DNA from: Scyliorhinus canicula
Taxonomy: Eukaryota
DNA: 64,000 bases
Direction of reading: 5' to 3'
NCBI RefSeq assembly: GCF_902713615.1
Contig: NC_052147.1
Span: forward strand, 2,976,001-3,040,000
The notes under the pieces were generated by a model. That model saw nothing but the letters and a program-made list of their open reading frames with translations, ran no database searches and was not told where the DNA came from. Position numbers and translations under genes: made by a program. How positions within the stretch are numbered: position 1 is the first letter of the stretch; each line of letters opens with the position of its first letter. This document shows, piece by piece, positions 1-64,000 of the stretch.

Positions 1-3000
1 CCCCAGTGGGTTAATGCCCCTCGCCCCCCAGTGGGTTAATGCCCCTCCCCCCCAGTGGGTTAATGCCCCTCCCCCCAGTGGGTTAATGCCCCTCCCCCCA
101 GTGGGTTAATGCCCCTCCCCCCAGTGGGTTAATGCCCCTCCCCCCAGTGGGTTAATGCCCCTCCCCCCCAGTGGGTTAATGCCCCTCCCCCCAGTGGGTT
201 AATGCCCCTCCCCCCCCCCAGTGGGTTAATGCCCCTCCCCAGTGGGTTAATGCCCCTCCCCCCCAGTGGGTTAATGCCCCTCCCCCAGTGGGTTAATGCC
301 CCTCCCCCAGTGGGTTAATGCCCCCCCAGTGGGTTAATGCCCCTCCCCCCAGTGGGTTAATGCCCCTCCCCCCCAGTGGGTTAATGCCCCTCCCCCAGTG
401 GGTTAATGCCTCTCCCCCAGTGGGTTAATGCCCCTCCCCCCAGTGGGTTAATGCCCCTCCCCCCAGTGGGTTAATGCCCCTCCCCCCGGTGGGTTAATGC
501 CCCTCCCCCCCGGTGGGTTAATGCCCCTCCCCCCCAGTGGGTAAATGCCCCTCCCCCCCAGTGGGTTAATGCCCCTCCCCCCCAGTGGGTTAATGCCCCT
601 CCCCCCCAGTGGGTTAATGCCCCTCCCCCCCAGTGGGTTAATGCCCCTCCCCCCAGTGGGTTAATGCCCCTCCCCCCAGTGGGTTAATGCCCCTCCCCCC
701 AGTGGGTTAATGCCCCTCCCCCCCCAGTGGGCTAATGCCCCTCCCCCCCAGTGGGTTAATGCCCCGCCCCTCCCCCAGTGGGTTAATGCCCCCCCCAGTG
801 GGTTAATGCCCCCCCAGTGGGTTAATGCCCCCCCAGTGGGTTAATGCTCCCCCACCCAGTGGGTTAATGCCCCTCCCCCCCAGTGGGTTAATGCCCCTCC
901 CCCCCAGTGGGTTAATGCCCCTCCCCCCCAGTGGGTTAATGCCCCTCCCCCCCAGTGGGTTAATGCCCCTCCCCCCAGTGGGTTAATGCCCCCCCCTGTG
1001 GGCCCCCCCAGTGGGTTAATCCCCCCCCAGTGGGTTAATGCCCCTCCCCCCCAGTGGGTTAATGCCCCTCCCCCCAGTGGGTTAATGCCCCTCCCCCCCA
1101 GTGGGTTAATGCCCCTCCCCCCCAGTGGGTTAATGCCCCTCCCCCCCAGTGGGTTAATGCCCCTCCCCCCCGGTGGTTTAATGCCCCTCCCCCCAGTGGG
1201 TTAATGCCCCTCCCCCCCAGTGGGTTGATGCCCCTCCCCCCAGTGGGTTAATGCCCCTCCCCCCCAGTGGGTTAATGCCCCTCCCCCCCCCCCAGTGGGT
1301 TAATGCCCCTCCCCAGTGGGTTAATGCCCCTCCCCCCCAGTGGGTTAATGCCCCTCCCCCAGTGGGTTAATGCCCCTCCCCCAGTGGGTTAATGCCCCCC
1401 CAGTGGGTTAATGCCCCTCCCCCCAGTGGGTTAATGCCCCTCCCCCCCCAGTGGGTTAATGCCCCTCCCCCAGTGGGTTAATGCCCCTCCCCCAGTGGGT
1501 TAATGCCCCTCCCCCCAGTGGGTTAATGCCCCTCCCCCCAGTGGGTTAATGCCCCTCCCCCCGGTGGGTTAATGCCCCTCCCCCCCGGTGGGTTAATGAC
1601 CCTCCCCCCGGTGGGTTAATGCCCCTCCCCCCCAGTGGGTTAATGCCCCTCCCCCCCAGTGGGTTAATGCCCCTCCCCCCCAGTGGGTTAATGCCCCTCC
1701 CCCCCCCCAGTGGGTTAATGCCCCTCCCCCCCAGTGGGTTAATGCCCCTCCCCCCCAGTGGGTTAATGCCCCTCCCCCCAGTGGGTTAATGCCCCTCCCC
1801 CCAGTGGGTTAATGCCCCTCCCCCCAGTGGGTTAATGCCCCACCCCCCCAGTGGGCTAATGCCCCTCCCCCCCAGTGGGTTAATGCCCCGACCCCTCCCC
1901 CAGTGGGTTAATGCTCCCCCCCCCCAGTGGGTTAATGCCCCCCCAGTGGGTTAATGCCCCCCCAGTGGGTTAATGCCCCTCCCCCCCCAGTGGGTTAATG
2001 CCCCTCCCCCCCCAGTGGGTTAATGCCCCTCCCCCCCCAGTGGGTTAATGCCCCTCCCCCCCAGTGGGTTAATGCCCCTCCCCCCCAGTGGGTTAATGCC
2101 CCTCCCCCCAGTGGGTTAATGCCCCCCCCTGTGGGCCCCCCCAGTGGGTTAATCCCCCCCCCCCAGTGGGTTAATGCCCCTCCCCCCCAGTGGGTTAATG
2201 CCCCTCCCCCCAGTGGGTTAATGCCCCTCCCCCCCAGTGGGTTAATGCCCTTCCCCCCCCCAGTGGATTAATGCCCCTCCCCCCCAGTGGGTTAATGCCC
2301 CTCCCCCCCGGTGGGTTAATGCCCCTCCCCCCCAGTGGGTTAATGCCCCTCCCCCCAGTGGGTTAATGCCCCTCCCCCCAGTGGGTTAATGCCCCTCCCC
2401 CCAGTGGGTTAATGCCCCTCCCCCCCCAGTGGGTTAATGCCCCTCCCCCCAAGTGGGTTAATGCCCCTCCCCCAGTGGGTTAATGCCCCTCCCCCCCCAG
2501 TGGGTTAATGCCCCTCCCCCCCCAGTGGGTTAATGCCCCTCCCCCCAGTGGGTTAATGCCCCTCCCCAGTGGGTTAATGCCCCTCCCCCCAGTGGGTTAA
2601 TGCCCCTCCCCCCCAGTGGGTTAATGCCCCTCCCCCAGTGGGTTAATGCCCCTCCCCCAGTGGGTTAATGCCCCCTCCAGTGGGTTAATGCCCCTCCCCC
2701 CAGTGGCTTAATGCCCCTCCCCCCAGTGGGTTAATGCCCCTCCCCCAGTGGGTTAATGCCCCTCCCCCAGTGGGTTAATGCCCCTCCCCCCAGTGGGTTA
2801 ATGCCCCTCCCCCCAGTGGGTTAATGCCCCTCCCCCCAGTGGGTTAATGCCCCTCCCCCCCAGTGGGTTAATGCCCCTCCCCCCCAGTGGGTTAATGCCC
2901 CTCCCCCCCAGTGGGTTAATGCCCCTCCCCCCCAGTGGGTTAATGCCCCTCCCCCCAGTGGGTTAATGCCCCTCCCCCCCAGTGGGTTAATGCCCCTCCC

Positions 3001-4441
3001 CCCCAGTGGGTTAATGCCCCTCCCCCCAGTGGGTTAATGCCCCTCCCCCCAGTGGGTTAATGCCCCTCCCCCCAGTGGGTTAATGCCCCTCCCCCAGTGG
3101 GTTAATGCCCCTCCCCCAGTGGGTTAATGCCCCTCCCCCCAGTGGGTTAATGCCCCTCCCCCCAGTGGGTTAATGCCCCTTCCCCCCAGTGGGCTAATGC
3201 CCCTCCCCCCCAGTGGGTTAATGCCCCGCCCCTCCCCCCAGTGGGTTAATGCCCCCCGCCCCCCCCCCCAGTGGGTTAATGCCCCCCCACCCAGTGGGTT
3301 AATGCCCCTCCCCCCCAGTGGGTTAATGCCCCTCCCCCCCAGTGGGTTAATGCCCCTCCCCCCAGTGGGTTAATGTCCCCCCCTGTGGGGCCCCCCAGTG
3401 GGTTAATGCCCCCCCCAGTGGGTTAATGCCCCTCCCCCCAGTGGGTTAATGCCCCTCACCCCCAGTGGGTTAATGCCCCTCCCCCCCCCCAGTGGGTTAA
3501 TGCCCCTCCCCCCCCCTGTGGGTTAATGCCCCTCCCCCCAGTGGGTTAATGCCCCTCCCCCCCAGTGGGTTAATGCCCCTCCCCCCCAGTGGGTTAATGC
3601 CCCTCCCCCCCCAGTGGGTTAATGCCCCTCCTCCCCCAGTGGGTTAATGCCCCTCCCCCCCCAGTGGGTTAATGCCCCTCCCCCCCAGTGGGTTAATGCC
3701 CCTCCCCCCCAGTGGGTTAATGCCCCTCCCCCCCAGTGGGTTAATGCCCCTCCCACCCAGTGGGTTAATGCCCCTCCCCCCCAGTGGGTTAATGCCCCTC
3801 CCCCCCAGTGGGTTAATGCCCCTCCCCCCCAGTGGGTTAATGCCCCTCCCCCCCCGTGGGTTAATGCCCCTCCCCCCCAGTGGGTTAATGCCCCTCCCCC
3901 CCCAGTGGGTTAATGCCCCTCCCCCCCAGTGGGTTAATGCCCCTCCCCCCCCAGTGGGTTAATGCCCCTCCCCCCCAGTGGGTTAATGCCCCCCCCCCCC
4001 CAGTGGGTTAATGCCCCTCCCCCCCAGTGGGTTAATGCCCCCCCCCCCCCAGTGGGTTAATGCCCCTCCCCCCCCAGTGGGTTAATGCCCCTCCCCCCCC
4101 AGTGGGTTAATGCCCCTCCCCCCCCAGTGGGTTAATGCCCCTCCCCCCCCAGTGGGTTAATGCCCCTCCCCCCCCAGTGGGTTAATGCCCCTCCCCCCCC
4201 AGTGGGTTAATGCCCCTCCCCCCCCAGTGGGTTAATGCCCCTCCCCCCCCAGTGGGTTAATGCCCCTCCCCCCCCAGTGGGTTAATGCCCCCCCCCCCCC
4301 AGTGGGTTAATGCCCCTCCCCCCCCAGTGGGTTAATGCCCCTCCCCCCCAGTGGGTTAATGCCCCTCCCCCCCAGTGGGTTAATGCCCCTCCCCCCCCCA
4401 GTGGGTTAATGCCCCTCCCCCCCCAGTGGGTTAATGCCCCT
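1..4441. repeat. Minisatellite, unit CAGTGGGTTAATGCCCCT + variable C-run (~24-28 bp), in intron 1 of the SAMD15-like gene; continues past the window start
   Basis: Directly visible tandem array of roughly 170 units. G-rich on the minus (SAMD15 sense) strand. Confidence 0.98.
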
Positions 4442-4452
4442 GAATTACTCGC

Positions 4453-4581
4453 CTTGTACTGGGGGAAGCCCAGTTTCTGGATCCATTTGGCCACATCCCT
4501 CTCCTGCCAGTGCTGACTGCGGGGTACCACCAGGGGGTGACAGCCGCAGCGACACTCCCCCGAGCACGGGTACTTAGCCAT
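4453..4581 (-). CDS. SAMD15: SAMD15-like sterile alpha motif protein, coding exon 1 (MAKYPCSGECRCGCHPLVVPRSQHWQERDVAKWIQKLGFPQYK); later exons lie left of the window
   Basis: WxxxDVAxWIxxLGFPQYK is the start of a SAM domain and resembles SAMD15 (recalled human WDPEEVAEWISQLGFPQYK). The exon ends AAG|GCGAGT. Head-to-head with TMED8, as recalled for the mammalian locus. Confidence 0.85.
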
Positions 4582-4608
4582 CCGGGCTCTCCGCGGCCCA
4601 CTGCACCC

Positions 4609-4712
4609 CGCCGCCCCAGCAACCGTTACCAGGATACCAGCTGGCGCCGCCCCAGCAACCGTTACCAGGATACCAGCTGGCGCGTCACCGCCGACACGGT
4701 TACCACGGCAAC
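4609..4712. promoter_or_regulatory. Cluster of RFX X-box-like motifs upstream of the SAMD15 ATG
   Basis: GTTACCACGGCAAC at 4699-4712. GTTACCAGGATAC at 4625-4637 and 4661-4673, inside a perfect 36-bp tandem duplication (4609-4644 / 4645-4680). Confidence 0.65.
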
Positions 4713-4903
4713 CCATCTGTATATACGGGTCATAAAACCGGTTATGTCCTAAGAAATTCACAATTGGGAAAATAACAAATGGGTCTCGAACAATCCGCTT
4801 TCCTTTCAAGTTTTGACACGTGAAATGCAATTTTCACCCCATTCTTCATTGGTTCCGTAATTACCCCTTTTACCACCCTATTCCGGTATTCCTGTCTGTG
4901 AAT

Positions 4904-7124
4904 CGGCAGTTTCCGTGCCGAGGTCGGGTCCCGCCTCCACTTCCGGTCCCACCCTCGGCAGTTTCCGTGCCGAGCTCGGCTCCCTCCTCCACTTCCGGTC
5001 CCACCCTCGGCAGTTTCCGTGCCGCCGCTCGGGCCCCGCCTCCACTTCCGGTCCCACCCTCGGCAGTTTCTGCGCCGCCGCTCGGCTCCCTCCTCCACTT
5101 CCGGTCCCACCCTCGGCAGTTTCCGTGTCGAGCTCGTCTCCCTCCTCCACTTCCGGTTCCACCCTCGGCAGTTTCCGAGCCGCCGCTCGGGCCCCGCCTC
5201 CACTTCCGGTCCCACCCTCGGCAGTTTCCGTGCCGAGCTCGGCTCCCTCCTCCACTTCCGGTCCCACCCTCGGCAGTTTCCGTGCCGCCGCTCGGGCCCC
5301 GCCTCCACTTCCGGTCCCACCCTCGGCAGTTTCTGCGCCGCCGCTCGGCTCCCTCCTCCACTTCCGGTCCCACCCTCGGCAGTTTCCGTGTCGATCTCGT
5401 CTCTCTCCTCCACTTCCGGTTCCACCCTCGGCAGTTTCCGAGCCGCCGCTCGGGCCCCGCCTCCACTTCCGGTCCCACCCTCGGCAGTTTCCGTGCCGCC
5501 GCTCGGGCCCCGCCTCCACTTCCGGTCCCACCCTCGGCACTTTCCGTCCGCCGCTCGGGCCCCGCCTCCACTTCCGGTCCCACCCTCGGCAGTTTCCGTG
5601 CCGCCGCTCGGGCTCCGCCTCCAGTTCCCGTCCCACATTCGGCAGTTTCCGTGCCGCCGCTCGGGCCCCGCCTCCAGTTCCGGTCCCACCCTCGGCTCCC
5701 TCCTCCAGTTCCGGTCCCACCCTCGGCAGTTTCCGTGCCGCCGCTCGGGCCCCTCCTCCAGTTCCGGTCCCACCCTCGGCAGTTTCCGTGCCGCCGCTCG
5801 GCTCCCTCCTCCAGTTCCGGTCCCACCCTCGGCAGTTTCCGTGCCGAGCTCGGCTCCCTCCTCCAGTTCCGGTCCCACCCTCGGCAGTTTCCGTGCCGAG
5901 CTCGGCTCCCTCCTCCAGTTCCGGTCCCACCCTCGGCAGTTTCCGTGCCGAGCTCGGCTCCCTCCTCCAGTTCCGGTCCCACCCTCGGCAGTTTCCGTGC
6001 CGCCGCTCGGGCCCCTCCTCCAGTTCCGGTCCCACCCTCGGCAGTTTCCGTACCGAGCTCGGGCCCCGCCTCCACTTCCGGTTCCACCCTCGGCAGTTTC
6101 CGAGCCGCCGCTCGGGCCCCGCCTCCACTTCCGGTCCCATCCTCGGCAGTTTCCGTGCCGCCGCTCGGGCCCCGCCTCCACTTCCGGTCCCACCCTCGGC
6201 ACTTTCCGTCCGCCGCTCGGGCCCCGCCTCCACTTCCGGTCCCACCCTCGGCAGTTTCCGTGCCGCCGCTCGGGCCCCGCCTCCAGTTCCGGTCCCACCC
6301 TCGGCAGTTTCCGTGCCGAGCTCGGCTCCCTCCTCCAGTTCCGGTCCCACCCTCGGCAGTTTCCGTGCCGAGCTCGGCTCCCTCCTCCAGTTCCGGTCCC
6401 ACCCTCGGCACTTTCCGTCCGCCGCTCGGGCCCCGCCTCCACTTCCGGTCCCACCCTCGGCAGTTTCCGTGCCGCCGCTCGGGCTCCGCCTCCAGTTCCC
6501 GTCCCACATTCGGCAGTTTCCGTGCCGCCGCTCGGGCCCCGCCTCCAGTTCCGGTCCCACCCTCGGCTCCCTCCTCCAGTTCCGGTCCCACCCTCGGCAG
6601 TTTCCGTGCCGCCGCTCGGGCCCCTCCTCCAGTTCCGGTCCCACCCTCGGCAGTTTCCGTGCCGCCGCTCGGCTCCCTCCTCCAGTTCCGGTCCCACCCT
6701 CGGCAGTTTCCGTGCCGAGCTCGGCTCCCTCCTCCAGTTCCGGTCCCACCCTCGGCAGTTTCCGTGCCGAGCTCGGCTCCCTCCTCCAGTTCCGGTCCCA
6801 CCCTCGGCAGTTTCCGTGCCGAGCTCGGCTCCCTCCTCCAGTTCCGGTCCCACCCTCGGCAGTTTCCGTGCCGCCGCTCGGGCCCCTCCTCCAGTTCCGG
6901 TCCCACCCTCGGCAGTTTCCGTACCGAGCTCGGGCCCCGCCTCCAGTTCCGGCCCCACCCTCGGCAGTTTCCGTGCCGCCGCTCGGGCCCCGCCTCCAGT
7001 TCCGGTCCCACCCTCGGCTCCCTCCTCCAGTTCCGGTCCCACCCTCGGCAGTTTCCGTGCCGAGCTCGGGCCCCGCCTCCAGTTCCGGTCCCACCCTCGG
7101 CAGTTTCCGTGCCGAGCTCGGCTC
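4904..7124. repeat. CpG-rich ~52-53 bp minisatellite (~42 units) filling the SAMD15/TMED8 bidirectional promoter interval
   Basis: Unit CGGCAGTTTCCGTGCCG(AG/CCG)CTCGG(CTCCCT/GCCCCG)CCTCCA(C/G)TTCCGGTCCCACCCT. Many units carry an ETS motif (CACTTCCGG) and/or a GC box (CCCCGCCTCC). Ends about 30 nt before the TMED8 ATG. Confidence 0.97.
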
Positions 7125-7156
7125 TCTCCGGAGGCCGCGGACGCGCTGAGGTGACG

Positions 7157-7379
7157 ATGGCGAGCGGGGCGGCCGCCGGGCGGCAGTGCTCTGGGCTGCG
7201 GGGCGGGGGCTCAGCCCGCGGAGAGGCGGAGGCAGAGGCAGAGGCGGAGGCGGAGGCGGAGGCGGGCACCGGGAGGACGCCGAGCGGCAGCAGCGGGATG
7301 AAGATGGGGATGAGCCTGGGAGTGCCGGCGGCCGACAAACCGCCGCAGGAGCCGGAGGAGCGGCCGGAGCCCGAGCCGG
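7157..7379 (+). CDS. TMED8: TMED8 coding exon 1 (MASGAAAG...EAEAEAEAEAEA...EPEERPEPEP, phase 1)
   Basis: ATG in good Kozak context (acgATGg), CpG-island context, donor G|GTGAGC, phase-compatible with the next exon. Low-complexity N-terminus, so identity rests on the downstream exons. Confidence 0.75.
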
Positions 7380-7440
7380 GTGAGCGGCGGCCGGGAGTCG
7401 GGGGCCGGGGGCCGGGGGGGAAGAGGAGAGGAGGGGGAGA

Positions 7441-8370
7441 CCCTCACCCCTCACCCCTCACCCCTCACCCCTCACCCCTCACCCCCCACCCCTCACCCCT
7501 CACCCCCCCACCCCACCCCTCACCCCCCCACCCCCACCCCTCACCCCCCCACCCCCCACCCCTCACTCTCATTCTTCCCTTCACCCCCTTCACCATCTTC
7601 ACCCCCTTCACCCCCTTCACCCCCTTCACCCCTTCACCATCTTCACCCCTTCACCATCTTCACCCCTTCACCATCTTCACCCCATCACCATCTTCACCAT
7701 CTTCACCCCTTCACCATCTTCACCATCTTCACCCCTTCACCATCTTCACCCCTTCACCATCTTCACCCCTTCACCATCTTCACCCCATCACCATCTTCAC
7801 CATCTTCACCCCTTCACCATCTTCACCCCTTCACCATCTTCACCCCTTCACCATCTTCACCATCTTCACCCCTTCACCATCTTCACCCCTTCACCATCTT
7901 CACCCCTTCACCATCTTCACCCCTTCACCATCTTCACCCCTTCACCATCTTCACCCCTTCACCATCTTCACCCCCTTCACCATCTTCACCCCTTCACCAT
8001 CTTCACCCCTTCACCATCTTCACCATCTTCACCCCCTTCACCCCTTCACCATCTTCACCATCTTCACCCCTTCACCATCTTCACCCCTTCACCATCTTCA
8101 CCCCCTTCACCATCTTCACCCCTTCACCCCCTTCACCATCTTCACCCCTTCACCCCTTCACCATCTTCACCCCTTCACCATCTTCACCCCCTTCACCCCC
8201 TTCACCCCTTCACCCCTTCACCCCTTCACCATCTTCACCATCTTCACCATCTTCACCATCTTCACCCCTTCACCATCTTCACCCCTTCACCCCCTTCACC
8301 CCTTCACCCCCTTCACCCCTTCACCATCTTCACCCCTTCACCATCTTCACCCCCTTCACCATCTTCAGCC
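7441..8370. repeat. Short-unit tandem array (TCACCCC(T) / TCACCATCT, 7-9 bp units) at the start of TMED8 intron 1
   Basis: Directly visible; starts about 60 nt after the exon 1 donor. Confidence 0.97.
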
Positions 8371-10043
8371 CATTCTCTGCTCTCCCCCCTCCCCCTCCCC
8401 CCCCCTCCCCCTCCCCCCTCCCCCCTCCGCCCAGGATGTGTGAGTGTGAAGACGTTGTTGGGTTTGGTGGGATTTCAGGATCATTCATCAATGTTCATGT
8501 CTGTCAGTCTCTCTGTGGAAATGGTTGGATTGTTGTGAATCTCTCTCTAACCAACAAGTTAAATGCCAAGAGTCTATGTTTTGAAGGGATAAATTGAGAA
8601 TGCAGAAATACACCAGTAAATTTGACAGATGTATTTTGATCATCGTTTAGACCTGTGAAATTGGACACGAAGATGGTTTTCTTCAAGCTAAATGTCGCTA
8701 GTGTTATTTATGGTGACAGCGATTTAATAGAATCCACGGTTAGTCTGGAATTCTCTGCCTAACAGTGTGGGACAGGCAGGTTCAGTTGCTGCTTTTAAAG
8801 GATAAACAAGAACCTGAAGAGAGAATATCCGTTGTGTTATGTGGAGCGGGAGTGGGGCCAGCTGAGGGTTAGCATGATTGTGACTGGTTGAATGGCTGCT
8901 TTCTGTGCTGTAGCCATTCTGTGATGTGGTTGTGGCTTCAACCACTTCATTAAAAATGGTCGGAGAGTGGGCACAGAGGGGGCAGTTACAGAAAGAACAC
9001 CATGCACACTGCCAACCCCAGACTTATTGCAAGAAAATGAAATGCAGTGGAATTTGGGATTTTTAAAACAAATTGGGAGCTTGGAGATGTCTTGGTGATA
9101 CTGCGATGCTGCAGTGTTTCTTTTGCAGCTTGTTACATTTGAACAATGGCAGCAATGCACTGTTGCCATGCTGATAGGGAAAACTGAGGGTATCCAATAA
9201 TAAATTGGTTTGCGCCAAACCCAAAGGTTTTGTTTGCTAAAGACATCTGTGCATTTGTTCTCTGCATAATCTGCAACAATCTGTATTATTGCACCATCAT
9301 AGTTCCAGGGGAGTTGCTGACATCAAGCACAGAATGGCATCAGGGATGGAGGGACCTCAGTGAGATGGAGGAGCTGGGACTGTCGTTCCAGCTATGGAAA
9401 TTGGGCTTCAAAGTAATGGAGGATTCTGATCCAGCAAATAAAGAGGCAGAAGCTTTGCTCAGCAGGGACACACAGATTTATGGCGATTGGCTAAAGGACC
9501 AGAGAGGGCGATGAGGAAGTAATCTTTTTATGCTGTAAGTTGTTGTGACCTGGAGTTTGCTGCCTGGAATCCGATTCAACAATAACTTTCAAAATACATT
9601 GGACTTGATGGAAAAATAATGATGAGGATTTGGGGGAGATTGAGGGTGATCGATAAGCTCTGGTGCAGGCATAATGGCGACATTGTGTTCTGTATCATTC
9701 TAAGACGTTCAAAAATTAAACTTTCAGTTTTACTGATTTCTCTGTAGTTTATCTGGAGTTTCTTCCTATTTTTTCTTTTCACATAAAATATGGAACACCC
9801 CCCCCACCCCGGTATTTAAAACAGACTGATTTTACTGATCCCTATCTGATGAACGATTAATGGAAGTGGCTGCAATTTATGAACGGGGAATTATTTGTTT
9901 TTGTTTTTTTTTCATTTTGGGTGACGGTTAGAAGGGAAATTCCAACTGCACCAATCCTATTTTGGGAAATACAGACCCCCCCCCCCCCCCCTTATGCGCT
10001 GGGATCTCCCATGTCAGCAGCCTGGTGTACTGCTTGCATGTGT

Positions 10044-10407
10044 GTCAGCACAGTAGCATTGTGGATAGCACAATTGCTTCACAGCTCCAGGGTCCCAGGT
10101 TCGATTCCCGGCTTGGGTCACTGTCTGTGCGGAGTCTGCACATCCTCCCCGTGTGCATGGGTTTCCTCCGGGTGCTCCGGTTTCCTCCCACAGTCCAAAG
10201 ATGTGCAGGTTAGGTGGATTGGCCATGATAAATTGCCCTTCGTGTCCAAAATTGCCCTTAGTGTTGGGTGGGGTTACTGGGTTATGGGGATAAGGTGGAG
10301 GTGTTGACCTTGGGTAGGGTGCTCTTTCCAAGAGCCGGTGCAGACCTGATGTGCCGAATGGCCTCCTTCTGCACTGTAAATTCTATAATATCTATAATTC
10401 TATGATA
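10044..10407 (+). mobile_element. HE1/V-SINE-type tRNA-derived SINE with CR1-like tail
   Basis: tRNA-like head with B box GGTTCGATTCC, central GGAGTCTGCAC...GGGTTTCCTCCGGGTGCTCCGGTTTCCTCCCAC domain, tail GCCGAATGGCCT...TTCTAT. Confidence 0.85.
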
Positions 10408-10725
10408 AGTACACAAACACCAGGGATAAGAGCAGGAACAGACCATGTGGTTCTTGGAGCTTTCTCTGCCATCAACATGATCGTGGTTTATATTGGGCTT
10501 CAACCCCACTTTCCTGACGGTCCCCGTACACCTTCATTTCCTAAGAGGCTAAAAATCTGTCTATCCCAGCTGTAAACATGTTCAGCGATGGACCGTCCAC
10601 AACCCTCTGTGGTTGAGAATTCCAAAGTTCACAACCCTTTAAGTGAATTAATTTCTCCTCATCTCAGTCGTAAATGATCGGCCCCCTTCATCCCAAGACT
10701 GTGCCCCTTAACATTGTTGCTTCTC

Positions 10726-10960
10726 AGGTTTGATTCCGGCTTGGGTCACTGTCTGTGCGGAGTCTGCAGGTTCTCCCCATGTCTGCGTGAGTTTCCTCTG
10801 GGCGCTCCCGTTTCCTCCCACAAGTCCCGAAAGACGTGCTGTTAGATAATTTGGACATTCTGAATTCTCCCTCAGTGTACCTGAACAGGTGCCGGAGTGT
10901 GGCGACTAGGGGATTTTCACAGTAACTTCATTACAGTGTTAATCTAAGCCCACTATCTAA
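10726..10960 (+). mobile_element. 5'-truncated V-SINE with the ...GTGACAATAAA-type tail, split by the CR1 at 10962; tail resumes at ~12723-12760
   Basis: Matches intact copies at 31996 and 62206. The tail AAGCC|TACTTGTGACA is interrupted by the LINE. Confidence 0.8.
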
Positions 10961-10961
10961 G

Positions 10962-12722
10962 CCTGACTAGGGTAAGAGTAGGGCCAGTCAAGGACAGTAG
11001 TGGGAAGCTGTGCGTGGAGTCCGAGGAGATAGGAGAGATGCTAAATGAATATTTTTCGTCAGTATTCACACAGGAAAAAGACAATGTTGTCGAGGAGAAT
11101 ACTGAGATACAGGCTACTAGGCTAGAAGGGCTTGAGGTTCATAAGGAGGAGGTGTTAGCAATTCTGGAAAGTGTGAAAATAGATAAGTCCCCTGGGCCGG
11201 ATGGGATTTATCCTAGGATTCCCTGGGAAGCTAGGGAAGAGATTGCTGAGCCTTTGGCGTTGATCTTTATGTCATCATTGTCTACAGGAATAGTGCCAGA
11301 AAACTGGAGGATAGCAAATGTTGTCCCCTTGTTCAAGAAGGGGAGTAGAGACAACTCCGGTAACTATAGACCAGTGAGTCTTACTTCTGTTGTGGGCAAA
11401 GTCTTGGAAAGGTTTATAACAGATAGGATTTATAATCATCTGGAAAGGAATAATTTGATTAGCGATAGTCAACACGGTTTTGTGAAGGGTAGGTCATGCC
11501 TCACAAACCTTATTGAGTTCTTTGAGAAGGTGACCAAACAGGTGGACAAGGGTAAAGCAGTTGATGTGGTGTATATGGATTTCAGTAAAGCATTTGATAA
11601 GGTTCCCTATGGTAGGCTATTGCAGAAAATACGGATGCATGGGATTCAGGGTGATTTAGCAGTTTGGATCAGAAATTGGCTAGCTGGAAGAAGACAAAGG
11701 GTGGTGGTTGATGGGAAATGCTCTGACTGGCTTCCAGTTACTAGTGGTGTACCACAAGGATCTGTTTTGGGGCCACTGCTGTTTGTCATTTTTATAAATG
11801 ACCTGGAGGAGGGCGTAGAAGGATGGGTGAGTAAATTTGCAGATGATACTAAAGTCGGTGGAGTTGTGGACAGTGCGGAAGGATGTTGCAAGTTACAGAG
11901 GAACATAGATAAGCTGCAGAGCTGGGCTGAGAGGTGGCAAATGGAGTTTAATGCAGAAAAGTGTGAGGTGATTCATTTTGGAAGGAATAACAGGAAGACA
12001 GAGTACTGGGCTAATGGTAAGATTCTTGGTAGTGTGGATGAGCAGAGAGATCTCGGTGTCCATGGACATAGATCCCTGAAAGTTGCCACCCAGGTTGATA
12101 TGGTTGTTAAGAAGGCGTACGGTGTGTTAGCTTTCTTGGTAGAGGGATTGAGTTTCGGAGCCATGAGGTCATGTTGCAGCTGTACAATACTCTGGTGCGG
12201 CCGCATTTGGAGTATTGCGTGCAGTTCTGGTCGCTGCATTATAGGAAGGATGTGGAAGCATTGGAAAGGGTGCAGAGGAGATTTACCAGGATGTTGCCTG
12301 GTATGGAGAGAAGATCTTATGAGGGAAGGCTGAGGGATTTGAGGCTGTTTTTGTTAGAGAGAAGAAGGTTAAGAGGTGACTTAATTGAGGCATACAAGAT
12401 GATCAGAGGATTAGATCGGGTGGACCGTGAGAGCCTTTTTCCTCGGATGGTGATGTCTAGCACAAGGGGACATAGCTTTAAATTGAGGGGAGATAGATAT
12501 GGGACAGATGTCAGAGGTAGGTTCTTTACTCAGAGAGTAGTAAGGGCGTGGAATGCCCTGTCTTCAACTGGAATGGACTCGCCAACACTAAATGCATTCA
12601 AATGGTCATTGGATAGACATATGGATGATAAGGGAATAGTGTAGGTGGGCTTTAGAGTGGCTTCACAGGTCGACGCAACATCGAGGGCCGAAGGGCCTGT
12701 ACTGCGCTGTAATGTTCTATGT
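10962..12722 (+). mobile_element. CR1-clade LINE, 5'-truncated ORF2 (reverse transcriptase) with a frameshift and intact 3' tail
   Basis: ORFs 11014-12333 and 12171-12644 carry [54 protein letters not shown]. The 3' end reads GGGCCGAAGGGCCTGT...TTCTATG. Confidence 0.95.
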
Positions 12723-12959
12723 ACTTGTGACACTATTATTATAAAATGATTATTATTATAGATTCTTCGACCAGAGGAAACAATCTCTGTTTCGACCCTG
12801 TCAAACCCTTTCACAATCTTGTAGGTTTCAGTGAGATCACCTCTCATTCTTCTAAACTCCAGAGATTAAAAACGCAGTTTACTCAGACTTTCATCATAGG
12901 ACAAGCCCCGCATCGCAGAGACCAATCTAGTGAACCTTCACTATATATACCCCTTCGAG

Positions 12960-15900
12960 CCTGCTGTGCCATTCATTATCATCAAACTCAGTAACTTTGA
13001 ACCCTTTAGCCCCAAGTGCTATACCTAACTGCTCAAAACATACAATGATTTGGCCTCAGTTGCTTCCTGTGGTAACGAATTCCACAGACTCACCACTCTC
13101 TGGGTGAAGAAATTTCTCCTCATCTCTGTCCTAAATGGTCTACCCCGTATCCTCAGACTGTGACTGCTGGTTCTGTACACACCCACGTGGCATCAGGAAC
13201 ATCCTTTCTGCATCTACCCTGTCCAGTCCTGTTAGAATTCTATAGGTTTCTATGAGATTCCCCCTCATTCTACTGAACTCTAGTGAATATAATCCTAACC
13301 GACACAATCTCTCCTCATACGTCAGTCATGCCATCCCTGGAATCAGTCTGGTAAACCTTCGCTGCACTCCCTCGAGAGCAAGAACATCCTTCCTCAGATA
13401 AGGAGACCAAAACTGCACACAATATTCCAGGTGTGGCCTCACCAAGACACTGTAATAGTAGCAATACATCCCTACTTCTATACTCAACCTCTCGCTCTGA
13501 AGGCCAACATACCATTTGCCTTCTTTACTGTCTGCTGCACCTGCATGCTTACCTTCAGCGACTGGTATATGAGGACATCTAGGTCTCATTGCACATTCCT
13601 CCCTCTAAATCTATAGCAATTCCTGTTTTTGCTACCAAGGTGGATAAACTCCCATTTATCCCTATACAGCATCTGCCATTCATGTGCCCACTCACTCAAC
13701 TTGTCCAAATCACACTGAAGGACCTCTGCATCCTCCTCACAGCTCACCCTCCCACACAACTTTGTGTCATCTGCAAATCTGGAGATAATACATTTAGTTC
13801 CCTCGTCGAAATCATTGATAAATATTGTGACTAGCTAGTGTCCCAGCACCAATCCCTGTGATACCCCACTAGTCACTGCCTGCCATTTGGAAAAAGATCC
13901 TTAATTCCTACTCTTTGTTTCCGTCTGCCAACCAGTTTACTATCCATCTCAATACACTACCCCAATCCCATGTGCTTTAATTTTAAACACTAATCTCTTA
14001 TATCGGACTTTGTCGAAAGTCTTCTGAAAGTCCAGATATCCCACATCCACTGCCTGCCTCTCCATTCTACTAGTTACACCCTCGAAGAATTCCAGTAGAT
14101 TTGTCAAGCATGATTTCCCTTTTGTAAATCCATGCTGACTCCCTCCCATCCTGCCTCTGTTTTCCAAGTGCTGTGCTGGTTTAGCACAGGGCTAAAGAGC
14201 TGGCTTTGAAAGCAGACCAAGGCAGGCCAGCAGCATGGTTCAATTCTCGTACCAGCCTCCCCGAACAGGCTGAATGTGGCGACTAGGGGCTTTTCACAGT
14301 AACTTCATTTGAAGCCTACTTGTGACAATAAGCGATTTTCATTTCATTTTTTCATTCATAAAATCGTTTATAGTGGAACTTGAGAAATTTTCCAGAATAC
14401 GGACGGCAGGCTGACTGGTCTATAATTCCGTTTTCTCTCTACCTCCTTTTCAAATAGTGGGATTACATTAGCTATCCACCAATCTGTAGGAACTGTTACA
14501 GAGTCTATAGAATCCTGCAAGGTGACCACTAATGCATCCACTATTTCTGGGGCCATTTCCTTCAGTACTCTGGGATGTAGATTATCAGGCTGTGGGGGTT
14601 TATCGGCCTTCAAACCCATCGATTTCCACAACACCATTTCCCCATTAATGCAGATCACCTTCAATAAACGCTGTGTTACCCAACATTTCTGGTATGTTAT
14701 TTGTGTTCTCCCTTGTGAACCACATATGTATTTAGATGGTCAGCCATTTTTTTGTTCCCCATTATAAATTCCCCAGTTTCTGACTGTTAAGGGACCTACA
14801 TTTGTCTTCACCAATATTTTTCTCTTCACATATCTATGGAAGCTTTTACTGTTGGATTTTATATTCCACACAATCTTATTCTCATACTCTATTTTCCCCT
14901 TCTTAATCAATCCCTTTGTCCTCCTTTCCTGAACTGCTCCCAATTCTCAGATCTGTTGTTTGTATACCTCTTCCTCGGATCTACTACACTCTCTAATTTC
15001 CCCTGTAAGCCATGGATTGGCCACCTTTCTCGATTTACCTTTGTGACAGACAGGAATGAACAATTGTTGCAGCTCCCTCATGCGCTCCTTGAATATTTGC
15101 CATTGCCTATCCACTGTCATCTCCTTAAGTAACATTCTAATCCATCATCGCCAACCTGTACTCATACTATCGTGGTTTCCTTCATTTATAATCGGGACCC
15201 TAGTCTCAGAATCAACTACTTCACTCTCCCTCTTGAAAAAATTCTATCATATTATGGTCACTCATCCACAAGGGGTCGCACACGACAAGATTGCCACTTA
15301 TTCCTTCCTCATTGCACAATACCCCGTTTAGGATAGCCTGTTCTCTAGTTGGTTCCTCAATCTAGTGGCCCAGAAAACCATCCCGTACATACTCCAGGAA
15401 TTCTCCCTCTATTGTATTGTTACTAATTTTACTTTCCCAATCTATATGCAGATTAAAATCACCCATAATTACAGATGTTCCTTTATCGCATGAGTCTCTA
15501 ATTTCCTGTTTAATGCCATTCCCAACATCACCACTGCAGTTTGGAGTTCTATATACAACCCCCAGTAATGATTTTTTCCCCTTGGTGTATCTCAGCTTTA
15601 CCCATACAAATTCCACATCTTTGGAGCGAATATCCTTCATCGCTATTGTGTTCATTTCCGCTTTAACCAGCAATGTCATTCCACTGCCTTTTCCTTTTTG
15701 TCTGTCCTTCCTACATACTGACTACTCCTGGATGTTCAGTTCCCATTCCTGGTCATTCTGCAGCCGTGTCTCCATAATCCCGACTATATCATACCCGTTT
15801 ACATCTATCGTGCAATTAATTAATCCATTTGATTCCTAATGCACCACGCATTAAGGCACAAAGCCTTAAGGCTTGTCTTTTTACCGTTACTTGCCCCGTT

Positions 15901-16430
15901 CCCACTACATTTCTCTCAGGCCCTGTTTGATGCTGGCCTATGATTTCTCTGCCGATCACTTTTCTAATTCCCCTTTCTATCTTTTGTTTTTGTCCATGTT
16001 TCCCCTTCCCATGACCCCTTGCCTAGACTTCCACCTGCCTGCCATTTTAGCTTAAACCCTCCCCAACCACTCTTAACAAATACCTCCCCCGAGGACATCA
16101 GTCCCAGTCCTGCCCAGGTATAACCTGTCCAGTTTGTACAGGTCCCACCTCCCACAGAACCAGTCCCAGGAATCTGAAACCCTCCCCCTCACACCATCTC
16201 CTCAGCCATGTGTTAATCCGGTATAGCTATTTCTGCTCCGACTGGCACACAGCACAGGCGCTAATCCTGCGATCACTATTGTTGAGGTTCTACTTTTCAA
16301 CTTGCTTCCTAACTCCCTGTATTCTGCTTTTAGGACCTCATCCCATTTTTCATCTGTTGTTTGTGCCAATGTACACCACAACCACCGGCTCCCCCTCCAG
16401 AATATCCTGTCATCCGCTGAGGCATAAGCC
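12960..16430 (-). mobile_element. Degraded long CR1 LINE (RT, endonuclease and upstream region), interrupted by a SINE at ~14174
   Basis: Fragmented minus-strand ORFs: [13 protein letters not shown] (13326), QHGFTKGKSCLTN (13949), NYRPVSL (14368), GVVYR..MGDFN endonuclease (15362). Confidence 0.9.
14174..14357 (+). mobile_element. Short tRNA-derived SINE with a different head (GCTGGTTTAGCAC...GGTTCAATT) and the ...GTGACAATAA tail
   Basis: Second copy at 38935-39105; tail fragment at 17365-17441 (-). Confidence 0.75.
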
Positions 16431-16455
16431 TTTTTTAATCCAATTCCCCGTTGAT

Positions 16456-16732
16456 AATAATAATCTTTATTATTGTCACAAGTAGGGTTACATTAACACT
16501 GCAATGAAATTACTGGGGAAAAGCCCCTGGTCGCCACATTCCGGTACCCGTTCAGGTACGCAGAGGGAGAATTCAGAATGTCGAGACTGTGGGATGAAAC
16601 AGGAGCACCCGGAGGAAACCCACACAGACACGGGGAGAACGTGCAGACTCCCCACAGACAGTGACCTCAGCCGGGAATCAAACCCAGAACCTGTGAAACA
16701 ACTGTGCTAACCAATGTGTTACCTTGCTGCCT
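16456..16732 (-). mobile_element. V-SINE with GTGACAATAA-type tail, internally deleted
   Basis: Reverse-complement match to the copies at 31996 and 62206. Confidence 0.8.
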
Positions 16733-17554
16733 ATAAGAGCGTTCCTATTGAATGTGCTTCCGCCGCCCCTTTAGGCTGCACCCTCTAGATCACAACAACT
16801 CAGTGTTATAAAGAAGAATATTTGATCCCTCTGTGTGTTTGGTCAATTATTCTAAATCTGTGTCCTTTGGCTATTTTTCCTCTTGCCACAGGGAACAGTT
16901 TCTCCTCATCTACACTCCATAGTCCAAACCAAAATGATTATCATTTGTTAAACCGCTTCTTAACCTTCTCTGCTCCAAGCAGAACAATCCCTGCTTCTCT
17001 GTCTCTCACCACCCCCACTGTCTGTCTTTAGCCTCTGGATCACTGTACTCTGGAATAATGAATAGGCCACGGTGCTGTTTGTGTGATCCTTCAAATGAAC
17101 CCTGTTGTTATTGCCAGCATTCCACCTGGGAATATAGAGGTGAAAATGTTCACATCACGGGAGGAGCTCTGCTCGTGTTTCTAATTGAATTTGATGTGGT
17201 ACAGCTAGTTCACAGGGCTCTCGCTGTCTTTTCATGCATGCTTGATGGGCTGAATGGTCTCCTGTATTTTCATTGAATTTACTGCTTTGCCGTTTTTGTG
17301 CCTGTGCATTTGAAGCCATCAGCTTTATTGGGGAAGTGCCGGCGTCGGAGCCTTTTGTGGTTTGTAATGAAAATGGCTCATTGTCACAAGTAGGCTTCAA
17401 ATGAAGTTACTGTGAAAAGCCCCTAGTCGCCACATTCCGGTGGTTTTCATGGGTTTCAGGATGTTAGAAAAGATGGTTGAAAGTCACCTGCATTTCTATA
17501 GCGCCTTTGATAATTCCCAGGTGTCCCAAAGCGGTTTACCCCAATGAAATATAT

Positions 17555-17685
17555 TTGACAAAGAGTCATCCAGACTCGAAACGTTAGCTCCGTTCTCTCT
17601 CCATAGAGGCTGTCAGACTCGCTGAGATTGTCCACTGTATTCTGTTTTTGTGTCAGATTCCAGCATTCGCAGTAATTTGCTTTGA
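17555..17685 (+). mobile_element. Penelope-like element terminal fragment with a degenerate minimal hammerhead ribozyme motif
   Basis: TTGACAA-A-GAGTC-ATCCA-GACTC-GAAA-CGTT: perfect 5-bp stem II followed by GAAA and palindromic AACGTT. Related degenerate pieces near 18710-18770 and 33015-33100. Confidence 0.55.
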
Positions 17686-17985
17686 AATACATTTGTCGTA
17701 TGGTCACAGTTGTAATGTAGGAAACATGGCAGCAAATTTGCCTACAGCAACCTCCCACAGACAGAAATGTGATTGTAAATGTAATCTATCATTACCAGGA
17801 CACCTATCCATCTCCAAATAGTTGCCATGCGATCTCTTACGCCCTGAGCAGACCGCGATCTTGAACTAAGATCTCAACTGAAAGACGGTGCCTCCAACTG
17901 CGGAACTTGAATCCCTCATGTTGTGAATCTGAGGCCAGAGAACTGCTTACTGGGCAATGCCCAACAGCTGAATGGGGAAATAGGA

Positions 17986-18136
17986 ACAGTAAGAAGTCTT
18001 ACAACACCAGGTTAAAGTCCGGAAGGAGCAGTGCGCCGAAAGCTAGTGTTTGAAACAGACCTGTTGGACTTTAACCTGGTGTTGTCAGACTTCTTACTGT
18101 GCTCACCCCAGTCCAACGCCGGCATCTCCACATCAT
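17986..18136. mobile_element. Short Penelope-like insertion with 35-bp inverted arms and a ~12-bp flanking direct repeat
   Basis: Arms 17986-18020 and 18066-18100 are reverse complements with 1 mismatch. GAAATAGGAACA at 17977-17988 and 18137-18148. Confidence 0.7.
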
Positions 18137-19273
18137 GAAATAGGAACACTCATGGCAGTTGATGCCATGCTGAAAGAGGATGTTGGCTGTGCCTCACTCA
18201 CATCACTCTCTCTGACTCAAGGATTTTGATTAAAGTTTCCATCAGATGTAAAGAATCATCTTGCAGCGCATTGATCAAACGCGTCCTTCCGAAGAGAGCT
18301 AACTTTGGGGGGGTGGGGTGAAATATTGGTGAATGAAGTCGCAGGCACGGGGAGAGCAGCAATATGAGGGGATTGGAGTATTGTTAAAAAATGTATTTGG
18401 TGCTAATGTTAAATGTGTTCAGTATAGCATTGGAGTCACCAGCTGTGGCTACTGTTAAATGGCTTTGATCTTTCAACTGCTGTAGGAATGAGATATCGGA
18501 GTCAGGGTTGGGATTGAGGCTAGCGAATCTTCCTGAGGCAAGGGCCTAAGAGAGCCCAGTGTGTCAGTGCTGAACACTGGAGGATTGGCCCCTGCTCTGC
18601 TGTTGTCTGGGGTGGCTGAATGAATTTGTGAAAGCTATAAACCGCGTCTCTCTTCTAATCTGTCACTTCTCAATTGTGAACCCTGGTTGGAGATGCAAAT
18701 GAAGACATCTCCTATTTCTCTCTCTATTGATGCTGCCAGACCTGCTGAGATTTTCCAGCACTTTGCTTTCTTCGTATCACCTCTAATCTTCACCAATCAC
18801 CTTGAATCTGTTTCCTCTGATTACTGACCTCTGGAAACATTCATCCTTCCTTACACCATTCCTTGAACAAATCCATGTTGATTTTTCATTTATTCACCGA
18901 CATAATCTTCCAAGCGCCAATTAATTTTGTCCCAGATTATTGTTTTCTTCTCAATGATGTTGGGCTGCACCGTGTTTGCTCGGTGTATCCCTTTCTGAGC
19001 AGTCATTTGCATTTTCCTGTCCCCTTTGGCAACATTGCCATGTCTCAGGAGGGTTGGCAGGTTGTGACCAGGTCCTCTGCAATTTCCATCTTTACTCCGC
19101 TCAATAGCCGAGTTGCACCCCACAAGTATCATTATTTTTATCTTATCCAACATCACCACTGCCTCCTCCTTCACTCTGACATTGGCAGCAGTGAAGACCG
19201 AAGCAGTATTCTCATTTAATACCTCACCAAAATCTGCTTCCAAGAAGTTCTTTTTGGTCCCTATTCAACTCAA

Positions 19274-19483
19274 AGAGTGGTTAGGGTGTGGAATGGGCTG
19301 CCTGCTGTGATAGTGGAGTCGGACACATTAGGAACTTTCAAGCGGTTATTGGATAGGCACATGGAGCACACCAGAATGACAGGGAGTGGGATAGCTTGAT
19401 CTTGGTTTCAAACAAAGCTCGGCACAACATCGAGGGCCGAAGGGCCTGTTCTGAGCTGTACTGTTCTATGTACTGTTCTATGT
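19274..19483 (+). mobile_element. CR1 3'-end fragment
   Basis: AGAGTGGTTAGGGTGTGGAATG... through GGGCCGAAGGGCCTGTT...TTCTATG, like the tail at 12530-12722. Confidence 0.85.
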
Positions 19484-19956
19484 AACCCTCTCTTTGATTC
19501 TCTTTTTACTATTTATATGGTTATCAAAGATTTTTGAGTTTCTTTTTCGTTACCTGTTTATTTAGCCTCGTACTCTGACTTCCCTCTCTCTTCCCTTTCC
19601 AGTTCTCCGCTGTACTTCATAAACTGGCATTCATCAAAAGCCTTTTCTTTATATCTTTAGTCAACCAGGAAGCTTTGGATGTCCCTACGTTCACCAACAT
19701 GGGAGTGTCTCTGTTGTACCTAAGCCAGCTTCTCTTTGAAGCTATCTCCCAATGTTACCGTCTTTCATCCGATTTCTGACTCCAGTTCACCTAGACCGGG
19801 TCATTTTTCAACTTGCCGGTTAGCCGCTCGCTAGGTGGTGAAAATGATCACCGCAGACTGAATTTAGTGGCCTTATTTTGTTTCTCACCTGATTTATTTT
19901 AACAACGTGTTTATGCCATTGCGCTGACGATGATGCATCATTTATTTGAAATGCAG

Positions 19957-20053
19957 AACCTGAGCAGGACTCGGAGGCTGATGTGACCTCTCAACTGTCC
20001 GGTCTACAAGTGTCGGAAGGGAGTAAGCAGAGCCAGACAGAGACGGAAAACAG
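19957..20053 (+). CDS. TMED8: TMED8 coding exon 2 (EPEQDSEADVTSQLSGLQVSEGSKQSQTETEN, phase 1 to 2)
   Basis: Acceptor TGCAG|, donor CAG|GTAATC, open in the frame required by exon 1. Sequence poorly conserved, so called from splice signals and phase. Confidence 0.65.
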
Positions 20054-20876
20054 GTAATCGATCTCACTGGTATCGGGAGTGAAGATGGGAGAGTTACAAA
20101 TTGATTAGTCCAACTGGTCCATGTTGATATTTATGCCCGACCTGAACCTTGTCTCATAGTTTATTGCAGCTTATCACCATACCCTTTGTTTCCTTATTTG
20201 TCTCGGTATCATACCTTGTTTTATAATCCATCTGTGCTATTAACCTGCCCGTGGTCGCAAGTTCCACAGTCGCACCACTCTCTGGGTAAAGATATTTCTC
20301 CAGAATTCACAATTGGATTCATTGATGACTGTTATGTAGTTGTGACCTCTAGCTGGGGTTTCGAGTGGAAATATCTCTATGTTATGCCTGTCAAGCCCCT
20401 TTCGTAACCTCAACGGCCACTATCAGGTCACCCTCAATCTTCTCTTTACTGTTCATGTTGTAATTACAGTTAAACTGGTGTTGCCAACTGGAGCAAACAC
20501 TTTCTCAATGACTAGATAAATCTCTTACCGTAGCAGTGTTGACCTTCAAATAATGTTCTGGGATGTGTACGTCACTGGCAAAGCAATATCCATCTCCAAT
20601 TGCCTTGAAGAAGATGGTGGTGAGATACCTTTTTGAACCGCTGAAGTCTGTGTGGTGTAGATAGTCACGGTGATGTTAGGTAAGCTGCTGCAGGATTTTG
20701 GCTCAGTAACACTGAAGGAACAGCGATATGATTTCAAGTCCTAAATATTTTCCTACTTTACAGCAATTATTTCACTTCAAGCAGTGCCTATAACCCGTAA
20801 ATTTAATTGAGACACTCGGGTCTTGCCAGGTGCTACTTCAATGCAAGTTCTTTTGTGCATGGTGTGCGACGCTTAG

Positions 20877-21207
20877 AGAAATAGAATTCCTATAGTACAG
20901 AAGGAGGCCATTTGGCCCATCGAGTCTACACAAACCCTTTGAAAGAGCACCCCATCCAGGCCCAATCCCCTGACCTATCCTTGTAAACCCATAGCCCCAA
21001 CTAACCTTTGGAAACTAAGGGGACAATTGATCAAGGCCAATCACCCTAACCTGCACGGCTTTGGGCTGTGGGATGAAACCGGAGCACCCGGATGAAACCC
21101 ACGCACACACGGGGAGGATGTGCAGACTCCACACAGACAGTGACCCAAGCCGGAATAGAACCTGGGACCCTGGAGCTGTGAAGCAATTGTGCTACCGTGC
21201 TGCCCTT
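20877..21207 (-). mobile_element. HE1/V-SINE-type SINE with CR1-like tail, abutting the end of the CR1 ORF2
   Basis: Reverse-complement match to the copies at 10044 and 33436. Confidence 0.8.
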
Positions 21208-23700
21208 AAGAACAAATTAATCTACACCCCATCATTCTACCGTAATCCATGTACATATCCAATAGCCGCTTGAAGGTTCCTAATGTTTCCGACTCAACTA
21301 CTTCCACAGGCAGTGCATTCCATGCCCCCACTACTCTCTGGGTAAAGAACCTACCTCTGACATCCCCTCTATATCTTCCACCATTTATCTTAAATTTATG
21401 TCCCCTTGTAATGGTTTGTTCCACCCGTGGAAAAAGTCTCTGACTGTCTACTCTATCTATTCCCCATATCATCTTATAAACCTCTATCAAGTCGCCCCTC
21501 ATCCTTCTCCGTTCTAATGAGAAAAGGCCTAGCACCCTCAACCTTTCCTCGTATGACCTACTCTCCATTCCAGGCAACATCCTAGTAAATCTCCTTTGCA
21601 CCTTTTCCAAAGCTTCCACATCCTTCCTAAAATGAGGTGGCCAGTACTGCACACAGTACTCCAAATGTGGCTGTACCAAGGTTTAGTACAGCTGCATCAT
21701 CACTTCACGGCTCTTAAATTCAATCCCTCTGCTAATGAACGCTAGCACACTATAGGCCTTCTTCACAACTCTATCCACTTGAGTGGCAACTTTCAAAGAT
21801 CTATGAACATAGACCCCAAGATCTCTCTGCTCCTCCACATTGCCAAGAACCCTACCATTAACCCTGTATTCCGCATTCATATTTGTCCTTCCAAAATGGA
21901 CAACCTCACACTTTTCAGGGTTAAACTCCACCTGCCACTTCTCATCCCAGCTCTGCATCCTATCTATGTCTCTTTGCAGCCAACAACAGCCCTCCTCACT
22001 ATCCACAATTCCACCAATCTTCGTATCATCTGCAAATTTACTGACCCACCCTTCAACTCCCTCATCCAAGTCATTAATGAAAATCACAAACAGCAGAGGA
22101 CCCAGAACTGATCCCTGTGGTACGCCACTGGTAACTGGGCTCCAGGCTGAATATTTGCCATCCACCACCACTCTCTGACTTCTTTTTTTTTTAATATAAT
22201 TTTTATTGGAATTTTTTACAGAAAATATAAAACGTAACGACAAACAATGAAATGCAACAAAATAACCCATAATAACTGTAACACCCCCAGACCGTATCGA
22301 CGCATGTATCCCATCCCCCACCCCCCCCCAACCCCAATGAACAACAGAAGAACTTAAAAATAAATTTAAATTAAATAAACAAACATAGTCATCGTCTGCC
22401 CCCCCCCCCCCCCCCCCCACACACCTTTTCCCTCCCCCTTCCCCCCCCTTTTCACTCTCTGACTTCTATTGGTTAGCCAGTTCGTTATCCAACTGGCCAA
22501 ATTTCCCACTATCCCATGCCTCCTTACTTTCTGCAAAGCCTACCATGGGGAACCTTATCAAATGCCTTACTAAAATCCATGTACACTACATCCACTGCTT
22601 TACCTTCATCCACATGCTTGGTCACCTCCTCAAAGAAGTCAATAAGACCTGTGAGGCAAGACCTACCCCTCACAAATCCGTGCTGACTATCCCTAATCAA
22701 GCAGTGCCTTTCCAGATGCTCAGAAATCCTATCCCTCAGTACCCTTTCCATTATTTTGCCGGCCACCGAAGTAAGACTAACTGGCCTGTAATTCCCAGGG
22801 TTATCCCTATTCCCTTTTTTGAACAGGGGCACGACATTCGCCACTCTCCAATCCCCTGGTACCACCCCTGTTAACAGTGAGGATGAAAAGATCATTGCCA
22901 ACGGCTCTGCAATTTCATCTCTTGCTTCCCATAGAATCCTTGGATATATCCCGTCAGGCCCGGGGGACTTGTCTATCCTCAAGTTTTTCAAAATGCCCAA
23001 CACATCTTCCTTCCTAACAAGTATCTCCTCGAGCTTACCAGTCTGTTTCACGTTGTCCTCTCCAACAATATGGCCCCTCTCATTCGTAAATACTGAAGAA
23101 AAGTACTCATTAAAGACCTTTCCTATCTCTTCAGACTCAATACACAATCTCCCGCTACTGTCCTTGATCGGACCTACTCTCGCTCTAGTCATTCTCATAT
23201 TTCTCCCATATGTGTAAAAGGCCTTGGGGTTTTCCTTGATCCTACCCGCCAAAGATTTTTCATGCCCTCCTGGCTATCTTGTATCCCTCCAGCGCCCTGT
23301 CTGAACTTTGTTTCCTCAGCCTTACACAAGTCTCCTCCTTCCTCTTAACAAGACATTCAACCTCTCTTGTCAACCATGGTTCCCTCACTCGACCATCTCT
23401 TCCCTGCCTGACAGGGACATACAAATCAAGGACACGTAGTATCTGTTCCTTGAACAAGTTCCACATTTCAATTGTGTCCTTCCCTGACAGCCTATGTTCC
23501 TAACTTATGCACTTCAGTTCTAGCCTGACAGCATCGTATTTACCCTTCCCCCAATTGTAAACCTTGCCCTGTTGCACGCACCTATCCCTCTCCATTACTA
23601 AAGTGAAAGTCACAGAATTGTGGTCACTATCTCCAAAATGCTCCCCCACTAACAAATCTATCACCTGCCCTGGTTCATTACCAAGTACCAAATCCAATAG
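21208..23700 (-). mobile_element. CR1 LINE ORF2, 5'-truncated, interrupted by a 269-bp poly(A) insertion
   Basis: ORFs 21206-21679, 21683-22420, 22524-23252, 23260-23466 and 23500-23697 carry CR1 RT and endonuclease-end motifs. Confidence 0.95.
22184..22452 (-). mobile_element. Short poly(A)-tailed retroposed insert (probable L1-clade 3' end) with 15-bp TSD
   Basis: CACTCTCTGACTTCT at 22169-22183 and 22453-22467. T-run at the left end; AATAAA just inside on the minus strand. Confidence 0.8.
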
Positions 23701-24596
23701 CCTCCCCTCTGGTCGGACAATTGTTATTTCTTCTCCTGAAAGTGCTGACCTGTACTAGGGTTGACTCTGATTGATAAAAGAGTTTAAGGGGACTGGGGGA
23801 GGCAGTGCATCCTAAATGTCTGTACTTTCCAGCAAGATCCACTCACTGCTGATTAGCACAGTAACTCTGTCTGTCTTCCCACCATCGTGCATCACTCTGT
23901 GGCAGAGGTCACCGAGGGCATCTAAAGAATTCTAAGCTCTATCTGGTAGTCTGTGATCAGGTGTCAGTGCACATGACAAGGAATCCAGCCTGATCCTTGT
24001 GCCCGAGTTGCTCTCCACCCTAACGAGCTGAGCCTGCAGGGACTCATTAGATTTAATGACAATTGCATTCTTGTCCCACCCCAGGTATGTCCCAACACCC
24101 AAGAGATCTGTTGTTTGCAGTCAGGCACGAAGAGGTAATAGGGGTGGGGGATGTGTGAGCTAGTTGGCTGTACGCGTGAGGGAGTTTGTGGAAAAATGCT
24201 TTGTTTCTCACTAGAATAGCCCCAGCTGTGCTTGAGGAATTTTGACGTCCTGGGGTTAATTGATGGTGGGGGACATGGTGTAACCAGCAAGAGCAATGTG
24301 ATAACAGATGTCTTTCTGAAAATGATGTCGTGCAATGAGCTGTTTGAGTTGATACTAATTTACTGCATTTTACTGTAATTATTGCAGAGTTCCCATGATT
24401 GGTGAAGGATTGGTCCCTTTTGAGAGTAATCAATGGGGCGTTTGATATTCTAATTACCAGAATTGTGCAAATCCCAGCAGCTTGTTTTTTTTAAAGAATG
24501 TTATTTGCGGGGGGAGGGTGCATTAACTTTCATTATCTGGGTCCAGTTTCCACTCCACCTCTGTTATTGAATTTGGGTTACGTGGGCTCTCAATTT

Positions 24597-24810
24597 TCTT
24601 TTTTCAAATAAATTTAGAGAACCCAATTTTTTTTTCCCCTATTAAGGGGCAATTTAGCGTGGCCAATCCACCTGCACATCTTTGCGTTGTGGGAGGTGAG
24701 ACCCACGCAGACACGGGGAGAATGGGCAAACTCCACACGGACTGTGGGCTGGGATTTGAACCCGTGTCCTCGGCGCCGTGAGGCAGCTGTGCTAACCACT
24801 GTGCCACCCT
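24597..24810 (-). mobile_element. Short poly(A)-tailed V-SINE variant
   Basis: Reverse-complement match to the copies at 43013 and 59349. Confidence 0.85.
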
Positions 24811-25477
24811 GCTTCTCCATTTCCAATTCCTCGTTCAAGTGGCCATTCTTCATTCCCGAGTCACTTGACTATGGAAGGCATCACAGCTGAGCATGGTCCT
24901 GATTCCACAGTGAGCCGTACTCTCATCAAATTGAATACCAGGGAGACCAAAAGCCACGATCTGTTGTCCTCGATGCAAACTGCGTTCCCTCGCCACCAAC
25001 CTTCTGAAACCCTAACCTGTATTTCCATTAACTCCAATATTCCATCACTCACCAGGCCAACCACCAAGTTTCGCACATCTTCACCCATCCAAAATTCTCT
25101 AAACCTACCTCGGGAACCAATATTTTTGGTTACCTGTCCTAATACCATCTTTTCTTTGAATCAGTATCAGTCTTCATCTGATTGCGATACCTTTTACTAG
25201 GTTAAAGCACTTTATAAATACAGGTTGTTATACAAATTCACTCGCTGGAGGAGTTGACAGCGGTTTCCTTCATTGCCAAACCAGCTGAACCATTCTGAGT
25301 GTCTTTTGCTCAGGACCTGTTCTTACTCGGTCTGTGACCCTGCTGAGATCGCCAATGCGGATTCGATTCTTGGACTTGTCTGTATTTGGGTCTTTCCCTG
25401 GTACTGAGCCGCCATCAAGACTGCAAGTCAGTTCAGACTGGTAGTGCCTCGTCCCAGGAGGCCGGGTGACGTCTGGT

Positions 25478-26934
25478 GGGGTGCAGGCAGACCGGGAGAT
25501 GGTGGGGTGCAGGCAGGATGGGAGATGTGGGAGGGGCAGGTAGGATGGGAGATGTGGGAGGGGCAGGCAGGATGGGAGATGTGGGAGGGGCAGGCAGGAT
25601 GGGAGATGTGGGAGGGTGCAAGCAGGATGGGAGATGGTGGGGTGCAGGCAGGATGGGAGATGGTGGGGTGCAGGCAGGATGGGAGATGTGGGAGGGGCAG
25701 GCAGGATGGGAGATGTGGGAGGGGCAGGCAGGATGGGAGATGTGGGAGGGTGCAGGCAGGATGGGAGATGTGGGAGGGTGCAGGCAGGATGGGAGATGGT
25801 GGGGTGCAGGCAGGATGGGAGATGTGGGAGGGGCAGGCAGGATGGGAGATGGTGGGGTGCAGGCAGGATGGGAGATGGTGGGGTGCAGGCAGGATGGGAG
25901 ATGGTGGGGTGCAGGCAGGATGGGAGATGGTGGGGTGCAGGCAGGATGGGAGATGTGGGAGGGGCAGGCAGGCTGGGAGATGTGGGAGGGAGCAGGCAGG
26001 ATGGGAGATGTGGGAGGGGCAGGCAGGATGGGAGATGGTGGGGTGCAGGCAGGATGGGAGATGTGGGAGGGGCAGGCAGGATGGGAGATGGTGGGGTGCA
26101 GGCAGGATGGGAGATGTGGGAGGGGCAGGCAGGATGGGAGATGTGGGAGGGGCAGGATGGGAGATGTGGGAGGTGCAGGCAGGATGGGAGATGGTGGGGT
26201 GCAGGCAGGATGGGAGATGGTGGGGTGCAGGCAGGATGGGAGATGGTGGGGTGCAGGCAGGATGGGAGATGTGGGAGGGGCAGGCAGGCTGGGAGATGGT
26301 GGGGTGCAGGCAGGATGGGAGATGTGGGAGGGGCAGGCAGGATGGGAGATGGTGGGGTGCAGGCAGGATGGGAGATGGTGGGGTGCAGGCAGGATGGGAG
26401 ATGGTGGGGTGCAGGCAGGATGGGAGATGTGGGAGGGGCAGGCAGGATGGGAGACGGTGGGGTGCAGGCAGGATGGGAGATGGTGGGGTGCAGGCAGGAT
26501 GGGAGATGGTGGGGTGCAGGCAGGATGGGAGATGTGGGAGGGGCAGGCAGGATGGGAGATGGTGGGGTGTAGGCAGGATGGGAGATGTGGGAGGGTGCAG
26601 GCAGGATGGGAGATGGTGGGGTGCAGGCAGGATGGGAGATGTGGGAGGGGCAGGCAGGATGGGAGACGGTGGGGTGCAGGCAGGATGGGAGATGGTGGGG
26701 TGCAGGCAGGATGGGAGATGGTGGGGTGCAGGCAGGATGGGAGATGGTGGGGTGCAGGCAGGATGGGAGATGGTGGGGTGCAGGCAGGATGGGAGATGTG
26801 GGAGGGGCAGGCAGGATGGGAGATGTGGGAGGGTGCAGGCAGGATGGGAGATGGTGGGGTGTAGGCTGGATGGGAGATGGTGGGGTGCAGGCAGGATGGG
26901 AGATGTGGGAGGGGCAGGCAGGATGGGAGATGTG
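25478..26934. repeat. G-rich minisatellite with two interspersed 26-28 bp unit types (GCAGGCAGGATGGGAGAT + GGTGGGGT or GTGGGAGGG)
   Basis: Directly visible; ends about 55 nt upstream of TMED8 exon 3. Confidence 0.97.
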
Positions 26935-26987
26935 TGACGGTGCAGCAACTGTTATTTTTGAGTAAGAATGTGTTTTTCTCTTGAGAG

Positions 26988-27096
26988 ATCACAGAATGCA
27001 AGACCGGTGACCGAGGAAGCAGAAGGGAATGATGGAGACGGTTCTGGAATAACAGTGGTGGCGACAACCGAGCCAGAAGATGAAGAACCAGAGCAG
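26988..27096 (+). CDS. TMED8: TMED8 coding exon 3 (RSQNARPVTEEAEGNDGDGSGITVVATTEPEDEEPEQ, phase 2 to 0)
   Basis: Pyrimidine tract TGTTTTTCTCTT, acceptor GAG| needed for phase, donor CAG|GTGTGA, acidic open frame. Exact acceptor uncertain. Confidence 0.6.
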
Positions 27097-27579
27097 GTGT
27101 GAAGTTGAATGACCTGTCACTAGTTCTTTCTGCACCCTTGTATTCTCTATGATTTTTAGTTGAATAGTACGTAAGGCAGCCAGCTATTCCAGTCCCACTC
27201 CAGAGACTCGAGTCCAGAATCTAATCAGGCACTACAGCACTGTAGTACAGAGAGTGTGCTGCCCTGTATGAGGTGCTGGATGGGATGTTTGACCGAGGCT
27301 CCTTCTGCGTTTTCAGTTGGATGCAGAAGATTTTGCAGCCGCTTTTGGAATGGGTACTCCCCGATAGCCTTGGTCAACATTTATCCCTCAGCTGCCATCC
27401 TTAAAAACAGATGATCTGGCCTTTCGTCTTCATTGCTTGCTGTGGGATCTTGCTGTGCACAAGATGGCTGCTTCATTTCCTGCATTACATCAGTGACTAA
27501 ATTTCAACAGAAGAAAGTTTTAAATTTCTTTAGCATCTTTCATGACCTCAGGAAGTCCCAAAGTCCTCTATTCCAATGG

Positions 27580-27860
27580 TTGGCACGGTGGAGGTGGTTA
27601 GCACTGCTGCCTCACAGTGCCAGGGACCCAGGTTCAATTCCAGCCTAGGGTGACTGCCTGTGTGGAGTTTGCACAGCCCGAAGATGTGCAGGTTAGATGG
27701 ATTGGCCATGCCAAATTGCTCCTTAGTGTCCAGGGGTGTGCAGATTAAGTGGGGTTCTGGGGATTGGGTGGAGGAGTGGACCTAGCAAGGGTGCTTGTAG
27801 GGCAGCACGGTGGCGCAGTGTTGTCTCACAGCGCCGAGGTCCCAGGTTCGATCCCGGCTG
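27580..27860 (+). mobile_element. Partial V-SINE followed by a second tRNA-like SINE head (27799-27860)
   Basis: GGCACGGTGG...GGTTCAATTCC head plus body; second head GGGCAGCACGGTGGCGCAG...GGTTCGATCCCGGC. Confidence 0.7.
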
Positions 27861-29424
27861 CAGGGAGGCAGATTCTAAAGCATTGCAATGGGCCCAGGTC
27901 CTGTCTGCACACAAATTCCACCGATCTGTCCTCAGGAATCAGCCTGAGAAACGGCCTCTTCATTCCTGAGCTTTACTGAGTTCTGAGAAAGGCACACAGA
28001 GCTCCCAAAGGAAGAATGGCTGATTGTCAGACAATTCCTGTTTTTGGACAGCTGGATTTGGGAGATCTGCAGCTTGCCCTCAGAATCCCGCTCTTAGCCT
28101 TGGGTCGTTCTAGTGAATCTCTCCTGTGCCCCTCTGAGGCTCATCATTCCTGAATGCTTCAGATCGAGTCTAACCATGGCTCTGCAATGAAGCATAATTT
28201 CTTCAACTTTTGTACTCCCTTGAGCTCCAGTTTTCCATTGACTTTGTCTCGGGTGTCCACTAGTTTTCAACGATTTATGTATCTGAATATCACAGTTCCC
28301 AGTCTCTCCCTGAAGATAATATTCTGATGTCTTCTTTGAATCCAAAATGAATGACCGTACACATTGAAATGCAACTGCTATAGTGTTGTTCAATGACTTA
28401 GTCTATGTATTCCTCAGAATCACCGAATAGTATAACAGAACAAGAGGCTGTTTGGCCCATTGAGTCTGTACTAGCTCTTTTGAAGATCAATCCCGTTAGT
28501 CTCACTCCGCTCTCTGCTCACATCCCTTCAGTTTTCTTTCCCTTTTGGATATTTATTTATTGTCTTTCGTAAATTACTGTTAACCGGTTGCTGTATTCAT
28601 CCTTCACATTTCCCAGTGTGTGTCCTCTGGTAATTGCCGCTTCAGTCATTGGAAACAGTTTCTCTTTCTTATCTACAGCCTTGGTGATTTTAAACTCTTC
28701 TACTCCTCTCCTTCTCTTCTCTCAGACCAACCCCGGCTTCTCCCCTCTAGCCACGTAACTGAAATTCCTGATCGCGGAACCATTCTCTAAAATCCCAGCT
28801 ATGCTCTCTGCAAAGCCTTTGTGTCCTTCTGAAGGAGTGGTGCTTGGAATTGGACACAATACTCCAGATGGGACTAGTTTTATGAGAGTTTAGCGATGAC
28901 TCCTTCACTTCTGTATTCTATGTCTCTGTTTAAAAAGTCCACAGTTCCAATTGCTTCATTAACTACTTTGTTAACTTCCTTATTCCTTCAAAATTTCTAC
29001 ACAAACAGTCGTCAGCCCCTCTCCCTGACGCCCTTTAAAATGAAACCATTCAGTGTTGCCTCTTCTCATGCCACCTATCAAAATGTATCACCGTACAATT
29101 TTCTGTCTTTGATTTAATCTGCAGTGTTTTATTTCAGAAAGCCAATTGGTGAATAATACTGGAACCAATCTTTACTCAGTCTTACATTTATTTGCAGAGT
29201 GAAAAATTACAAGCATACACCTCCAAACCCAAACACTCCAATAAGTGACCCAATTACATGTATTCAAGTGAAACCTCAATTAATGTCTTCGACCTGCATA
29301 TAATTAAACAATTAATATACATAAGCACTATGTGACCACATATGCCACTTGTCTGTGTCCTCTTAAAGTCTATTACTGACTTCCTCACTGTTGACTGCAT
29401 TTACACAATTTATGCCACCTCCTG

Positions 29425-29765
29425 TGGTGGTGGCGTAGGGGTATTGCCTCTGGACTAGTAACCCAGAGATCCAGGGTGATGCTCTGGAGACCCGGGTTCA
29501 AATCCCACCCGGGCAGATGGTGAAATTTGAATTCAATAAAAATCTGGAATTAAAAGTCGAATGATGACCAGGAAATTGTTGTCAATTGTCGTTGAAATCC
29601 ATCTGTTTCACTAATGTCCTTTAGGGAATGAAATCTGCCATCCTTACCCGGTCTGGCCTACATGTGACGTCAGATCCACAGCGATGTGGTTGACTCTTGG
29701 ATGCCCTCCAGAATGGGCAATAAATGCTGGCCCAGCCAGCAACGCCCACATCCCACAAACGAATA
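29425..29765 (+). mobile_element. tRNA-derived SINE of a separate family (tail GGGCAATAAATGCTGGCCCAGCCAGC...)
   Basis: Related copies at 30845-31240 and 43800-44335, partial at 62720-62845 (-). The tail resembles the LINE-like 3' end at 63352-63475. Confidence 0.75.
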
Positions 29766-30690
29766 GAGACAATAAAATGTCAAAACTAGGGCCTATAACC
29801 CAAGTCCAAGTCAAAAATGTTTATCAAAAACTGCAGTGACCCTGGTATTGAAACTGTATATTTCCTGATACCGTTTACAAAATTTTCTGTGACCCCTCAA
29901 CCTATTGTCATCTGTAAACGTGGATAAACAACACACTATTTATTCAGTCAACTCATTTATGATGGTGACTTTTAGAGATCACACAAATCAAAGGATGCTT
30001 CCTTTATCCCTACAATGTCCAACAGCCCAATCAAATTCCAATGCTCGTCACAAAGTTTCCTCCAATTTTGTGCACGCTTATTTTTTGTCAAACTTCTCAC
30101 GAAGAACCTTATCAAATAACTTCTGGAAATCCATGTAGGCATCCATAGATTCTATTAACCTCCAGAATTCATTTGGAATATCCAGACATGATCTGCCCTT
30201 CATAAATCCACATTAACTCTCTTTGATCTGATACTTGCACAAGTTCTCATGTCATTGACTCCAGCAACTTCCCGACAGTTAGCGTTAAATTGACGTGTCT
30301 GTGCATGTCTTCTTTCTCTCTCTCTCTGTCGATAAATAATGGAGTAGCATGGACAATACAAAAGGCAGAATTTTGGAATCGGGGGAAATTTGTGACCAAC
30401 GTACAAGCAATTTCATCAAGTGATTCATTTAATTCCCTGGAACCGAAAAGCATCATCAGGCTTTGGAGCTTTGTCTCTTGGGTCTCATTATTGTCTCCAT
30501 TTTTACTTGTATTAATCCCTCCTGGTGACTTATTTTTAGGTCCTGTCCCAGAATGTGCACTATTGTGGCTTCTAGAACTTACCCGCCCCCGGAGAGGGTT
30601 TTGTGAAGTGAGCTGATTCTTAGACTGAATCGGTTTGGAAAGGTGGTGCTGCACTGATAGTTAGATGCATCTTTTCTTGTTGCCCTTCAG

Positions 30691-30832
30691 GATGTTAAGG
30701 ATAGCAAACCTGGTGACACAGCAGTTGGGGCATATCGGGTCCGCAAAGTCAGCAGTGATTCTGTCATAATTCAGTCTGACCATGGAGGCCCAGAAAAGCT
30801 ACCAGCAGACCCATCAGAAGGTCCCGGGAGAG
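30691..30832 (+). CDS. TMED8: TMED8 coding exon 4 (DVKDSKPGDTAVGAYRVRKVSSDSVIIQSDHGGPEKLPADPSEGPGR, phase 0 to 1)
   Basis: Strong acceptor CTTTTCTTGTTGCCCTTCAG| and donor AG|GTAAGT. YRV..DSVIIQSDH resembles recalled TMED8 YQV..DIVMIQSEH. Confidence 0.85.
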
Positions 30833-30844
30833 GTAAGTGGAAGA

Positions 30845-31240
30845 TGGTGTGGAAATGTCAATGTATTTACAATCCAGAGGCCCAGGCTAAAACACTCTGA
30901 GGGCACGAGTTCAAATCCTATCACGGAAGCTGGTGGAATTTAAATTCGATTAATAAACAAATAAACAAATAAAAAAATCTGCAGCTGAAAGACAGTGCCA
31001 GTAATGGTGACTGTGAAGCTATCATTGTTGTAAAAACACATCTGGTTCACTAAAGTCTTTTAGGGAAGGAAATCTGCCATCCTTGCCTGGTCTGGCCTAC
31101 ACGTGACTCCAGACCCACAGCGATGTGGTAGATTCTCGAATGCCCTCCGAAATGGCCCAGCAAACCACACCGCTCAAGGGCAATTAGAGATGGGCAATAA
31201 ATGCTGGCTCAGCCCAGTGACACCAGTGAAACAATTTTTT
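30845..31240 (+). mobile_element. SINE, same family as 29425
   Basis: Shared GTTCAAATCC B box, CATCTGGTTCACTAA...GGAAATCTGCCATCCTT core and tail. Confidence 0.7.
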
Positions 31241-31245
31241 AAAAA

Positions 31246-31983
31246 GTATCTAACCCCGTGCTGTACCTGTCCTGGGAGTGTTTGATGGGGACAGTGTAGA
31301 GGGAGCTTTACTCTGTATCTAACCCCGTGCTGTACCTGTCCTGGGAGTGTTTGATGGGGACAGTGTAGAGTTAGCTTTACTCTGTATCTAACCCCGTGTT
31401 GTACCTGTCTGGGAGCGTTTGATGGGGACAGTGTAGAGGGAGCTTTACTCTGTATCTAACCCCGTGCTGTACCTGTCTGGGAGCGTTTGATGGGGACAGT
31501 GTAGAGGGAGCTTTACTCTGTATCTAACCCCGTGCTGTACCTGTCCTGGGAGTGTTTGATGGGGACAGTGTAGAGGGAGCTTTACTCTGTATCTAACCCC
31601 GTGCTGTACCTGTCCTGGGAGTATTTGATGGGGACAGTGTAGAGGGAGCTTTACTCTGTATCTAACCCCGTGCTGTACCTGTCTGGGAGCGTTTGATGGG
31701 GACAGTGGAGAGGGAGCTTTACTCTGTATCTAACCCTGTGCTGTACCTGTCCTGGGAGTGTTTGATGGGGACAGTGTAGACGGAGCTTTACTCTGTATCT
31801 AACCCCGTGCTGTACCTGTCTGGGAGTGTTTGATGGGGACAGTGTAGAGGGAGCTTTACTCTGTATCTAACCCCATGCTGTTCCCACCCTGGGAGTGTTT
31901 GCTGGGGGCAGTGTAGAGGGAGCTTTACTCTGTATCTAACCCCGTGATGTACCTGTCCTGGGAGTGTTTGATGAGGGAGCTTT
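31246..31983. repeat. 68-69 bp tandem array (~11 units) TATCTAACCCCGTGCTGTACCTGTCCTGGGAGTGTTTGATGGGGACAGTGTAGAGGGAGCTTTACTCTG
   Basis: Directly visible; period 69 (TAACCCC at 31251 and 31320). Confidence 0.97.
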
Positions 31984-31995
31984 GTCTTAACAAAG

Positions 31996-32305
31996 GGTGG
32001 CACGGTAACGCAATGGTTAGCACTGTTGCTTCACAGCACCAGGGTCCCAGGTTTGATTCCCGGCTTGGGTCACTGTCTGTGCGGAGTCTGCATGTTCTCC
32101 CCGTGTCTGCGTGGGTTTCCTCCGGGTGCTCCGGTTTCCTCCCACAAGTCCCGAAAGACGTGCTGTCAGGTGATTGGACATTCTGAATTCTCCCTCTGTG
32201 ACCCGAACAGGCGCCGGAATGTGGTGACTAGGGGATTTTCACAGCAACTTCATTGCAGTGTTAATGTCAGCCTACTTGTGACAATAAAGATTATTATTAT
32301 TATTA
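31996..32305 (+). mobile_element. Full-length V-SINE with TTTTCACAG..CTACTTGTGACAATAAA(GATTATT) tail
   Basis: Head and V-domain as at 10044 but a different 3' half; near-identical copies at 38203 (-) and 62206 (+). Confidence 0.85.
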
Positions 32306-32511
32306 GAATACATTCAGTGGCATTACCATCACTGAATCCCCTTGATCAGCATCCTGTAGGCTACCATTGACCTGAAATTGAACTGTACTAGCCATATAAA
32401 TATAGGGATGGGCAATAGGTGCTGGCTGAGCCAGCGACGCCCACATCTGGTAAATTAATTTTAAAACTCCCTGAAGTGTGGCCAGCTGTATTTTTCCTGT
32501 TTGCCTTTCAG

Positions 32512-32799
32512 TTGTTCCTGTAATTGATGCTGCGTCCACCTGGATGACCGTGGAGATGAATGAGTTCAAAGAGAAGATACGAAGCCAGAAGGCCGGACTG
32601 ATGAAGGTGAACCGTGGGAACATAGTGACAGTGCGGGTTCCTACCCACCCAGAGGGCACCTGTGTTTGCTGGGACTTTGCCACAGACACCTACGATATCG
32701 GCTTCGGGGTGTACTTTGAGTGGGCGCCTGTGACCAATACAGAAATTACCGTGCTGGTCAGTGAATCGAGCGATGAGGAGGATGAGGAAGATGTAGAAG
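32512..32799 (+). CDS. TMED8: TMED8 coding exon 5, GOLD domain N-terminal half plus acidic tract (phase 1 to 1)
   Basis: RGNIVTVRVPTHPEGTCVCWDFATDTYDIGFGVYFEWAPVTNTEITVLVSESSDEEDEE is the TMED8/ACBD3 GOLD signature. Acceptor TTTCAG|, donor AG|GTAACG. Confidence 0.95.
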
Positions 32800-33435
32800 G
32801 TAACGGACTTTGCAAATGTTTAACCAAGAATAATGTGATGCATCACCAAGTGCTCTGTTTCCCCTATCATCTGACACTGTGTTCTTTACTGCCACAGACA
32901 CAGTGTGCTCTCAATTTTCTCTCTTTGTCTCTCTGTTTCTTTCAGCTTCACCTTTCTCACTCTCGATCATGTTCTGCCTCCCTCATTTTCACTCCGTTTG
33001 CCTCCGATATGTTTTATTTGACAGGGTCAATGCTGACAGATCTGTTGTGTTTCTAGCATTTCCTGGTTTTATTTCAGATTTTCAACATTTGCTGCTTGTT
33101 TTCAACATCTATTTCTCCTCTTTCGACTTGTAAAAGTGGTGAATCTGTGCTCTCAGGATACCCTGTGAATATTTGTTAACTTTCAGTTAGACTTTCCAAT
33201 GAGTTTTGATAGTTTTATCGAATATCAAAATACCCCATTGTGGTTTTTCTTTATAGGAGACATATTTAGTGGGTATGTGAGGGTTTAAAATGAGATGTTT
33301 TGATGCTGCTTTGTTCCTGCTTTTAACTTTACCTCCAAGGGACATTGATTGGTGAGGTGAGAGGGTAATAGTAATAGCAATCTGCCATGTGAGACCTTGC
33401 CAAAAGCCTTCTGAAAGTCTAAGTACGCCACATAT

Positions 33436-33780
33436 GGGGCAGCAGGGTAGCATGGTGGTTAGCATAAATGCTTCACAGCTCCAGGGTCCCAGGTTCGATT
33501 CCCGGCTGGGTCACTGTCTGTGTGGAGTCTGCACGTCCTCCCCCTGTGTGCGTGGGTTTCCTCCGGGTGCTCCGGTTTCCTCCCACAGTCCAAAGATGTG
33601 CGGGTTAGGTGGATTGGCCATGCTAAATTGCCCGTAGTGTCCTAATAAAAGTAAGGTTAAGGGGGGGTTGTTGGGTTACGGGTATAGGGTGGATACGTGG
33701 GTTTGAGTAGGGTGATCATGGCTCGGCACAACATTGAGGGCCGAAGGGCCTGTTCTGTGCTGTACTGTTCTATGTTCTAT
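33436..33780 (+). mobile_element. HE1/V-SINE-type SINE with CR1 tail (GGGCCGAAGGGCCTGTTCTGTGCTGTACTGTTCTATG)
   Basis: Tail closely matches the CR1 3' ends at ~12680-12722 and ~19420-19483. Confidence 0.88.
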
Positions 33781-34895
33781 CCACCGGTTCTCCCTGGTCA
33801 ACTCTACTAATTACATCTTCAAAGAATTCCGGTAGATTTGTCAAGCATGATTTTCCTTTTGTAAATCCATGCTGACTTTGACTGATTATACCACTGCTTT
33901 CCAAATGCTGTGCTATGAAATCCTTGATAATGGACTCCAGCAACTTACCTCCTACCGACGTTAGGCTCACTGGTCTATAGTTCCCTGTTTTCTCTCTACC
34001 TCCCTTTTTGAAAAGCAGGGTTACATTCGCTACCCTCCAATCTGTAGGAACCATTCCGGAGTCGAAAGAATTTTGAAAAATTATCACCAATGTATCTACT
34101 ATTTCTAGGGTCACTTCCTTAAATACTCTGGGATGAAGATTATTAGGCCCTGGAGATTTGTCCGCCTTTAATTCCATTAATTTCCCCAAAATAATTCCTT
34201 TACTAATACTGATTTCCTTCAGCTCCTCACTGAAACTTGTGTTTCTCATTATTCATGTCTTACTCTGTGAAGACAGAAGCAAAATACGATTTAGTTCCTC
34301 AGCCATTTCTTTGTCCCTGTTATGAATTCCCCCATTACTGACTGTAAGGGGCCTACTTTAGTTTTTATCAATCTTTTTCTCTTTACATACCGACAGAAAG
34401 TCTTAGTCAGTTTTTATGTTCACCTCTAGCTGACTTTCAGATTATATTTTCCCTGGGTCACTGTCTGTGTGGAGTTTGCACATTCTCCCCGTGTCTGTGT
34501 GGGTTTCGCCCCACAACCCAAAGATGAGCAGAGTAGGTGGATTGGCCACACTAAACTGCCCCTCAATTGGAAAAAAATAATTGGGTACTCTAAATTTTAA
34601 AAAAAAAATTGTATTTTCCTCTTTTGAAAAAATAAATTCCAATTAAAGAACGACTTAGCGTGGACCTACCCTGCACATCTTTGGGTTGTGGGAGTGAGAC
34701 CCACGCAGACACGGGGAGAATGTGCAAACTCCACACGGACAGTGACCCAGAGCCAGGATCGTTTTCCCCTTCCTAATCTATCCCTTGGTCTGCCTTTGCT
34801 GAATTTTAAACTGTTCTCAATCCTCGGGTCTCTTGCTTTTTCTTGCTAATTTGTATGCCTCAGCTTTGAATCTAATACTATCTCTAATTTCTGTT
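33781..34895 (-). mobile_element. CR1 ORF2 fragment interrupted by two SINE pieces (34455-34608 +, 34622-34761 -)
   Basis: ORF 33770-34249: KSPGP..HPRV, NYRPVSLTS, SQHGFTKGKSCLTN. Confidence 0.9.
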
Positions 34896-36668
34896 GGTGC
34901 TGCGCTCCCTCGGCCTGACCCTCCTCGGCCCACCCCCTCTGCCGGCGCGGCGCTCCCTCGGCCCTGCGCTCCCTCTGCCGGCGCGGCACTCCCTCGGCCC
35001 ACCCCCTCTGCTGGTGCGGCACTCCCTCTGCCGGCCCGGCGCCCCCCGGCCCTGTGCTCCCTCTGCCGCCCCCCCCCCCCCCCCCCCCCCCGGCCCTGCG
35101 CTCCCTCCGCCGGCCCACCCCCTCTGCCGGCCCGGCGCCCCCTCGGCCCACCCCCTCTGCCGGCCCGGCGCCCCCTCGGCCCACCCCCTCTGCCGGCCCG
35201 GCGCCCCCTCGGCCCACCCCCTCTGCCGGCCCGGCGCCCCCTCGGCCCACCCCCTCTGCCGGCCCGGCGCCCCCTCGGCCCACCCCCTCTGCCGGCCCGG
35301 CGCCCCCTCGGCCTACCCCCTCTGCCGGCCCTGCGCTCCCTCTGCCGGCCCGGCGCTCCCTCGGCCCTGCGCTCCCTCTGCTGGCCCGGCGCTCCCACGG
35401 CCAACCACCTCTGCCGGCACGGCGCCCTCTCAGCCCTGCGCTCCCTCTGCCGGCCCGGCGCTCCCACGGCCCACCACCTCTGCCGGTAAGGCGCCCTCTC
35501 GGCCCTGCGCTCCCTCGGCCTGACCCTCCTCGGCCCACCCCCTCTGTCGGCACGGCGCTCCCTCGGCCCACCTCCTCTGCCGGCACTTCGCTCCCTCGGC
35601 CCTGCGCTCCCTCTGCCGGCACGGCGCCCCCTCGGCCCACCTCCTCTGCCGGCCCTGCGCTCCCTCTGCTGGCCCTGCGCTCCCTCGGCCCTGCGCTCCC
35701 TCTGCCGACCCTGCGCTCCCTCGGCCCTGCGCTCCCTCTGCCGGCCCGGCGCTCCCTCTGCCGGCCCGGCGCTCCCTCGGCCCTGCGCTCCCTCTGCCGA
35801 CCCTGCGCTCCCTCTGCCGGCCCTGCGCTCGCTCTGCCGGCCCTGCGCTCCCTCTGCCGGCCCTGCGCTCCCTCGGCCCTGCGCTCCCTCTGCCGGCCCT
35901 GCGCTCCCTCTGCCGGCACTGCGCTCCCTCGGCCCTGCGCTCCCTCTGCCGGCCCGGCGCCCCCTCGGACCACCCCCTCTGCCGGCCCGGTGCTCCCTTG
36001 GCCCTGCGCTCCCTCTGCCGGCGCGGTGCTCCCTTGGCCCTGCGCTCCCTCTGCCGGCGCGGTGCTCCCTTGGCCCTGCGCTCCCTCTGCCGGCGCGGTG
36101 CTCCCTTGGCCCTGCGCTCCCTCTGCCGGCGCGGCGCTCCCTTGGCTCTGCGCTCCCTCTGCCGGCACGGTGCTCCCTTGGCCCTGCGCTCCCTCTGCCG
36201 GTGCGGCGCCCCCTCTGCCCTGCGTTGCCTCAGCCCACCCCCTCTGCCGGCGCGGTGCTCCCTTGGCCCTGCGCTCCCTCTGCCGGCGCGGCGCTCCCTT
36301 GGCTCTGCGCTCCCTCTGCCGGCGCGGTGCTCCCTTGGCCCTGCGCTCCCTCTGCCGGTGCGGCGCCCCCTTGGCCCTGCGCTCCCTCTGCCGGCGCAGT
36401 GCTCCCTTGGCCCTGCGCTCCCTCTGCCGGCGCAGTGCTCCCTTGGCCCTGCGCTCCCTCTGCCGGCGCAGTGCTCCCTTGGCTCTGCGCTCCCTCTGCC
36501 GGCGCAGTGCTCCCTTGGCTCTGCGCTCCCTCTGCCGGCCTGGCGCTCCCTCGGCTCTGCGTTGCCTCGGCCCACCCCCTCTGCCGGCGTGGCGTCCCCT
36601 CTGCCCTGCGTTGCCTCGGCCCACCCCCTCTGCCGGCCCGGCGCTCCCTCGGCCCGGCACCTCGGCCG
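34896..36668. repeat. CpG-rich compound minisatellite (modules CCCTGCGCTCCCTCTGCCGG / CTCGGCCCACCCCCT) in TMED8 intron 5
   Basis: Directly visible; ~33-36 bp higher-order units. Confidence 0.95.
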
Positions 36669-36931
36669 TGCAGTGCTTTGGAATTTGTGCTGTGGTATCT
36701 GCCGCACCCCATTTATTTGGAGTTTTCAGGCAGTGATTCTCAGCCTAGTTTAGCTGTACGGTACTGGCTTTGTTCCAATGACATCAGGTGGATCATCCAG
36801 CTATAAACCAGAGCCCTGGTGTATTGCCCTCTGCATCCACCTTTGCTAAATCATCTCCCTCTGGCCTCATCATTGTTCAACTGTCTCTCCCTCTTGTGCT
36901 GCTATTAATAACCGCATCCATTTTTCCCCAG

Positions 36932-37149
36932 CGCCCCCAGTCGAGGGAGACATTGAGAGGGGAACTAAAGATTTCAGCCGATCTGATCTGGAGGAGATCC
37001 TACCTGTGTACCGAAAGGACAGTCACTTGGAAGTGCAGTCCGGCAGTCACAAGTACCCAGGACAGGGAGTCTACCTGCTCAAATTCGACAACTCCTACTC
37101 CATCTGGAGGCATAAAACCCTGTATTACCAGGTCAACTATAGCTCGTGA
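36932..37149 (+). CDS. TMED8: TMED8 last coding exon 6, GOLD domain C-terminal half
   Basis: Translates [72 protein letters not shown]. Acceptor TTTTTCCCCAG|. The six exons sum to 1077 nt (358 aa + stop). Confidence 0.95.
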
Positions 37150-37849
37150 AGGATCGACGCAGCAGCAGCAGCAAACCCCTTGGGAGGGGAAAAGAATCCA
37201 TGTCCCATCCCTCCAGAGATATTCTCTCCAAGTCAGCCTTTTGTTTTCCTTCTGTGATAGTTGTTTTTCTGTACAAGAATCTGACTGGAGCAAATGTGCC
37301 CAACATCCAACACCAGGAACTCATTTAACTCCTCACATCTGTGGCATGTGGTGCTTATTTTGTGGGTTTTTTTTTTGTTTTCACAGTATTGTCTTTACGT
37401 TATTAATTGTATTTTTGGTACCACTGAATTTATATATACATATATATATATATATATTTTATGTTTAAAATTTATTTTCACTGTTTTCTGCCGCTACGCA
37501 CTTGTTTTACAAACCTCTGATATGTTGAAGGACGGAAGCTGTGACGCCTTTTCTAGTGCAATATCTGATTGGAGCTTGTTTTGTGCTGTTTCTCAGCGGG
37601 TTGCAGCTGCACCCCAGTGTTTACATGTCACCTGTTACACTCCCTCACTCCCAAGGTACACCTCGAAACATTGGTTACTCTTCCTTTAATTATAGAATCG
37701 ACACCACATTCCAAGCATTGGAAATTAGAACGGGGATGTGGTGGGGGTGGTGATGGGTGGGGGGGGGGGGGGGGAATGAATGTAATTTGCGACTTCCGCG
37801 AGACACAATATATTTTGTATTCTGTGTACTGCCTGTAAAGAAAAAGATA

Positions 37850-37855
37850 AATAAA
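37850..37855 (+). terminator. Candidate TMED8 polyadenylation signal AATAAA
   Basis: About 700 nt after the stop codon, at the end of an AT-rich 3'UTR-like stretch. Confidence 0.6.
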
Positions 37856-38202
37856 GATGAATTCTAACCTTGTCCCGTGTAAGGGGAGCGGGAAAAAAGC
37901 CTTCAGATACCGAAATTTGAAGTCAAAACAGGGTCACACATACACTGCAAATCCGCCACTGTCTGTGAGCGACAGCACTTAACAGCTGACAAAATACTTC
38001 TGAAGGGCAGGCGGTATTGCAAGGCAGGAAACAGTTGAACCAGTTTGCGGACAGCTATCTCCACAAACAACAGTGTGATAATGACCAGATAATCTGTTCA
38101 ATTGTGTTTATTGAGATATAAATATTGTCCCAGAATACTGAGTGGAACTCATCTCTGCCGTGAGATCCTTTACCACATCAGAGGGCCGCTGGGGCCTGAG
38201 TT

Positions 38203-38504
38203 TAATAATCTTTATTGTCACAAGTAGGGTTACATTAACGCTGCAATGACGTTATGGTGAAAATCCCCGAGTCGCCACATTCCGGCGCCTGTTCAGGTAC
38301 ACAGAGGGAGAATTCAGAATGTCCAATTCACCTGACAGCACGTCTTTCGGGACTTGTGGGAGGAAACCGGAGCACCCGGAGGAAACCCACGCAGACACGG
38401 GGAGAATGTGCAGACTCCGCACAGACAGTGACCCAAGCCGGGAATCAAACCTGGGACCCTGGTGCTGTGACGCCGCAGTGCTAACCACTGTGCTACCGTG
38501 CCGC
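38203..38504 (-). mobile_element. V-SINE with GTGACAATAAA tail
   Basis: Reverse complement of the copy at 31996-32305. Confidence 0.85.
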
Positions 38505-38580
38505 ACATTGGGATGGTAACTTCAAGATGAGAGCAAAATGAGCAGTATAAATTAAAGTTAGTCTCTAAAAATGCATTATA

Positions 38581-39720
38581 GGGGACATCCGGTGGCAGCC
38601 ATGGAGTCATTGGTCGCGCATTTGGTGGCTTTCGCTTAAGGTGAAAGTTTCTCGTCCTTCCCCACCCGATTTGAGGGGTGTTTTGCTGGTGAATGGTCCA
38701 TAAGCACTGAAGGATTGCAATACTCTGGTGGGGCTGGATTATGGCTTACCAGAGTGTAACAAATAAGAGGCAGCAGCTTGGTCACGAGAATCGTCGAGGT
38801 GCGACACAGAAAAAGATCGCAGAAGGTGCTGGGGAATCGTTGGCCGCCCAGTGGTCTGCAGAGCAGCTGGTGAACTTTCTGAACAACAAGTTCCAGCAGC
38901 AGAGGGTGGAGCCTCAGAGGACCTGGCTAACAAGGGGCTGGCTTAGCACTGTGGACTAAACATCTGGTTTGTAATGCAGAACAAGACCAGCAGCGCGGGT
39001 TCAATTTCCGTACCGGCATCCCCAAACAGGTGCCGGAATGTGGTGACTAGGGGCTTTTCACAGTAACTTCATTGAAGCCTACTTGTGACAAACTATTATT
39101 ATTAATGTGGTGGAGCAGCGTAGGGCAGCTATCGATAGATAGAGTGGAGCAAAGGCTGACAGCACGGGGCCTGGCACTCCAGAAGGTGGAGGAGTCGATG
39201 GGCGAGCATGAGGACTGGCTCTCCTCGCTGGAGACGGAGGTAGTGCAGGTGGCGGAATAGCCAAAGGAGGTTGAGGGAGAAGGTGGAGGACCTTGAGAAG
39301 CGCTCCAGGAGGCAGAATCTACGGATTTTGTGGGGATGTTGAAGGAGTGCAGGCTGTTAAATACGCCCCAAATATACTGGAGAGGCTTATTGGAGGAGGG
39401 GGTCTTTCACTGTCCCCTCGAGGTGGATCGAGCGTAGAGGGCGCTGAGGAGGAGGCTGAATGCCGGAGAGTCGGCGATGGGGGTGAGGCTGCATTGTTTT
39501 CTCCATTTGAATCAGATGGGTGAGGCAGACAAAGCAGAGCACCTGGGACGGGAACAAGCTGAGAATATACCAGGACCCGGGTGTGGAGTTGGCCAACCGG
39601 TAGGCTGCCCACAACTGGTTCAAGGCTGCCCTCTACAAGGAAGGGTGATGTTTGGGGTGCAGTATCCTGCTTGTCTGTGGGTCACACATTAGAATTGGGA
39701 GTTTTATTTTGATACACCCC
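38581..39720 (+). mobile_element. L1-clade LINE 5'UTR and degraded ORF1, split by a SINE at 38935-39105
   Basis: Coiled-coil-like segment followed by DLEKRSRRQNLRI (~39289-39327), the L1 ORF1p DLENRSRRxN motif. Confidence 0.75.
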
Positions 39721-39739
39721 CCCCCCCCCCCCCCCCCCC

Positions 39740-40955
39740 GGGTTCTTAATCACCATGGATCCACCATGCCCATCCGTTCCATAAACCCTCCCACCTCCTT
39801 CGCCATCCGCAGCCATCCCATTGACCTGGGGCTCGACCTGTCCACCCTCTGCTCCAACACACAATTAAAGTCTCCTCCCTTAATCAACTGGTGCGTGGCC
39901 AAGTCTGGAATCGTGCCAACAAACTGTACATCACCCCAATTCAGTGCGTACGCATTTACCACCACCACCTCCCTTCCAACACCCCGCTCGCCATCACATA
40001 TCTCCCACCCGGGTCCCTCACTTCCTTCACACTCACAAACCCCGTCAATTTACTCAACAAAATGGCCAGCCCCCCTGCCCCGCCCTGCCCCGTGACTTCG
40101 AGTCGAACCCCGAGTGGAATACCTGACCCACCCATCCCTTCCTCAGTCTAACCTGGTCCAGTATATTCGGACCTTGTTCCCCTTCCGTTCACAGTTCCGT
40201 TTCTCCCTGGCCCAGTGCAGGATCCTTTCCTTTTCCACAAACTTGTGGACTCTTACGATCACTGCCCGAGGCGGAACCCAGCTCTTGGCTTCTGCCTCTG
40301 AGACCTGTGCGCTCTGTCTACCTCTGGGGCCTTGTCCAACACCCCCTCTGCCAGGAGCCCTGCCAGCATCCTGGAAACGTATCTCATGGCATTCAGGCCT
40401 TCCACGCCTTCAGGCAGGCCAGCAATGCGCAGGTTCTGCCTTCCTGACCTGTTCTGCTCTCAGTGTCTTGCAAAGGGCTCCCAGGAGCCCCAGCTCCTCC
40501 TCCAATGCCACCACCTGGTCACTGTGGGCTGACACCCTCTCCACCTCCTGGATCTGCAAACACTTCTCGACCCTCTCCATTGAGCCCTTCAGAGGTGCCA
40601 CAGCCCCTTTGATGCCCTTCGATCGGGCCTCTTGCATCTCCTTTCTTTGTTGGCGGAATCCTTCCATGATGAAGGCCATCAACCTTTCCATCTGGGGACC
40701 TTCCAGCCTGCTCTGACTCCTCCCCATCTGTCCACTGCTGGACCACAGATCTCTTCCAAGTCCTTGGCCAGGTCTTTCACCTTCTGCCGGGTTTGGTAAC
40801 CAGCGGACATGACACACCCAGAGGGAACTTCTCCTCAGCTACACTTGCCCGTCAAAATTTCTCCCGTTTTTGGAAAAAGGGCTTGGTTCTACGCCTTTGA
40901 GCAGGAGCTGCTCTGTGCGAGACCACTCAGACCATGGCTGCCACCAGAAGACATG
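39740..40955 (-). mobile_element. Inverted L1-clade fragment (5' end, ORF1 piece, ORF2 endonuclease piece)
   Basis: ORF 39750-39968 VVVNAYA..GGDFNCVL..MGMVDPW is an APE endonuclease; ORF 40410-40817 is ORF1-like; its 5' end resembles 38585. Confidence 0.75.
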
Positions 40956-42920
40956 GGAAGAGATTTCAATACGGTTCGGGATCCTAGCTTACTCCGGTTG
41001 TGCCCGAGGTTCCTGAGGGTTTCAGCGACAGCGAGAGAGTTGAAGGAGGGTGGTCATGGACTGTCTGGGTTCAATGCAGGCGGGGAAGGCAGCGGGTCGA
41101 GATTGGATTTCCAGCTGAGCTTTATAAGCAGTTTGGGTGGGAGCTGGGGCCTGTGCTTGTTGGGATGTATAATGAATCAATTCCCACCCCCGCATGGTCA
41201 CAGGCGTCCGTACCACTGATTTTAAAGAAGGAGAAAGACCAGAAGCAGTGTGGGTTGTACCGCCCGATTTCGCTGTTAAATGTGGATGCAAAGTTGTTGG
41301 CATAGGTGTTGGCGTTGCAAATCGAGGATTGTGTGCCGGGGGTGATGGGAGGAGACCAGACGGGGCTTCGTGAAGAAGTGACAGCTGTTGGTGAATGTAC
41401 GCAGGCTGCTTAACATTATGATGCGCTGGGAGGGGCAGGAAGTGGTGGCAATGGTTGCGGAGAAGGCTTTTGAGTGGGCATATTGTTGGAGGTGTTGTCA
41501 GTTTGGGTTTGGCTGTTGTATACAGCGCCGAAAGCTAGTGTCTGGACGAATAGGATAGTTTGGAGTATATTGTGCGACACTGGGAGACGAGGCAGCGATG
41601 CATGCTCTCCCCTCTGCTTTTTGCACTGACGATAGAGAACAACAAAGAACAAAGAAAAGTACAGCACAGGAACAGGCCCTTCGGCCCTCCAAGCCTGCGC
41701 CGACCATGCTGCTCGTCTAAACTAAAATCTTCTACACTTCCTGGGACCGTATCCCTCTATTCCCATCCTATTCATGTATTTGTCAAGACGCCGCTTAAAC
41801 ATCACTATCGTCCCTGCTTCCACCACCTCCTCCGGCAGCGAGTTCCAGGCACCCACTACCCTCTGTGTAAAGAACTTGCCTCGTACATCTCCTCTAAACC
41901 TTGCCCCTCGCACCTTAAACCTAAGGGGGGGGAGGGGTGGCTTTGCTGAACCAGTTGAATGACTCCCGGGCAGCAAATATCACAATGGTTAGGGAATGGG
42001 TGTTGGAGGAGGTGTCGTTGTGTAGGTGGTGTTGAACATGGAGCAGAGTGCCGCAGCGGAAGCGTGCTGGGCCCATAACCCAGAGCTCGCTGGATCGAAA
42101 CCATTCTCTGCTAGTGTGGGTGGTGTTGTGTAGGGGGACCAGTTTGAGGGCACTGTTGTTGGTGCCCCTGCCGCTCTCGCCGGTCCAGTACTCGGTGAGT
42201 CCGGTGGTGGTATCAGTGTTGAGGGTTTGGAACCAGCGTAGGCAACACTTCGGATTGTAAGGCATGTCGCTGTGAGCACCGATATGTGACAACCATAGGT
42301 TTGTGCCGCAGGGGCTGGACACGAGGTTCCGAGGTGGTGGTAGGTGGGGATAGAGCACTTCAGGAATTTGTTTGGGAGAGGAAAGTTTGCAGGCCTTGAG
42401 GAGGTTATCAGTTGCCTGAGGGAAACAGGTTCAGGTACCTGAGGGACTGCTAGAGAAGAGGTGCTGCCCCTTCCAGAGCTGCCACCTCCAGTGCCGTAAG
42501 ACAAGCTGTTGTTCGAGGATGATATTGGGGAGGGGAGAGTGGCGGATATATATGGAGAGTTGGGGGAGAGGGAGGGCTCCTGTGGAGGAGGTCGGACACA
42601 AGTGGGAGGGAGAGATAGGGGCTGGGATGTGGAGGGAAGCCCTGTTTCCTCGTCGTTGGCAAGGTTAAGCCTCATCCAGATCAAGATGGTGCACAGAGCC
42701 TACAAGACGGTCTTCAGGATGAGCCGGTTCCTTTCGGGAATGGAGTTGGGGGTGGGGGCGGGGCGGGGGGCAGGGCGGGGCGGGGGGCAGGGCGGGAGGG
42801 GCGGGGGGCAGGGCAGGGGGGGCGGGGGGGGGGGGCAGTGCACCACCTGCATATATTTTGGGCTTGTCCGAGGTTGAGGGGTTTTGGGATGTAATGTCTG
42901 TCATGTTCTTGTGCACTGGC
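40956..42920 (+). mobile_element. Degraded L1-clade ORF2 fragments with nested CR1 tail (41636-41922, -) and tRNA copy
   Basis: YRPISLLNVDAKLLA, ETRQRCMLSPLLFALTIE, LSLIQIKMVHRAY motifs. Confidence 0.8.
42042..42113 (+). tRNA. Initiator tRNA-Met(CAT) copy, probably a pseudogene
   Basis: 68/72 match to the recalled vertebrate tRNAiMet (AGCAGAGTGGCGCAGCGGAAGCGTGCTGGGCCCATAACCCAGAGGTCGATGGATCGAAACCATCCTCTGCTA). Changes hit the D-stem/A box (nt 10), variable loop and T-stem. No oligo-T terminator. Confidence 0.9.
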
Positions 42921-43012
42921 CGATAGGAATGATGCACTACAGAACATCTAGTTCTTGACTAATTAAAATAATTTATTATAAAACAAATCTGTGGTAAAGA
43001 TAACTGGAATAT

Positions 43013-43237
43013 GGGCAGCACGGTGGCACAGTGGTTAGCATTGCTGCCTACGGCGCTGAGGACCCGGGTTCGAATCCCGGCTCTGGGTCACTGTCCGTGA
43101 GGAGTTTGCACATTCTCCCCGTGTCTGCGTGGGTCTCACCCCCACAACCCAAAAGATGTGCAGAGTAGGTGGATTGGCCACGCTAAAATTGCCCCTTAAT
43201 TGGAAAAAATAATTGGGTACTCTAAATTTAAAAAAAA
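43013..43237 (+). mobile_element. Short poly(A)-tailed V-SINE variant with 16-bp TSD
   Basis: AAAGATAACTGGAATA at 42996-43011 and 43235-43250. Confidence 0.9.
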
Positions 43238-43799
43238 GATAACTGGAATAAACATACTACTAACACTAACTAATAATTATTGAGCTACTGCAAAATACAT
43301 CTATCCACCAACACGGCTTACTCCCGAGGCACAGAGTCACATGGTAGGTTTACACTGCCACCTGCTGGTCGGATGTTATATACATTATTATATACAAGAT
43401 TGCTTCTGCATATCATCACAATGTCCGACATTCTGGGCGCAGGGTAGCTCTGAGTCCGGAGGTGGCGATATTTGGCGTGTCGGAAGATCCATTCCACTTG
43501 CTCGTACAGAGAAATGTTGTAATGTGTCCTCGTGGTGGAAGCTGTATTGTTCTTGTACATTTTGCAGCTGAATTCATTTATGCAGCATTAAGTTTTAGGA
43601 AATTTTCTTTTGGTGCTGATGTCTTCTTCCACAGGCATGGATTGCTTTTCAGTATCCCAACCAAGAAACCTTTTCGCATGGAGTGTTAAAGCTGTTCACC
43701 AGGGATGGCCAACAGACCTACCCAGTGTCTTCATCCAACTCCCTTTTAAATAAAACCTTGCATTTTCCCCGGAGATGTGCTGGATGAGAATGAGGGGGA

Positions 43800-44335
43800 G
43801 GCAGTGGCGTAGTGCTATTGTCACTGGACTAGTAATCCAGAGATTATATTACAGGATCAATGTAGCTCAATTGGCTGGACAGCTGGTTTGTGATGCAGAG
43901 CTAGGCCAACATCACGGGTTCAATTCCTGTACCAGCTGATGTTATTCTCAATCTTGCCCCTCGCCTGAGGTGTGGTGACCCTCAGTTAAGTCACCACCAG
44001 TCACCTCTCCCCTTCAAAGGGGAAAGCAGCCTATGGTCATCTGGGACTGTGGTGATTTTAATTCTTCCAGAGGTCCAGGGGAATGCTCTGGTGATCCGGG
44101 TTTGAATCCGAACATGGGGAATAAATTAAATAAAATACCTGGAACTAAAAGTCTAATGATGACCATGAAACCATAGTCGATTGTGGTAAAAACCCATCTG
44201 GTTGATTAAATGTCCTTCAGGGAAGGAAATCTGTCACCTACCTACATGTGACTCCAGATCCACAGCAGTGTGGTTGGTTCTCCAATGTCCTCAGGGATGG
44301 GTAATAAATGCTGGCCCAGCCAGCAATGTCCAATC
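43800..44335 (+). mobile_element. SINE of the 29425 family with another tRNA-headed SINE nested at ~43852-44060
   Basis: Head GGCAGTGGCGTAGTG...GGACTAGTAATCCAGAG is interrupted and resumes at TCCAGAGGTCCAGGG. The insert has its own GGTTCAATTCC B box. Confidence 0.65.
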
Positions 44336-44584
44336 AGCAGGTCTGGAAAGGAGGAGCAGTGTTTTGGGGAAGATGTTGATTGAAGCCTTGGATGATCGTT
44401 CCACTGCTAATGGAACTCTGAAGTTAACAGCAGCAGCTATTGGCCTGGACCAGAGCAACCAACTCCGTGCAGGGGTGAATGCAGATGATTCAGGGCAGTT
44501 CTGGGTGGTACTGTTGCCCAGTAAAGCACAGGGAATTCTGGCCTGACATTTCACATCTGCAAATTTGTAAGGGGAGTGAACTTG

Positions 44585-45930
44585 TTTGAACTGTCCTTAT
44601 TCGTCCAGCCCCCTCCCCCCCGAGCGAACTGGTGATTGTCACAGATCGGTGACCACACTGACGCCCACTCCAGTCTCATGTGCTGCCTCCATTGCCCCCA
44701 CACCCTCAGGGCTGCCACCACCACTGGGCTTGTGGAGTACCGAGCCGGCGAGAATGACAGAGGTGCCGTTAACAAAGCCTTCAAACCCGCGCCCTTACAG
44801 GATGCCGCCTCTACCCGCTCCCACACCGACCCCTCCCCCCACTACCTAACCATCGGAATATTAGCCATCCAGTAGTAATTAATAAAAATAGTCGTGGGGA
44901 GAGTCTCGTCCCTCGGCACAGGCTAAACATTCTGATCAAACCCAGTTTGTCCTCACATTCGCGACCCGTGCCTGATATAGCAATCAGACCCAATCCACGA
45001 ATCCCTGCTTGAACCCAAATCTTCCCAGGGCATCCCACAGTTACCTCCACTCCACCCGATCAAAGGCCTTCTCTGCATCATGGACACCACCACCGCGACC
45101 TCGCTTCCCTCCGCAGACATCATTATCACATTTGGGAGCTGTCTTATATTCAACGTCAGGTGTTGTCCCTTCACAAATCCCGTCTGGTCCTCCCCTATTA
45201 CCCCCGGAACACAATCCTCTACGCGTGTGGCCAGGATATTTGCCTGCAATTTCACATCCACATTTAGCAGGGAGATCGGCCTTTCCCGCTTCAGAATAAG
45301 GGAAATCGATGCCTGCGATAACGTTGGGGAGAGCACTCACAACTCCTTCGACTCATTAAAAACCTTTACCAGGAGCCGCCCCAACAGCCCGGAAAACCTT
45401 TTTGTGGAATTCGACCGGGTATCCGTCTGGTCCTGGGGCTATACCCGATTGCATTGCCCCCAATCCATCTACAACCTCCCCAAGACCGATTGGGGCTCCC
45501 AAATCCTCAGCCAACTCCTCATCTATCCTCGGGAACTCCAGCGCCCCCCCCCAAAAATTGCTTCATACCCTCCTCCCCGGCTGGGGGGTTTCCGATTTAT
45601 ACAATTTACCATAAAACTCTCGAAACACGTCGTTCATCCCCGCTGGATCCAGAACCGCCCCCCCCCCCCCCCCCCCCCCCCCGCATCCTTTACTTTCCCA
45701 ATCTCTCTCACTGCCTTCTGTTTCCTCAGCTGGTGTGCCAGCATCCTGCTGGCTTTTTCCCCGTATTCATACACCACCCCCTTTACCCTCCTCAGCTGTC
45801 CCTCTGCCTTGCCTGTGGACTGGAGCCCAAATTCTAGCTGCAGTATCTGACGCTCTTTCAGAAGCCCGTCATCCGGAGACTCCGCATACCTCCTGTCCAC
45901 CTGTAAAATGTCGCCTACCAGTCTGTCCAA
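44585..45930 (-). mobile_element. L1-clade ORF2 fragment with internal deletions
   Basis: YEYGEKASRMLAHQLRKQ, RPISLLNVDVK, EDQTGFVKG, DAEKAFDRVEW, RGTRLSP motifs. Confidence 0.85.
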
Positions 45931-47690
45931 CTGTTCTGCTAATGACTAGGTCAGGGCTAATGTGACTCTTCCTTTGCTTCTGTAGCCTGTTTGAAGATTC
46001 AGAGCACTTGTTGTAGCCTGCACCAATTAGTAAGGGCAGACTGGTTCCCTGATGGACTTGCACACTGCTTCGCTCAGCTATTGAATAGTTAGAACACTTA
46101 ACGTGATGTACCTAATATGGACAAAGGAACTTTGTACGGCAATTATTGGTATTTCGCACCAAGAGAATCTTGTAACATCAAAGAAGGCCATTTGGCCCAT
46201 TGTGCTTCTGCTGGCCTTTTGAAGACGCTATACAATTAGTCCCATAACCCTGCAAATGTTTTACCTTTCAACTCCTTATCCAATTCCCTTTTGAAAGTTA
46301 TTGAATCTGCAGCGTGTTCCAGATCATCGGGGATCGCTGTGGCAATATTTTCCCCGTATCTCCCCTTTGATTCATTTTCTCGTTTTAACCATGTCCTCTG
46401 GTTATCATTCCTCTTCACTGGAAACAGTTTTTCCTGCCTCCCAAAACCCTTTGTGACTATGAACAGATCTATGAAATGTCCCCCAAAGCTCTGCTCCAAT
46501 GAGTCCAGTCTCTGCACAATAATCAATGTTGGCAGTGAATACTTGATGCAGGTCTTTTAATTATCATTAAAGTGCCCCCAAGTGTTTCTATAGCATTATA
46601 ATGTAGTGAGCTGCTATTGGTCATGTTGCGCAACTTCTCCTCATCTATCTTTAGACCTCATTCTGCTGGGGGGGGTCTGATTAATAGCTCTATTTTCCAC
46701 TCTGTCAGTTAATGTTAAGTCAGGTAGGTAGGTGCCTTAGTGATGTAAATCTATTTTACGGTAGAGGTGGATCCCGAATCTCCAAATCAGCTCTGAGTAA
46801 GTCCAGCAATGATTCAAAGGGATGATACTTGGGACAAAGGAACTAAGTTCTCAAGGCGAGTCTGGGTCCCTTGAAGAGGGGGATGAATTGATTAAGGTCT
46901 GCAAAGTAATGAAGATGATTGACAGAAAGGGGGTGATTCTTCTTTTGAACAGGGTGAGGACTTAGTTTAAGGAAGGGACAATACCATTTGGGAATATCTT
47001 TTGAAATTAGATGGTGGAGTTAGATGAAGGGGGTGTGAGTTCAAACTGGGGGATGGTAAAGATGGGAAGTTCTGCTTTGCACAGATCGATATGAGGAACG
47101 GATGTGGAGACAAACAATTGGATTGTTAAATCTTTCCCATTATGGGGCATCATTGCCACGGGGTGGGATATACCCACCCTTATTCCAGGGATTCCCATTA
47201 TCCTAGGTTTTCCCACTCCTATTATACTGGGATAATAAATTAATCCCTGAGTGTAAATCCCTGGGATAAGAGTGGGAGCTCTTGGATGAGAGTGTGAATT
47301 CCTGGGATAAGAGTGGGAATCCCTGGGATAGTCACTGGGAATTCCTGGGATAAGAGTGCTAATCCCTGGGATAGTGAATGGGAATCCCTGGGATAGAGAA
47401 TGGGAATCCCTGGGATGATGAGTGGGAATTCTGGGATGATGAGTGGGAATTCCTGGGATAGTGAATGGGCATTCCGGGATAATGAGTGGGAATTCCAGGA
47501 TATTGAGTGGGAATTCTGGGATAGTGAGTGGGAATTCTTGGATAATGAATGGGAATTCCGGCATAGTGAGTGGGAATTCCGGGACAATGATCGGGAATTC
47601 CGGGTAACGAGCAGGACATCTGGGTTAATGAGCGGGAATTCTGGGGTAGTGTGTGGGAATTCTGGGTAGTGAGTGGGAATTCTGGGATAA

Positions 47691-48562
47691 GTAGTGGGCC
47701 GAATCTCGAATAATGATGAGTCAGAATACAGGAGGGATATTGAGAACCTAGTGGAGTGGTGCAGTGACAACAATCTCTCCCTCAATGCCAGCAAAACTAA
47801 AGAGCTGGTCATTGACTTCAGGAAGCAAAGTACTGTACACACCCCTGTCAGCATCAACGGGGCTGAGGTGGAGATGGTTAGCAGTTTCAAATTCCTAGGG
47901 GTGCACATCTCCAAAAATCTGTCCTGGTCCACCTACGTCGACGCTACCACCAAGAAAACACAACAGCGCCTATACTTCCTCAGGAAACTAAGGAAATTTG
48001 GAATGTCCACATTAACCCTTACCAACTTTTACAGATGCACTATAGAAAGCATCCTATCTGGCTGCATCACAGCCTGGTATGGCAACTGCTCGGCCCGGGA
48101 CCGCAAGGAACTTCAGAGAGTCGTGAACACCGCCCAGTCCATCACACAAACCTGCCTCCCATCCATTGACTCCATCTACACCTCCTGCTGCCTGGGGAAA
48201 GCGGGCAGCATAATCAAAGACCCCTCCCACCCGGCTTACTCACTCATCCAACTTCTTCCATCGGGCAGGAGATACAGAAGTCTGAGAACACGCACAAACA
48301 GACTCAGAAACAGCTTCTTCCCCATTGTTACCAGACTCCTAAATGACTACCTTCTGGACTGCCCCCATTAACAGTACAACCTGTATGCTTCACCCGATGC
48401 TGGTGTTGTGTAGTTACATTGTATATCTTGTGTTGCCCTATTATGTATTTTCTTTATTCACTTTTGTTCCCATGTACTTAATGATCTGTTGAGCTGCTCG
48501 CAGAAAAATATTTTTCACTGTACCTCGGTACACGTGACAATAAACAAATCCAATCCAATCCA
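47691..48562 (+). mobile_element. Rex1/Babar-type LINE 3' fragment (RT C-terminus plus DUF1891-like region, 3'UTR, (AATCC)n tail)
   Basis: ORF 47694-48371: WCSDNNLSLNASKTKELVIDFRK, FKFLGVHIS, QRLYFLRKL, FYRCTIESIL, LLPSGRRYRS. Confidence 0.85.
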
Positions 48563-49120
48563 TAATGAGCGGGAATTCCGGGATAGTGAGCAGGAATTCC
48601 AGGGATAATGAGCGGTAATTCCAGTATAGTGAGTGGGAATTTCAGGATAGTGGGTGGGAATTCTGGAAAGTGAGTGGGAATTCCAGGATAGTGAGTGGGA
48701 ATTCCGTCATAATGATCGGAAATTTCAGCATAATGAGAGGGAATTCCGGGACAGTGAGAGGAAATTCTGGGTTAACGAGTGGGAATTCTGGAATAGTGAG
48801 TAGGAATTCCAGGAAAATGAGTGGGAATTCCATGATAGTGAATGAGAATCCCTGGGATAGAGAGAGGGATTTTGGGATAGTGAATGTGAATTCTGGGATA
48901 GTGAGTGGGAATACCGGGTTTTGAGTGGGAATTCTGGGATAATGAGTGGGAATTCCAGGTTAATGACTGGCAATTCTGGGGTAGTGAGTGGGAATTCCAG
49001 GGTAGTGAGTGGGAATTCTGGGATAGTGAGCGGGAATTCCGGGGTAGTGAGTGGGAATTCTGGGATCATGAGCAGGAATTCCAGGATAATGAGCGGCAAT
49101 TCCGGGATAGTGAGTGGGAA

Positions 49121-52100
49121 CACTAGTGTTTTGTGTTTAAGCAAAGGAGATTACAATGGGATGAGAGAAGAACGAGCTAAGGTAGACTGGGAGCAAAGAC
49201 TTTATGGTGAAACAGTTGAGGAACAGTGGAGAACCTTCCAAGCGATTTTTCATAGTGCTCAGCAATGGTTTATACCAACAAAAAGGAAGGACGGTAGAAA
49301 GAGGGAAAATCCACCATGGATATCTAAGGAAGTAAGGGAGAGTATCAAATTGAAGGAAAAGGCATACAAAGTGGCAAAGATTAGTGGGAGACTAGAGGAC
49401 TGGGAAATCTTTAGGGGGCAACAGAAAGCTACTAAAAAAAACTATAAAGAAGAGTAAAATAGATTATGAGTAAACTTGCTCAGAATATAAAAACAGATAG
49501 TAAAAGTTTCTACAAATATATAAAACAAAAATGGGAGATGAGGAAATGGCTGAGGAACTGAACAGATTTTTTGGGTCAGTCTTCACAGTGGAAGACACAA
49601 ATAACATGCCAGTGACTGATAGAAATGAGGCTATGACAGGTGAGGACCTTGGGAGAATTGTTATCACTAAGGAGGTAGTGATGGGCAAGCTAATGGGGCT
49701 AAAGGTAGACAAGTCTCCTGGCCCTGATGGAATGCATCCCAGAGTGCTAAAAGAGATGGCTAAGGAAATTGCAAATGCACTAGTGATAATTTACCAAAAT
49801 TCACTAGACTCTAGGGTGGTCCCGGTGGATTGGAAATTAGCAAACGTGACACCACTGTTTAAAAAAGGAGGTAGGCAGAAAGCAGGAAATTATGGGCCAG
49901 TTGGGTTAACTTTGGTAGTAGGGAAGATGCTGGAATCTATCATTAAGGAAGAAATAGCGAGGCATCTGGATAGAAATTGTCCCATTGGACAGACGCAGCA
50001 TGGGTTCATAAAGGGCAGGCCGTGCCTAACTAATTTAGTGGAATTTTTTGAGGGACATTACCAGTGCGGTAGATAACAGGGAGCCAACGGATGTGGTATA
50101 TCTGGATTTCCAGAAAGCTTTTGACAAGGTGCCACACAAAAGGTTGCTGCATAAGATAAAGATGCATGGCATTAAGGGTAAAGTAATAGCATGGATAGAG
50201 GATTGGTTAATTAATAGAAAGCAAAGAGTGGGGATTAATGGGTGTTTCTCTGGTTGGCAATCAGTAGCTAGTGGTGTCCCTCAGGGTATAGTGTTGGGCC
50301 CACAATTGTTCACAATTTACATAGATTATTTGGAGTTGGGGATCAAGTGCAATGTGTCCAAGTTTGCAGACGACACTAAGATGAGTGGTAAAGCAAAAAG
50401 TGCAGAGGATACCAGAAGTCTGCAGAGGGATTTGGATAGGTTAAGTGAATGGGCTAGGGTCTAGCAGATGGAATACAATGTTGACAAATGTGAGGTTATC
50501 CATTTTGGTAGGAATAACAGCAAAAGGGATTATTATTTAAATGATAAAATATATATATATTTTTTTAAGTTATGTTAAATTCTTTAATTTCTGAGACTGT
50601 TATATCCATACATCTAATATCTTAAACACTTTTTTCAACAAAATAGGCTTTTAATGGAAACGATGGTTGTTTAAGAGTTGTGGTGATACCCGCTGCTTTA
50701 AAATGTGGCGTTGTACAAACATGAATGTCAAAAAAGTCCTGGATACACCAAATAGTTATACATGTAGCTTGCATCCACATTACAGCAAACGCAGGTTTGT
50801 GGTCCAAAATACATCAGCCGTGTTCAGCATTTACTAGAGACAGCACAAAGGAAAGATTGGCTCCGAAAGCAAGATAAATCCCATTGGCAGATGAAGACCA
50901 GAAAACAATATTGCACTGATCGTTCCAACCTTTGTGTTTTGACTCTAATAAATAGTCCTGAGCTTTAATACTATTGCGAAGGGACAATAATTTAAAGGCG
51001 AAACCTGCAGCAAGTGTCTGTGTGATGTGCATATTCACAGCTTTAGCTAAATGTGCCACATTGGTCTCAACAGTACTAATTTCAATAGATAATTCCTGAC
51101 GACAAAGATTCTACTGTGTATACAGTGGTTACACGCAAGATTATTTGTGTTATCATACAACTTTGTCCAACAAAAACAATTAGTATTGGCTTACATTTAC
51201 AGTATTAAGATTAATTGCTTTTTAAATGGGATTTATTTTCCCAGTACTTTGAGATCTACAAGATGCGCCTAGAAAAAAAATACTACAGTGGAGAATGAAG
51301 TAAGCTTGAATAGTGGGAGGTACAATTCCAGATTAATTGCTGTAACTTTGTCCTTCTGGGGGCTGAGCGAGTTTTCCGTTTTCTTTACACATCATTTAAC
51401 GCCGAAGTTCCGTCAGAACAGCTTTGATACTATATGAATTCTGCCATTTAGCTAGGACTGATATGCTTTTTGGATCCACCGTTTCATTGGAACTAATTAC
51501 TCCATTCATATTTATTTTTGTTACAAATCTAACATGTGGTGCTGCCTCTGGATATCTAGGACCACAGTCTATTTTAAGGCTGTACATGCGGTGTTCATAA
51601 ATTGTTCTTGCGGGTCCAATAATCATCCCTATCCACCTTGGAAGTGTCATATCTTCATCATCTTCATGTCCCCAACTTACTGTCCCATCACTTGCCCCCT
51701 TCTGGCCATCTTCTAGCTCTTCCAAAAGACGGAAATTGCGTGGAACTGTTACAGTCTTACTCCCGGTGGTCGCCATCTTGTGTCGCTCTAAATGATAAAA
51801 TATTAATAAATGCCGCTGTACTGGGTATGCTAGTGCTTGAGTCGCAAAAGTTGGTTTACAGGTGCAACAGGTGATTAAGAAGGCAAATGGAAATTTGTCC
51901 TTCATTGCTAGAGGGATGGAGTTTAAGACTAGGGAGGTTATGCTGTAATTGTATAAGGTGTTAGTGAGGCCACACCTGGAGTATTGTGTTCAGTTTTGGT
52001 CTCCTTACCCGAGAAAGGATGTACTGGCGCTGGAGGGTGTGCAGAGGAGATTCACTAGGTTAATCCCAGAGTTGAAGGGGTTGGATTACAAGGAGAGGTT

Positions 52101-52551
52101 GAGTAGACTGGGACTGTACTCGTTGGAATTTAGAAGGATGCGGGGGGGGGGGGGGGGGCGGAATCTTATAGAAACATATAAAATTATGAAGGGAATAGAT
52201 AGGATAGATGCGGACAGGTTGTTTCCACTGGCGGGTGAAAGCAGAACAAGGGGGCATAGCCTCAAAATAAGGGGAAGTAGATTTAGAACTGAGTTTAGGA
52301 GGAACTTCTTCACCCAAAGGGTTGTGAATCTATGCAATTCCTTGTCCAGTGAAGCAGTTGAGGCTCCTTCATTAAATGTTTTTACGGTAAAGACAGATAG
52401 TATTTTGAAGAATAAAGGGATTAAGGGTTATGGTGTTCGGGCCGGAAAGTGGAGCTGAGTCCACAAAAGATCAGCCATGATCTCATTGAATAGCAAACAG
52501 GCTCGAGCGGCCAGATGGCCTACTCCTGCTCCTACTTCTTACGTTCGTATG
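49121..52551 (+). mobile_element. CR1 LINE ORF2 (5'-truncated) inserted in the satellite and interrupted by the UBE2V1 retrocopy
   Basis: ORFs 48921-49457 (3' part), 49531-50076, 50048-50464 and 51949-52458 carry CR1 RT motifs. 3' tail TGGCCTACTCCTGCTCCTACTTCTTA. Confidence 0.95.
50553..51788 (-). pseudogene. UBE2V1: Processed pseudogene of ubiquitin-conjugating enzyme E2 variant 1 (CDS 51776-51333, premature TAA at 51398-51396)
   Basis: Intronless [27 protein letters not shown]...[39 protein letters not shown] (147 codons). 3'UTR with ATTAAA (50588-50583), decayed poly(A), 15-bp TSD TAAATGATAAAATAT (50538-50552 / 51789-51803). RTIYE, SISVL and YSN favour V1 over V2. Confidence 0.9.
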
Positions 52552-53939
52552 GAATTCCGGGATAATGAGTATGAATTCCGGGATAGTGGGTGGGAAATCT
52601 GTGATAATGAGTGGGAATTCTGGGGAAATAAGCGTGAATTCCAGGATAGTGAGTGGGAATTGAGAGATAGTGATTGGGAATTCCGGGATAATGAGTCGGA
52701 ATTCTGGGATAATTAGTATGAATTCCGAGATAGTGAGAAGGAATTCCGGGCTAATGAGCGTGAATTCCAGGATAGTGAGTGGGAATTCCGGGAAGATGAG
52801 TGGGAATTCCGGGATAGTGAGTGGGAATTCCGAGATAGTGAGTAGGAATTCCAGGTTAGTGAATGGGAATTCCGGCATAGTGAGTGGGAATTCCGAGATG
52901 TGAGAAGGAATTCCAGGTTAGTGAGTGGGAATTCCAGGGTAATGAGCGGGAATTCCACGATTGTGAGTGGGAATTCCAGGAAAACCATAGGGAATTCCGG
53001 GAAAGTGAGTGGGAATTCCGGAATAGTGAGTGGGAATCCCTGGGATAGAGAGTGGGAATTCCGGGACAGAGAATGGGAATTCTGGGATAATGACTGGGAC
53101 TTCTGGGGTACTGAGTGGGAATTCCTGGATAATGAGTGGGAATTCCAGGATAGCGAGTGGGAATTCCGGGATAATGAGCGGGAATTCCAGGATAGTGAAT
53201 GGGAATTTTGAGATATTGAGTGGGACATCCGTGCTACTGAGTGGGAATTCCAGGATAATTAGTATGAATTCCAGGGTTGTGGGAAGAATTCCGGGCTTAT
53301 GAGTGTTATTTCCAGGATAGTTTTTGGGAATTCCGGGGTAATGAGCGGGAATTCCACGTTTGTGACTGGGAATTCCGGGAAAATCATAGGGAATTCCGGG
53401 AAAGTTAGTGGGAAATCCGGAATACTGAGTGGGCCTCCCTGGGATAGAGAATGGGAATTCCGGGACAAAGAATGGGAATTCTGGGATAACGACTGGGACT
53501 TATGGGGTACTGAGTGGGAATTCCTGGATAATGAGTGGGAATTCCAGGATAGTGAGCGGGAATTACAGGATAGTCAGCGGGAATTCCGGGATAGTGAGTG
53601 GGAATTATATAATGAGCAGGAATCCAAGGATAATTAGTGGGAATTCCGGGATGGTGGGTAAGAAATCCGGGATAATGAGCGGGAATTCCAGGATAGTGAA
53701 TGGGAATTCTGAGATATTGAGTGGGACATCAGTGCTAATGAGTGGGAATTCTGGGATAATGAGCAGGAATTCCGGGATAATGAGTGGAAAGTCCGGGAAA
53801 AAGAGTGGGAATTCCAGGATAATGAGCAGGAATTCCGGGATAATGAGCAGAAATTCCGGGATAATGAGTGGAAAGTCCGGGAAAAAGAGTGGGAATTCTG
53901 GGATAATGGAGTTGGACAGGTTCCTGGTCTTCCTAATTT

Positions 53940-54000
53940 TCCCGTTGCGCAAACCTGATGAATGGGGGCGTGGCTCTAGTATGACGTCCGTGCACATTAG
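53940..54000 (+). promoter_or_regulatory. Candidate core promoter motifs for the downstream unknown gene
   Basis: C/EBP palindrome TTGCGCAA (53945-53952), KLF/Sp box GGGGGCGTGGC (53964-53974) and CRE-like TGACGTC (53982-53988), in a ~90-bp unique island between two arrays. Confidence 0.45.
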
Positions 54001-54004
54001 TGGG

Positions 54005-54891
54005 TGGGGCTCCCGGGGGGGGCGGGGCTCCCGGCCCGGGGGGGGGCTCCCGGCCCGGGGGGGGGGCGGGGCTCCCGGCCCGGGGGGGGGGGGGGGGCTC
54101 CCGGCCCGGGGGGGGGGGGGGGGGCTCCCGGCCCGGGGGGGGGGGGGGGGCTCCCGGCCCGGGGGGGGGCTCCCGGCCCGGGGGGGGGGGGGGGGGGGGC
54201 TCCCGGCCCGGGGGGGGGGGGGGCTCCCGGCCCGGGGGGGGGGCTCCCGGACCGGGGGGGGGGCTGCCGGCCCGGGGGGGGGGGGCTGCTCCCGGCCCGG
54301 GGGGGGGGGCGGGGCTCCCGGCCCGGGGGGGGGGGGCGGGGCGGGGCGGGGCGGGGGGGGGGCGGGGCGGGGCGGGGGGGGGGGCGGGGCGGGGGGGGGG
54401 GCGGGGCGGGGGGGGGGCGGGGCGGGGGGGGGGCGGGGCGGGGGGGGGGGGCGGGGCGGGGGGGGGGGGGGCGGGGCGGGGGGGGGGCGGGGGGGGGGGC
54501 GGGGCGGGGGGGGGGGCGGGGCGGGGCTCCCGGCCGGGGGGGGGGGGCGGGGCTCCCGGCCCGGGGGGGGGGCGGGGGGGGGGCGGGGCGGGGGGGGGGG
54601 CGGGGCGGGGGGGGGGGGGGGGGCGGGGGGGGGGGGGGGCGGGGGGGGCGGGGCGGGGCTCCCGGCCGGGGGGGGGGGCGGGGCTCCCGGCCCGGGGGGG
54701 GGGCGGGGGGGGGCGGGGCGGGGGGGGGGGCGGGGCGGGGGGGGGCGGGGCGGGGGGGGGGGGGGCGGGGCGGGGGGGGGGGGGGCGGGGCGGGGCTCCC
54801 GCCCGGGGGGGGGGGCGGGGCTCCCGGCCCGGGGGGGGGGGCGGGGGCTCCCGGCCAGGGGGGGGCTCCCGGGGTGCATTGCGGGGGGGGG
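54005..54891. repeat. Extremely G-rich array (GGGCTCCCGGCCC+Gn and GGGGC repeats)
   Basis: Directly visible; homopolymer lengths may be unreliable. Confidence 0.93.
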
Positions 54892-54932
54892 AGTTTTGAA
54901 TGGGGAGGGATGTGAGGGAGGGAGGTGTGAGG

Positions 54933-54985
54933 ATGGAGTTTTACTCACTCTGGTCCCTCACTGAGTCGCCCCACAGGTTCCTCAG
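54933..54985 (+). CDS. Unknown gene, coding exon 1 (MEFYSLWSLTESPHRFLR; alternative in-frame ATG at 54900), phase 2
   Basis: Strong Kozak aggATGg, in-frame stop at 54897, donor CAG|GTAAAT, phase matches exon 2. Confidence 0.6.
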
Positions 54986-55002
54986 GTAAATGGAACCGGT
55001 TT

Positions 55003-58000
55003 GGGGGGGTCCTGCCCTTGCTGTGCAGTGGGGGGGGGGGGGTCTGCCCTGCCCTTGCTGTGCAGGGGGGGGGGGGGGTCTGCCCTTGCCCTTGCTGTGC
55101 AGTGGGGGGGGGGGGGGGGGGTCTGCCCTTGCTGTGCAGTGGGGGGGGGGGGGGGTCTGCCCTTGCTGTGCAGTGGGGGGGGGGGGGGGGTCTGCCCTTG
55201 CTGTGCAGTGGGGGGGGGTCTGCCCTTGCTGTGCAGTGGGGGGGGGGGGGGGTCTGCCCTTGCTGTGCAGTGGGGGGGGGGGGGGGGGTCTGCCCTTGCT
55301 GTGCAGGTGGGGGGGGGGGGGGGGGTCTGCCTTGCTGTGCAGGGGGGGGGGGTGGTCCTGCCCTTGCTGTGCAGTGGGGGGGGGGGGGGTCCTGCCCTTG
55401 CTGTGCAGTGGGGGGGGGGGTGGTCCTGCCCTTGCTGTGCAGTGGGGGGGGGGGGTCCTGCCCTTGCTGTGCTGTGGGGGGGGGGGTGTCCTGCCCTTGC
55501 TGTGCAGTGGGGGGGGGGGTCCTGCCCTTGCTGTGCAGTGGGGGGGGGGGTGGTCCTGCCCTTGCTGTGCAGTGGGGGGGGGGGGGTGTCCTGCCCTTGC
55601 TGTGCAGTGGGGGGGGGGGGTGGTCCTGCCCTTGCTGTGGCAGTGGGGGGGGGGGGTGGTCCTGCCCTTGCTGTGCAGTGGGGGGGGGGGGGGTCCTGCC
55701 CTTGCTGTGCAGTGGGGGGGGGGGGGGTCCTGCCCTTGCTGTGCAGGGGGGGGGGGGGGGTGTCCTGCCCTTGCTGTGCAGTGGGGGGGGGGGGTTCCTG
55801 CCCTTGCTGTGCAGTGGGGTGGGGGGGTCCTGCCCTTGCTGTGCAGTGGGGGGGGGGGGTCTGCCCTTGCTGTGCAGTGGGGGGGGGGGGGTGGTGGTCT
55901 GCCCTTGCTGTGCAGTGGGGGGGGTGGTGGTCTGCCCTTGCTGTGCAGTGGGGGGGGGGGGGGTGGTTGCCCTTGCTGTGCAGTGGGGGGGGGGGGGGGG
56001 GGGGGTCTGCCCTTGCTGTGCAGTGGGGGGGGGGGTGTGGTCGCCCTTGCTGTGCAGTGGGGGGGGGGGGGGGTCTGCCCTTGCTGTGCAGTGGGGGGGG
56101 GGGGGTCTGCCCTTGCTGTGCAGGGAGGGGGGGGCTGCCCTTGCTGTGCAGGGAGGGGGGGGGCTGCCCTTGCTGTGCAGGGGGGGGGGGGGGGGGGGTC
56201 TGCCCTGCTGGCAGTGGGGGGGGGGGTCTGCCCTTGCTGTGCAGTGGGGGGGTGGTCTGCCCTTGCTGTGCAGTGGGGGGGGGGGGTCTGCCCTTGCTGT
56301 GCAGTGGGGGGGGGGGGTGGTGGTCTGCCCTTGCTGTGCGGGGGGGGGTGGTGGTCTGCCCTTGCTGTGCAGTGGGGGGGGGGGGGGTGGTCCTGCCCTT
56401 GCTGTGCAGTGGGGGGGGGGGGTGGTCTGCCCTTGCTGTGCAGTGGGGGGGGGGGGTGGTCCTGCCCTTGCTGTGCAGTGGGGGGGGGGGGGGGGTCCTG
56501 CCCTTGCTGTGCAGTGGGGGGGGGGGGGGGTCCTGCCCTTGCTGTGCAGTGGGGGGGGGGGGGTGGTCTGCCCTTGCTGTGCAGTGGGGGGGGGGGGTGG
56601 TCCTGCCCTTGCTGTGCAGTGGGGGGGGGGGTGGTCCTGCCCTTGCTGTGCAGTGGGGGGGGGGGGTGGTCCTGCCCTTGCTGTGCAGTGGGGGGGGGGG
56701 GGTGGTCCTGCCCTTGCTGTGCAGTGGGGGGGGGGGTGGTCTGCCCTTGCTGTGCAGTGGGGGGGGGGGGGTGGTCCTGCCCTTGCTGTGCAGTGGGGGG
56801 GGGGTGGTCTGCCCTTGCTGTGCAGTGGGGGGGGGGGTGGTCCTGCCCTTGCTGTGCAGTGGGGGGGGGGGTGGTCTGCCCTTGCTGTGCAGTGGGGGGG
56901 GGTGGTCTGCCCTTGCTGTGCAGTGGGGGGGGTGGTCTGCCCTGCTGTGCAGTGGGGGGGGGTGGTCTGCCCTTGCTGTGCAGTGGGGGGGGGGGGGTGG
57001 TCTGCCCCTTGCTGTGCAGTGGGGGGGGGGGGTGGTCTGCCCTTGCTGTGCGGTGGGGGGGGGGGGTGGTCTGCCCTTGCTGTGCAGTGGGGGGGGTCTG
57101 CCCTTGCTGTGCAGTGGGGGGGGGTCTGCCCTTGCTGTGCAGTGGGGGGGTGGTCTTGCCCTTGCTGTGCAGTGGGGGGGGGTGGTCTGCCCTGCTGTGC
57201 AGTGGGGGGGGGGTTGGTCTGCCCTTGCTGTGCCAGTGGGGGGGGGGTGGTCTGCCCTTGCTGTGCAGTGGCGGGGGGGGGGGTGTGGTCTGCCCTTGCT
57301 GTGCAGTGGAGGGAGGGTGGTCTGCCCTTGCTGTGCAGGTGGGGGGGGGGGGTGGTCTGCCCTTGCTGTGCAGTGGGGGGGGGGGGGTGGTCTGCCCTTG
57401 CTGTGCAGTGGGGGGGGGGGGTGGTCTGCCCTTGCTGTGCAGTGGCGGGGGGGGGGGGTGGTCTGCCCTTGCTGTGCAGTGGGGGGGGGGGGGGGTCTGC
57501 CCTTGCTGTGCAGTGGGGGGGGGGGTGGTCTGCCCTTGCTGTGCAGTGGGGGGGGGGTGGTCTGCCCTTGCTGTGCAGTGGGGGGGGGTGGTCTGCCCTT
57601 GCTGTGCAGTGGGGGGGGGTGGTCTGCCCTTGCTGTGCAGTGGGGGGGGGGGGGGTGGTCTGCCCTTGCTGTGCAGTGGGGGGGGGGGTGGTCTGCCCTT
57701 GCTGTGCAGTGGGGGGGGGGTGGTCTGCCCTTGCTGTGCAGTGGGGGGGGGGGTGGTCTGCCCTTGCTGTGCAGTGGGGGGGGGGGGTGTCCTGCCCTTG
57801 CTGTGCAGTGGTGGGGGGGGGGGGGTGTCCTGCCCTTGCTGTGCAGTGGGGGGGGGGGTGTCCTGCCCTTGCTGTGCAGTGGGGGGGGGGGGTGTCCTGC
57901 CCTTGCTGTGCAGGGGGGGGGGGGGGGGGTGTCCTGCCCTTGCTGTGCAGTGGGGGGGGGGGGTGTCCTGCCCTTGCTGTGCAGTGGGGGGGGGGGGGTG

Positions 58001-58313
58001 TCCTGCCCTTGCTGTGCAGTGGGGGGGGGGGTGTCCTGCCCTTGCTGTGCAGTGGGGGGGGGGTGTCCTGCCCTTGCTGTGCAGGGGGGGGGGGGTGTCC
58101 TGCCCTTGCTGTGCAGGGGGGGGGGGTGTCCTGCCCTTGCTGTGCAGTGGGGGGGGGGGGGTGTCCTGCCCTTGCTGTGCAGTGGGGGGGTGTCCTGCCC
58201 TTGCTGTGCAGTGGGGGGGGGGGGTCCTGCCCTTGCTGTGCAGTGGGTGGGGGGGGGGGGTGTTCTGCCCTTGCTGTGCAGTGGGGGGGGGGGTCTGCCC
58301 TTGCTGTGCAGTG
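55003..58313. repeat. Minisatellite CTGCCCTTGCTGTGCAGT + G-run + (T)GGT(C), ~30-36 bp, ~100 units, in intron 1 of the unknown gene
   Basis: Directly visible; starts about 17 nt after the donor. Confidence 0.97.
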
Positions 58314-58945
58314 GTTGGTGTAGCAGTTACACATGGAGGGTGGACACCATTCATTACCCAGGGAAGGTCCTGTTTCTGTTCTCCTTATCCTCCCAACAAA
58401 AGTCCCTTACCTGAGTCCTACAAGGATGTTCCTGCCTTAGAGAGTTGGCAGGTCCTTCCACACCCCTCCTCCTTATTGATTCCAATGCCACTGAAACCCC
58501 TAACCTGCTGCCACTTGGCAATTATTCCCTGTGTTTCACTCATTTATACCTCATGCTCCAGGTCCCCGAGTAGGTGATGTCTTTATCTTGAACCAGTGCA
58601 GTCTGCAGGATGTCTGTCCAGTTCTATTCCTTATCTGGTGCTTTCCGGACACTCCAAAGGGAAAAGTAAGACCTAATCGGTGGTGGACTGAAGCTGCCTC
58701 TAGAGCAGATTTCCTCCGCTAAAGGATATTTGTGAACCCTATGGTTTTTTCTGGTAATCTAAGATCTTCTTGGTTCTATTTACCTAGATTTTTAATTCAA
58801 ATTCTCATACAGTAATTTTTCTCCTACCTCCTTGGAGGTTTCCCAATAAAACAGGATGAGTGAAGGGTGTACAAGCTTTCATTGGAGGCAGTTTTAGACC
58901 AGCTCAGAGTTTTGACTGGTTTCCGTGCTGCCTCTTGTCTTACAG

Positions 58946-59122
58946 AAAGCACAACGGATCCTTCTACTGTTGCCAGTTGGCACTACCGCTACCAGAGCAC
59001 CTGGTTATTTTTGGTTTGGGGAACTGGAACATGCCCACGGAGGAGACCTTTTTCTCAGTTGAGGTGTTGGTGAGCGCTGAAATCAAACCTCAGAGAATCG
59101 GACTACTTTCCCCAGCAGTGAG
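58946..59122 (+). CDS. Unknown gene, coding exon 2 (KHNGSFYCCQLALPLPEHLVIFGLGNWNMPTEETFFSVEVLVSAEIKPQRIGLLSPAVR), phase 2 to 2
   Basis: Acceptor CCTCTTGTCTTACAG|, donor AG|GTGAGG, 177 nt open, globular-like composition. Confidence 0.7.
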
Positions 59123-59348
59123 GTGAGGCCGGTTTGGCAGGTGTTATCTTCAGGTGTTTGAGGGATGTGTTCATATTGATGGATTGGATTTGTCTGACCC
59201 TGTGACTGGAAATGACATTATGAGGTAATTACAGCAAAAGAAACGGATCATTTGGCCTAGCTCCTCCAAATGACCCTCTTCCCACCTGTACTTCATCCCA
59301 CCCGATCAGATGAACTTCTATTAATTTTTCCCTTAAATAACTATTATT

Positions 59349-59592
59349 AGGGCAGCACGGTGGCCTTGTGGTTAGCACAACCGCCTCACGGCGCTGAGGT
59401 CCCAGGTTCGATCCCAGCTCTGGGTCGCTGTCTGTGTGGAGTTTGCACATTCTCCCCGTGTCTGCGTGGGTTTAGTCCCCACAACCCAAAAAAATGTGCA
59501 GGGTAGGTGGATTGGCCACGCTAAATTGCCCCTTAATTGGAAAAAATAATTGGGTAATCTAAATTTATAAAAAAAAAAAATTAAAAAAAAAA
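59349..59592 (+). mobile_element. Short poly(A)-tailed V-SINE variant with TSD
   Basis: AACTATTATT at 59339-59348 and 59592-59601. Confidence 0.88.
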
Positions 59593-61118
59593 ACTATTAT
59601 TGGCCTCAACCACTCCATGTGGAAGTGTGTTCCACATTGTTGGTTTTTTCCCCCCCTCCGGAACGTTCTATTAGATTTATTAGCGACTATCTTCTATTTA
59701 TAGCCTCAAGTTCTGGTCTCTCCCACAAGTGGAAACATCTCTATTTTTAAAATTTGGTGAATTTTGAACTGGTGTAATATAGTTTGTCTAACGGAATGAC
59801 CACTGGGGCTTTGGGTATAGGACAATTCCTAAAATCCCTGAAGAGGCAGATGGTGACACTGCTTAACACCCATTGCCACGTTGTTTCTCGATCAGCTTCT
59901 GGACTCAATCTGATGGCCCAGTGCAGGCTGAGCTTCCATTACTGGTTCTTGGTGAGTTCCAGTCAATATTTTGTTTTTGTCTAATTGTGAGATTGCCAAT
60001 AGCAGTCTTGCGTTAATACAGATCGTGTTTTCTTGCTTGAGTTTGGGCATGGTGTTCTGTCAGGCCCAAACCCTGAATTGTCAAGTTCACTGATCTGGTT
60101 GAAATGGTATCGTAACGTGAGAAGAGAAGGAATGGTGTAGAAATGGCTAAAGATAAGTGACAGATTCTGCAATTAACATCAACTCATCATGGAGCATAAA
60201 TGCAAAGTCAACCAACCAGATGCTGAGGGCCAACAGTTGTCACACTGGAACTGGCCGTCTTCAGCACTGTGACCAATGATCATCACTGGGAGGTGAGGGG
60301 AACATTGTTGAGGGTTGGGCCCGTGTGAAGGGACTAACCAAAGAAAGAATGGTGAAGAAACTGGGACATGAAAAGGATGTGATTGAGAGGGACCTGTAAT
60401 AGCGGCTGGTAAATAGTTGGTAACTGGAGCAACACTTCAATATACTAAAACATTGTTGGGTGAGGAGAGACACAAGGAAGAAATTTAGAGGGAGAAATTT
60501 ACAGTTGGGAAGATTTGGACAGGGTTCGTTAGGAGACCAAAATCTCCAACCCTATTCGATGATGTGACGAGTCTAGACTTCCTGTGCTCTGAATGAGTGA
60601 GCTAAGATGTGCTTGCTGATTGCCAGGCACCAACAACCTGGATTTGTATAGTGCCTGAGCATGAAGCCTCCTGAGTGCTTCAGCAAGTCTTTTCTGACAG
60701 TCAGTCAGATATTAGGACATGTGACTAAAGGCTTAGTCGAGGAAATAGGTTTGAAAAGAGGAAATGAGGCAGAGAGCTGTAGAGAGGGAATTCCGGAGTT
60801 TGGGGCCCAGACAATGGAAGACACGGCCCCAATGGTGGGGTGATTGGAATTCCCAAGACACAAGAATCAGGAATCAGGGGAACGCCGAGATCTTGGAGGG
60901 TTTTGGGGGGGGGGGGGGGGGGGGTGCTGGAGGACGTTACAAGGATGTGGTAGACCATGGAGGGGTTTGAAAATCAGGATGTTGGTTAAACAGAAGCAAG
61001 TGTAGGTCTGTGAGCACTGGGTGGGGAGGGAGGAAGAAACACGTGTAGGGAAGTGGCCACTTGGTGGGTTTCTAAGATGCTGTCTTATGCTCTGAGTGAC
61101 TCTGTTTGTACTCCGTAG

Positions 61119-61224
61119 GTGTCTGGTGTGGCAGGGAGACTGGAGGAGTGAGCTGACGGCAGCTGCCAGGGAGCAGGCAGAGAGAGGGGGCCACGGGACA
61201 TTGTGTTTGATCCTGAACGGGCAG
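61119..61224 (+). CDS. Unknown gene, coding exon 3 (CLVWQGDWRSELTAAAREQAERGGHGTLCLILNGQ), phase 2 to 0
   Basis: Acceptor TCTGTTTGTACTCCGTAG|, donor CAG|GTAGGA, frame matches exon 2. Confidence 0.7.
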
Positions 61225-62205
61225 GTAGGACGTGGTGAGGTTTACACAGTAACTATGAATAGAGAAAGGAATGTAGAGATACCGAAAGTCTGAATTTCAA
61301 ACTGGACACGCAGAAGTCTGAGAGGACTACGTCTGAAAGGGCAAGTGAACAGATTGTCTGCCACTTTGCGTCATAGATTCGTACAGTACAGAATGAGGCC
61401 TTTTGGCCCATCAGGCTGACACTGGCTCTTTCACAGAGCTGTCCAGTTCATCTCACTCCTCCTGATCTGTCCCTACAGCCCAGTGTTTTTTTCCATCCAT
61501 TCAGGAATTGTATTTATTTCCTATTGAGCTTCTTAATTTCTTAGTTGTGCCCCCTACCCCACCTCCACAAAACTGAAAATTAATTGGACATTCACACAGT
61601 TTTGCTGCTAACCCTCATCGTCCTGTATTCTGATCTCTGAGCAGTGAATCGCTGTCCCAGGCTGTACTGGGTTCCAGTGTGTTTTGCTGCCCATCCCCCA
61701 TTTAAACCCAGTCCGTATGGTGTTTAACCCGGGGAGTAGCTTGTTTTATACTTCAAGCCAGCAACATTTTCTAGGGTGGTTAGTCTTCTGGGCTTAACAT
61801 AAAAATGGATTCCTTCCTTGATCTCGCGCTCTTAAAGGTAGCAATGCGGCGATGGGAATGATGCTCGACTGGGTGTGTGGCAGGTGGTGGGGGAACCAAC
61901 AAGAGGGAAACCTTACTTGATCTCTGTCTCACCAACATGCCTGTCGTAGATGCATCTGTCCACGACAATATAGGTAGAAGTGACCACTGCACAGTCCTTG
62001 TGGAGACAGACTCTTGTCTTCACTGAGGAAGCCCTCCATAGTGTGGTGTGGCACTACCACTGTGCTACATGCCATACAGTCAGAGCAGATCTAGTCAACG
62101 GGAATCAGAAGGAAACTGCTCTGGCTGCAGTCATAACTAGCACAAAGGAAGATGGATGCGATATTTGAAGGTCAATCAACTCATTGCTGCAGGGGTCAAA
62201 GTCTT

Positions 62206-62506
62206 GCCACGGTAGCACAGTGGTTAGCACTGTTGCTTCATAGAGCCAGGGTCCCGGGTTCGATTCCTGGCTTGGGTCACTGTCTGTGCGGAGTCTGCAC
62301 GTTCTCCCCGTGTCTGCGTGGGTTTCCTCCGGGTGCCCCGGTTTCCTCCCACAAGTCCCGAAAGACGTGCTTGTTAGGTGAATTGGACATTCTGATGTCT
62401 CCCTCCGTGTACCCGAACAGGCGCCGGAGTGTGGCGACTAGGGGCTTTTCACAGTAACTTCACTGCAGTGTTCATGTAAGTCTACTTGTGACACAAAGAT
62501 TATTAT
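62206..62506 (+). mobile_element. V-SINE with GTGACA-type tail
   Basis: Matches 31996-32305. Confidence 0.85.
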
Positions 62507-62879
62507 GTAGTCTAAATATTACTCCGAAAATAATTTGAGAGAAATATAAAAACGGGGGAAAAACCGCTGGAAAGGATTAAATTTATTTCTTTGGTTATTA
62601 TTGTTCCTGTCAGTTTGCAAACCGGCCCAATTTTAGATAGTTTAAAAAAAACAATTGGTGAAATCACACAAACAAATTACAGAACGATCTGAGTGTGAAA
62701 GTGATGCCTGTTTCCCACCGCACCAGATATTTTATTGAATTTAAATTTCACCGTCTGCCCTGCTGGGAATCTAACCGGCTCCCCAGACCATTACTCTGGG
62801 TCTGTGGATTACTAAACCAGTAATAATACCCCGACGCCACTGCCTGCCCCCACTCCACATCCCAACTCGGGTGTCAGTG

Positions 62880-63345
62880 TTGTAGCTGTGCTACAAGAGC
62901 TGGTGAGGGGTGGGTCAAGATGCAGACAGTTAATAAGAACAGAGTGAAGGAGGTTTTGTTCCCTCACCACCTGCTGCAGTCCCAGTCTAGCAGCTATTGT
63001 CCCTTAGGCCCCGGCCAGCTCGGTCTGTGGTGGTACCGAGCCACTCTTGGCGATGGACATTGAAGTCCCCACCCAGAGCATATTCTGTGCCCTTGCCTCC
63101 CCCAGTGCTTCCTCCACGTGGTGTCCAACATGGAGGAGAACTGATTCATCAGCTGATGGTGGCCGGGGTAACCAGCAGGAGCTTTCCTTGCCCATGTTTA
63201 ACCTGAAGCCACGAGACTTCATGGGGTCCGGAGTCGATGTTGAGGACTCCCAGGTCAGCTCCTTCCTGATCGTGTACCACTGTGCTGCCACCTCTGCTGT
63301 GTCTGTCCTGCTGGTGAGACAGGACATACCCAGTGATGGTGATGT
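62880..63345 (-). mobile_element. LINE endonuclease-domain fragment (CR1/L2 group); related pieces at ~61765-62095 (+) and a 3' tail at 63352-63475 (+)
   Basis: ITITGYVLSHQQDRHSRGGSTVV...HEVSWLQVK and a GDFNVH-like motif on the minus strand. Confidence 0.7.
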
Positions 63346-63499
63346 CTAACAGCACTCTAGGTGTACCTGCAGCAGTTCAAGAAGGTAGCTGAGCACCAGC
63401 TTCTCAAGGGCAATTAGGGATGGGTGATAAATGCTGACTTAGCCAGTGATGCCCCACGTTCTGAGAGAGAATAAAGAAGGTGTATTTGTTTTCTGTTAG

Positions 63500-63625
63500 T
63501 GTAAGAGGGTGGATTTCTCCAGCAGTACACCAGTGATTCCTGCCAAGACGCGCCCGGCTCTGGATGATGCTCTGATCGACCTCCTGGATGACATCTCCCC
63601 ACTTTTTCCCTCTTTCCTCGCAGTT
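63500..63625 (+). CDS. Unknown gene, coding exon 4 (CKRVDFSSSTPVIPAKTRPALDDALIDLLDDISPLFPSFLAV), phase 0 to 0
   Basis: Acceptor TATTTGTTTTCTGTTAG|, donor |GTAAGT, frame matches exon 3. Could instead read through to the stop at 63760. Confidence 0.65.
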
Positions 63626-64000
63626 GTAAGTACCTGTGTAAGATTTCCTGTGGAGGGATTGGGAATGGGATTTCCTGGAGGGAATGAGCAGTCAGAATCA
63701 ATTCTCCCTCGTTCTGCCAATGTGCGAAGCTTCCATGTACAGATTCCTGATCTCCTTTAACCAGATTTGGGGAGGAATTTACCCCCTCATTTATAACACT
63801 TGAAATTTTCTACTGGAGGGGAGGTTGAGGTGGAGGTTATTAAACACTACTTCAATGTTACATTTGAGAACAGGAGGAGTGGGCTATTCAGCCCCTTGGG
63901 CCAGGTTCACCATTCAATATAATGACTGACCTGTTTCTTGGCTCAGTTTATCCACACGCGTGTGAAACCCTTGCCCAACAAAGGTCTGTTCATCTGGATG

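What the first reader, a model, noticed from the sequence alone, without database searches (positions are those of the whole stretch)
4904..7124. Bidirectional promoter built almost entirely from a tandemly amplified GC-box/ETS cassette
Seen: about 2.2 kb of the 2.6 kb between the SAMD15 and TMED8 start codons is ~42 copies of a 52-53 bp unit, ending ~30 nt before the TMED8 ATG. About 18 units (by eye) carry a perfect CACTTCCGG, and many carry CCCCGCCTCC just before it. The array is polarised: perfect ETS sites fill the SAMD15-side third (to ~5580) and recur at ~6070-6450, while TMED8-proximal units carry CAGTTCCGG. Established: CCGGAAGTG (GABPA/ETS) and Sp1 GC boxes are hallmark motifs of vertebrate bidirectional promoters. 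Inference: the core promoter itself was amplified into a VNTR, so copy number and variant mix could tune both genes.
Basis: partly seen in the sequence, partly recalled or inferred. Interest (0 to 1): 0.7.

Follow-up and report, generated by a model that had tools for sequence, protein, structure and literature searches.

The report
Catshark TMED8 promoter module amplified 41-fold
In the small-spotted catshark, a 52-base piece of the TMED8 gene's own promoter has been copied about 41 times in a row, pushing TMED8 and its back-to-back neighbour SAMD15-like 2.2 kb apart; it is a clear, species-specific case of a known kind of promoter repeat, and its effect on expression is untested.

Summary
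Window 4903-7121 is a 2,219-bp array of 52/53-bp units with 41 'TCGGCAGTTTCCG' boxes and 43 ETS-type boxes. It fills 86% of the 2,575 bp between the start codons of SAMD15-like (minus strand, ATG 4581) and TMED8 (plus strand, ATG 7157).

The unit is not foreign. It matches the native TMED8 proximal promoter of three other elasmobranchs, which carry the box 2-9 times.

Eight other elasmobranchs, including Scyliorhinus torazame, have only 367-596 bp between the two start codons. The expansion is therefore specific to the catshark lineage. A sevengill shark amplified a different piece of the same promoter independently.

Spliced RNA contigs from three studies show TMED8 transcripts beginning at least 37 nt inside the last unit. 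A long-leader SAMD15-like transcript ends at the first unit. Interior units appear only weakly.

SAMD15-like also keeps a conserved X-box promoter in the unique flank, and the inferred start sites are now about 2.2 kb apart.

The reading 'amplified promoter' is supported. 'The whole array is the promoter and tunes both genes' is untested.

The scan has noted similar amplified promoters at other loci of this genome. This is a new member of a known kind (promoter VNTR).

The parts
4903..7121 (+). Tandem array of 52/53-bp units: 41 distal boxes and 43 ETS-type boxes. Unit types read A BCDEF BCDGF C HIJKLMMMK NOCHPMM HIJKLMMMK QJR S.
4938..4946 (-). First of 18 strict GABP-consensus sites (CCGGAAGTG on the minus strand). 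It lies about 25-60 nt upstream, in the SAMD15-like direction, of the three RNA contig ends.
7118..7130 (+). Single proximal box TCGGCTCTCTCCG, 39 bp before the TMED8 ATG. The same position is conserved (36-44 bp) in Heptranchias, Rhincodon and Pristis.
7085..7379 (+). TMED8 exon 1 as seen in RNA. The contig's 5' end is at 7085, which is 37 nt inside the array. The CDS starts at 7157 and the donor is at 7379|GT. The exon is spliced to exon 2 at 19957.
19957..20054 (+). TMED8 exon 2. Further coding exons lie at about 26986-27057, 30688-30831, 32511-32756 and 36931-37146 (GOLD_2 domain).
4453..4581 (-). SAMD15-like exon 1 coding part (43 codons, start of the SAM domain). The donor is a GC-type site, AAG|GCGAGT, at 4453/4452.
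4582..4915 (-). Long 5' leader of SAMD15-like. Contigs from three studies stop at 4886, 4904 and 4915. The leader carries four upstream ATGs (4849, 4842, 4733, 4716).
4699..4712 (.). X-box (GTTACCACGGCAAC, fits GTNRCCNNRGYAAC) 118 bp upstream of the SAMD15-like ATG. An X-box is present 15-65 bp upstream of that ATG in the three other species read.
4609..4683 (.). 36-bp tandem duplication (2.1 copies) in the SAMD15-like leader. RNA contigs of three studies carry one copy fewer, so it is polymorphic.
4451..7500 (.). One continuous CpG island (GC >55%, CpG o/e >0.65) across SAMD15-like exon 1, the array and TMED8 exon 1. CpG o/e in the array is 1.01.

Best explanation
This is a catshark-lineage expansion to about 41 units of the 52/53-bp module that makes up the native TMED8 proximal promoter. 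The module holds a distal 'TCGGCAGTTTCCG' box, a GC/CT box and an ETS-type box. It most likely grew by unequal exchange or replication slippage from an ancestral promoter that already carried the box two or more times at a spacing of about 50-90 bp.

The array lies inside one CpG island and has pushed two divergent genes, formerly about 370-600 bp apart, to 2.6 kb.

TMED8 still starts in the last unit. A long-leader SAMD15-like transcript starts at the first unit, just downstream of the first strict GABP site. SAMD15-like also keeps a separate conserved X-box promoter in the unique flank.

Because the expansion repeats the same module, each gene still faces the same sequence whatever the copy number, so the expansion is tolerated.

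Interior units are probably factor-bound, unmethylated CpG-island DNA with only weak initiation. They would act at most as redundant upstream sites.

Shown: the anatomy, the homology to the native promoter, the species distribution, and that transcripts reach both edges. Inferred: the exact start sites, the chromatin state, factor binding and tolerance of copy-number change.
For: - Array anatomy and motif counts.
- Higher-order duplications typical of minisatellite growth: 555 bp exact at offset 871, and a 263-bp five-unit block repeated twice.
- The unit aligns to the orthologous TMED8-proximal sequence. Scores are 54-67 in Heptranchias, 41-48 in Pristis and 38-41 in Rhincodon; the maxima of 200 shuffles are 28-30, 29-38 and 28-35.
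- The box occurs 2-9 times in every species read (five strict matches plus four one-base variants in Heptranchias), with the proximal copy 36-44 bp before the ATG.
- Start-codon gaps: 2,575 bp here, against 583 (S. torazame), 494 (Mustelus), 459 (Carcharodon), 574 (Rhincodon), 596 (Chiloscyllium), 399 (Heterodontus), 545 (Heptranchias) and 367 (Pristis). The non-array part here is 356 bp.
- Independent amplification of the proximal box in Heptranchias, 22 bp x 8.6.
- RNA: a spliced contig covers 7085-7379 at depth 104. Spliced SAMD15-like contigs of three studies end at 4886/4904/4915, although the k-mers there are unique. Interior unit contigs reach only depth 4-8.
- CpG o/e is 1.01, and only 1 of about 24 distinct unit variants is a CpG transition. 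This argues against germline methylation.
- The conserved X-box lies in the unique flank.
Against: - Contigs cannot fix start sites or expression levels. The single raw-read run gave only three reads.
- Copy number was not checked with long reads.
- For five of the eight comparison species only gene tables were available, not DNA. Those gaps rest on other groups' annotations and assemblies.
- CpG-rich minisatellites also occur in a TMED8 intron (34935-36655, o/e 0.78). CpG richness alone therefore does not mark a promoter.
- The window holds at least 10 large minisatellites, so arrays arise here readily without any function.
Confidence: 0.62

Rival explanations
1. The whole array is one active, multi-start bidirectional promoter, and its copy number and unit mix set the output of both genes.
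For: - Eighteen strict GABP sites plus GC boxes.
- Tandem GABP sites can start transcription on their own, and a single site can induce opposite-strand activity (PMC2077898).
- The array has no ATG on the TMED8 strand, so any internal start would give a clean leader.
- Unit contigs are present in RNA runs of two studies.
- Human VNTR length and motif content do affect nearby genes (PMC8024321; PMC10234305).
Against: - Interior unit contigs reach depth 4-8, although their k-mers are shared by several units, against 104 for TMED8 exon 1.
- The TMED8-proximal third carries only the GGAAC variant.
- SAMD15-like has its own conserved X-box, and the array-derived leader has four upstream ATGs.
- Eight other species manage with 367-596 bp.
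Confidence: 0.15
2. A passive minisatellite. Apart from the two edge units, the array is methylated or closed filler that merely separates two independent promoters.
For: - The window is full of minisatellites, including a CpG-rich one in an intron.
- Very recent duplications (555 bp exact) could explain the high CpG content by youth alone.
- There is little interior RNA signal.
Against: - The variant spectrum lacks the CpG-to-TpG excess expected of methylated DNA: 1 of about 24 events, although CpG bases make up 26% of the unit.
- The array is continuous with a CpG island on both sides.
- Every unit keeps the conserved promoter box.
Confidence: 0.15
3. An assembly artefact. The true array is much shorter and was inflated during assembly.
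For: A 555-bp exact internal duplicate. The nearest relative, S. torazame, has only 583 bp between the start codons.
Against: - The array has 19 distinct unit types in an ordered higher-order pattern.
- There are no N bases.
- RNA contigs from other animals reproduce both junctions and two interior unit junctions.
- A 2.2-kb array is far shorter than long reads (general knowledge).
Confidence: 0.06

Closest known systems
Vertebrate GABP/ETS- and Sp1-type CpG-island bidirectional promoters (Collins et al. 2007, PMC2077898)
   Same: Head-to-head gene pair, a CpG island, strict CCGGAAGTG sites and GC boxes. Orthologues have the two start codons 367-596 bp apart.
   Different: In the catshark the inferred start sites are about 2.17 kb apart. 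The intervening DNA is one amplified module. One partner (SAMD15-like) has its own X-box element, and only 18 of 43 ETS-type boxes are consensus.
Promoter-proximal VNTRs or minisatellites that affect nearby genes (PMC8024321, PMC8096271, PMC10234305; classic cases such as the INS and MAOA VNTRs, from my own knowledge)
   Same: Tandem units of tens of bp next to a start site, carrying factor motifs, growing by multi-unit duplication, with both motif mix and length as possible variables.
   Different: Here the unit is the conserved core/proximal promoter itself, and transcripts of both flanking genes start at the array's two edges. Polymorphism within the species has not been shown.
GGAA microsatellites used as ETS-bound enhancers (EWS-FLI1; PMC2654724, PMC10333306)
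   Same: Many tandem ETS cores whose number matters for activity.
   Different: Those are 4-bp repeats used by an oncogenic fusion protein. Here complete 9-bp GABP-type sites are spaced 52 bp apart in a normal germline promoter.
Spacer promoters and 60/81-bp enhancer repeats of the Xenopus rDNA spacer (my own knowledge, not checked here)
   Same: Pieces of a gene's own promoter are amplified in tandem upstream of that gene and act as upstream elements.
   Different: That is a Pol I system in a multicopy locus. This is a single-copy Pol II gene pair.
Other amplified promoters noted by this scan in the same genome (s1-243569 CDNF/HSPA14, s1-258574 RDH12/VTI1B, s1-249318)
   Same: A promoter module repeated in tandem between divergent catshark genes. 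One of them also shows independent amplification in another elasmobranch.
   Different: Those have 4-9 units over 200-500 bp. This one has 41 units over 2.2 kb. I did not re-test those notes.

Membership tests
Bidirectional promoter (divergent pair) | Two genes head to head on opposite strands | tested here: met
   SAMD15-like lies on the minus strand and TMED8 on the plus strand, both with spliced RNA contigs and tool-based names. The arrangement is conserved in 8 other elasmobranchs.
Bidirectional promoter (divergent pair) | Transcription start sites less than 1 kb apart (definition quoted in PMC2077898) | tested here: not met
   RNA contig 5' ends lie at 4886-4915 (minus-strand gene) and 7085 (plus-strand gene), about 2.17 kb apart. 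Contig ends only approximate start sites. A proximal SAMD15-like start near the X-box would be further away still.
Bidirectional promoter (divergent pair) | GABP/ETS consensus sites present and bound | tested here: inconclusive
   Eighteen strict CCGGAAGTG sites are present. Binding cannot be tested with these tools.
Bidirectional promoter (divergent pair) | Shared regulation or co-expression of the pair | not testable with these tools
   Contig depths of 11 against 104 in one run are not a measure of expression.
Minisatellite / VNTR | Head-to-tail units of 7 bp or more with higher-order duplication | tested here: met
Minisatellite / VNTR | Copy number varies among individuals | not tested
   Short-read contigs cannot span the array, and the single read-laying run was used on RNA. 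Only a between-species difference and a neighbouring 36-bp polymorphism were seen.
CpG island / non-methylated island | GC >55%, CpG o/e >0.65, length >300 bp | tested here: met
   4451-7500 passes. The array itself has o/e 1.01 and 11.4 CpG per 100 bp.
CpG island / non-methylated island | Unmethylated in the germline | not testable with these tools
   Indirect evidence only: 1 of about 24 distinct unit variants is a CpG transition.
RFX/X-box promoter (for SAMD15-like) | Conserved GTNRCCNNRGYAAC near the start site | tested here: met
   Present in all four species 15-118 bp upstream of the ATG. RFX binding is untested.

The most novel reading that the evidence does not exclude
Promoter minisatellites may be a genome-wide property of this shark. 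Cartilaginous-fish PRDM9 orthologues appear partial (Baker et al. 2017, PMC5519329). Meiotic breaks may therefore fall on CpG-island promoters and repeatedly amplify promoter modules. That would explain why the same TMED8 promoter expanded independently in two shark lineages, and why this scan keeps finding amplified bidirectional promoters in the catshark. The TMED8 array would then be the largest known scar of that process, and a natural series for testing how module number shapes a two-way promoter.
Probability: 0.15. Interest if true: 0.75.

Novelty: new member of a known kind. Interest (0 to 1): 0.45.

Why it matters
This is an unusually clean natural experiment. A deeply conserved promoter module, shared by sharks and a ray, was multiplied about 41-fold in one species while eight other elasmobranchs, a congener among them, keep a compact promoter. 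The conserved divergent gene pair still appears to fire from the two ends.

Comparing expression, start sites, chromatin and methylation between S. canicula and S. torazame would show directly what module number and spacing do to a CpG-island promoter pair. Comparing catsharks with different array lengths would do the same.

It also adds to signs that promoter amplification recurs in elasmobranch genomes.

Tried and rejected
- **Coding repeat.** All six frames of the array are free of stop codons. However, the array has no ATG on the plus strand and the TMED8 contig starts at 7085, so the open frames reflect base composition.
- **Known RNA family.** No Rfam hit in 4300-7600.
- **Dispersed satellite or transposon origin.** No unit motif occurs elsewhere in the 64 kb, and the unit is homologous to the orthologous promoter.
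- **Raw RNA reads for start sites.** The one raw-read run gave only three reads on the stretch, so no start-site table was produced.
- **Orthologous DNA.** Narcine, S. torazame isoform X2 and S. canicula SAMD15-like isoform X2 were not on record.
- **Blind ORF listing to find TMED8 exons** was too noisy. The contig's loose end and a word search replaced it.
- **Spliced model.** All protein searches were done exon by exon, by reference to stop-free ORFs.
- An early misreading put the SAMD15-like ATG at 4571. It was corrected to 4581.

Full report
**The observation**

Tandem Repeats Finder reports one array from 4903 to about 7125 with periods 52, 105, 158 and 451. I anchored units on the invariant box CGGCA[GC]TTTC. 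This gives 41 anchors spaced 52 or 53 bp apart, except for three 84-bp units that carry an extra 31-bp half unit. The array ends in a 25-bp partial unit at 7121.

Motif counts in the array:

| Motif | Count | Where |
|---|---|---|
| CACTTCCGG | 18 | units 1-13, 22-25 and 29 |
| CAGTTCCGG | 23 | includes every unit from 6457 to the TMED8 end |
| CAGTTCCCG | 2 | units 14 and 30 (5586 and 6457) |
| CCCCGCCTCC | 17 | 11 of them directly before CACTTCCGG |

None of the ETS-type, GC-box or CAGTTTCCG motifs occurs anywhere else in the 64 kb. The 18-nt box matches 38 times against 0.01 expected from shuffles.

**The genes**

On the plus strand an ATG lies at 7157.
- An RNA contig runs from 7085 to the donor at 7379 and continues with 30 letters that lie at 19957 in the window, which is exon 2.
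- Downstream exons carry a GOLD_2 domain (E = 8e-29 and 2e-22).
- Their best matches are shark TMED8 proteins, closest to Scyliorhinus torazame at 94-100% on exons 2-6.

On the minus strand an ATG at 4581 opens a 43-codon exon with a sub-threshold SAM_1 match. That exon is 100% identical to 'sterile alpha motif domain-containing protein 15-like isoform X2 [Scyliorhinus canicula]'.

I searched exon by exon, by reference, and did not build a joined model.

The two start codons are separated by 2,575 bp. The array makes up 2,219 bp of that (86%). The unique remainder is 321 bp on the SAMD15-like side and 35 bp on the TMED8 side.

**Where the unit came from**

The collection's gene tables gave the same head-to-head pair in eight other elasmobranchs. 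The number of bases between the start codons is:

| Species | Gap (bp) |
|---|---|
| S. canicula (this window) | 2,575 |
| S. torazame | 583 |
| Mustelus asterias | 494 |
| Carcharodon carcharias | 459 |
| Rhincodon typus | 574 |
| Chiloscyllium plagiosum | 596 |
| Heterodontus francisci | 399 |
| Heptranchias perlo | 545 |
| Pristis pectinata | 367 |

In the three loci with DNA (L001 Heptranchias, L002 Rhincodon, L003 Pristis) I confirmed that the table coordinates are the start codons.

Local alignment of two catshark units against those three intervals gives scores above all 200 shuffles. The shared core is the box TCGGCWNTYTCCG.
- It occurs twice in Pristis and twice in Rhincodon.
- Heptranchias has five strict matches, plus four variants with one extra G.
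- The proximal copy lies 36-44 bp before the TMED8 ATG in all four species. The catshark's single proximal copy is at 7118.

In Pristis and Heptranchias two boxes lie about 46-51 bp apart. In Rhincodon the last 300 bp form a degenerate repeat of about 55-60 bp that carries GC boxes.

The ancestral TMED8 promoter was therefore already a short repeat. The catshark amplified the distal box together with its spacer. Heptranchias independently amplified the proximal box as a 22-bp unit, 8.6 copies.

The perfect ETS site inside the catshark spacer has no counterpart at the aligned position in the other species. It is probably a catshark-lineage acquisition that was then amplified.

**How the array grew**

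Coding each distinct unit as a letter gives A BCDEF BCDGF C HIJKLMMMK NOCHPMM HIJKLMMMK QJR S. There is a 263-bp five-unit block repeated twice. There is also an 871-bp-offset duplication that is exact over 555 bp. These multi-unit duplications are the usual footprint of unequal exchange, and the exact one must be very recent.

**Transcripts**

I had one read-laying run. Three contig runs from three studies carry spliced forms of these genes, so they contain RNA.

*TMED8.*
- A 1,446-nt contig at depth 104 covers 7085-7379 and then exon 2. Its end at 7085 lies in the last ETS-type box.
- No repeat variant would force a break at that position. At least some transcripts therefore begin 37 nt or more inside the array.
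- This was expected, since only 35 unique bases precede the ATG.

*SAMD15-like.*
- Contigs spliced at 4452/4453 run through the ATG and the whole unique flank. They stop at 4904, 4915 and (in a second piece) 4886.
- The k-mers there and through unit 1 are unique. The stops are therefore ends of coverage, which places a start site at about the first unit.
- That is 25-60 nt downstream, in the gene's direction, of the first strict GABP site (4946-4938).

*Interior units.*
- They appear only as 82-83-nt collapsed unit contigs at depth 8 and 4.4.
- Their k-mers are shared by several units, so initiation or read-through in the interior is weak compared with the edges.

*Limits.* The one raw-read run put only three reads on the stretch. 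Contigs cannot give exact start sites, strand or expression level.

**SAMD15-like has its own promoter element**

A sequence fitting the X-box pattern GTNRCCNNRGYAAC lies 118 bp upstream of the ATG here. With the shorter 36-bp allele seen in all three RNA studies it would be 82 bp upstream. In Heptranchias, Rhincodon and Pristis an X-box lies 15-65 bp upstream.

X-boxes are RFX sites, typical of cilia- and testis-related genes (my own knowledge).

The long leader that reaches the array holds four upstream ATGs. One of them opens an 88-codon frame that overlaps the main start. That isoform is poorly suited for translation. A start between 4716 and 4581 would give a clean leader.

By contrast, the array and the TMED8 leader contain no ATG on the plus strand.

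**Methylation proxy**

The stretch 4451-7500 is one CpG island. The array has CpG o/e 1.01, against 0.35-0.39 for the bulk of the window.

Youth alone could explain this. However, among about 24 distinct unit variants only one is a CpG transition, although CpG bases are 26% of the unit. That spectrum does not depend on age and argues against germline methylation.

Two caveats apply.
- An intronic minisatellite (34935-36655) is also CpG-rich, with o/e 0.78.
- The window carries at least ten large minisatellites.

**Interpretation**

The array is the native TMED8 promoter module, amplified in the lineage leading to S. canicula after its split from S. torazame.

Both genes still face the same module, so both promoters survive any change in copy number. 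TMED8 fires from the last unit. A secondary SAMD15-like isoform fires from the first unit. The SAMD15-like X-box promoter is untouched.

The pair no longer meets the <1 kb start-site definition of a bidirectional promoter (PMC2077898), although its orthologues probably do.

CCGGAAGTG is the strict GABP site of that paper. According to work the paper cites, tandem GABP sites can start transcription on their own. The edge units are therefore plausible core promoters. Twenty-five of the 43 ETS-type boxes read GGAAC, including all those near TMED8, and should bind ETS factors poorly (my own knowledge).

Whether the interior acts as an upstream activating platform, and whether copy number varies and matters, remains untested.

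**Comparison and novelty**

Promoter-proximal VNTRs that influence genes are well known in humans (PMC8024321, PMC8096271, PMC10234305). So are arrays of ETS cores used as enhancers (PMC2654724).

This scan has already noted smaller amplified promoters between other divergent catshark genes (s1-243569, s1-258574, s1-249318). I did not re-test those notes.

The present case is the same kind of thing at a larger scale. It has good comparative evidence for its origin and for a parallel event in another shark. I rate it a new member of a known kind, of moderate interest.

The most novel reading still open is that promoter-targeted meiotic recombination drives recurrent promoter amplification in a lineage whose PRDM9 looks partial (PMC5519329). 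I have no direct evidence for this.

Noticed in passing
window 1-4441; L001 7015-9311; L003 8275-9479: SAMD15-like intron 1 begins directly with a minisatellite of more than 4.4 kb (24/25-bp unit, CpG o/e 0.03). Heptranchias has a 30-bp-unit array and Pristis has C-rich arrays at the same intron position, with unrelated units. The position is conserved while the sequence turns over.
   Followed up: partly
window 4447-4453 (minus strand): The SAMD15-like exon 1 donor is a GC-type site (AAG|GCGAGT), used in spliced contigs of three studies. Heptranchias has the canonical AAG|GTGAGG.
   Followed up: partly
window 4609-4644: One copy of a 36-bp tandem duplication is missing from RNA contigs of three independent studies. 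The reference animal therefore carries a longer allele in the SAMD15-like leader.
   Followed up: partly
window 7217-7275: A GAGGCG hexamer repeat inside TMED8 exon 1 encodes a Glu-Ala run. The X1 contig shows 12 gapped letters there, so the coding repeat length probably varies.
   Followed up: no
window 4558 (run X6): A low-depth contig (depth 2) joins 31 unrelated letters to 4558, inside the SAMD15-like coding exon, without a canonical splice site. It may be an alternative form or a chimeric contig.
   Followed up: no
window 34935-36655: A CpG-rich minisatellite (20/36-bp units, GC 0.80, CpG o/e 0.78) lies in TMED8 intron 5 and meets CpG-island criteria with no known start site.
   Followed up: no
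window 51399-51989 (minus strand): An intronless ORF has a UQ_con domain hit (E = 4e-13) and a UBE2V-like N-terminus. It is probably a retrocopy of a ubiquitin-conjugating enzyme variant gene.
   Followed up: no
window 7441-8432: TMED8 intron 1 opens with C-rich 7-, 17- and 26-bp arrays of about 1 kb (GC skew -1.0). The CpG island is thus bracketed by CpG-free minisatellites on both sides.
   Followed up: no
window 10948-12641, 13300-15700, 49500-50460: Several long ORFs look like LINE reverse-transcriptase fragments in TMED8 intron 1 and downstream of the gene.
   Followed up: no
L002 9715-9935 compared with window array: The whale-shark promoter carries the GC box as GAGGCGGGGC on the TMED8 strand. 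The catshark unit carries the reverse complement (GCCCCGCCTCC). The motif is the same but the orientation is opposite, and I have no explanation.
   Followed up: no

Follow-up and report, generated by a model that had tools for sequence, protein, structure and literature searches.

KLHDC2, KLHDC3 and KLHDC10 are kelch propeller proteins that serve as substrate receptors of cullin-RING ubiquitin ligases (CRL2), with propellers that recognise C-terminal degrons. In KLHDC2, the BC/Cul2 box lies in the C-terminal region, after the propeller. RABEPK (Rab9 effector p40) is a kelch-only trafficking factor present in mammals, and is not known to carry an N-terminal domain of the kind described below. 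Hikeshi, also called OPI10 (C11orf73; PDB 3wvz, 3ww0), is the nuclear import carrier of Hsp70. Its N-terminal domain binds FG nucleoporins while its C-terminal domain dimerises (PMC10636164). A literature search on the zgc:163014 family, and on Hikeshi in connection with kelch, found no relevant paper. Here, we analyse a catshark (Scyliorhinus canicula) member of that family, which begins in a 64-kb stretch of genomic DNA (the window).

Results

The window holds the first exons of a zgc:163014 gene

We focused on four segments of the window: 54933-54985, 58946-59122, 61119-61224 and 63500-63625. Joined and translated, these give 462 nt and 154 codons with no stop. Each segment is followed by GT; segments 2-4 are preceded by AG and a pyrimidine-rich tract. 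The spliced peptide equals residues 12-165 of the S. canicula RefSeq proteins XP_038677853.1 (543 aa) and XP_038677863.1 (445 aa), with 100 % identity, no gap and the same junctions. Hence, the four exons, phases and junctions given in a preliminary description, which was read from raw sequence alone, proved exact. That description had called the gene unrecognised. The gene is already known; RefSeq has a model for it in the same genome, and orthologues in many vertebrates carry NCBI annotations. As a gene discovery the reading therefore carries no weight.

The preliminary description also implied a product of 154 aa. The peptide is less than one third of the full protein, the remainder of which is encoded beyond position 64000. 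Consistent with this, the coding sequence stretches over 26,758 bp (about 26.8 kb; GCA_902713615.2), placing its end near window coordinate 81.6 kb, and tblastn found no further match to the RefSeq protein past exons 1-4 within the 64-kb window. We conclude that 54900-63625 contains coding exons 1-4 of a RefSeq-annotated S. canicula gene orthologous to zebrafish zgc:163014 (probability about 0.9). The features of the locus are as follows.

54002..54865, + strand: tandem array of G-rich, GC-box-like units of 19-26 bp, e.g. GGGGCGGGGCTCCCGGCCC (TRF), just 5' of exon 1
54900..54985, + strand: coding exon 1; RefSeq residues 1-29 at 100 % (tblastn), with MEFY..SL.E.P.R kept in sawfish, teleost and axolotl
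54986..58945, + strand: intron 1; GT...AG ends, mostly minisatellite (TRF, composition)
58946..59122, + strand: coding exon 2; encodes the N-terminal domain core, including its invariant PLP...G.W (phmmer E = 3.8e-16; 100 % to the RefSeq protein)
61119..61224, + strand: coding exon 3; encodes the final strands of the N-terminal domain together with its helix, including W.G.W (tblastn, AF2 model)
63500..63625, + strand: coding exon 4; the domain ends and the linker begins here, 100 % to RefSeq residues 124-165
63626..64000, + strand: start of intron 4; residues 166-543 (rest of the linker, kelch propeller) are encoded beyond the window

The gene is widespread outside mammals

Exon 2 alone (58 aa) was sufficient to find relatives. 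An exhaustive HMMER scan (phmmer) of 1.84 billion proteins matched it to a sawfish zgc:163014 protein (E = 3.8e-16). Homologues from sawfish, a teleost and axolotl match all four segments in tblastn, including the 17-codon exon 1. Identity to the spliced peptide is 97.4 % in S. torazame, 62.5 % in sawfish, about 45 % in teleosts, 43 % in axolotl and 32 % in Ptychodera. The approximately 270 matches listed derive from sharks, rays, chimaera, teleosts, gar, coelacanth, lungfish, amphibians, reptiles, birds and a hemichordate. No mammal is among these protein matches. Hence, the gene is not narrowly lineage-restricted, as had been suggested, since it occurs throughout jawed vertebrates and has a hemichordate relative. 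The accompanying suggestion of mammalian loss agrees with the protein lists and, judged by absence from those lists, mammals seem to have lost this gene.

The neighbours of the gene were also identified. Upstream, on the same strand, is a TMED8 GOLD_2 exon at ~32.6 kb. Downstream is a GST_N (GSTZ1-like) gene. In the teleost Dallia, a fused gene model places the TMED8 part N-terminal to a zgc:163014-type protein. The peptide, which the preliminary description could match to no family, makes up the N-terminal part of a kelch-repeat protein of the zgc:163014 family. In sum, that description was right about a real protein-coding gene, borne out by conserved homologues and identical RefSeq proteins, and about its exons and domain, and wrong about novelty, family, length and narrow lineage. 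Automatic names for the family contradict each other: KLHDC2, RABEPK, ACBD4/5/6, 'RING finger protein B', 'glutelin precursor accumulation 3', TYW23 and DRC7. For a gene conserved in non-mammalian vertebrates and lacking a literature, annotation would benefit from a single agreed name.

The 5' region and choice of start codon

The G-rich array has a GC content of 0.71-0.92, and GGGGCGGGG occurs 51 times, counting overlaps, in 53901-54932. The array is probably the promoter or 5' region. Most of intron 1 is filled by a 34-bp minisatellite (55003-58314, ~99 copies; TRF), which is G-rich on the sense strand. A SINE-like repeat contains 59420-59473.

RefSeq starts translation at ATG 54900, which lies 11 codons (33 nt) 5' of 54933 and immediately after an in-frame TGA. 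Initiation here, rather than at 54933, would add the residues MGRDVREGGVR. This is the first ATG after the in-frame stop, and sampled 31-mers covering 54890-54990 (6 words) are present in contigs of several probable RNA runs from the same organism. Conversely, the context of 54900 is weak (t at -3) and that of 54933 is strong (a at -3, G at +4). The S. torazame, sawfish and chimaera proteins begin MEFY, as would the product from 54933. Furthermore, residues 1-8 have pLDDT < 50 and fall outside the N-terminal domain. We regard initiation at 54900 as possible but somewhat doubtful.

Words from the exon 2-4 stretch were likewise found in contigs of probable RNA runs from the same organism. The run shares are 0.08-0.13 over 4.8 kb, against ~0.07 expected from three exons alone, for runs whose type is assigned as 'RNA?' only (probable RNA). 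These shares are compatible with expression and are not decisive.

Two predicted domains flank a disordered linker

The AF2 model of the full-length protein has two confident domains with a disordered linker between them. Briefly, residues 12-125, encoded by exons 1-3, are predicted to form a beta-sandwich of eight strands and one helix; residues ~127-214, beginning in exon 4, are a predicted disordered linker (pLDDT < 50 for 127-214); and residues ~225-543, encoded outside the window, are a predicted kelch beta-propeller. Consistent with the last of these, homologues have kelch Pfam domains C-terminal to the matched region (PF24681 at E = 1e-57, and others). The N-domain modelled separately gave pLDDT 90.1 and pTM 0.80. 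Hence, the compact beta-rich globular domain expected for the first ~115 aa agrees with AF2 at a pLDDT of 90. In an alignment of 85 N-domains, P32, L33, P34, G43, W45 and G70 are invariant. Across this ~115-aa domain the PLP, G.W and G columns are thus invariant and W.G.W is nearly so, all being encoded by exons 1-3 in the window.

The preliminary description placed an S/P linker and an acidic amphipathic motif after the domain. The linker does contain S and P and is predicted to be disordered. A helix is predicted for the acidic motif, with low confidence, at residues 145-158. In the linker alignment, the SSTP motif of exon 4 is widely conserved and the acidic motif LDDALIDLLDDISPLFPSF is chondrichthyan. 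Tetrapods, lungfish and coelacanth have another short linker motif, SP[LV]L.E.TI. We therefore rejected the acidic motif as a family-wide feature, since it is conserved in chondrichthyans only.

The N-domain is predicted to resemble Hikeshi

Structure comparison of the N-domain model returned one family. The top four Foldseek matches in the PDB are all Hikeshi (TMq 0.61-0.64), and the top 15 in AFDB Swiss-Prot are all OPI10/Hikeshi, with a probability of 1.0 in both databases. VIA-align gave Z scores of 11.4 and 10.6 for Hikeshi (rmsd 2.1-2.8 A over 90-96 residues), with the next best at 6.2. A broad search that did not rely on Foldseek left Hikeshi as the sole chain with Z >= 8 (10.4; next 5.7). 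An ESM Atlas feature search with the N-domain was uninformative (best score 0.52).

Sequence profiles do not detect the relationship. None of the 85 N-domains matches the Hikeshi Pfam models, even at E <= 10, and a family profile of the N-domain found no Hikeshi chain at E <= 10, and nothing meaningful, among PDB sequences. The Hikeshi C-terminal dimerisation domain has no Pfam match in the homologues. The 'LPxxxhVhFxLG' stretch of the N-domain may locally resemble the sequence of Hikeshi; this formed no part of the evidence. From the models, residues 12-125 are predicted to fold like the N-terminal domain of Hikeshi/OPI10. What is new here is this predicted Hikeshi-like fold for a domain invisible to Pfam. 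A shared fold of this kind, itself predicted, would not equate to demonstrated shared function.

Possible functions of the protein

The product of catshark zgc:163014 could be a soluble two-module adaptor. One partner would dock on the kelch propeller, and the Hikeshi-like sandwich, in the manner of the Hikeshi N-terminal domain, would bind either a hydrophobic peptide of the FG type or a partner of the Hsp70 type. In this specific version, with partners named for propeller and sandwich, the adaptor is a tentative and rather unlikely proposal, made by analogy.

The propeller may instead read C-terminal degrons for a cullin-RING ubiquitin ligase, with the protein acting as a substrate receptor like KLHDC2, KLHDC3 or KLHDC10. 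In phmmer searches of the PDB, the best structures of named function include KLHDC3 (E = 7e-23), LZTR1, FBXO42 and KLHDC2 (E = 2e-18), and several orthologues go by 'kelch domain-containing protein 2' at NCBI. However, all of these structures rank below the kelch domain of a dynein heavy chain, the top match in the PDB (E = 1.8e-28). Hence, the propeller matches reflect generic kelch similarity. In the model, the last strand reaches residue 541 of 543, so that a C-terminal extension for a BC/Cul2 box appears to be absent. In addition, no homologue has a Pfam match to F-box, BTB or SOCS. A receptor role is accordingly hard to credit.

A RABEPK-like trafficking factor is slightly harder to credit. 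On this reading, the N-domain would serve in membrane traffic or adaptor binding, and so would the DLL-type acidic motif. Many orthologues are automatically named 'rab9 effector protein with kelch motifs(-like)', and the neighbour TMED8 is a GOLD-domain gene. However, these names stem from automatic propeller similarity only, the acidic motif is kept in chondrichthyans only, and adjacency to TMED8 is no evidence of function.

Finally, a chance open reading frame or decayed pseudogene among repeats can be dismissed almost entirely: exon 1 has the G-rich array on one side and the 3.3-kb minisatellite on the other, and the three larger exons taken singly have no Pfam match at E <= 10, but all four exons are conserved as protein in sharks, teleosts, amphibians, birds and a hemichordate, the 543-aa reading frame is intact in RefSeq, AF2 models of the N-domain and of the full length are confident, and exon words are present in RNA-run contigs. 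The exon 2 match (E = 3.8e-16), the tblastn matches of homologues and the 100 % RefSeq identity thus place the coding frame far beyond chance.

Discussion

The predicted Hikeshi-like domain offers an initial hypothesis that can be tested, for a gene present in fish, frog and chicken models and apparently absent from mammals. A broader speculation, which we think improbable, and more so than the specific adaptor proposed above, is that the Hikeshi-like sandwich and kelch propeller together define an undescribed adaptor class as old as the deuterostome ancestor or older. A Hikeshi-type pocket, linked to FG nucleoporins or Hsp70, would move or hold cargo bound by the propeller. Mammals would have lost the gene from the TMED8-GSTZ1 interval.

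The S. canicula gene is a member of the zgc:163014 family, with the same layout of N-domain, linker and kelch propeller, and shares the conserved TMED8 neighbourhood that is also evident in the Dallia fusion. RABEPK is likewise a kelch propeller protein, and its name was borrowed by many orthologues through automatic transfer. KLHDC2, KLHDC3, KLHDC10 and other PF24681-type propellers have the propeller type of the catshark C-terminal half; the catshark protein differs in the predicted absence of a BC-box/Cul2-box extension and in its extra, predicted Hikeshi-like N-terminal domain. With Hikeshi, the catshark N-domain would share the fold (TM about 0.6) at a sequence identity of 12-14 %, a relation at fold level only. 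The helical C-terminal dimerisation domain of Hikeshi is absent from the catshark protein, which has a predicted disordered linker and kelch propeller instead.

Gene model and genomic context

The preliminary description proposed an unrecognised protein-coding gene with four coding exons (54933-54985, 58946-59122, 61119-61224 and 63500-63625). In the window sequence, GT lies directly 3' of all four segments, and AG with a pyrimidine-rich tract lies 5' of segments 2-4. The 462 joined bases form a stop-free frame encoding the 154 amino acids originally read. This peptide aligns, ungapped and with 100 % identity, to residues 12-165 of two S. canicula RefSeq proteins. By cluster look-up, these are XP_038677853.1 (543 aa; 'protein GLUTELIN PRECURSOR ACCUMULATION 3 isoform X1') and XP_038677863.1 (445 aa; 'ras guanine nucleotide exchange factor F isoform X2'). 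Each of the four exons maps onto the window at 100 %. Hence, the observation was correct and the gene is real, yet it had been annotated before, with identical junctions.

Searching the window by tblastn with sawfish, teleost and axolotl proteins returned exactly the same four segments. Even the short exon 1 was matched (MEFYSLWSLTESPHRFL against sawfish MEFYAVRSLAEPPGRLL). Pfam searches of individual exons gave no match.

In RefSeq, translation begins at 54900, at the first ATG that follows an in-frame TGA; position -3 is t. At the 54933 ATG, positions -3 and +4 are a and G, and the proteins of S. torazame, sawfish and chimaera begin at the corresponding place. The full-length model predicts disorder for residues 1-8 of the RefSeq protein. 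Either ATG may serve as the start; we lean towards 54933. There is weak support that exon 1 and the 5' flanking sequence are transcribed. Of six sampled words from 54890-54990, a fraction of 0.33-1.00 was present in contigs of probable RNA runs (four studies). The fraction was 0.08-0.13 for words sampled from 58900-63700 in such contigs of the same organism.

Exon 1 has an unusual setting, flanked by two repeat blocks:

54002-54865: G-rich tandem array of GC-box-like units, ~860 bp, upstream of exon 1
55003-58314: 34-bp minisatellite, ~99 copies with 88 % matches, most of intron 1

In this region GC rises to 0.73-0.92, with strong positive GC skew. The upstream units contain GGGGCGGGG, which occurs 51 times, counting overlaps, in the 1 kb preceding exon 1. 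On the sense strand the minisatellite is rich in G (GC skew ~ +0.48); it is prone to G-quadruplexes and yields long spurious ORFs on both strands. In two more long GC-rich minisatellite blocks (25428-27067 and 34817-36806), several frames of both strands contain ORFs of 200-600 aa. A 21-bp satellite, GGAATTCCGGGATAATGAGTG, occupies 52551-53916 (~65 copies), with a higher-order period of 399 bp. Repeat ORFs of a similar 'EFPLTIP' type lie at 47007-47932 and 48725-49457. A SINE-like element whose translation includes PGSIPGLGHCLCGVCTFSPCLRGF recurs at 9879-10307, 32026-32370, 38314-38610 (-), 59360-59506 and 62152-62457.

The CDS spans 26,758 bp in GCA_902713615.2 and therefore ends ~17.6 kb past the window. 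The next gene called downstream in that assembly is on the opposite strand and encodes GST_N domains. Upstream, on the same strand, a GOLD_2 exon at ~32.6 kb of the window (E = 3e-29) is consistent with TMED8. Many reverse-transcriptase-bearing LINE fragments lie in TMED8 introns and the intergenic region (11014-12644, 21206-23252 (-), 49531-50464 and others). LINE fragments also flank an intronless UBE2V-like (ubiquitin-conjugating enzyme variant) ORF at 51396-51905 (-), probably a retrocopy (UQ_con E = 2.7e-13).

Two fused public gene models suggest that the neighbourhood is conserved. The model from Dallia pectoralis, a teleost (P0054), has a TMED8-like GOLD_2 part N-terminal to the zgc:163014-family protein. 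In the frog Rhinoderma darwinii (P0196), a globin (neuroglobin) is C-terminal and the whole protein is named 'neuroglobin'. Both fusions are annotation errors, useful as synteny hints. On human 14q24.3, GSTZ1 lies directly beside TMED8 and NGB is close by, an arrangement that fits loss of the gene from a conserved block.

Family and distribution

The preliminary description matched the peptide to no family. The gene belongs to the zebrafish zgc:163014 kelch-repeat family. Exon 2 (58 aa) was searched exhaustively with HMMER against 1.84 billion representative proteins. This gave 35 matches, led by a sawfish protein of 544 aa (E = 3.8e-16). Single-stretch matches fall in the N-terminal 20-80 residues of 470-590-aa proteins. 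All of these full-length proteins have kelch-repeat Pfam domains in the C-terminal 300 residues and no Pfam domain in the N-terminal region. Three word-seeded searches, with N-domains from sawfish, Umbra and axolotl, yielded 11, 136 and 141 matches, respectively. These cover sharks, rays, many teleosts, gar, coelacanth, caecilians, salamanders, frogs, turtles, squamates and birds; the exhaustive scan adds one lungfish and one hemichordate protein. No mammal occurs in any of the four match lists. Mammals appear to have lost the gene, as had been suggested, but narrow lineage restriction does not hold.

At source, some of these proteins are called 'uncharacterized protein zgc:163014' or 'rab9 effector protein with kelch motifs-like'. 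Naming across sources is inconsistent and also includes KLHDC1/2, RABEPK, ACBD4/5/6, tip elongation aberrant protein 1, RING finger protein B, DRC7, TYW23, F-box only protein 42-like and more. No paper was found under the symbol zgc:163014 or six LOC symbols.

Predicted structure and candidate function

The family is unstudied, and the predicted Hikeshi-like fold of its N-domain (residues 12-125) is the only new element here. Across 85 aligned non-redundant N-domains, PLP, G.W and G columns are invariant and a W.G.W motif is near-invariant. From this alignment, AlphaFold2 produced a confident model (pLDDT 90.1, pTM 0.80) of eight strands and one helix, bearing out the compact beta-rich domain first supposed. 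Foldseek placed the four Hikeshi chains at ranks 1-4 in the PDB for this predicted model (E = 5e-4 to 2e-3, TMq 0.61-0.64). The best 15 matches in AlphaFold Swiss-Prot were all Hikeshi/OPI10 N-terminal domains. Among AFDB clusters, those of the zgc:163014 family ranked first and Hikeshi-like proteins next. VIA-align against Hikeshi gave Z 11.4 (rmsd 2.8 Å, 96 residues) and 10.6 (2.1 Å, 90 residues); the next fold scored 6.2. In a wide search independent of Foldseek, Hikeshi alone among 48,161 chains reached Z >= 8 (10.4; next 5.7). Sequence methods detected no relation between the N-domain and Hikeshi.

In the full-length model, residues 12-125 and ~225-543 form confident domains, and the linker between them (127-214) has pLDDT <50. 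The linker and its acidic motif were also good guesses: the linker is predicted to be disordered, with a low-confidence helix (145-158) at the motif. This motif is conserved in chondrichthyans only, while an SSTP motif at the domain end is widespread.

The C-terminal kelch propeller is similar to generic kelch domains of the KLHDC2/KLHL20/DRC7 type; in the PDB it is matched best by a dynein heavy-chain kelch domain, KLHDC3, LZTR1, FBXO42 and KLHDC2. A role as a cullin-ligase receptor is less likely because the chain ends with the last propeller blade, without a box-bearing C-terminal extension. The sole basis for a RABEPK-like role is transferred names.

Most economically, the protein would be a soluble adaptor carrying two modules for protein binding. 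We put at roughly one in four the chance that the N-domain has a Hikeshi-like role, by analogy binding FG-type peptides or a chaperone-linked partner. In Hikeshi itself, the N-terminal domain binds FG nucleoporins, and ATP-bound Hsp70 is recognised by the asymmetric dimer that the C-terminal domain forms (PMC10636164).
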